From assembly GCF_008065095.1 (NCBI RefSeq), contig NZ_CP042911.1:6060001-6092000 (forward strand): DNA of 32,000 nucleotides. The letters run 5' to 3'. Each line of letters opens with the position of its first letter. The stretch's first letter is position 1. The notes under the pieces are model-generated. The model searched no databases. It saw only the letters and a program-made list of their open reading frames with translations, and had not been told where the DNA came from. Source of the stretch: Gemmata obscuriglobus. GTDB taxonomy: Bacteria > Planctomycetota > Planctomycetia > Gemmatales > Gemmataceae. Made by a program: the position numbers and the translations under genes. Below, in pieces: positions 1-32,000 of the stretch.

Positions 1-961
1 GCGGGACACCGGGGTTCACCTCGGGGAGCGGGGTGGGGTGGGCTTCGCACACGCGCCTGAGCACGGCCATCGCGCTCGCCGCGTGGAACGGGGGGCGCCC
101 GGCGCACAGCGTGTACAGCACACTTCCAAGGCTGAACAGGTCGGTGCGGTGGTCGAGCGGCGAGCCGTCGGCCTGCTCGGGAGACATGAACGCGGGGGTC
201 CCGGCGATCAGCCCCGACTGTGTCAGGCTGGCGTCGTCGGCGGCCCGGGCCAGTCCGAAGTCGGTGATCTTAACGCGGTCGGGGGCTCGCTCTAGCAGGA
301 TGTTGGCCGGTTTTACGTCCCGGTGGATCAGCCCCTGCTCGTGCGCCGCGGCGAGGCCGCTGGCGATCTGGAGTCCGATGCGGAGCACGTCTCGCACCGG
401 CAGCGGGCCATCGCGAACGACCTTGGCCTGGAGCGTCGGCCCGTCGACGAACGACATGACCAGGTACGGCACCGGCCCGGCAGGCTCGACGGCGTGGATG
501 TCGATCACGTTCTCGTGGACGACGGCCGCCGCGATTTGGGCTTCGCGGACGAACCGCTGCCGCGCCGACCCGCTCCCGGCCAGCGCCGGGCTGAGCACCT
601 TGATGGCCACGACCCGCTGCAACTTCTCGTCGAACGCGCGGAACACCACCCCGGCGCCGCCGCGGCCCACCACCTCGAGCACCTCATAGTGGCCGAGTCG
701 CCCGAGTGCGTCCGCTCGCGCCGGGGGGCCGAGGACGGAGAGCGTGTGTTCGTCGGTCGACCCCTGCGGGGTCATCAAGTCGCCCGCGAGTTGCTCGGCC
801 ACGGGCACGTTCAGGAAGGTGTCCGAGGTGCTGGCCCGGAGCAGTGCGTCGATCCGGCCGCGGAGGGCCTGGTCGCCGCCGCACGCGGCGTCCAGGTACG
901 CGCCCCGGTCGGCCGGCGCGGGCCGGTTCAGGGCCTCGAGGAAAATGTCGCGCTCGCGCAC
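1..961 (-). CDS. Hanks-type Ser/Thr protein kinase, N-terminal part (3' end beyond window edge)
   Basis: Absent from the ORF track because it has no stop in the window. Hand translation of the minus strand starts at GTG 961-959, with an in-frame TAA upstream at 985-983. It reads (M)RERDIFLEALNRPAPADRGAYLDAACGGDQALRGRIDALL, then G-loop GRGGAGVVF (~650-675), VAIK (~598-609), HRDVKPANILL (~300-330), KITDFG (~250-275) and MSPE (~175-190). An alternative ATG lies at 775. Confidence 0.85.
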   Translation of the reverse strand, partial: MRERDIFLEALNRPAPADRGAYLDAACGGDQALRGRIDALLRASTSDTFLNVPVAEQLAGDLMTPQGSTDEHTLSVLGPPARADALGRLGHYEVLEVVGRGGAGVVFRAFDEKLQRVVAIKVLSPALAGSGSARQRFVREAQIAAAVVHENVIDIHAVEPAGPVPYLVMSFVDGPTLQAKVVRDGPLPVRDVLRIGLQIASGLAAAHEQGLIHRDVKPANILLERAPDRVKITDFGLARAADDASLTQSGLIAGTPAFMSPEQADGSPLDHRTDLFSLGSVLYTLCAGRPPFHAASAMAVLRRVCEAHPTPLPEVNPGVP

Positions 962-1060
962 GTCGGTACCGTGGAATGGCCGTTAGCCCCGCGGCAGTGC
1001 GGGGCGTCCTTAACATGCGAAATCCGGTGCGCGTGTCCGCCAACTTTTTTGTCGCAGGCG

Positions 1061-1618
1061 TCACGCCTCGGGCCCGACAGCGTCCCGGAGCCAAGCGCGG
1101 GCGTACGCCCACAGCCGGTCCGCGGTCCGCGGCGAGACGCCCATCGCCGCCGCGCACTCGGCCAGAGACAGCCCCGCGAAGTACCGGAGGTGAACGAGCT
1201 TTGCGGCCTCGGGGTCGATCCCGGCGAAGCGGTCCAGCGCCTCATTGAGCGCAAGGAGGTCTTCCTTCAGCTCGGGCACCGTGACCGCGTCCGGGTCGAG
1301 GTCACGGCGGGTGTGGTCGCCGCCCCGCTTGAGGCTCTCCTTGCGCCGGGCCGCCTCGACGAGGATGCGGCGCATGGCCTCGCCGGCAGCGGCGAAGAAG
1401 TGGCCGCGCCCCTCCCACCCGAGGCCCTCTCCGCCGACGAGGCGCAAGAACGCTTCATGGACTAGTGCCGTCGGCTGGAGCGTTTGTCCGGGCGCCTCGC
1501 GCGCGAGGCGGGCGGCGGCGAGTTGGCGCAGTTCCTCGTAGACGAGCGGCAGCAGTTCCGCAGTGGCCTGCCGGTCGCCGGCAGCCGCGGCGCTGAGCAA
1601 CTGTGTAACTTCGGACAT
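1061..1618 (-). CDS. ECF-type RNA polymerase sigma-70 factor (kinase-associated type)
   Basis: 185-aa ORF. Region 2 (LVHEAFLRL) and the region 4 HTH (YFAGLSLAECAAAMGVSPRTADRLWAYARAWL) are recognisable. It is co-directional with the kinase and lies 100 bp upstream of it. Confidence 0.9.
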   Translation of the reverse strand: MSEVTQLLSAAAAGDRQATAELLPLVYEELRQLAAARLAREAPGQTLQPTALVHEAFLRLVGGEGLGWEGRGHFFAAAGEAMRRILVEAARRKESLKRGGDHTRRDLDPDAVTVPELKEDLLALNEALDRFAGIDPEAAKLVHLRYFAGLSLAECAAAMGVSPRTADRLWAYARAWLRDAVGPEA

Positions 1619-1871
1619 GCCGCACGGTTACCAGGATGCGATAATTGGTTTAATTTTCTCATCATGCGCCGAGCGCCTTGCTCGGTCAAGGTCGCGCCGA
1701 GACCTGCGCCCCCCTGGATCTGACTGGGGCAGTGGGGACGACGGCCGCATGCCAGACCGAGCCCCTCGACCTGGGTGTATGACAGGGTTTGCGTCTGGTG
1801 GGTATTGGACTATCTTGGTCCGTGGCAAATCCCCTTCCGCAGTTTGGCCCAAGTGCAAGGCAGGGCTACCG

Positions 1872-3378
1872 ATGGCGAAAAACAAACTGACGCCAGAGCA
1901 GCTCGGGGCCATCACAGATCTCGCCAAGCAGTGGGGTAAAATCGTCGCCAGGAGCGCCTACGGCGACAGTGGGCCGGGGCTCGATGTGGACTTCGACCAG
2001 ATGGAGCCGATCGCCGCCGCGGCCACCGCCGGGCTGGCCGCCGGCACACTCGAACACCTCGCCGAGCGACAAGCCCAGCGACTCCCCGACGAGTCGCCCT
2101 GTCCCGCCTGCCAGAAGCCCGGCCGTTTGAGCACACGGCCCCGCCAGGTCGTCGCACGCGGGGCCACCATCACCCTGCAAGAACCCGTCGCCCACTGCCC
2201 CGCCTGTCGCCGGGACTTTTTCCCCCCACCGACCCCACCTCAAACTTGACGCCCACGGGTACAGCCCTTCCGTACTCGCCAAGGTCGTCCACGCCGGGGC
2301 GGTGCTCCCGTCGTTCGAGTTGGCCGCCCGAACCCTCCGGCTCCTGGCCGACGTGTCGATCAGCGGTCGGCACGTCGGGCGACTGACCGAGGCGGTCGGT
2401 GCCGAGTTGGTCGCCACACGCGACGAGCAGGCCGAAGCCCACCGCCGCCGCAAACTCGACGCCCGGGTTCCCAACACGCCGGACGTGGTGGCCGTCGAGG
2501 TCGACGGCGGCCGCTACCCGTGCCGCGCCGAGGGGCAAGGGTGCGGGGCGCGATCCCCGCAGTGGCGTGAGGACAAGGTCGCGTGCCTGGTCACACTCAC
2601 CAGCACGGCGCACGACACCGACCCGCAACCGGAACCGCCCGCGTGCTTCCTCGACCGCAAGCACGTCGGGAACATGACGCAATGCTCCGTCGCGAGAGAG
2701 CCCGGCATCGCAGGCGGAGCGGCCGATCCTCCGGTCGTGTCGTCCCCGGAGAGGATCGACTGGCAACCCGAACGTGTGGTGCGGACGTGCGTGGCGACGA
2801 CACGCGACAGCGAAGCGTTCGGCCGTCTGGTGGGTGCGGAGGCGAAGGCGAGGAACTTCGAGGCCGCGGGCCGTCGTGCGTTCGTGGGTGACGGTCCGGC
2901 GTACAACTGGGCGATCCAGAAGCGTTGGTTCGCGGAGTACGTGGCGGTGGTGGACGTCATCCACGTGTTGGGGTACGTGTGGCAAGCGGCGCGTGCGAGC
3001 GGCGGCAGCGACGCCGAGCAGTGGAACCGATACGTGCGCGGGATGCGTGGCTGCTGGCAGGGCCGTGTGTCCGAGGTACTCGCGGAAATGGACCGCGAGC
3101 AAGAACGGATCGGTGAGCCACCGGAGGACGCGGAGGACACGGACGTGCGTGTGGTACTCGAGCGGGCGTGTGGGTACTTGAAGAACAACGTGGCTCGGAT
3201 GAAGTACCCGGGGTATCGGAAGGCGGGGCTGCCGGTAACCAGTTCGTGGGTGGAGTCGTTGATCAAGGAGGTCAACTACCGGGTGAAGGGAACCGAGAAG
3301 TTCTGGAATGAGGACGGTGCCGAGAGCGTGCTGGCGGTGAGAGCGGCCGTCCTGAGTGACGACGAACGACTCCAGTAG
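1872..3378 (+). pseudogene. ISKra4-family transposase, frameshifted and C-terminally interrupted
   Basis: The N-terminal part (ATG 1872 to 2249) has Zn-finger pairs CPAC...CPAC followed by RRDFFP. The second part (to 3378) reads LKLDAHGYSPSVLAKVVHAGAVLPSFELAARTL...GDGPAYNWAIQ...LPVTSSWVESLIKEVNYRVKGTEKFW, which is the ISKra4-like layout as I recall it. The two parts join only by a +1 shift at the T5C6 run (2217-2227). The TAG stop (3376-3378) lies inside the left terminal repeat of the nested IS. Removing that IS continues the frame as ...DERLAKHLAARPGSPFYRR (4631 onward). Confidence 0.7.
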
Positions 3379-4630
3379 TTTCAAGTTGGGCGATTTATGA
3401 GTAGCGGGCCGCATGGGTTTACCGGTCAATGGTGGTTACCACGCCTCCACTGTCGGAGCCCCCATGCGACCCAAACGTCAGTCTATCCGAGCCACCCCGG
3501 CCCACGCCACCCGGCACCTCCGTCCGGTCCTGACCGACTGGCTCGGCCGTGCGGTCCAACTGCCCAAGCGTCGCCGCACCTGTACACCCGAGGTGGTGTG
3601 GCGGGTGGTGCTGTTCGCCGCGGCGTTCGCCCGCTCGGTGGCCGCGGCCTGTGCCGCGATCGCCGACGCCCCGTCCGGGCAGGCCATCTGGGATTGCTTG
3701 TACCTCACGCTGCCCAAGCGGCGCCGCACCCTCGAGCGGCGGTTGCGGCCGGCCCTCCACGCCCCGCTCGGCAAGCGGAAGCGGGCGGCTCGGGTCGCGA
3801 TCGACTACCACCGGATCGGGTACTTCGGGACGCCGAACCGGGACACCACCCGGTCCAAGGGGGCCGGCGGCACCCACACGTTCCACACGTACGCCACCGC
3901 GTGCCTCGTCGGGGGACCGGACCGGTACACGCTCGGGTTGACGGCCGTGGGCGAGAAGGAGCCGATGACCGCGGTGCTCACCCGGCTGTTGGATCAGGTG
4001 ACGGCGGCACGGGTTACGGTCCGGGTCGCGCTGCTGGACAAGGCGTTCTTCTCGATCGCGGTGATGCGGTTGCTCCAGGCGCGGGGTGTGCCGTTCGTGA
4101 TCCCGGCCGTGGTCCGGGGCCGCAAGCCCCGGCCCGGGGTGAAGGGGGTCGGGTTGCGGGCCGTGCGGCGGCGGGGCGCGGGTCGATATGCGTACACCCA
4201 CGCGGATCGGGGCACCTCGGTGCGGGTGCACGTGGTGATCGCTCACAAGAGCTACCGGTACCGGCGGACCGGGGGCCGGCGGAGCAAGAAGTTACTGTAC
4301 GCGGCGTGGCGGGTGAGCGGGAGCCCGGTGGCGATTCGGGACCTGTACCGGACCCGATTCGGGATCGAGAGCAGCTACCGCCAGTTGGGGCAGGTTCGGC
4401 CCCGGACCTCGACCACCGATGGGGTCGTGCGACTCCTGTGGGTGGCCGTCGGGCTGATCCTGCGTAACGCCTGGTTGTGGTCCCGCTCAGCCCGCGGCCT
4501 CGGGTGGACACTGGCGGCGGTATGCCTGATACTGTTGGCCGATGGGCTGGCACCTACAGATGGCGAAAATAAGTCCATTACTACTGCACGATCGGCCAAC
4601 AAAACCAAGCCGCCAACTTGAAACTACTGG
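3372..4630 (+). mobile_element. ISH3/IS4-superfamily insertion sequence nested in ISKra4-like copy 1
   Basis: Terminal inverted repeats are CCAGTAGTTTCAAGTTGGGCG (3372-3392) and the reverse complement of CGCCAACTTGAAACTACTGG (4611-4630); they differ by one G. A 3-bp direct repeat ACT flanks the element (3369-3371 and 4631-4633). It contains a single transposase ORF. Confidence 0.8.
3413..4621 (+). CDS. DDE transposase, ISH3/IS4-like
   Basis: 402-aa intact ORF filling the element. The C-terminal signature LYRTRFGIESSYRQLGQ fits the IS4-superfamily Y-2-R-3-E pattern, typical of ISH3-type transposases. The stop codon lies in the right terminal repeat. Confidence 0.8.
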   Translation: MGLPVNGGYHASTVGAPMRPKRQSIRATPAHATRHLRPVLTDWLGRAVQLPKRRRTCTPEVVWRVVLFAAAFARSVAAACAAIADAPSGQAIWDCLYLTLPKRRRTLERRLRPALHAPLGKRKRAARVAIDYHRIGYFGTPNRDTTRSKGAGGTHTFHTYATACLVGGPDRYTLGLTAVGEKEPMTAVLTRLLDQVTAARVTVRVALLDKAFFSIAVMRLLQARGVPFVIPAVVRGRKPRPGVKGVGLRAVRRRGAGRYAYTHADRGTSVRVHVVIAHKSYRYRRTGGRRSKKLLYAAWRVSGSPVAIRDLYRTRFGIESSYRQLGQVRPRTSTTDGVVRLLWVAVGLILRNAWLWSRSARGLGWTLAAVCLILLADGLAPTDGENKSITTARSANKTKPPT

Positions 4631-4669
4631 ACTCGCCAAGCACCTCGCCGCTCGACCCGGTTCGCCCTT

Positions 4670-5587
4670 CTACCGGCGAACCGCTGCCTCATTACAAACC
4701 CGGTCCTGCACCCCCTGGTTCATGGCCTCCTTGATGGACGCGGTGCCCGCGTACACGTCCGGGTCGAGCAGTTGGAGGAACAGGCTGAAGTTGGCCGGGT
4801 CGCCTTTGTGCGGGGTGGCGGTGAGCAGGAGCAGGTGATCGGTGGAGTCGCGGAGCAGCTCGCCGAGCGCGTACCGGGCGGTCTTCTTGGCCGGCGGGGA
4901 CCATGACATGCGGTGCGCCTCGTCCACGATCACGAGGTCCCACCGGGTCTGCTTCAGGCCCGGAAGGATGTCGTCCCGCTTGGCGAGGTCGAGTGATGTG
5001 ATGACCCGGGGCTCGTCGGCCCACCGGTTCACCCCGAACTGGTCCCGGATGTCGGACCCCTTCATGACCACGAACTTCTCGTCGAACTTCTCGCGCAGCT
5101 CGCGCTGCCACTGGAACGCGAGGTTCGCCGGGCACACGACCAGGACGCGCTCGGCCAGCCCGCGGAGCTTGAGCTCGCGGATCAGCAGCCCGGACATGAC
5201 CGTTTTGCCCGCCCCGGCGTCGTCGGCGAGCAGGAAACGCACGCGGGCGAGCTTGAGGAGGTAATCGTAGACGGCTTCGAGCTGGTGCGGGAGCGGATCG
5301 ACGCGGGAAATGGAGAGCGCGAAGTACGGGTCGAACTCGTAGGCGATGCCGAGCGCGTCGGCCTGGATGCCGAGCCGGATTAGCGCCCCGTCGCCCGCGA
5401 AGTCCGACGTGGCCTTCACGACCTGGAGTTGCGCGAGTTGCGCCGGGTCGAGGTTGACCTTGCGGAACCGCTCGGTGGTCAGCCCGACCACGCCGAGGGT
5501 GAACCCGCCGCCTGAGGCGGGCGCGACGGTCTCGACGCGCACCGGCTCGTGGAACAGCGGGCCGGTGAGGATCAGTCCGGGTTGCAC
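4670..5587 (-). pseudogene. SNF2-family helicase, N-terminal fragment (truncated by IS)
   Basis: Motif I LLADDAGAGKT, motif II VIVDEAHRM and motif III LLLTATPHKGD are present. Proteins of this family are usually about 3 times longer. Homology ends near ...LDPDVYAGTASIKEAMNQG, at the right end of ISKra4-like copy 1, and the remaining codons are IS-derived. Confidence 0.75.
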
Positions 5588-5722
5588 GTCGGTCCTGGCC
5601 GGCTCGGTCCGCTCGGGGGCGCTCCGGCCGTGAAGCGGTCACGAAGGGCGCGTGATCGTTATAGGCAGACGGTACCGCGCCGGTGATCAGGCCGGTAGCT
5701 CCGAAGAGCAAAAGCGCGTCGG

Positions 5723-6288
5723 TCACCTCAGTAAACGCTCCCGGCGCTTCTTCTGCACGTTCAGCGCTTTCAGCACGAGCCCCATCTGCGAAACCGACAT
5801 GCCTCGCACGTCAGTGAGCCCTTCGAGGCCGGTGCGAGCCAGTTTGTACACCCGGCTGTCGCTGGCTTGTCGGCTGGTGTAGGTCAGGTTGAGGCAGGTT
5901 CGGCACCCGAAAAACTTCCCGCACCGGAACACCTTCCGCACGCGGCGCCGCACCGGGCGCCGTCCGTGGTGAGCGGGCAGACCAACCACCAGCGGAACCC
6001 ACCCAGGTGGCACCCGGTCGTCACCAACTGAACCGAGTACTCGAGCGACTCGACCGGCGACCCGAACCGGTACCGCAGACGCAGCGTTCCGGCCGTTCGC
6101 CCGACCGCGAGCGTGTAACCGATGGCGGAGTACGGTTCCTTTTCTCCGCGGCGCCACTCCAGGCGCCCGGTGCGCTCGGTCCCCGGAACCAACAACTCCC
6201 AGCGCTTGAGGTCGGCCGCGTCGATCGCGTCGCACGACTCGACCACGCGCTTTTTCGAGCCGCGCCTCTTGTTGAACGTACCGCCCAT
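5723..6288 (-). pseudogene. Zn-ribbon hypothetical protein, frameshifted
   Basis: ATG at 6288 is preceded by GGAGGAG. The 5' frame reads MGGTFNKRRG...GGFRWWLVCPLTTDGARCG. The 3' frame reads RRRVRKVFRCGKFFGCRTCLNLTYTSRQ...KKRRERLLR and ends at 5723. The CP..C and C..C halves join only if one nucleotide is restored around 5940-5975. Confidence 0.5.
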
Positions 6289-6527
6289 ACGCTCCTCCGC
6301 ACAGAAGCTGGATTCTCCGAAATCAATTGCACCGGGCCAGCACATTAGCTCGCCGCATCACGCACCAAGTGCATTCGAGACAACAAGTTCCGGTCAGGGG
6401 CGGGTTCTTAACCGATGTTGGCACGCCGCCACGGACCACGCGATGAGCTATCCATCCGTCGAGGTAGCAGCGCGTGTTCACCCGGTCGCAGCCGGCCCGT
6501 TCACCACGGTCTGGTTTGCGGCGAGGT

Positions 6528-7856
6528 TCAGTTGGGCTTGGCGAGCTGGCGGTCATCCTTGGTGACCGCGTCTTCGTCCTTATTCAGCACCCGCGCGGCG
6601 GTGAGCGCGTGCAGGTCGCGGCCGTCCGCGTACGCCGCCATCATAACCTTCTCGCGCGCCACCTTGGCGGCGATCCGCAGCTCGGTCTGTGAGTAATCGG
6701 CCTTCACCAGGGGGTGCTCGGGCCGGGCCGTGAAGCACCGCCGGTGCGCGGACCCGCGGGGCACCTGCTGCAGGTTCGGATCGGAACAGCTCATGCGCCC
6801 GGACTCGGCCCCGAGCTGGTTCCAGGATGGTAGCACGGCACCATCCTGGACGTGCTTCTCGACCCACACACGGCCGTAGGTACTGAGCCGTTTGGCGGCC
6901 GCACGGTACTCGCGTACCAGAGCGCCGAGCGGGTGGGCGATGCCCGCCAGGGTGTCGTCGTCGTCGGTGGCCGCTAGCGCGAACCCGAGCTGCGCGAACG
7001 CGGCCTTGACCTGTGACGGGCTGTCCCAGTTCCGGGTCTCCCTGCCGGGCAGGGCGCGCGGGTTCGGGGCCGCCGCGTCCATGGCGTCCGCGAGCCGCGC
7101 GTGGTCTGCACCTGCGCTCTCGGCGAGCGCGACCCAAGCGCGGGTATCGACGGCCACAGGCGCGGCCCAGGCCCCCCCGGCAGCGCCCGCATTTCGAGAT
7201 CGGCGTTCCGGTCAGACCGACCGCCTCTAACTTTTCCCGGAGCGCGCTTGCGAGCGGTAGCAGCACCTCGGTGTCGGCCGCGGCGTACCCGAGTTGTGCG
7301 GGGGAGAGCGGCCCGGACCAGTCGGGGTCTGCTCACTCTTGTCGAGCGACCGCCCCAGTTCGCGCGCGGCCGCGTCACCAAGCCCGTGGCGGAAGCGGCC
7401 GTTGCTCTCCGCGCGGTCACCGGCGTGCCGCACGCGGGACGCCAGGATGGTGTCGAACACCTTTCCCGGCACGAACTCGAACGGGGCCAGAAACCGCAAG
7501 TCGAACTGCAGGTTGTGTCCGACCTGCTCCTTGTCCGCCAGCGCCGCGAACAGCGGCCGCAGATCCGCGACCGGGTCGGCGAACGCGAACACGTCGATCA
7601 GCGCCACGTCCTGGCCAGCCGCCACCTGAATCAACCGCACCCGGTCCCGGGCCGGGTCCAGTCCGGTGGTCTCGGTGTCCACCGCGACCGGCCCGGCCCA
7701 ACCCTGGAGCGCGTCCGCGATTTCCCGGACCCCGGCCGCGTCGGCCGTCGGGAACGGAGCCGGACGTTCCGACACAACCGGCGCCGGTTCAACATTCTCC
7801 GGTCGCGGGGTCGGGTCGTCCGCAGCGCGGGCCGCCACGCTTCCGACGTCCGACAC
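6528..7856 (-). pseudogene. Family A DNA polymerase (3'-5' exonuclease + polymerase domains, no 5' nuclease domain), multiply frameshifted and 3'-truncated
   Basis: Exo motifs VAVDTETTGLDP, HNLQFDLRFL and DWSGPLSPAQLGYAAADTEVLL are present, as is pol motif A (KADYSQTELRIAA). The ORF ends inside motif B (RQLAKPN-stop, where NFG..YG is expected). Reading needs three 1-nt frame corrections at ~7324-7327 (G4), ~7200-7215 and the C7 run at 7172-7178. Confidence 0.8.
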
Positions 7857-7919
7857 TTCCGACGCAACCGCCGGCGCGACGTGCAGGGGCGCGCTCGCGC
7901 TGCTGAAAAAAGTGAGCTT

Positions 7920-8191
7920 CTAGTACTACTCCGTTACCTCGCCACAACTGCTTATTTTACAACGTGTTATGCACACGCCTCCGGAATGCACCTTGACGGA
8001 ACATCTTGTAGGATCTGGACTTGAGTCAAATGGAATGCTCACTACCAAGGCGGAATGTTTGCTGCTCTCGTGAACGGACTAGCCAGAATCGCTGGGATTT
8101 GAACCCATTGCGGGGCACGGACCTGTAGGTGTAGCTCGCCATAAATCGCGACAATTTAATTAGTTGTGGCGAAGTAACGGAGTAGTACTAG
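7920..8191. mobile_element. MITE-like non-autonomous element (272 bp)
   Basis: 30-bp terminal inverted repeats CTAGTACTACTCCGTTACCTCGCCACAACT (7920-7949) and the reverse complement of 8162-8191 match at 29/30. The AT-richer interior has no ORF. Confidence 0.7.
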
Positions 8192-8204
8192 GGCGTGTGG
8201 ACAG

Positions 8205-8768
8205 TTACCGTAGTAAGATCATAATGGATGCAATGTGAACGAATGCGAGGGAGTTGCGCGCGGTTTTGTCGTACCGTGTCGCAACCCGTCGGTATTGTTT
8301 GGCCTTAGCCCCAATACCGTTCGTCGAAGGGGGCGGCGAGGCCCGTTTTCGTGACGTAACTCGTTACACGATCGCCATCGCCCCCCCTGGAGCGAGGCTT
8401 CGACGAACGGTATTGGCCTTAGCCCAGAACCGCTCGACCAGATTGCGGTCCTTGTACCGGTCGGTATCGATGTGCCGCTGCTCGGCCCGGTTCTTGCGGC
8501 TCGGAATCACCGCCTCGCCACCCCGGGCCTCAATGCCATCCACGAGTTCCTGTTTGTCATATCCCTTGTCGCCGATGGTCACCGCCGGTGGAGCCCCGGC
8601 CAGCAACTCCTCAGCGTGCGTGATGTCCGCGTCTTGGCCCGGGCTCAGCAGCAACCGGGTGGGCAACCCGAGCCCGTTCACTCGGACGTGGATCTTAGTT
8701 CCGAACCCGCCCCGGCTTCGGCCCAACGCCTGCTCCTCTTGGCCTCCGGTTCCGTCGGACTGTTTTTC
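8205..8768 (-). pseudogene. IS5-family transposase OrfB (DDE domain), disrupted by a mini-MITE
   Basis: The -1 frame reads KKQSDGTGGQEEQALGRSRGGFGTKIHVRV...GDKGYD...NLVERFWAKA, then runs into the insertion and stops at 8364. Skipping 8312-8425 restores AKQYRRVATRYDKTARNSLAFVHIASIMILLR-stop (TAA 8205-8207), the expected family C-terminus. Confidence 0.8.
8312..8414. mobile_element. Mini-MITE (~103 bp) inserted in IS5 orfB
   Basis: Perfect 17-bp terminal inverted repeats AATACCGTTCGTCGAAG (8313-8329) and CTTCGACGAACGGTATT (8398-8414). A direct repeat TTGGCCTTAGCCC flanks the element (8299-8311 and 8413-8425), so the TSD is 11-13 bp depending on where the ends are drawn. Confidence 0.65.
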
Positions 8769-9076
8769 GCACCAGCGGCGCACGGGTGCGCCCGGATCAC
8801 CGTCGAATCGAGGATCAACCACTCCAGGTCCGGATCCTGGAGCGCATCGAACAGCTTCTGCCAGAGCCCCGCTCGGGACCAACGGTCGAACCGCTTCCAC
8901 ACCCCGTTCCAGTCCCCGAACCGGTCCGGCAGGTCACGCCACGGGATCCCGGTCTTGCCCACGAACAGAACCGCATCGATGAACCGCCGCTTGGTTCCCG
9001 CCGGACCATACTTGGGCAGCAGCGGCTCAATGCGAGCCCAGTCGGCGTCCGAAATGGTGTGGCGGGACCGCATCAA
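8678..9076 (-). CDS. IS5-family transposase OrfA
   Basis: MMRSRHTISDADWARIEPLLP...GIPWRDLPDRFGDWNGVWKRFDRWSRAGLWQKLF is the typical IS427-group N-terminal domain. It overlaps orfB in the -1 frame. The candidate slippery site is the A5 run (plus-strand T5 at 8763-8767). Confidence 0.8.
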   Translation of the reverse strand: MMRSRHTISDADWARIEPLLPKYGPAGTKRRFIDAVLFVGKTGIPWRDLPDRFGDWNGVWKRFDRWSRAGLWQKLFDALQDPDLEWLILDSTVIRAHPCAAGAKNSPTEPEAKRSRRWAEAGAGSELRSTSE

Positions 9077-9233
9077 TAGCTCTCCAAATCGAGGGGAGCT
9101 AAAATAGTCATATTCGCGTTTCTGTCCACACGCCCTAGGTTATCGAGTCGCGCAGTCACCTGGGCCGCGCCGACGCGCAGCTTCGACCGGTTGCATGGGG
9201 ATGTGTTTTCGGCGGGTATGATATCGGTCGTGA

Positions 9234-10156
9234 CTACGACGTGTCATCCGCGTGGCCCGGTCCCGACGGGGGCTCAATCAACTCGTCCAGGCGTGGCCGC
9301 CGGAACCCGACGGCCAGGGCCTGGTACACGTCCCGCATGAACGACACCTCGAACGACGCGAACAGGTGCCGCACCCCGTCCCACACCGCGACCAGCGCGC
9401 CCTTCTTCACGACCGCCGCCTGGAACAGGGAGGGCACATCTGCTGCACCTGGTCGATCAGGAACGCCACGAGCATCAGGTGCGCCAGCACCACCGACAGG
9501 TGGTTGTCCCCGTGACCGAAGTTGTGCTCGAAGTGGTACCCCTGGTTCTTGAGCGTGTTGAACGTCTCGTTCTCGATCCGCCACCGGGCCCGCCCGGCCC
9601 CGGCCAGTTGCCCCACGTTCCCCGCGTGCACCGCCCGGTCCGTCACCCAGGTCCACTCCCCGTGTGTCCCATCCGGGCGCGCGTCCATCAGGTGCAGGAA
9701 CGTGACCTTCACGGCCGCGTTCGACGCGTTCAGGGGCACGTCGGTGATCCACAGGTAGCTGCGACGGGCCCCGGTTTTCGTGTCTACGTCCTCGGCCATC
9801 TCGAACGCGTTCTGGTCCTGACGTTGGCACACGTGCCCGAACAGGTGCGCGTGGTCCGTGGGCTTGACGCCCAGGAGGAAATGGCACTTCGCCTGGTAGA
9901 GGTCCCGGGCGCACGGGGCGTTGCTGCTCAACGCGTCCTCGACCACCAGCACCGGCAGGTCCGGGTGGTCCTCGCGGAACCGGCTCAACCACCGCCGGGC
10001 CGCGTTCCGCTCGCAGTCGTTCTTGGTCCCCCCGTCAGCCCGCTGGATCGGCTCGGGGGCCAGGGCCAGGACCTCGGAGGAGTCCGGGTGAACGACCGCG
10101 GCCCCGAGCATCTGGTGGTAGTAGGACACGGCCCCGTTGGCGTGCCGGCGGGTCAT
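9234..10156 (-). pseudogene. IS4-superfamily (ISNCY-like) DDE transposase, N-terminally truncated and frameshifted
   Basis: Contains ...CPHCMTRRHANGAVSYYHQMLGAAVVHPD...RWRIENETFNTLKNQGYHFEHNFGHGDNHLSVVLAHLMLVAFLIDQVQQMC. The C-terminus (LFQAAVVKKGALVAVWDGVRHLF...) is in another frame, shifted at CCCTCCC near 9430. The frame is open upstream of 10156, but the expected ~150 N-terminal residues are missing. Confidence 0.7.
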
Positions 10157-10249
10157 GCAGTGCGGGCAATGGGGTGTGATCTGGCTGGTGCGCGCTTTCG
10201 AGCCGTTTTCGAGTGCGCGTCGGCGTTGCGATGCCGGGAGTTCGATTGA

Positions 10250-11915
10250 GGTTGTTCGTTGAGTGCCGGATTGGGGTGGGCAACGCCGCGTCCGGCGGGC
10301 GGAATGGAGGTACCTCTACAACCACACGCCCCGCACGGACGCGACGATGACTTACAGTACCCACTTGGCCACGCTCCTGTCCACCGGGGCTGTTGCGCCC
10401 GACGCCCCCGCGACCTTGCTCCCCCAGGAGATCCGCCCGCAACTCGAGAACCGGCTCGCGGAGCACTTCCGCGCCCTCGTGCGAGAGGTCGTCACCTTCT
10501 GCGCGCAACCGATCAGCCCGACGACCGTGTTCGAACTCGAGCACCGCATCGAAGCTCGACTCAAGGAACTGGGCCGGGAAGCGATGGCGTGCGTGTGCAA
10601 CGGGCTCGAAGGGGGCGACCCGGACGCGTTGCCTTCCCACCTCCCGTCCGGAGGTGACGAGCTCCGCCTCCATAAGGCGAAGACGCGTCGGCACGTGGAC
10701 ACGCTGTTCGGCCCGATCGACCTGTGGCGGCACCTGTATCGCCCGGTCCATCGGGACTCGGCGGAGCGGGCGGTTGCCCCGCTGGCCCGGACCCTCGGAG
10801 TGGTCGCGAACGCCACCCCGGCACTGGCCGAGCGGGCCGGCCGATACCTGGCCGAAGCCGGGGCCACGCAACACGTGGTGCACGCGCGGTTGCGGGCTCA
10901 GCACCATGTGTCGATGGGGACGGCGCGCCTGCGCACCCTGGCCGCCCATCTGTCCGGGGAGATGGCCGAGGCCCGTCAGCCGCTTCAGGTCGCCAAGCGG
11001 TTGGACCTGCTGGACCGCGCCAACCGCGGGGGCGGGAGCCGCAAGGCGGCGCTGAGCGTGGGGCGGGACGGGATCACGCTGCGGGAGTACCGACACCGGT
11101 TGTACGAGGTCGCCGCGTGCGCCACGGTGACGGTGATCGACCGGGCCGGGAAGCGGCTCGGGACCGTCTACCTGGGGTGCGTGCCGGAACACGGTCCGGG
11201 GGCGGATGAGTGCCCACCTGACCGCGCGGATCGAGGCCGTGTTGCGCCGCTGGACCGGGCCGGTGCCGCGCCTGGCGTACGTGACCGACGCGGGGGATAA
11301 CGAGACCGGGTATTACAACTGGGTGCTGCGGACTATGACGCACCCGCGGACCGGTGAGCCCCTGGCGTGGCAGCGGGTGGTCGATTTCTATCACACGATG
11401 GAGCGGGTGTGGACGATGGCCGGGGCGTTGTTCGGCGAAGGTACGCCCGCGGCGCGGGGCTGGGCGCGGCGTATGGGTGGGCTGTTGAAGAAGCCCAACG
11501 GCCCGTTCCGGGTGCTGCACGCAGCGGCCGCAATACGGTCCCGGCGGGTGCTGAGCCCGGCGGCGAAGAAGGAGTACGAGACGGCGTATCGGTACATCCG
11601 GGAGCGGACGCCGTGGATGCCGTATCACGAGTACAAGAGACGGCACCTGCCGCTGGAGAGCGGGATCACGGAGGCCGCGTGCAAAACGATCTTCACCCAG
11701 CGGCTGAAGCTGTCCGGGATGCGGTGGACCAAGGCGGGGGCGCAGGTGATCTTGGACCTGCGCGTGATGTTGCTCAGCGGGGTATGGTGTGAGGGCTACA
11801 GGCATGTACTCACAACGTATGCCGAGAACGAGTTACGGACTCCCGAACCGCAGCACGAAATTCCCATGCAAATGGCCGCGTGATCGGCGCAACAGTGGGA
11901 CCACACCCTTGGCGC
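10250..11915 (+). mobile_element. ISKra4-like insertion sequence, copy 2 (ends not resolved)
   Basis: It contains the second split transposase. It sits between the truncated ISNCY-like gene and the intact stop of the 1146-aa gene, so the right end must lie within 11884-11915. I could not identify convincing terminal repeats. Confidence 0.35.
10347..11883 (+). pseudogene. ISKra4-like transposase, copy 2, frameshifted
   Basis: Part 1 runs from ATG 10347 (or the alternative start at 10263) to ...TVYLGCVPEHGPG. Part 2 reads MSAHLTARIEAVLRRW...YVTDAGDNETGYYNWVL...VVDFYHTMERVW...ESGITEAACKTIFTQRLKLSGMRWTKAGAQVILDLRVMLLSG. The two join by a +1 shift at the G5 run near 11190-11200. Confidence 0.65.
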
Positions 11916-14900
11916 CTACACATGTCCGCTTTCGCGGAGGTGGGTGGTCATGTCGCGGTGCACCCGGCGGCGGATCAAGAACTCGTCCTCGTCGAGCCAC
12001 GCCCGCACCGCCGTTCCGAGCGTGAACTCGTCGGTCACGACCGAGCGTACTACGGCGTCGATCAGGCGCAACGGTTGGAGCGTGAAGTAGCAGTTCGTGG
12101 ACCCGCTTACCGTCACCCGGTCGAGCCGCTGGAACAGTTCTTCGAGCCGCCCCAGGGCGATCCCTGCCGGCGCGAAACCCAACGCCTCGGCGTAAGCCAG
12201 CGCGACAGCAGTTCGCGCGGCCGGGTCGGGGGAGGCTAACTCGAAGAGGTACTTACGGGCGGCGTCGAGGATGCGGATTCCGGCCTCCTCGTCACCCGCC
12301 GCGAACCATCCGACCGCCAGCCCGACCTTCTCAACGGTCGGCGTCTGGTCGAGCCACCCGGCCCGCGCCGGGTCGAGCACGCTCATCAGGGCTTCGGCCT
12401 CGGCCGCCAGCCCGAACTTGCGCGCGGCCCGGAACACCCGCGGCGCAGCCGCGGTCGCCGCTGGCAGGAGCGGCCCGGCGGCCGCCCCGCGTGTGACGTG
12501 TTGCAGGACCACGCTGGCCAACGGCCCGACCGGCGCCAGTGCCAACGCCGATCCGATGATCCGCGCCTGATACCGGGACACGCGCTGCGGCCGCTCGGCG
12601 TCGGTCCAGCGCCCGCCCCGGACCCAGGCTTCGAGCCAGTCGAGCGCCGCCGGTACGCGCTCGATCAGCGCGCTCAACTGCGGGTGCTCCAGTGTCGCGC
12701 CGGCTTCGAGCAGCGCGAACACCACCCGCGGCACGGTGGCGGTGGTCGGCTGGGAGGCGATCAGCGCGATCAGCGCGCGCGCCTCCTCGTTCACGTACGC
12801 CGGATCAGTTTGAGAGCCCAGTAGCGCGAGCCGCTCACCGAGCCGGTCCGGCCCCCAGAATTCTTTCAGGTCGCGGCCGTGGTACGCGCTCACCTGCCCG
12901 AGCGGTTGCAGGATGCGGCTGTGCTCGCGCAACCGGTCCACGGAATACCGCGCGAACTCGTGCAACCGGTCGAGCCGCTCCTGGAACTCTGCCGGGAGCG
13001 CGGCCTTCGGCGCCGCGCCCTCGTGAGCGTCCTTGATTCGGTGCAGGAACAGGTCGCCGAGCAGCGCGTGAGCGGCCGGGTCGGCACGTGGGCCGCCGGC
13101 GCGGGACAGGGCCTTCCGCGCGCGGGCGGCCCAGTCCCGCGCCGGCGCCCGCTCCCCCAGCGCCCCCAGGCCCCACGCCAGCATGAATTGCGCGTACACC
13201 GCCGTCGCCTCGGTCTCGGCCTCAAGCCCGGTCCATTCGAGCCGCGCTCCGCCCGCGTGCCGCTGCACCCATTTGAGGATCGGCTCCTTTTGGTGGGTCA
13301 GCCATTCGCGCGCGGTCTTGAACCGCTCTGCGGTGGCGGCGCCGCGGAACCGCAGGAACGACGGCTCGTCGAGGTCCAGCCCGGGACCGCGGTGGTGCAA
13401 CCGGTGGATGATCCGGTCGCGCCACCGCGCCAGCCCCAGCACGTCGCCGTTCGTGGCACGAGCCACTGCAAGCCGGGCGAGCCAAGCCCCCCTTACCGGG
13501 ATGTCCTCGAAGTGCTGGTCCAGGACTGCGAGGACCCGCGGGAGGTCGCTCGCGAACCCCGCGGGCGGGACCGCGGCCCACCCCGCACACGCGGCCAGCG
13601 ACGCCACGACGCGCCCGGTGCCGGGGCGCCCGGGTTCCGCCAGCCAGCGCTCCAGTTCTGCGGCGCGGTCGCCCGGCTTTGCCGCGGCCCGCTCCGCCGC
13701 GGCCCACTCCTCAAGCCATTCTGGCGGTGGAACCGGGCACTCCCAGATCGCGTTCACCCAGCACACTGCGGCGTCGAGCGCCCGTCCGGTCGCGCCGTAC
13801 ACGTTGGCCAGTTCCGCCCACCGTGCGGCGCGCTGGTCCGGCTCGAGCGTGGAGAAGTCTGATAGCAAACGGCTTTCCAGTCGGTGCCGGTGGGCCGCAC
13901 GGTCGTGCCCGTGCAGCAGCGCGTCCGCCGAGCTGAGTTTCTGCTCGACCCGAGTAACGGTTGGAGCGGCGGTCAGTGTCCGCTTCTGTCCCGCGGCAAG
14001 TTCCGGCCTGGCCCCAGGCTCCGTTGGTCCGGTGCTGCGTGCGGCGCGCCCGCTGACCCACCGCACGATCCGGCCGACGGACTTCGCGACCCAGCCCGGT
14101 GGCGCGTCGGTCGGAACGGACGGCTCTTCGATCACCCGTTCCAACACGTCGGGTTCTGGTTCGGTAACGGGTTCGACCCGCAGCGCGAATCGGTCGAGCG
14201 CGAAGACATCCGCGTTGATCCGGTCAGCCACGAGTATAGTAGCAGCAGGGGGCACGTATTCCAACTGATCGCACAGCGGGCGAAACAGTTCGAGCGCGGC
14301 CGAATTGATCGTGAAAGCACCTTCACGAGAGGGCTCGAGCCAGGTGAGACGGTCCGCTCGCAGCCCGAGTTCGCGCCCGACCTCGCTCGCACGGGTGATC
14401 GGTCGGAGCGCCCGCCCGACCGGCACGAACAGCCCCGGCAGGCGCGGGTCGCACTGATACCCCGGCACTGCCAGGGGCAGTCCGGGGCTGTCATCGCTTG
14501 GCGTGTGTCGGATCACGATTCGCTCGCGCCCGCCGGCTTCGAGCGTTGCGATCTGGAACCGTCGCAGCAACCGCTCGTCGGCACTGCGGCAGAAGTCGCC
14601 GAACGCACCCAGTTCGGGGGGGCTGAGCACCCAGAGTGATTCGGCACCGGCCGGCTCCGTGCCCCGCAACCGGAGTTGCACCTCGATCGCCGCTGGCGCG
14701 GGCGCTTCTACTGCGGCGTTCGGGCGACGGTGCAACGGATACTCGTCGTCCGCAGCGGTGGGCACCGGCTCGCGGTACAGGACAATACCGGCCGGTTCGC
14801 AGAGGAGGACGCACGACGGAGGGAGGGGCAGGTGCCCGGCGAGCGGGTGCTCCCAACCCCGCGCGGTCCACACGCCCGGCGCCTGTTGGCGGAACGCGCG

Positions 14901-15356
14901 CACCGCCGTGTCCGGTTCTTCGGTCCAAAGGAGGACGGCTGCGGGCGGGGTGGGCGCGGTCACCCAGGCGCGGCCGGCGTGGGGCTCGGACAGCAGTCGG
15001 ATTCCGAGCGGCCCGGCCCGCAAGCGCCGCAGCCGCGCAACGAACGCGGCCAGTTGCTTGTCCGGAATGCTGAACAGCACCGGCCCCGGCGCGGGGGCAC
15101 TCTTCCTGAGTGGAAGCAGTTCGGCCCAACAGCGGATCGGTTCGGCCGGCGCGCCTGGTGAGCCGACCGCCACCACACCGAACCGTCCGATCGCCGCGAG
15201 CACATCGCGCGGTGGTAGTTGGTCCAGTTCGACCCAGATGCGCCCGGTGTCGTCCCGGCCCGCGCGCCCCGGTACACCCGTAACGCAGCTCGGCACCAGC
15301 CCGCTGGCCAGCGCGAGTCGAAGAGCGTCCGGATTCGGGAAAAAGAGCGCGGGCAT
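11916..15356 (-). CDS. Large uncharacterised protein, paralog B (1146 aa)
   Basis: The track ORF extends to 15659, but homology to paralog A starts at ATG 15356 (MPALFFPNPDALRLALASGLVP vs MILLFPDLDTVRLALTTGIVP). It is colinear with paralog A along its whole length. It is very Arg/Ala/Pro-rich and Lys-poor. Confidence 0.8.
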   Translation of the reverse strand: MPALFFPNPDALRLALASGLVPSCVTGVPGRAGRDDTGRIWVELDQLPPRDVLAAIGRFGVVAVGSPGAPAEPIRCWAELLPLRKSAPAPGPVLFSIPDKQLAAFVARLRRLRAGPLGIRLLSEPHAGRAWVTAPTPPAAVLLWTEEPDTAVRAFRQQAPGVWTARGWEHPLAGHLPLPPSCVLLCEPAGIVLYREPVPTAADDEYPLHRRPNAAVEAPAPAAIEVQLRLRGTEPAGAESLWVLSPPELGAFGDFCRSADERLLRRFQIATLEAGGRERIVIRHTPSDDSPGLPLAVPGYQCDPRLPGLFVPVGRALRPITRASEVGRELGLRADRLTWLEPSREGAFTINSAALELFRPLCDQLEYVPPAATILVADRINADVFALDRFALRVEPVTEPEPDVLERVIEEPSVPTDAPPGWVAKSVGRIVRWVSGRAARSTGPTEPGARPELAAGQKRTLTAAPTVTRVEQKLSSADALLHGHDRAAHRHRLESRLLSDFSTLEPDQRAARWAELANVYGATGRALDAAVCWVNAIWECPVPPPEWLEEWAAAERAAAKPGDRAAELERWLAEPGRPGTGRVVASLAACAGWAAVPPAGFASDLPRVLAVLDQHFEDIPVRGAWLARLAVARATNGDVLGLARWRDRIIHRLHHRGPGLDLDEPSFLRFRGAATAERFKTAREWLTHQKEPILKWVQRHAGGARLEWTGLEAETEATAVYAQFMLAWGLGALGERAPARDWAARARKALSRAGGPRADPAAHALLGDLFLHRIKDAHEGAAPKAALPAEFQERLDRLHEFARYSVDRLREHSRILQPLGQVSAYHGRDLKEFWGPDRLGERLALLGSQTDPAYVNEEARALIALIASQPTTATVPRVVFALLEAGATLEHPQLSALIERVPAALDWLEAWVRGGRWTDAERPQRVSRYQARIIGSALALAPVGPLASVVLQHVTRGAAAGPLLPAATAAAPRVFRAARKFGLAAEAEALMSVLDPARAGWLDQTPTVEKVGLAVGWFAAGDEEAGIRILDAARKYLFELASPDPAARTAVALAYAEALGFAPAGIALGRLEELFQRLDRVTVSGSTNCYFTLQPLRLIDAVVRSVVTDEFTLGTAVRAWLDEDEFLIRRRVHRDMTTHLRESGHV

Positions 15357-15392
15357 GACCTGAAGTGTAGTCTCGGGGAGTAAAGAGGGGTA

Positions 15393-15439
15393 CGAAATCC
15401 GCACGAAGCGCCCGCCAGGGTGGCTCCGTGCGGATTTCG
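15393..15439 (-). other. Intergenic stem-loop between the two giant paralogs
   Basis: Perfect 13-bp inverted repeat CGAAATCCGCACG (15393-15405) / CGTGCGGATTTCG (15427-15439) with a 21-nt loop. The loop itself contains GCCA-GGG-TGGC. No U-tract follows on the transcribed strand. Confidence 0.6.
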
Positions 15440-15472
15440 CGCTTCTGCTCCCGAACCGGCGTGGCGGAACGG

Positions 15473-18400
15473 TTAGAGGTTGTTCTTCTCCAGGTTCTTC
15501 TTCATGTCCGCGTGGATGCGGCGGCGGACGAGGTACTCGTCGTCGTCGAGCCAGCGGCGGCCGGACGGCCCCAGCGCCGCGTCGTCGTTGACGACGGAGC
15601 GGATCACGTCCTCTACGAGGTTCAGGTGGAACCGCGAGTAGTACTGTGCGGTGGTCCACGTGTTCGTGATCTTCGCCGGGGACATCTTCTTGAACAGCTC
15701 GATCATCCGCACCACGGCGACCTCGGCCGGGCCCTGGCCCAGCGCGGTGACGTAGGCCCGCGCCAGTTCTGTATAGTCCTTCGGTTGCAGCGAGACGGCG
15801 GTCGCCCCGAGTAGCTCCTCACGCGCCAGCTCGAGGATCGGGTTGGCCCGGTCCTGCCGACCGAAGTGCAGCCACCCGCCCGCGAGGTTCAACTGCGTTT
15901 GCAGCACGGCGGCCCACATCTCGGGCTTAGCCTGGTACTTCTTCTTCAGCTCCGTCGGCGTCGCCCCGCCCAAGATCTCGCTGTGCAGCTTCGTCAGGAA
16001 CCGGTCGATCTCGTTCGACAGCCCGAGCCGCCGCAGGTTCCGCATGCACTCGTTGGCGACGACGTTGATGAGCTTGAACTTCATCTCCGGCGGCTTCGCG
16101 TGGACGAGCGCCGTGAAGTCGTCCACCAGCTTCTTCACGAGGTCGTCGCGGTTGAAGTGGCCGGCGTGGAACATCGCCCTCTCAAGCAGTTCGCCCTGCT
16201 TCTTCGGCAGGTCCGCCGCCTCGTTGGCCCCGCCCGCGCCTTGGAGCGCCGCGGGCACCAGGTTGAGCAGTTCCACCGTGAACGTTTCGTTCACGTGCAG
16301 CGAGGCCAGCGGCAGGCCCTCGTGCAGCACGTGGAACTGCACCTCCTTCTGCGTCTTCCCGCTGACCCCCTCCTTGTACAGTTTGCGGATGCGGTCCGCG
16401 AGTTTGTTCGGGTCCTTGATGGTGTGCAGGTCCGCGAGTTCTTTCTTCAGCGGGTCCTGGTTCTTGGTCCAGTAGCTGTACGGGTCGAGGCGCTCCTGCG
16501 GCGACAGGATGCGCGACTGCTCGCGGAGCCGGCCGATCACGTACTCCCCGCGGAGGAACGGGTTGTTCGTGCCGCCGCTGCGGGCCTTACTGCTCAGGTC
16601 CTCCAGTTCCTGCATGATCTCGGCGGACAGTTGCCCGGTCGGCGGTTTGCCCGCGAGCACCTGCTCGATGCGGTACTTAAACGCTTTGTAGACGAAGTTG
16701 CTGGAGACCGCGGACACCACCTGCTCGAACAGCTTGAGGTCCTGCCACGACGAAGGAACCGGCTTCTCCAGCACCTTGCGGGCGTCCTCCAGCAGCTTCT
16801 TGGCCTGGCTCGCCTCGCCCAACTTGCCGACCGCGAACGCGAACAGTAGGTCCACGAGCGGGTGGTTCGCTTTCAGGTGTTCGTTCTTCTGGGCCGCGGC
16901 GGAGTCGTCGAGCCACTTGCGGATGGTGCCGTGCAGCTCCATCGCCTTGTCCCGCACCACCCGCATGCGCTCGGAGTCCTTGACCCCGGCGACGCGGAGG
17001 AAGTACGGCAGGTCGCGCTCCGCCTGGAGCCCCTGTTCGAGCAGCCGCTTGAGCAACCGGTCGCGGACCCGGGCCAGCCCGAGGACATCCGCGCCGGCGA
17101 GTTGCGCGAGCCGGAAGCCGGCCAGCCAGACCGCCCGCACGGGCAGCGAGCCGTCATTGGTCTCCAGATAGTTCTGGAGCGCCGGCAGCCGGGCCATGAG
17201 CCACGGCGGCACCGGGTTCTGCGCCGCCAGCCATAAGAACGCGGCCACGACCCGGCGCGAGTCCTCGAGCCCGCTGCCGGTGTGGTTCAGGAGCTTGTCG
17301 AACTCGGGCGCGGTGATGGTGGCGCCCGCGGCGGGCACCTCACTGCGGACCCAGCGCCCGAGCCACTCGGGGGGCAGCGGGTCGGAGTCCCACAGCGCGT
17401 CCAGCCAACAGATCGCGGCGTCCATCTGGTGCTTGCCGCTGCCGGTGTAGGCGGCGGCGAGTTCGGGCCACATGCCGACCCGCTCCGGGGCGTCGAGCGG
17501 ACCTTCGAGCGCGAGGAACTCCTGCTCGAGTTCCTTCGCCCGCACCTCCCACTCGTTCGGCTTGCGCACCTCCTCGACCGGCGGCAGGAACTCTGCGGTC
17601 GCGCCCGGCTTGCCCGGCGCCGCCTTACTCTTGGCCGGCCCTTTTGCGGCCGGAGCGGCGGCCTTGGAGCCTTTAACGTCGTCGTCTTTTTCCTTCGGGT
17701 CCTTGTCGCCCTTGTCCGGCTTGTTCTTCGGCCGGTCGATCTCGCGGCACTGGAACGCGTCGAAATCGAACCGGGTGGCCTCGATCCAGGCGGAGAGCGC
17801 CTTCTGCTCGGCCTCAATGACGTAGTCCACCCAGTCCTCGAGCGAGCGGAACGCCGCGTCGGGCACGAACTCGGGGGTGAAGCCGCCCTTCGAGCCGGGC
17901 GCGTCCGTGCCCGGCTCGTCCGGATACAGCCACACGACCTGGTCGGCGTCGTCGGCCAGGAGCTTGCGAACCGCGTCCCGGCGCAGCGTTGGGTGGAGCC
18001 GCTTGCCGACCGGCAGGAACAGGTTCGGGAGCTTCCAGTACGGCTTGAACGCCAGCGCGTTGTCGAGCGCCAGCACCGGGGGCGTGAGCTTCGACGGGCG
18101 GACCCGCAGCACCACCGTCCGGCCCCCGCTGGCGTCGGTCGCGACGGCGAACATGAGGCGCTGGAGCAGGCGGTCGTCGGAGTCGCGCACGAGCGTGTCG
18201 AGCTGCTCGATGGCGTTCTCGCGGAGCACCCACAGCTCGGCGGTCTCGCTGGCGGTGCCCGGCGCGAGCCGCAGCGGCACCTGCATCTTCTTGGGCGCTT
18301 TGGTCTCGCTCCAGCCGACCGGCGCCGCCGGCAGTTTGAACTGGAGGTTGTCGTACACGTCCTGGAACGGGGCCTCGTCCAGGTACACCCACTCGCGCGG

Positions 18401-19003
18401 CGCGCGGATCAGCACGAGCTGCTTGTCCGCGACGCGCAACTGCGGCGCGAGTGGGAGCGTGTGCCCCACCTCCACCCACACGCGGGGGGCGCGTTCGAGG
18501 TACGCGCGGACACTTTTGGTCCCGTCGGCGCGCCCCCTGTCGAGCGCGCGGAGCAGCGTGTAATATGGCGGGCCGATGACCCGCAGCAGCACCCGCTTGC
18601 CGTCCGTTTCACCCGTTGTGAACCAGCGGAACCCCTGCCGGTCGTTGCCCAGCCGCAGCATCTCGGTGACGAGCGCGGGCAGGTCCTCGGCGTTCTCCAG
18701 CTCGAACAGCACCGGCTGCTGGTTGGAGATGGTGGGCGCGATCGGGTCGCGGGTGACCGGCAGCAGTTGCGGCCAGCAGGTCACCTCTTGCGGGTCGTCG
18801 GAGGCGTGCCGCTTCGAGCCCTTGACGCCGATCCGGTCCAGGTTCTTGGTGACCGTGCGGGTGAGGTTGGCGGTCGGCTCGACGTAGATCTTGCCCTGGT
18901 CGTCGAAGCTGACCGCGGCCGGCGCGAGCGTCACCTCGGCCGGGACGATACCGGTGGTCAGCGCGAGCCGGACCGTGTCGAGGTCGGGGAAGAGCAGGAT
19001 CAT
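15473..19003 (-). CDS. Large uncharacterised protein, paralog A (1176 aa)
   Basis: Intact 3.5-kb ORF starting at ATG 19003. It has an N-terminal module shared with paralog B, a Lys/Asp/Pro/Ala low-complexity linker (~17590-17745), and a long helical-repeat-looking C-terminal half. I recognise no catalytic motif. Confidence 0.85.
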   Translation of the reverse strand: MILLFPDLDTVRLALTTGIVPAEVTLAPAAVSFDDQGKIYVEPTANLTRTVTKNLDRIGVKGSKRHASDDPQEVTCWPQLLPVTRDPIAPTISNQQPVLFELENAEDLPALVTEMLRLGNDRQGFRWFTTGETDGKRVLLRVIGPPYYTLLRALDRGRADGTKSVRAYLERAPRVWVEVGHTLPLAPQLRVADKQLVLIRAPREWVYLDEAPFQDVYDNLQFKLPAAPVGWSETKAPKKMQVPLRLAPGTASETAELWVLRENAIEQLDTLVRDSDDRLLQRLMFAVATDASGGRTVVLRVRPSKLTPPVLALDNALAFKPYWKLPNLFLPVGKRLHPTLRRDAVRKLLADDADQVVWLYPDEPGTDAPGSKGGFTPEFVPDAAFRSLEDWVDYVIEAEQKALSAWIEATRFDFDAFQCREIDRPKNKPDKGDKDPKEKDDDVKGSKAAAPAAKGPAKSKAAPGKPGATAEFLPPVEEVRKPNEWEVRAKELEQEFLALEGPLDAPERVGMWPELAAAYTGSGKHQMDAAICWLDALWDSDPLPPEWLGRWVRSEVPAAGATITAPEFDKLLNHTGSGLEDSRRVVAAFLWLAAQNPVPPWLMARLPALQNYLETNDGSLPVRAVWLAGFRLAQLAGADVLGLARVRDRLLKRLLEQGLQAERDLPYFLRVAGVKDSERMRVVRDKAMELHGTIRKWLDDSAAAQKNEHLKANHPLVDLLFAFAVGKLGEASQAKKLLEDARKVLEKPVPSSWQDLKLFEQVVSAVSSNFVYKAFKYRIEQVLAGKPPTGQLSAEIMQELEDLSSKARSGGTNNPFLRGEYVIGRLREQSRILSPQERLDPYSYWTKNQDPLKKELADLHTIKDPNKLADRIRKLYKEGVSGKTQKEVQFHVLHEGLPLASLHVNETFTVELLNLVPAALQGAGGANEAADLPKKQGELLERAMFHAGHFNRDDLVKKLVDDFTALVHAKPPEMKFKLINVVANECMRNLRRLGLSNEIDRFLTKLHSEILGGATPTELKKKYQAKPEMWAAVLQTQLNLAGGWLHFGRQDRANPILELAREELLGATAVSLQPKDYTELARAYVTALGQGPAEVAVVRMIELFKKMSPAKITNTWTTAQYYSRFHLNLVEDVIRSVVNDDAALGPSGRRWLDDDEYLVRRRIHADMKKNLEKNNL

Positions 19004-19133
19004 GTGTGCCGGGTGTTCGGGGCTGTAATCATCGGGGCGAAAAACCCGAAGCGGTGGCCCCGGGCTGAAGAGTCGCGGTCACACGACGGACGGCGCCGGC
19101 CGCTCGACTCGGGGGCGGGCGCGGTTCGCGCCG

Positions 19134-19391
19134 CTACCCCTTGTTGGTCTGCTTCTGGCGCTCGGGCTCGTTGGGCTGTTGGACCGGCCCAGTGGGGTGC
19201 TGCTCCGACTCGCGCTCGACGATGATCTGGTCGTCGTCCTTGAGCTTGCGGCCGAGCACCTTCTCGGCAAGGGCTTTGTGCATCTGCTCGTGTTCGATGG
19301 GCAGCGCGTCCGGGTCGGAGTCGAGCTTGATGATGATGTTCTGCTTGCCGGTGTTCGGGTCCCGGCGGAGCATAATGATCATTTCGGCCAT
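19134..19391 (-). CDS. Small charged protein (85 aa) between FtsH-like gene and giant paralog A
   Basis: Start chosen at ATG 19391 (MAEMIIMLRRDPNTGKQNIIIKLDSDPDALPIEHEQMHKALAEKVL...). The track ORF extends to 19499 through an AT-rich leader. It is co-directional with its neighbours and sits in a conserved-looking position within the array. Confidence 0.6.
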   Translation of the reverse strand: MAEMIIMLRRDPNTGKQNIIIKLDSDPDALPIEHEQMHKALAEKVLGRKLKDDDQIIVERESEQHPTGPVQQPNEPERQKQTNKG

Positions 19392-19515
19392 TCTAAAACC
19401 TGCGATTTGTGTTTTGTATTTGGTATTGAGTGTTCGGCGTTTAATGTGGAGTGTTCTGGTAGCGGCCGGTACAGCGTCACGCGCCGAGGGGCCGAACACC
19501 AGATCCGCACTACCA

Positions 19516-21762
19516 CTACTCGCCGTCCTTCTTCTTCGCGGGCTTCTTCTCGGCTGCGGTGCCGTTCCCGTTCGCGCTTTCGGTGGCGGTGGCGGTGCCC
19601 GCGCCGCCGGCGAGCTTCACCTCCGGCCCCGGCGCGCCCACGTCCTTCGGGTACTTCGTGCGCAGCTCCTCAATAATCGCCTTCGTGCGGTCGCCCTCGA
19701 TCGTCTTCTTCTCCGTCAGCTCGTCGCGGAGCTTGATGAGGTCGGCCTTGTGCTTCGTGAGGATCGCGGCGGCCTTCGCCTGGGCCTCCACGATGATCGT
19801 GTTGACCTGCCGGTCGATCGCCTCGGCCATCGACCCGGACAGCACCGCCCGGTCGCCCTTCTCGTCGCGGAACGAGCGGAGCGGGGCCGCGAGGTTCGAC
19901 ATCCCGCAGACCTGCACCATGTACTCGGCGATGAGCGACGCCCGCGACAGGTCCGACCCCGGCGCGCCCATCCCGCTGGCCCCGGTGGAGACGTCGCCGA
20001 TCAGCAGCCGCTCGGCCTCGATCCCGCCGTAGAGCACCGCGAGCTGGTCGAGCATCTCGTTGCGGCTCATGCCGATACGGTTCTTCTCCTGCTTGAACTG
20101 GGTGAAGAACGGCGCCCACGGCATGTCGCTCTGGATCGTCACCTTCTCCGGCGGCTGGTGGTGCGGGCAGAAGATGGACACGAGGAAGTGGCCCGCCTCG
20201 TGCGTCGCCACGACCGGCAGGTCCTTCTCGTGAACCTCCACCTTCTCGTCGAACTCGGTGATCGCCTTCTCGATCAGCTTCGGCGTCGTCTCGCCCGTGA
20301 TCCCCTCGCGGAGCCGCAAGCGGGCGACGGAGCGGCACAGCGCGTTCAGGTGGTCGCCGCTGAACGCCGTGCCGGTGGGGGTCATGTACCGGTTGCCGGT
20401 CCGGGTGATCGCGTACTCGAGCGCCTCGTCGTTGAAGTTGAGGCGCATCTTCTTGTTGTAGATCTCGAAGATCGCCCGGCGGTCGTCGTCGTCCGGGTAC
20501 GGGATGTGGATGTGGAACTCGAACCGGCCCGGGCGCAAGAGGGCGGGGTCGAGCGACTCCACGAAGTTGGTCGTGCCGACCACGAAGACGAGTTCGTCCT
20601 TGTGGAACCCGTCCATCTCGGTGAGCAACTGGTTCACCATCGAGTGCTCGACGCCGCTGCCGGTGTACGTGCCGCGGGCCGTGGCGAACGAGTCGATTTC
20701 GTCGAACACGATGATCGACGGCGCGCTCTGGCGCGCCCGGTGGAAGATCTGCCGCAGGTTCTCTTCCGACTCGCCGACCCACTTCGATTTCAGCTCGGGG
20801 CCGCTGACGATGGTGATGGCGGCCCCGATGCTGGCGGCGATCGCCTTGGCGAAGTAGGTCTTGCCGGTACCGGGCGGCCCCCAGAAGATCATCCCGCGCG
20901 GGATCAGCTCTTCGAGCCGCGCGATCTCCTCGGCGTCGGTCGCGCGGTCGCGCTTCGACAGCGTGTCGAGGATCTCGCTCTTGAGCTTCGCCTTGACCTT
21001 CTTGTACCCGCCGATGTCCTTGTCCAGGTCGACGGACGGGATCTCCATGTTCCCGCTGAGCGTGGACTGCCGCACCTGCGCGTAGGCCCGCTTCGGGTCG
21101 GCCGGGTAGTCCTCGCCTTCGAGGGTGGAGAGCAGGCGCCGGAGGCGCACGGCGTTCACCCCGGACACGTACTTGTAGAGCTGCCAGGGCGAGAAGTCCT
21201 TGCCGAACTTCCGGCTCTCCTTCTGCGTGATGAGGTGCCGCAGCCGGTTCCGCGCGATGCCCAGGATGCTGAGCCAGTGCGGGAACAGGTTCTCGATCAC
21301 CTTGGGCAGCGAGAACGACGGGTCCTTGAACCCGAGCCACACCAGTTCGGGGTTCTCGTACAGCAGCGGGATCACCTCCCGCGCCTCGCTGGTGAGCCCG
21401 CCCTGGCTGGTGGTGAGGAGGTCGAGGTGCGGGAGCACGACGACGCGCCGCTCGGTGGCGCCGCGGACGGCGTCGCGGAGCTGCCCGATCATGGTGCCGA
21501 TGAGGCCCATCGGCATCGCGCCCTGTTGCGGGTCGCGCTGCCGGCCGTCCAAGTAGATGCACTGGAGCTTGGCCTGCCGCAGCCGGTCGCGCACGTTCAT
21601 GAACAGGTACGGCGCGAGTTCCTTGTCGCACTCGATGAGCGTGGGCAGCCCGCGGACGAGTTTGCTGGCCACCTCGGCCATTTCCTGGCTGTACGCCGCC
21701 TCCACCGCCTGCGGCGGCGAGAGGTCGGCGGGCAGGTCCTTTTCCGTGACGGTGATGCTCAT
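19516..21762 (-). CDS. FtsH-like AAA+ ATPase / M41 zinc metalloprotease lacking transmembrane segments (748 aa)
   Basis: Start at ATG 21762 (MSITVTEKDL). Walker A GPPGTGKT, Walker B IIVFDEID, second region of homology TNFVESLDPALLRPGRF, zinc site HEAGH, and the downstream LYGGIEAERLL that matches FtsH GGRAAEE are all present. The ~330-aa N-terminal region has no hydrophobic stretch. The C-terminal tail is low-complexity and Lys-rich. Confidence 0.9.
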   Translation of the reverse strand: MSITVTEKDLPADLSPPQAVEAAYSQEMAEVASKLVRGLPTLIECDKELAPYLFMNVRDRLRQAKLQCIYLDGRQRDPQQGAMPMGLIGTMIGQLRDAVRGATERRVVVLPHLDLLTTSQGGLTSEAREVIPLLYENPELVWLGFKDPSFSLPKVIENLFPHWLSILGIARNRLRHLITQKESRKFGKDFSPWQLYKYVSGVNAVRLRRLLSTLEGEDYPADPKRAYAQVRQSTLSGNMEIPSVDLDKDIGGYKKVKAKLKSEILDTLSKRDRATDAEEIARLEELIPRGMIFWGPPGTGKTYFAKAIAASIGAAITIVSGPELKSKWVGESEENLRQIFHRARQSAPSIIVFDEIDSFATARGTYTGSGVEHSMVNQLLTEMDGFHKDELVFVVGTTNFVESLDPALLRPGRFEFHIHIPYPDDDDRRAIFEIYNKKMRLNFNDEALEYAITRTGNRYMTPTGTAFSGDHLNALCRSVARLRLREGITGETTPKLIEKAITEFDEKVEVHEKDLPVVATHEAGHFLVSIFCPHHQPPEKVTIQSDMPWAPFFTQFKQEKNRIGMSRNEMLDQLAVLYGGIEAERLLIGDVSTGASGMGAPGSDLSRASLIAEYMVQVCGMSNLAAPLRSFRDEKGDRAVLSGSMAEAIDRQVNTIIVEAQAKAAAILTKHKADLIKLRDELTEKKTIEGDRTKAIIEELRTKYPKDVGAPGPEVKLAGGAGTATATESANGNGTAAEKKPAKKKDGE

Positions 21763-21824
21763 AGTGGTGGTTGGTTTTCGGTGTTGAGTGTTTAGCCCGT
21801 TCGTTGCGCCTTCAGCGTTCAGTG

Positions 21825-21853
21825 AAAAACAGGCCGGGGCGTCGCCCGGCCGG
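21825..21853 (-). terminator. Rho-independent terminator candidate after the 190-aa gene
   Basis: On the minus strand the stem GGCCGGG-CGACGC-CCCGGCC (plus coordinates 21832-21851) is followed by TGTTTTT (plus-strand A5 at 21825-21829). It lies ~35 nt after the stop at 21886. Confidence 0.6.
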
Positions 21854-21885
21854 CTGACCAAACACCAAAAACCGAATTCGGAGCA

Positions 21886-22458
21886 CTAAACCTCGACCTT
21901 GATCGTCAGCGAGCCGCTCTCGGCGTCCTCACTTATTTCCTTAACGGTGCCCATCTGCTGGGCCTTCTGCTTGAGCGCGTCGCGGGTCACCTGGTTCACG
22001 ACCTCGGAGATTTCTGGCTGCAGGTCCTGCAAGTGCTTTTCGAGCGCCTGGGTCGCCTTGTCTTGCAGTTTGGACTGCTCCTGGTCGAACTTCTTATCCA
22101 GGTCTTGTTTGAGCTGCTCTTTCACCTTCTCGCGCAGGCTCTTCTCGTTCGGGCCGACGTCGTTGAACCCGGTGGCCTCGCGCTTCACTTCCTGGTTAAC
22201 GGTCTGCTGGGTCTCGGCCTTGACGGAGACCTCGCCGCGGCACGGGTCGACTTTGACGGTCAGCTCGCCGTCCTTGCGGCACAGGGTGCCGTCGTCCTGC
22301 TCCTCGAAGCCCCGCTTCTTGAGTTCCTCGCGGAGCAGCGTGGCCATGTCCTCGGGCGGCAGGATTTCGAGGATCTCGAGCTCCGTGCAGATCTCGTCCC
22401 CGGCCTTGAGGTTGCGGGTCTCGGACTCCTTCACGGTGATGCGGTATGCGCGGCTCAT
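21886..22458 (-). CDS. Hypothetical protein (190 aa), charged/coiled-coil C-terminal half
   Basis: Clean ORF with an ATG start, co-directional with the array. It has Lys/Glu/Gln-rich heptad-like stretches (KEQLKQDLDKKFDQEQSKLQDKATQALEKHLQDLQ). No family recognised. Confidence 0.7.
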   Translation of the reverse strand: MSRAYRITVKESETRNLKAGDEICTELEILEILPPEDMATLLREELKKRGFEEQDDGTLCRKDGELTVKVDPCRGEVSVKAETQQTVNQEVKREATGFNDVGPNEKSLREKVKEQLKQDLDKKFDQEQSKLQDKATQALEKHLQDLQPEISEVVNQVTRDALKQKAQQMGTVKEISEDAESGSLTIKVEV

Positions 22459-22524
22459 GTTCGCGTGGCTCCGGGGTACGGGTCAGGACTCAGAGTAACA
22501 GACGCCGGGGGCGCACAACAGGGA

Positions 22525-23703
22525 TCACCCGGGACTGCCCTCGGGGTTTCCGCCCGCCGGGGGCGCGCCGTCCGCGGGGGCCGCTCCGGGCACCGGGCCG
22601 CGGAGCGGCTCGAGCATCTCCACCGCCGCCCGGGCGCGCGCCGCGACGCGGTCGCCGCTCGCCGCCTCCCAGTCGGCCTTCCACATCTGACTGGCCTGGT
22701 AGTCGTCGTCGAAGTACCCGACGTACCGGGCGCGCTCCTGCCAGGTCTCCAGGATCTCCATCTGCCGCGGCACCGCGAGGGCGGCCCGCTGGGTCTCCAG
22801 GCGGTCGGCGAGGCGTTGCGGGCCGCTGCCCTGGAGCCCGCCCGTCCAGAACACCGGCGTCAGGTCGGACTGCAGCACCTGTGCGTTGGTGCGCAGCACG
22901 AACCGGGCGAGGTCCGTGCGCCGCGCGGCCTCGGCAACCTGGAGGAAGCCGCGCAGGGTGGCGAACTCGGCGTTGCCCTGCACCCGCATCTTCTTCCAGT
23001 CCGTGAGCTGGCCCTTGTCGCGCTCGGTCTTCACCCAGCGGTTCGTCAGCTCCCGCTGGAGGCACTCCAGCAGCACCGCGCGCTGCCCCTGGCACACCGG
23101 CGTGAAGTCCGGGACCGCCGGCTTGGCCGCGTCGGGGTCGGCGGCGTCCTGGGGGGCGAGCAGCCAGCAGAACGGGTTCCGCGCCACCACGTCCTTGCGG
23201 CGCATCACCGCGAGCACGTCGGGGTCCGTGCGCATCGCGTCGAAGCTCAGCGCGAAGAACAGTTCGTCCGCCGGGGTGAGCGCCTTCGGGGCCGTGTCCC
23301 ACGCCACCTTCGACTCGTGGACCTTCTCGGCCGTGAGCCAGAACAGGAAGTCGAGCACCGGGCGCGAGAACTCGAGCGCCCGCTCGTCGAGCGGGATGCG
23401 GTCCCAGACGCGCCCGCCGACGGGCTGCCCGTCGCGCAGGTACTTGTCGTTGCGCCACCCGCCGGCGCGGGTCAGGAACAGCACGAACGCCTTCTTCAGC
23501 GTGTCCTTCACCAGTTCGACCGCCCCGGCGCTGATGCACTCGGGCTTGGTGGTCGCGGTGCGGACCAGCTGCAGCCCCTGGTCCGCCGGGAAGTGTCGGA
23601 CGAGGAACCGCAGGATGCGGAGCAGGTTGAACTCGAACTTGGTGACCTGCCGCGGTCCTTCCGGTTCGGGCGGCTGCGTTGGCGGGGCGGCGGTGCGCGT
23701 CAT
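22525..23703 (-). CDS. Hypothetical protein (392 aa)
   Basis: Start at ATG 23703-23701 overlaps the TGA (23702-23700) of the upstream radical SAM gene, giving an ATGA junction. The track ORF extends further, to 23871. No motif recognised. Confidence 0.7.
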   Translation of the reverse strand: MTRTAAPPTQPPEPEGPRQVTKFEFNLLRILRFLVRHFPADQGLQLVRTATTKPECISAGAVELVKDTLKKAFVLFLTRAGGWRNDKYLRDGQPVGGRVWDRIPLDERALEFSRPVLDFLFWLTAEKVHESKVAWDTAPKALTPADELFFALSFDAMRTDPDVLAVMRRKDVVARNPFCWLLAPQDAADPDAAKPAVPDFTPVCQGQRAVLLECLQRELTNRWVKTERDKGQLTDWKKMRVQGNAEFATLRGFLQVAEAARRTDLARFVLRTNAQVLQSDLTPVFWTGGLQGSGPQRLADRLETQRAALAVPRQMEILETWQERARYVGYFDDDYQASQMWKADWEAASGDRVAARARAAVEMLEPLRGPVPGAAPADGAPPAGGNPEGSPG

Positions 23704-24383
23704 TTCGTGTCGGTCCCTTGCGCGTTCGCACTCGTCTCGGGCTGGGCCACCGGGAGCGGCTTTTTGCGCCTCCAGCCCTTCCACAAGCCTACAGCATTGG
23801 CCGCTGGAAAGCCATTCACCGTGATCTCGCGCCCGACGACGCGGATCTCCAGCGTGTTCCTCTTCCGCCACTGCTCGTCGTGGGAGTAGCGAGCGGTCAG
23901 GAAGTGGATGCGCTGGTTGGTGGACCCGATCCAGCGGCGCTCGGTGTCCGGCTGCTCGCGGACGTACGGCCCGTCCACCAGGATGTCCGTCAGCGCGATC
24001 AGTTCCAGCACCGCCGGGTCGGCCTTCGCCCGGAGTTCCTCGACCGTGAACCCAGTGAAGGTCATCACGGTGAGGCCGAGGTCACGGGCGGCCCGGGCCA
24101 GCGCCGCCGCGGCCGGCGCGTGTGCCGTGGGCTCGCCGCCCATGAGCGTGATCCCCTCCACCCCCTCTTCGTCCCGGGCGCGGCGTAACTCCGCAACCAC
24201 TTCGCCGAACGTGCGGGTCGCGCCGCCTTTGAAGGGCAGGTATTCGGGATTGCAGCAGCCGGGGCACCGGAGCGGGCAACCCTGGAACCACAGCGCGAAC
24301 CGCTTCCCGGGGCCTTCGGCCTCGGTGCTGGGCACGATCTGCGCGATCTGCATGGTCAGTTCGGTGGCCGTCGGAGCGTCCAT
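23700..24383 (-). CDS. Radical SAM protein, NrdG/PflA-type activating-enzyme-like
   Basis: EGPGKRFALWFQGCPLRCPGCCNPEYL carries the CX3CX2C cluster in the NrdG-like context, and ITLMGGEPT is present. Start chosen at ATG 24383 (alternative 24353). The track start at 24470 would overlap rtcA. Confidence 0.8.
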   Translation of the reverse strand: MDAPTATELTMQIAQIVPSTEAEGPGKRFALWFQGCPLRCPGCCNPEYLPFKGGATRTFGEVVAELRRARDEEGVEGITLMGGEPTAHAPAAAALARAARDLGLTVMTFTGFTVEELRAKADPAVLELIALTDILVDGPYVREQPDTERRWIGSTNQRIHFLTARYSHDEQWRKRNTLEIRVVGREITVNGFPAANAVGLWKGWRRKKPLPVAQPETSANAQGTDTK

Positions 24384-24417
24384 CGCGTGCCCGTAAGTTC
24401 CTGATGGGTGCCCCGCA

Positions 24418-25464
24418 TTATACCCGCGCGGCGATGCGGACGATCCCCGATTTGGCGTCACCGTGCTCAATTGTGATGGTACGATCCACGAACTTCCGCA
24501 CGGTTTCCACGTTGGTTGTGAGGTGCCGGGTCACTTCGGACGTGCGGTACTCGCTGGCGTCGCCGCTGAGCGCCAGCGGGAGGAGCAGTTGGTCGGCCGA
24601 GTGCGGGTCGACCGGGCACTTCGCGTCGCGGAACGCGATGGCCTCGTCCGCGGCATCGTCGGCGACGCTTTCCGCCGGCTTGCCGCGCTCCCCCAGTCCG
24701 AAGAACAGCGGCGGAACCGGTGCCTGCCGGAAGATGACCGCCGCGACGCTGCCGGGCGAGGCCGCTTCCCACTGCTCAACGGGAAGGTGCGACTCCACCC
24801 CCTCCGATTTGAGCCTCACACTTAACCGCCGCGCCTGTTTCTTACCGACCGATTCGGGAAGATCGGCGTACGCGCTGAACCCGCCGGCCGTGGTCAGTTC
24901 CGGACACGTCAGCAGCGACAGCCCGTTGACGCGCGAGCACGGGTGAATGACGGCGCGAATTTCGCCCCCGCCGCGCGGGTAGAAGCCGGGGCGCACCAGC
25001 TCCAACTCGACCTTGATGCCCAGCCGCGCGAGGTACGCGGCCCAGGTGGTTTCGAGGAAGTGGTAGCACGGGGCGTGCGCGTTGTGCGTGCCGCCGGTGA
25101 CGGTGACCTCGGACGGCTTATCGCCCCGCAGCGCGAGCGGCAGGTAAACCGTGTGCAGCACGAGGGCCGTGGCGCCGGCGGTGCCGATGGTGAAGGTGTA
25201 ACGGCCGGCCTTTACGGCTCCGGGTTCGAAGTACAGTACCGACGAGCCGTTCGCCGCGCCCTTATACTGCGCGCCCGAAACGGCGCCCGCGGCCTTCACG
25301 CACATAACGTGTTGCGGCTGGAGCCCCGGCTTGCTCCGGTTCGCGCGGATGTTGGTCAGCTTGAACGGCCGCCCCGTGAGTACGGACAGCGCCAGCGACG
25401 AGCGGAGGATTTGCCCCCCGCCTTCGCCCTCCGAGCCGTCGATTTCGATCATGCCATCGCTCAT
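24418..25464 (-). CDS. rtcA: RNA 3'-terminal phosphate cyclase
   Basis: MSDGMIEIDGSEGEGGGQILRSSLALSVLTGRPFKLTNIRANRSKPGLQPQH... and the catalytic-His region VDPHSADQLLLPLALSG are present. At 348 aa the length matches RtcA. The 576-aa track ORF is an artefactual N-terminal extension. Confidence 0.9.
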   Translation of the reverse strand: MSDGMIEIDGSEGEGGGQILRSSLALSVLTGRPFKLTNIRANRSKPGLQPQHVMCVKAAGAVSGAQYKGAANGSSVLYFEPGAVKAGRYTFTIGTAGATALVLHTVYLPLALRGDKPSEVTVTGGTHNAHAPCYHFLETTWAAYLARLGIKVELELVRPGFYPRGGGEIRAVIHPCSRVNGLSLLTCPELTTAGGFSAYADLPESVGKKQARRLSVRLKSEGVESHLPVEQWEAASPGSVAAVIFRQAPVPPLFFGLGERGKPAESVADDAADEAIAFRDAKCPVDPHSADQLLLPLALSGDASEYRTSEVTRHLTTNVETVRKFVDRTITIEHGDAKSGIVRIAARV

Positions 25465-26640
25465 GGAGCACGGACACCGCAGTGACAATGGTGGTTCGGC
25501 ACGTGCGCCGACCGCAACTGGTGCCGATTCTGAGCACTCAACTGACCGGCGCCAGCGTGGTAAACGACCTCTCACGCCCGACGTACCCGGAATCGCTCTC
25601 AGTCCGAGACCTGGGACGACCTCATCGTGTGCAAGTACCGTGCTCGACCGCTTCCAGTCGCCCGGCCCACGGCCACTGGAACCGACCGCCGTGTGCTGAT
25701 CTGTATGCCCGTCTTCTGTGCCGGCGGCCACTGAAAACGGCCGCTCTTTCCGCAGCCGGAACCGTTGCTCTGCTGCCGTTCGCTCCCATTTTGTTTCATC
25801 GGCTGATCCCATTTCGCCATCCCGTACTCTCGTCGCAGGCAGCGATTGCAACCGACGGTGACGCCACATTCGCCACAAGAAATTACCGCAAATAAACTTG
25901 CGCCATTCAAACCCGTAAGAGTATTCCGCGCGCTGGGTGTCGTGCGTTCCGCATGTGCGGATTGTGCGACCGCGTCGAGCGGTAGCGGGCGGGTAGTTCT
26001 CGGGTAGCGAACCGCTACCGTTCCGCCCGCAATTGGCCCGTCGATACCCCATCGCTTCCGATTCCATCCCGCTCCCTCCCGTGATCCCGAAAACCGACCG
26101 GCGAGGGCGTTCGTCATGCCGATTCGTCATCGGGTCGCTGTAACCCACGTTACACCTCGTGCCCCCCCCAATCCTGCCCGGCCCGGCGCGAGCAGCGGTC
26201 GGGAAGTTTGGAGGGAGTCCGGAGGTAACGACCGGCCAACTTTTCGATCCGGCGGACTACTCCAGTGGAAGTTCGGTGGCAGTGCGCGGGTAGCGAACGG
26301 CAGCGAATCGCCTGCTCGCACCCGCGTGCCTCCCGCCGCCGTTCCCGCATCGCCCACGAGGCTCATCACCGGGTTTCCCGCTGGGAAACCCAACCGGGGC
26401 TGTGCGGATCGCGCGCTGGCGTCATTCGACACCCACGCGCGGCCGGCGCGACAACGCGCTGCTCCTCAATTGCGGCTGATGGCAGGAGGCGAGGTGCGGA
26501 GAACTGACTTGATTAGCGCCCCTGCAGCGGCACAGGTTGAAGCCGGAGTCAGTTACCGAACCAACGTAACGTTGGGTGACGCAATCCACGACCGAGGGAG
26601 TCTGGCGTCGTCACATCTCGAACACGGGCATCAGCACGCC

Positions 26641-27213
26641 CTAAGCCTTCGCGCCTATGGCCGTGCGGTTCCTGCCCCATGCCTTGCCGTTCGCCCCGGC
26701 CGGGCGGATCTGCGTGTGCAGGAGTGTGGCGGCGGCCTGGGCGTCGGGGCCGATCTGGCTGGCGGCCGCGCCCAGCGCGTCTGAGGTTTGCAACGGGTGC
26801 CGGCCCTGAGTCCGCTTGCCGCACGCCTCGCAGTGGCCGATGTGGACGCGGAACTTGCGGACCAGCGGCTGTCGCGGGCTCTCGGTCTGGAACTGGTCGG
26901 CCGCGCCGGTCTCGACGAGGCGGCCCCGGCAGTGCGGGCAGGCGGCGGGCAGGTGAGCGGCGTGGCACTCGGCGATCTGTTCGGGAGATGGTGGCGGGCG
27001 GTGCTCGTGGGTGCCGTGGGTATCGCCCGACTTGCGGCCGGGCCTCTTCGGGTCGGGCTTGGGGGAGGGGGGACATTTGCGGAACGGGGCGGCTTGACGC
27101 TTGCCGGAGCGGATCGCCTCGTCCAACTTCCGGGTCAGTTCAGCGACCTGGGCCGTGAGTTCAGCAACCTGTTTGGAGAGTTACCGGCAGCCGGGACACG
27201 CGAGCTCGTCCAT
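26641..27213 (-). pseudogene. IS66-family transposase (TnpC) N-terminal relic
   Basis: MDELACPGCR-TAA(27183-27181)-LSKQVAELTAQVAELTRKLDEAIRSGKRQAAPFRK...PKRPGRKSGD...CPHCRGRL...FRVHIGHCEACGKRTQGRHPLQTSDALGAAASQIG. It has an in-frame stop and loses homology after ~LLHTQ. Full-length proteins are about 500 aa. Confidence 0.75.
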
Positions 27214-27374
27214 GCCGTCATCGTAGTGACATGGGCATCGATCAGCGGTTAGATCGCGGCTAGAATTACGCCCGCCATCGCGGAAGCTGTGACCACTTCG
27301 TGAATCAGGTTTTGCTATCCGGGGGGCAGCTTTTCCATACGTGTCACGTTTCTCCTGTTGGAGGTCGCACTGCG

Positions 27375-28958
27375 ATGAAACAGTTCGTGGCAATCGCCGC
27401 AACGGCTCTCCTGCTTTCGGGCATCGGGTGGGCGGCCCGCCTCAGCCCGAGTGGTGAGGCCGCGCCACCAGCGGCCGCCGACGAGCCGAAGGCGAAGCCT
27501 CCCGAACGCCCGGTGAAACTGGGGAAGATTTCCGAGGTGCAGCCCGCGGCCCGGCCGGCAGTTGAGAAAGAGCGGGTCGAGCGCATCAAGGGGTTGATCG
27601 CGGACCTGGCCAAGTTGGAGAGCGCCGACATCGGCCTGTCAGCTACTTTGGGCGGCGATGACTTCGCGCCTGTCCCCGGCCAGTCACGCTTCGGCTCGTT
27701 CCTGCTCACCGATCACCGGGTGAACCAATCCGAAGCCCTCCGCGATCTGGTCGCCCTCGGCCCGGACGCGCTGCCCTACCTCCTGGACGCGCTCGACGAC
27801 AAGACGCTTACCAAGATCACCATCAAGCACGACACTCCGTTCGGCACGATGTGGTACGGTGGCGAAATGGGTGTGAATCCGGTCAACCCCGTGGAGGCCG
27901 CGGTCTACAAGGCACTGACGGAACCGCGCAAGAAGGAAAGCGGCGCCAAACGCGGAATCGAAGGCGGCACTCTGAAGTCCTACACGGTCACGGTCGGCGA
28001 CGTGTGCCTCGTCGCGATCGGTCAGATCGTCGGCCGGGGGTATTCCGCGGTCCGTTACCAACCGACCTCGAACATCGTCATCAACAGCCCGACCCACGAC
28101 GCCGAACTCTGTGCCAACGTGCGGGCCATCTGGAAGAGCAAGGATCCTGCAAAGAAGCTGGTGGATTCCCTCCTGGCCGATTACGCGACCGAAGGGATCT
28201 TCAACGGAACGTCTCTGGACGGATGGGGGGTGGGAAATCATTTCCAGTGCGGTGCGGCCCTTCGGCTGCTCTACTACTTCCCGAAAGAAAGCGTGCCGCT
28301 CATTGCGCGACGGCTGGGGAAGTTGGATGTGGCCGGTACCCCAGTACTGAGTGACTATATGCGTCAATGCGTCGCTAACGGCGTGCGAGCGGAGGATTTC
28401 ATCAAAGCCGTATCCTGGTCAAAAGAACCGGCCATCCGGTCCGCCGTCACCGATGTGTTCAAACGAGCCGAAGGGGTGCCCGTCCTGCGCGCGGCGCTGC
28501 CCGGGGTCGAAGACAAGGAACTGATCCGGGGCCGTCTCGAGTCATTCGTGAAGAACCTCCCGGCCAAGGAGAGCGGACCATACGGGGACGGGTATCACCT
28601 GTTGGTCGAGCTTTGCGAGCGCACGCCGGACACGACCAAGGCGGTCGTACAGGGCTACCTCCGCGGCGCGGGCGTGCAGCGCCGCCTGACGGTCTGTCTG
28701 ATCTTTGAAAAGGTCAAGGTGCCGTGGGGCACGGAGATACTCGCCCCTCTTCTCGACGATAACCGGGACACCGACTGGGGATCCTACCCCGTCGATCCCT
28801 CGGAGAATGAACCACGCTTGCCGATACGGATTTGCGACGCGGCCGCGGACACCCTGAGCCACAACCACCCCGAACTGAAGTTCACGCTCCGTGGCCAACA
28901 CGCGGACCTCGACAAACAGATTGCAGTGATGCGAGAACAATTGAAGCGGAAGAAATAA
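27375..28958 (+). CDS. Secreted/periplasmic hypothetical protein (527 aa)
   Basis: ATG 27375 gives the signal-peptide-like MKQFVAIAATALLLSGIGWAA. This is followed by a Pro/Ala/Lys-rich linker and a globular, possibly HEAT-like region (LVALGPDALPYLLDALDD). Confidence 0.7.
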   Translation: MKQFVAIAATALLLSGIGWAARLSPSGEAAPPAAADEPKAKPPERPVKLGKISEVQPAARPAVEKERVERIKGLIADLAKLESADIGLSATLGGDDFAPVPGQSRFGSFLLTDHRVNQSEALRDLVALGPDALPYLLDALDDKTLTKITIKHDTPFGTMWYGGEMGVNPVNPVEAAVYKALTEPRKKESGAKRGIEGGTLKSYTVTVGDVCLVAIGQIVGRGYSAVRYQPTSNIVINSPTHDAELCANVRAIWKSKDPAKKLVDSLLADYATEGIFNGTSLDGWGVGNHFQCGAALRLLYYFPKESVPLIARRLGKLDVAGTPVLSDYMRQCVANGVRAEDFIKAVSWSKEPAIRSAVTDVFKRAEGVPVLRAALPGVEDKELIRGRLESFVKNLPAKESGPYGDGYHLLVELCERTPDTTKAVVQGYLRGAGVQRRLTVCLIFEKVKVPWGTEILAPLLDDNRDTDWGSYPVDPSENEPRLPIRICDAAADTLSHNHPELKFTLRGQHADLDKQIAVMREQLKRKK

Positions 28959-29256
28959 GCCGCTGCCGGGAGCGGTAGGCAAGCCCCTTCTCATGGCAGC
29001 GGGTCTCGCGCCACTGTGCGGATCGAACTCCGCTCACCTTCATCCGTCGAACAAGGAGTTGGCAGGCAAAGAGACTAGGCCAAACGAGGGGCTAAACAAT
29101 TACACTTGCCGCGACCACAACTTCAACAGCCCTTCGTTCACCCCTGCGCTTGATCCACAGCAGTCAGGGCCACAGAACGGATCGGGGCTGTAGCCTGATT
29201 GAAGGTGTGAATCGAGTAACGATCGCGGCCCCTATATCAGTATGAACATCAAATCC

Positions 29257-29961
29257 CTAAGACAAATTCGATTTATGGCGATAGTGATCGAGCCACTCTT
29301 GGACCCGCTCCTCGATGCAGTACTGCCTCACATTCGCAACGACAACGATCGGCACCAACGAGACCAACACAACCGCCTCCACTGAGGCACCGAGCCGCTT
29401 CCACATAACCAGCGCCAAGAGTCCAGCGACGAGAAAAGCGAGTGGCCACGAAAAGTAGCTCAGCCGCATCGCCCACGACTTACACGCTCGGCAACACGGA
29501 AAATTATCAATATAATACAATTCTTGATAATCTACACAATTTCGAGTCTTGTAATGAACCTGAATCGACTCGCTGGGGCTGGGGCCTCCGCAGAAAGGGC
29601 AGGGTGCGTTCCAGGGGACACGGACCGTGCCGTCGAACAGCCGGAACTCCCAATCGGGGCGAGTCGCTTCGGAGGGAATGCGATAGGGGTTTGGGCGAAC
29701 TGAATTGATCCGAACCGTTGGTTGTAGCACCGGTTCTGCTGAGGCTGTGGACTGACACGCCGGTTGTGTGCCGCACTGTGGGCATCCGGTTCCCGGTACA
29801 CCAATTCGGGAACCGCACGTCACACACACCAAGTCTTCTCTGGTATCACCAACGGTTAACTGGACCCACGCGGGGCAGTGTTTACATTTGACCCGAGACC
29901 CAGCTAACGCCGGATCGAATTCGACCGCGTGACCACAGTTCGCACAGATCGCCGTGATCAT
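29257..29961 (-). CDS. Zn-ribbon-rich membrane protein (234 aa)
   Basis: It has several CxxC pairs (CANC...CKHC, CVTC...CPQC, CPFC...CRAC) and a C-terminal hydrophobic region (WPLAFLVAGLLALVMW ... VVLVSLVPIVVV). It lies in a lower-GC segment. Confidence 0.6.
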   Translation of the reverse strand: MITAICANCGHAVEFDPALAGSRVKCKHCPAWVQLTVGDTREDLVCVTCGSRIGVPGTGCPQCGTQPACQSTASAEPVLQPTVRINSVRPNPYRIPSEATRPDWEFRLFDGTVRVPWNAPCPFCGGPSPSESIQVHYKTRNCVDYQELYYIDNFPCCRACKSWAMRLSYFSWPLAFLVAGLLALVMWKRLGASVEAVVLVSLVPIVVVANVRQYCIEERVQEWLDHYRHKSNLS

Positions 29962-30009
29962 CGGCCGCTCCCTGTAGTCAGCTACGAACGCACCACACAG
30001 AACGCCATC

Positions 30010-30246
30010 TCAAACACCACAAGCAGACGGACCAACAACGTGCACATCGCCCCAATCCTGACCGATGATGATGAGCGTCGCATCGAGATCCCCGTGGAGC
30101 CGGCTCCACGGGCCGATTTCGTTTGAATCGAATGCCAGTAGATCAGGGTCGCCAGGGTTGCGAAGTCCTGGACAACGGTGGCAGTGCTTCCGCTCGGCTA
30201 CCAACGTTGCGTACTGTTCCCTTTTGGTTCCCAGTGAAGTCATCAC
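30010..30246 (-). pseudogene. Uracil-DNA-glycosylase-superfamily-like N-terminal stub
   Basis: 78-aa ORF reading ...KHCHRCPGLRNPG...IGPWSRLHGDLDATLIIIGQDWGD, then stop. It resembles the start of UDG-like proteins (a GQD-type motif), but about two thirds of a typical protein is missing. Its ATG at 30243 overlaps the upstream stop (TGATG). Confidence 0.35.
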
Positions 30247-30890
30247 GGATCGCCCCTCTCGATCGTCTCATACGCCCACGCCTGCGCTTCCGCTTCAGTG
30301 TCGAATGTTTTCACGCCCAGTACCGCCACGTGCCGCTGGGTCCGAAATATCGAGTTGATGGCCTCGCTCGCGTCGGATTTTCGGTCCTTATCCACACGTT
30401 CTTCATTCGACGCGGCGTACCCGATCACCCTGTAGCCCCTGATCTCACCATCGTTCGTGGAGCCGTAGCACCGCATCAGCGGCCCATCCAGTTTGGCAAA
30501 GAATTCGTCCTTCTCTTCCAATGAGCACATCCCGCCGGAGGCTGTCATCACTCTGGAACCCGTTGGCGCTTGACCCCACATGACGAGATACGGGATCGCT
30601 CGGGAACCGCCTTGTGGGACGGACCAGGTCCACGGCCGCCGCCGCCCGGTGAATCGTCCGTTCTCGAACGTCAGGATCGCAATTCCGCAGTGGTCACGTC
30701 CAGGCGGCAACACGTAATCCCCACCCAGCCAGCGTGCTTTGAGGAATTGCCGAAGGACCGGATCTCCACCCGCAAACGGCCGTGTAGTCTCTTGCTCTTT
30801 CCCCCGCTCCTTCCACAGGAGGTACAGACAGCACCCCAGGGAGGCGACGGTGAGTCCGATATGGGCTACTGCCCAGAGCCGCTTAAACAT
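30243..30890 (-). CDS. Membrane-anchored hypothetical protein (215 aa)
   Basis: ATG 30890 is preceded by GGAGGA. There is an N-terminal TM anchor (MFKRLWAVAHIGLTVASLGCCLYLLW). No family recognised. Confidence 0.6.
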   Translation of the reverse strand: MFKRLWAVAHIGLTVASLGCCLYLLWKERGKEQETTRPFAGGDPVLRQFLKARWLGGDYVLPPGRDHCGIAILTFENGRFTGRRRPWTWSVPQGGSRAIPYLVMWGQAPTGSRVMTASGGMCSLEEKDEFFAKLDGPLMRCYGSTNDGEIRGYRVIGYAASNEERVDKDRKSDASEAINSIFRTQRHVAVLGVKTFDTEAEAQAWAYETIERGDP

Positions 30891-30953
30891 CGATCCTCCG
30901 GTCGTCGAGATGGGGCGGGCTGTCGAGCAACCGTGCCGGGAGCCTTCCAAGTA

Positions 30954-31862
30954 CTAACGTTTGATCCCGTTGAGCGTCTCTAGCGCCATCAGCAATGCGT
31001 GGGTGCCCTTGCGGCCGTAGCCCTGCGCGCGAACGGCTTCGTAGAGCTGCTTCGCCAGCCCCAGCCCCGGCAGGGACAGGTTCATCTTCTCGGCTTCCGC
31101 CAGGGCGATGCCCATGTCCTTGATGAAGTGCTCGACGTAGAAGCCCGGCTCGAAGTTGCGGGCCAGCATCCGCGGCCCCAGCACCTCCAGCGCCTTGCTC
31201 CCGGCCGCGCCCACGCTCACGCTCTTGAACACCGTCTCCAGGTCCAGGCCCGCCTTGTAGCCGTACAGCAGCCCCTCGCACACCGCGATCATGTTCGACG
31301 AGATCAGGATCTGGTTCACCATCTTGGTGTGCTGGCCGGCACCCGGCGCGCCCTGGTGAACGATCGTCTTCCCCATGCACGCGAACACCGGCTGAACGGC
31401 GTCCACCACCTCCTTGTCCCCGCCGATCATGATCGACAGGGCCGCGTTCTTCGCGCCCACGTCGCCGCCGCTCACCGGGGCGTCCAGCGCCGCCACGCCC
31501 TTCGCCTTCGCCGCCTCGTAAATCTCCTTCGCCAGCGACGGCTCCGAGGTGGTCATGTCCACCAGCACCGTGCCCGGCTTCGCACCCGCGAGTGCGCCGT
31601 CGGCACCCAGGAACACCTCCCGCACGTCCTTCGGGAACCCGACGATCGCGAACACGATGTCCGCTTGCTCCGCCACCGCCTTCGGGCTATCAGCCAGCTT
31701 CGCGCCGGCGTCTACGAGCGGCTGCGCCTTGTCCGCCGAGCGGTTGTACACCGTGGCCGAATAGCCGCTCGTCATGGCGTGCTGGCACATCCACCGGCCC
31801 ATCACGCCGGTGCCGATCCAGCCGATGCGGGTTTTTCCGGGTTGCGCGACTGGAATTTGCAT
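30954..31862 (-). CDS. NAD(P)-dependent 3-hydroxyisobutyrate dehydrogenase / 2-hydroxy-3-oxopropionate reductase family oxidoreductase
   Basis: Rossmann motif [17 protein letters not shown], and [14 protein letters not shown] with the catalytic Lys are present. The 302-aa length is typical of the HIBADH family. Confidence 0.9.
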
Positions 31863-32000
31863 TGCGTAAGTCCCGTGAAGGAAGTATGTATATCTGCTAC
31901 AACTTTCGCGATGGTCGAATTGCCAGGGTCCGTCTCACCCCCAGGCACGATGCCGGCGACTGGCGTTCATGTTAGTGAACCCATTGCTCTGCTGACACAA

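What the first reader, a model, noticed from the sequence alone, without database searches (positions are those of the whole stretch)
11916..21762. Membrane-less FtsH-like protease + 85-aa peptide + two tandem ~1150-aa paralogs: candidate uncharacterised proteolytic/conflict system
Four co-directional minus-strand genes lie close together. The FtsH-like protein (19516-21762) keeps every catalytic signature: GPPGTGKT, IIVFDEID, LLRPGRF, HEAGH and GGIEAE. Its ~330-aa N-terminal region has no TM segment. It looks instead like a degenerate extra NTPase-like tier (VVVLPHLDLL where a Walker B would sit). It therefore does not look like the housekeeping membrane FtsH. It is followed by a small charged 85-aa ORF and two colinear giant proteins. 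The giants share an N-terminus (MILLFPDLDTVRLALTTGIVP vs MPALFFPNPDALRLALASGLVP). They share a central block (MWPELAAAYTGSGKHQMDAAICWLDALWDSDPLPPEWLGRW vs RWAELANVYGATGRALDAAVCWVNAIWECPVPPPEWLEEW). They also share a C-terminal tail (RRWLDDDEYLVRRRIHADM vs RAWLDEDEFLIRRRVHRDM). I recognise no enzymatic motif in either. From memory, Kaur, Burroughs, Iyer and Aravind (2020) and derived Pfam/NCBIfam models describe an FtsH ternary system: an FtsH-like ATPase-peptidase, a very large multidomain protein, and a small associated peptide. This locus has that shape. I cannot confirm membership without a search, and I know of no experimental characterisation. The duplicated giant partner, the adjacent RtcA/radical-SAM arm and the flanking IS/phage-relic hotspot make it a good candidate for a defence or regulated-proteolysis system.
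Basis: partly seen in the sequence, partly recalled or inferred. Interest (0 to 1): 0.85.

Follow-up and report, generated by a model that had tools for sequence, protein, structure and literature searches.

The report
FtsH-type conflict operon lacking MoxR-vWA
The four genes are real and form the back half of a conserved eight-gene cluster in Gemmata obscuriglobus; the cluster is a computationally predicted but never tested 'FtsH ternary system' that here lacks its two name-giving genes and has gained an RNA-end cyclase and a second giant protein.

Summary
The window comes from Gemmata obscuriglobus. Four minus-strand genes are intact:
- a soluble FtsH-like AAA+/M41 protease
- an 85-aa protein
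- two giant paralogs that are 29% identical

Pfam places the last three in families built for the FtsH ternary system of Kaur et al. 2020 (fvmX3-analog and fvmX7).

The unit is larger than the finding. The order RtcA, NrdG/PflA-like radical SAM, fvmX6, fvmX5, FtsH-like, fvmX3-analog, fvmX7, (fvmX7) is syntenic in about 35 Gemmataceae genomes. All eight genes are under purifying selection.

In Myxococcus and three metagenomic loci the same six-gene core is followed by bpMoxR, and in three of the four by ivWA. These are the two genes that define the 'ternary' system. They are absent from this window and from every Gemmataceae locus I fetched. The diverged second giant sits in their place, and RtcA is added upstream.

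Structure prediction shows no enzyme fold in fvmX6 (a novel all-alpha fold). Giant 1 has an alpha/beta head, a disordered linker and a 690-aa alpha-solenoid.

Function is untested. My best reading is an ATP-driven proteolytic switch on solenoid scaffolds. Verdict: a new variant of a known, computationally predicted kind, of moderate interest.

The parts
24418..25452 (-). RtcA, RNA 3'-terminal phosphate cyclase (344 aa). It is the first gene of the cluster in Gemmataceae.
   Evidence: NCBIfam NF003246 scores 363 bits against a cutoff of 352. Pfam RTC E 4e-72. It aligns to E. coli RtcA (PDB 1QMH) at E 6.5e-61, with the His309 nucleophile position conserved. It is syntenic in 28 Gemmataceae loci. 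It is absent from the Myxococcus-type loci.
23700..24383 (-). Small radical SAM enzyme of the glycyl-radical-activase type (227 aa).
   Evidence: Pfam Fer4_12 E 1e-31 plus Radical_SAM. CxxxCxxC motif at aa 36. The best NCBIfam hit is NrdG at 95.5 bits, below its cutoff of 126. The best PDB sequence hit is PflA, E 9e-9.
22525..23703 (-). fvmX6 protein (392 aa), all-alpha, with no known fold match.
   Evidence: PF20004 E 2e-169. AF2 model has pLDDT 81.8 and pTM 0.81. The best Foldseek hit in the PDB has E 0.058 and TM below 0.3. A PDB profile search finds nothing.
21886..22458 (-). fvmX5 protein (190 aa). It is among the most conserved components within Gemmataceae.
   Evidence: PF20003 E 9e-87. 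Identity is 70-96% across Gemmataceae and 36-38% to Myxococcus.
21832..21851 (-). Terminator-like GC hairpin followed by a T run, in the fvmX5-FtsH spacer.
   Evidence: Consensus scan. Other Gemmataceae carry strong but non-homologous hairpins at this position, and the Myxococcus genes overlap. It is therefore not a conserved element.
19516..21762 (-). Soluble FtsH-like protease (748 aa). N-domain aa 1-275 (20938-21762), AAA aa 291-422 (20497-20892), M41 aa 511-695 (19678-20232).
   Evidence: Pfam AAA and M41. TIGR01241 scores 269 bits against a cutoff of 600, and the match starts at model position 162. No TM segment, and the only P-loop in the cluster. The N-domain is 61-62% identical to Myxococcus. 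dN/dS 0.05.
19134..19391 (-). fvmX3-analog (85 aa). It has a conserved core of about 62 aa with a universal EHExxH motif, followed by a variable hydrophilic tail.
   Evidence: PF20002 E 3e-37. Alignments. No PDB relative.
15473..19003 (-). Giant 1 (1176 aa). fvmX7 alpha/beta head (17813-19000), disordered linker aa 415-480 (17564-17761), alpha-solenoid aa 484-1176 (15476-17554).
   Evidence: PF20005 E 7e-135. AF2 pLDDT 80.7. Foldseek finds only solenoid proteins such as karyopherins, AP2 and APC/C TPR subunits, with best E 4e-3. It corresponds to the single giant of Myxococcus: 32% identity over the full length and the tree.
11916..15356 (-). Giant 2 (1146 aa). It is a diverged fvmX7 paralog and lies where bpMoxR and ivWA lie in Myxococcus.
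   Evidence: PF20005 E 7e-120. 29% identical to giant 1. dN/dS 0.16-0.22. GC3 0.80. It follows giant 1 in 11 other distinct loci and is absent after giant 1 in 4. It forms its own clade in the tree.

Best explanation
Shown: the finding is the 3' half of an eight-gene cytoplasmic cluster of Gemmata obscuriglobus at 11916-25452 on the minus strand. The gene order is RtcA, NrdG/PflA-like radical SAM, fvmX6, fvmX5, soluble FtsH-like AAA+/M41 protease, fvmX3-analog, and two fvmX7-solenoid giants.

The cluster is a Gemmataceae derivative of the radical-SAM ('simple') subtype of the FtsH ternary system predicted by Kaur et al. 2020. It keeps the six-gene core found in Myxococcus (rSAM, X6, X5, FtsH, X3-analog, X7). 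It lacks the bpMoxR and ivWA genes that follow the giant there. A diverged second giant sits in their place, and RtcA is added at the front.

Inferred mechanism: the FtsH-like protein is the only NTPase in the cluster. It probably forms a soluble hexameric unfoldase-protease, and its near-invariant N-domain probably docks partner proteins. The giants would act as recruiting or sensing scaffolds. Each has an alpha/beta head, a disordered linker of about 65 aa and a 690-aa alpha-solenoid. The 85-aa protein, with a folded core and a disordered tail, would be an adaptor or a regulated substrate. ATP-driven unfolding or cleavage of one of these partners would switch the complex on or off in response to infection or to RNA or translation damage. 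The upstream module (radical SAM, X6, X5, RtcA) would supply the output or the signal.
For: Identity:
- Pfam matches to fvmX3-analog, fvmX5, fvmX6 and fvmX7, E 3e-37 to 2e-169.
- The source is G. obscuriglobus.

Conserved unit:
- The same gene order recurs in about 35 Gemmataceae species-level genomes.
- All eight genes have dN/dS of 0.05-0.30.

Relation to the canonical system:
- In four loci from outside Gemmataceae (Myxococcus L041 and the metagenome contigs L042, L046 and L047), rSAM-X6-X5-FtsH-X3analog-X7 is followed by bpMoxR (PF20030). Three of the four also have ivWA (PF19996/PF19997). None has RtcA.
- tblastn with the Myxococcus MoxR and ivWA proteins finds nothing in the window or in any Gemmataceae locus.
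- The Myxococcus giant matches giant 1 over its full length but matches giant 2 only in pieces. The tree agrees.

Mechanism hints:
- There is a single P-loop in the cluster and no TM segment.
- The Walker A, Walker B, arginine-finger region and HEAGH motifs are intact.
- The N-domain is 61-62% identical between two phyla.
- Giant 1 has the architecture head, disordered linker, solenoid.
- The X3-analog tail is variable and hydrophilic.
- RtcA passes its equivalog cutoff and keeps the catalytic His.
Against: - Nothing about function has been tested anywhere. A literature search finds only Kaur et al..
- No recognisable toxin or effector domain is present. fvmX6 and the giants have no enzyme-like fold match.
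- Conservation is even and strong, with no hypervariable sensor region. That is atypical for immune sensors.
- Flanks in other genomes are ordinary metabolic genes.
- PADLOC has no model for these proteins beyond generic AAA hits.
- MoxR and ivWA could be encoded elsewhere in the genome. I could not test this.
- I could not confirm that the N-domain is a degenerate AAA domain. hhalign gave E 0.13, no better than the controls.
- RtcA may be linked only by family-level synteny.
- The two modules are separated in some genomes.
Confidence: 0.55

Rival explanations
1. It is a housekeeping or regulatory cytosolic proteolysis and quality-control machine of Gemmataceae and Myxococcota, not an immune system. 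On this reading the FtsH-like protease and its solenoid adaptors degrade specific cellular proteins during stress or development. RtcA would tie the machine to RNA-damage or translation-stress responses.
For: - Purifying selection is strong: FtsH dN/dS 0.05, X5 0.06-0.08.
- The FtsH-like protein is 58-61% identical between Myxococcus and Gemmataceae.
- The gene order looks vertically inherited across about 35 Gemmataceae genomes.
- The giants have no hypervariable region.
- There is no toxin domain and no PADLOC model.
- Neighbours elsewhere are metabolic genes, for example ALAD and a glycoside hydrolase.
- Inteins have invaded this protein family at conserved sites. This shows only that those sites are highly conserved.
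Against: - Gene content is modular and unstable. MoxR and ivWA are lost, giant 2 is present or absent, and the modules are split or stand alone.
- Kaur et al. link other subtypes of the family to caspase-like and EAD effectors and to Ubl conjugation.
- IS remnants bracket the cluster in this genome.
Confidence: 0.3
2. It is a peptide-maturation (RiPP-like) system. The radical SAM enzyme would modify the 85-aa protein, the FtsH-like protease would process it, and the giants would act as scaffold or immunity proteins. This follows Kaur et al.'s suggestion that the radical SAM enzyme modifies a peptide effector.
For: - A radical SAM gene and a small protein gene lie in the same conserved cluster.
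Against: - The 85-aa protein has a strongly conserved core of about 62 aa that looks folded, and it has no Cys. Its only variable part is a hydrophilic tail.
- The radical SAM enzyme is of the NrdG/PflA activase type and has no SPASM domain.
- No transporter or leader peptidase is present.
- The radical SAM module occurs without the FtsH-X3analog-giant module in some genomes.
- Candidate glycine motifs in X5 and X6 are not conserved in Myxococcus.
Confidence: 0.08
3. It is a decaying remnant. Having lost MoxR and vWA, and sitting between IS fragments, the cluster would be non-functional in Gemmata.
For: - IS fragments abut both ends: ISKra4 at 11206-11883 and IS66 at 26641-27126.
- Giant 2 has lower GC3 (0.80) and the highest dN of the eight genes.
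Against: - All eight ORFs are intact with catalytic motifs preserved.
- dN/dS is 0.05-0.30 for every gene.
- The MoxR-less arrangement is shared by about 35 species-level genomes at down to 52% giant identity. The loss is therefore old and the arrangement is stable.
Confidence: 0.04

Closest known systems
FtsH ternary system, 'simple' radical-SAM subtype (Kaur, Burroughs, Iyer, Aravind 2020, eLife 9:e52696; Pfam fvmX3-analog, fvmX5, fvmX6, fvmX7, bpMoxR, ivWA). Seen here in Myxococcus sp. Y35 (L041).
   Same: It has the same six-gene core in the same order: rSAM, fvmX6, fvmX5, FtsH-like with the family N-domain, fvmX3-analog and the fvmX7 giant. Identity to the Myxococcus proteins is about 60% for FtsH, 50% for rSAM, 40% for X5 and X3-analog, 34% for X6 and 32% for the giant.
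   Different: bpMoxR and ivWA are absent from the locus. A second, diverged fvmX7 giant occupies their position. RtcA is added upstream. The spacers between genes are about 120 nt and carry hairpins, whereas the Myxococcus genes overlap.
Housekeeping membrane FtsH (TIGR01241; AAA+/M41 protease)
   Same: It has an active classical AAA module fused to an M41 zinc peptidase with HEAGH and the downstream acidic ligand region.
   Different: It has no N-terminal TM helices or periplasmic domain. In their place is a family-specific soluble domain of about 280 aa. It scores 269 bits against the equivalog cutoff of 600. Its pore loop is KWVGESE, which from my own knowledge is the Cdc48/Vps4 style rather than the FtsH style MFVG (sequence).
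Soluble AAA+ unfoldases that use N-domains and large adaptors, such as Cdc48/p97, Mpa/ARC with Pup, and ClpA. This is a works-like analogy, based on established knowledge of those families.
   Same: It has an extra N-terminal tier ahead of an active AAA ring, partner proteins with disordered segments that could start threading, and large helical scaffolds as partners.
   Different: The peptidase is fused to the ATPase. No tagging enzyme is present. The C-terminal Gly of the 85-aa protein is not conserved, so it is not a Ubl- or Pup-like tag.
RtcBA RNA-repair operon (RtcA)
   Same: RtcA here is a true equivalog with the catalytic His conserved.
   Different: No RtcB ligase or RtcR regulator was found in the window. 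RtcA is instead joined to a radical SAM and protease cluster.
Glycyl-radical enzyme activases (PflA, NrdG)
   Same: The size, the CxxxCxxC cluster motif and the best sequence matches all agree.
   Different: It scores below the NrdG cutoff. No glycyl-radical enzyme is nearby. No conserved RVxG[FYW]-like glycine loop is present in X5 or X6.

Membership tests
FtsH ternary system (Kaur et al. 2020) | MoxR-type AAA+ component (Pfam bpMoxR PF20030) | tested here: not met
   There is no Pfam hit among the window ORFs. tblastn with the Myxococcus bpMoxR finds nothing in the window or in about 40 Gemmataceae loci. The only P-loop in the cluster is in the FtsH-like protein. The rest of the genome could not be searched.
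FtsH ternary system (Kaur et al. 2020) | Divergent vWA component with an N-terminal helical region (PF19997 ivWA, PF19996 ivWA-helical_N) | tested here: not met
   There is no Pfam hit and no tblastn hit. The fvmX7 head of giant 1 is predicted as three alpha/beta subdomains. On my reading of that strand and helix order it is not a vWA Rossmann fold. No fold search of the head alone was possible.
FtsH ternary system (Kaur et al. 2020) | FtsH-type protein with an active AAA domain preceded by the family-specific N-terminal domain | tested here: met
   The AAA and M41 domains are intact. The N-domain is 61-62% identical to that of the Myxococcus member, which sits next to bpMoxR and ivWA. The N-domain family has 362 representative clusters.
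FtsH ternary system (Kaur et al. 2020) | The N-terminal domain is a catalytically dead AAA copy | tested here: inconclusive
   hhalign of the N-domain against the AAA domain gives E 0.13, with VVVLPHLDLL aligned on Walker B. The controls score the same: reversed AAA 0.086 and M41 0.29. A PDB profile search gives 0 hits. The claim rests on Kaur et al..
FtsH ternary system (Kaur et al. 2020) | System-specific accessory domains fvmX3-analog, fvmX5, fvmX6 and fvmX7, plus radical SAM (simple subtype) | tested here: met
   PF20002 E 3e-37, PF20003 E 9e-87, PF20004 E 2e-169, PF20005 E 7e-135 and 9e-120. Fer4_12 plus Radical_SAM are also present.
Housekeeping FtsH (TIGR01241) | N-terminal transmembrane anchor and an equivalog-level score | tested here: not met
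   The maximum 19-residue hydropathy is 1.45 and lies inside the AAA domain. The score is 269 bits against a cutoff of 600, and the match starts at model position 162.
RNA 3'-phosphate cyclase RtcA | Equivalog score and the catalytic histidine | tested here: met
   NF003246 scores 363 bits against a cutoff of 352, and TIGR03399 scores 336 against 250. The position of E. coli His309 is conserved in the alignment to 1QMH.
Glycyl-radical enzyme activase (NrdG/PflA) | A cognate glycyl-radical enzyme or a conserved glycine loop in a partner protein | tested here: not met
   No glycyl-radical enzyme domain was found in the window. Candidate motifs in X5 (ATGF) and X6 (FWTGGLQGSGP) are not conserved in Myxococcus. 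The NrdG score of 95.5 is below its cutoff of 126.
Known anti-phage defence systems (PADLOC-DB 2.0) | A match to a catalogued system protein | tested here: not met
   Only generic AAA matches (IetA, TRIP13) were found for the FtsH-like protein. Nothing was found for the giants or the 85-aa protein.

The most novel reading that the evidence does not exclude
In Gemmataceae a diverged fvmX7 giant has functionally replaced the MoxR-vWA chaperone pair. The system would then run on the FtsH-like protease alone, as a MoxR-independent 'binary' descendant of a ternary system. The recruited RtcA would couple RNA-end chemistry (3'-phosphate or 2',3'-cyclic phosphate ends made during ribotoxic or phage attack) to regulated proteolysis. 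That link has not been described for any conflict system.
Probability: 0.2. Interest if true: 0.75.

Novelty: new variant of a known kind. Interest (0 to 1): 0.55.

Why it matters
No FtsH ternary system has been studied experimentally. The only paper my library search found is the computational description.

The Gemmataceae form is a natural minimal version, for three reasons:
- It has one NTPase.
- It has no MoxR or vWA.
- Its partner set is fixed and strongly conserved.

This makes it a tractable entry point for several questions. What does the soluble FtsH-like protease cut? What do the giant solenoids bind? What does the activase-type radical SAM enzyme act on?

The RtcA linkage gives a concrete hypothesis to test, namely that RNA damage is the trigger or the output. 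If the system proves to be a housekeeping machine, it would instead reveal a new cytosolic AAA+ protease pathway shared by Planctomycetota and Myxococcota.

Tried and rejected
- **N-domain as a dead AAA domain.** hhalign gave E 0.13 with a plausible Walker B register. Reversed and M41 controls scored the same, so I do not count it as evidence. A PDB profile search gave no hits.
- **Glycyl-radical substrate.** X5 'REATGF' and X6 'FWTGGLQGSGP' looked like candidate glycine loops. Neither is conserved in Myxococcus.
- **The 85-aa protein as a Ubl- or Pup-like tag.** Many copies end in Gly, but not all do. Examples are L007, L011, L024, L025, Myxococcus, L043 and L044.
- **fvmX7 or fvmX6 as a hidden vWA or MoxR.** No P-loop is present. 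The predicted secondary structure does not fit, and no fold match was found.
- **Hidden small peptide gene or ncRNA in the spacers.** No conserved small ORF was seen, and there were no Rfam or tRNA hits.
- **Conserved terminator between X5 and FtsH.** The hairpins are strong but non-homologous between genomes, and they are absent where the genes abut.
- **Hypervariable sensor region in giant 1.** Conservation is even, at 0.5-0.88 per 40-aa block. Only the linker is low.
- **Structure job on locus-derived fvmX6 sequences.** I redid it with database homologs.
- **Foldseek of giant 1 against viral structures.** Only solenoid noise came back.
- **Kaur et al. supplementary table.** It held no Gemmata or Myxococcus entries in the stored part.
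Full report
**Observation**

The window has about 68% G+C. A GC3 filter picks a continuous row of minus-strand genes from 25452 down to 11916. The four ORFs named in the finding are present and intact.

The FtsH-like protein (19516-21762, 748 aa) has GPPGTGKT, IIVFDEID, LLRPGRF, HEAGH and GGIEAE. Pfam finds AAA at aa 291-422 and Peptidase_M41 at aa 511-695. The first 280 or so residues match no Pfam, NCBIfam or PDB profile. No protein of the cluster has a hydrophobic stretch that reaches transmembrane level, apart from one Ala/Leu-rich stretch in giant 2. The only Walker A motif in the cluster is in the FtsH-like protein.

The small gene is at 19134-19391 (85 aa). Giant 1 is at 15473-19003 (1176 aa). 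Giant 2 is at 11916-15356 (1146 aa), which matches the NCBI protein GobsT_51910 of Gemmata obscuriglobus exactly. The two giants align over their whole length at 29% identity, E 2e-99.

**What the genes are**

Pfam assigns the 85-aa protein to fvmX3-analog (E 3e-37) and both giants to fvmX7 (E 7e-135 and 9e-120). The genes immediately upstream are fvmX5 (21886-22458, E 9e-87), fvmX6 (22525-23703, E 2e-169), a small radical SAM enzyme (23700-24383) and RtcA (24418-25452).

RtcA passes the NCBIfam equivalog cutoff. It keeps the residue that aligns with the E. coli His309 nucleophile.

The radical SAM enzyme has its CxxxCxxC motif. It is closest to the glycyl-radical activases. NrdG scores 95.5 bits, below its cutoff of 126, and PflA is the best PDB hit at E 9e-9.

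NCBIfam and PADLOC have nothing for the giants, X3-analog, X5 or X6.

**Literature**

The fvm families come from Kaur, Burroughs, Iyer and Aravind 2020 (PMC7159879). Their FtsH ternary system is one of four MoxR-vWA-centred systems. Its three defining parts are MoxR, a divergent vWA protein, and an FtsH-type protein with a dead N-terminal AAA copy and an active second one.

In the simpler subtype the vWA is fused to a large helical region, and the effectors are NEFF1 or a radical SAM enzyme with a standalone peptide. The paper does not mention RtcA. A full-text search finds no other paper on these systems.

**Synteny**

The exact giant 1 sequence maps to G. obscuriglobus CP025958.1. The order RtcA, rSAM, X6, X5, FtsH, X3-analog, giant 1 recurs in every sufficiently long locus of about 35 Gemmataceae species-level genomes. 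These were found with an fvmX5 pattern scan and with look-ups of giant homologs.

Identity to the window falls at different rates for different proteins. In the most distant locus, L004, it is 77% for FtsH, 74% for X5, 75% for RtcA, 68% for rSAM, 60% for X6, 52% for giant 1 and 45% for giant 2. Against G. algarum, dN/dS is 0.05 for FtsH, about 0.08-0.11 for RtcA, rSAM, X6, X5 and giant 1, 0.16 for giant 2 and 0.30 for X3-analog. Every gene is therefore maintained by selection. Giant 2 is the most relaxed of the large genes, and it also has the lowest GC3.

Giant 2 follows giant 1 in 11 other distinct loci and is missing after giant 1 in four: L005, L014, L017 and L018.

**Relation to the canonical system**

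Distant homologs of giant 2 led to Myxococcus sp. Y35 and three metagenomic contigs. There the order is rSAM, X6, X5, FtsH-like, X3-analog and one fvmX7 giant, followed by bpMoxR (PF20030, E 4e-60). In three of the four loci an ivWA-helical_N plus ivWA protein comes next (PF19996, PF19997). None of the four has RtcA. This is the simple subtype that Kaur et al. describe.

tblastn with the Myxococcus MoxR and ivWA proteins gives no hit in the window or in any Gemmataceae locus. The other six Myxococcus proteins all hit. The Myxococcus giant matches giant 1 over its full length (32%, E about 1e-135) and matches giant 2 only in fragments. A neighbour-joining tree places giant 1 orthologs next to the Myxococcus-type clade, and giant 2 in a separate clade.

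So Gemmataceae share a derived arrangement. MoxR and ivWA are gone from the locus. A diverged giant paralog lies at their position. RtcA is added at the 5' end.

**Modularity**

Four Gemmataceae loci carry rSAM-X6-X5 with unrelated genes downstream instead of FtsH. One of them, L030, has RtcA upstream; the others do not. One contig has only the X3-analog plus giant pair. One genome has a giant-2-type gene standing alone next to ribosomal genes. The system therefore breaks into at least three modules: rSAM-X6-X5, FtsH, and X3-analog plus giant.

**Structure**

fvmX6 was modelled with 67 homologs. The model is confident (pLDDT 81.8, pTM 0.81) and entirely helical. It has no match in the PDB: best E 0.058 and TM below 0.3.

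Giant 1 was modelled with 72 sequences (pLDDT 80.7). It has three alpha/beta subdomains (aa 1-410), a disordered Lys/Pro/Ala-rich linker (aa 415-480) and a helical solenoid (aa 484-1176). Foldseek returns only solenoid proteins at weak E-values, such as karyopherins, AP2 and APC/C TPR subunits.

Residues invariant across the giants are mostly Trp, Pro, Leu and Arg, with no catalytic-looking constellation. Conservation along giant 1 is even, with peaks at aa 321-360, 641-680 and 1121-1160. There is no hypervariable patch.

X3-analog has a conserved core of about 62 aa with a universal EHExxH motif, followed by a variable hydrophilic tail.

The FtsH N-domain is exceptionally conserved, at 61-62% identity between phyla, with long invariant blocks. 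I could not show by sequence profiles that it is an AAA fold.

**Interpretation**

Identity is solid. This is a member of the gene-neighbourhood family that Pfam labels as the FtsH ternary system. However, it fails two of the three defining tests, MoxR and vWA. I therefore file it as a variant rather than a plain member.

Mechanism is inferred. The FtsH-like protein is the only energy-using component and is a complete unfoldase-protease. The only predicted disordered segments that could start threading are the giant linkers and the X3-analog tail. The solenoids and the invariant N-domain look like protein-docking surfaces.

I therefore favour an ATP-driven proteolytic switch assembled on giant scaffolds, with the rSAM-X6-X5-RtcA module as output or signal generator.

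Whether it serves immunity or cellular regulation is open. Modular gain and loss, and the effector links of sister subtypes, point to conflict. Strong purifying selection, vertical-looking inheritance, ordinary flanks and the lack of a toxin domain point to a cellular role.

**Limits**

- I could not search the rest of the Gemmata genome for MoxR, ivWA or a canonical FtsH.
- I could not model the FtsH N-domain, X5 or X3-analog.
- I could not search the fvmX7 head alone.

Noticed in passing
L021:11666-12994 (within the FtsH-like gene): An in-frame insertion of about 443 codons splits the pore loop KWVGE^SEENL. It ends in ...VLVHN followed by Ser, which is the signature of an intein. Two database homologs (P0319, P0334) carry Intein_splicing plus HNH or LAGLIDADG domains inserted near the start of the AAA domain (around the Walker A region in P0319).
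   Followed up: partly
window 19134-19391 (and L041, L043, L044): The 85-aa fvmX3-analog has a universal E-H-E-x-x-H motif in a predicted helix. The motif is conserved from Gemmata to Myxococcus. The protein is too small to be a zincin peptidase, so this may be a metal site or a mimic that engages the M41 active site.
   Followed up: partly
window 11206-11883 (+) and 26641-27126 (-): Transposase fragments sit at both ends of the cluster. An ISKra4 C-terminal piece lies 33 nt from the giant 2 stop codon. An IS66 piece lies upstream of RtcA. More IS genes are at 3413-4621 and 8678-10156 (DUF4096 plus DDE, apparently frameshifted).
   Followed up: partly
window 4670-5587 and 6528-7856 (-): There is a truncated SNF2-type helicase (305 aa) and a family A DNA polymerase split into two pieces of about 209 aa. 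Both have PHROG matches. In locus L030 an intact 865-aa polA lies at a comparable distance from fvmX5. The window copies look like pseudogenes or mobile-element remnants.
   Followed up: partly
window about 15394-15438 (giant 1 to giant 2 spacer), and 21832-21851: The spacers of about 120 nt between cluster genes carry strong hairpins, for example GAAATCCGCACG...CGTGCGGATTTC. In other Gemmataceae the X5-FtsH spacer holds long palindromes that are not homologous to one another, with folding energies from about -29 to -177 kcal/mol. Myxococcus genes overlap with no spacer.
   Followed up: partly
window 24418-26148: The NCBI record calls RtcA as 576 aa. Orthologs of 341-349 aa and the alignment to E. 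coli RtcA support a start at 25452 (344 aa). That leaves about 1.2 kb upstream with no convincing gene.
   Followed up: partly
L030, L036, L027, L029; L043; L045: The modules can occur apart. rSAM-X6-X5 is found without FtsH downstream (with RtcA upstream only in L030). An X3-analog plus giant pair occurs next to a TetR gene. A giant-2-type gene stands alone beside a ribosomal protein operon.
   Followed up: partly
L041, L042, L047 (Myxococcus-type loci): One to three tandem WGR plus LRR proteins follow ivWA. In L041 and L042 a sigma-54 activator with a PilZ domain and a ThiF-like gene lie upstream.
   Followed up: no
P0375, P0403 (database homologs of the FtsH N-domain): Some family members are about 965 aa long, with the N-domain followed by two AAA domains that match Pfam AAA, and then M41.
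   Followed up: no
window 11916-15356: Giant 2 has clearly weaker codon bias than its neighbours (GC3 0.80 against 0.94-0.96). Its dS against G. algarum is about twice theirs.
   Followed up: partly
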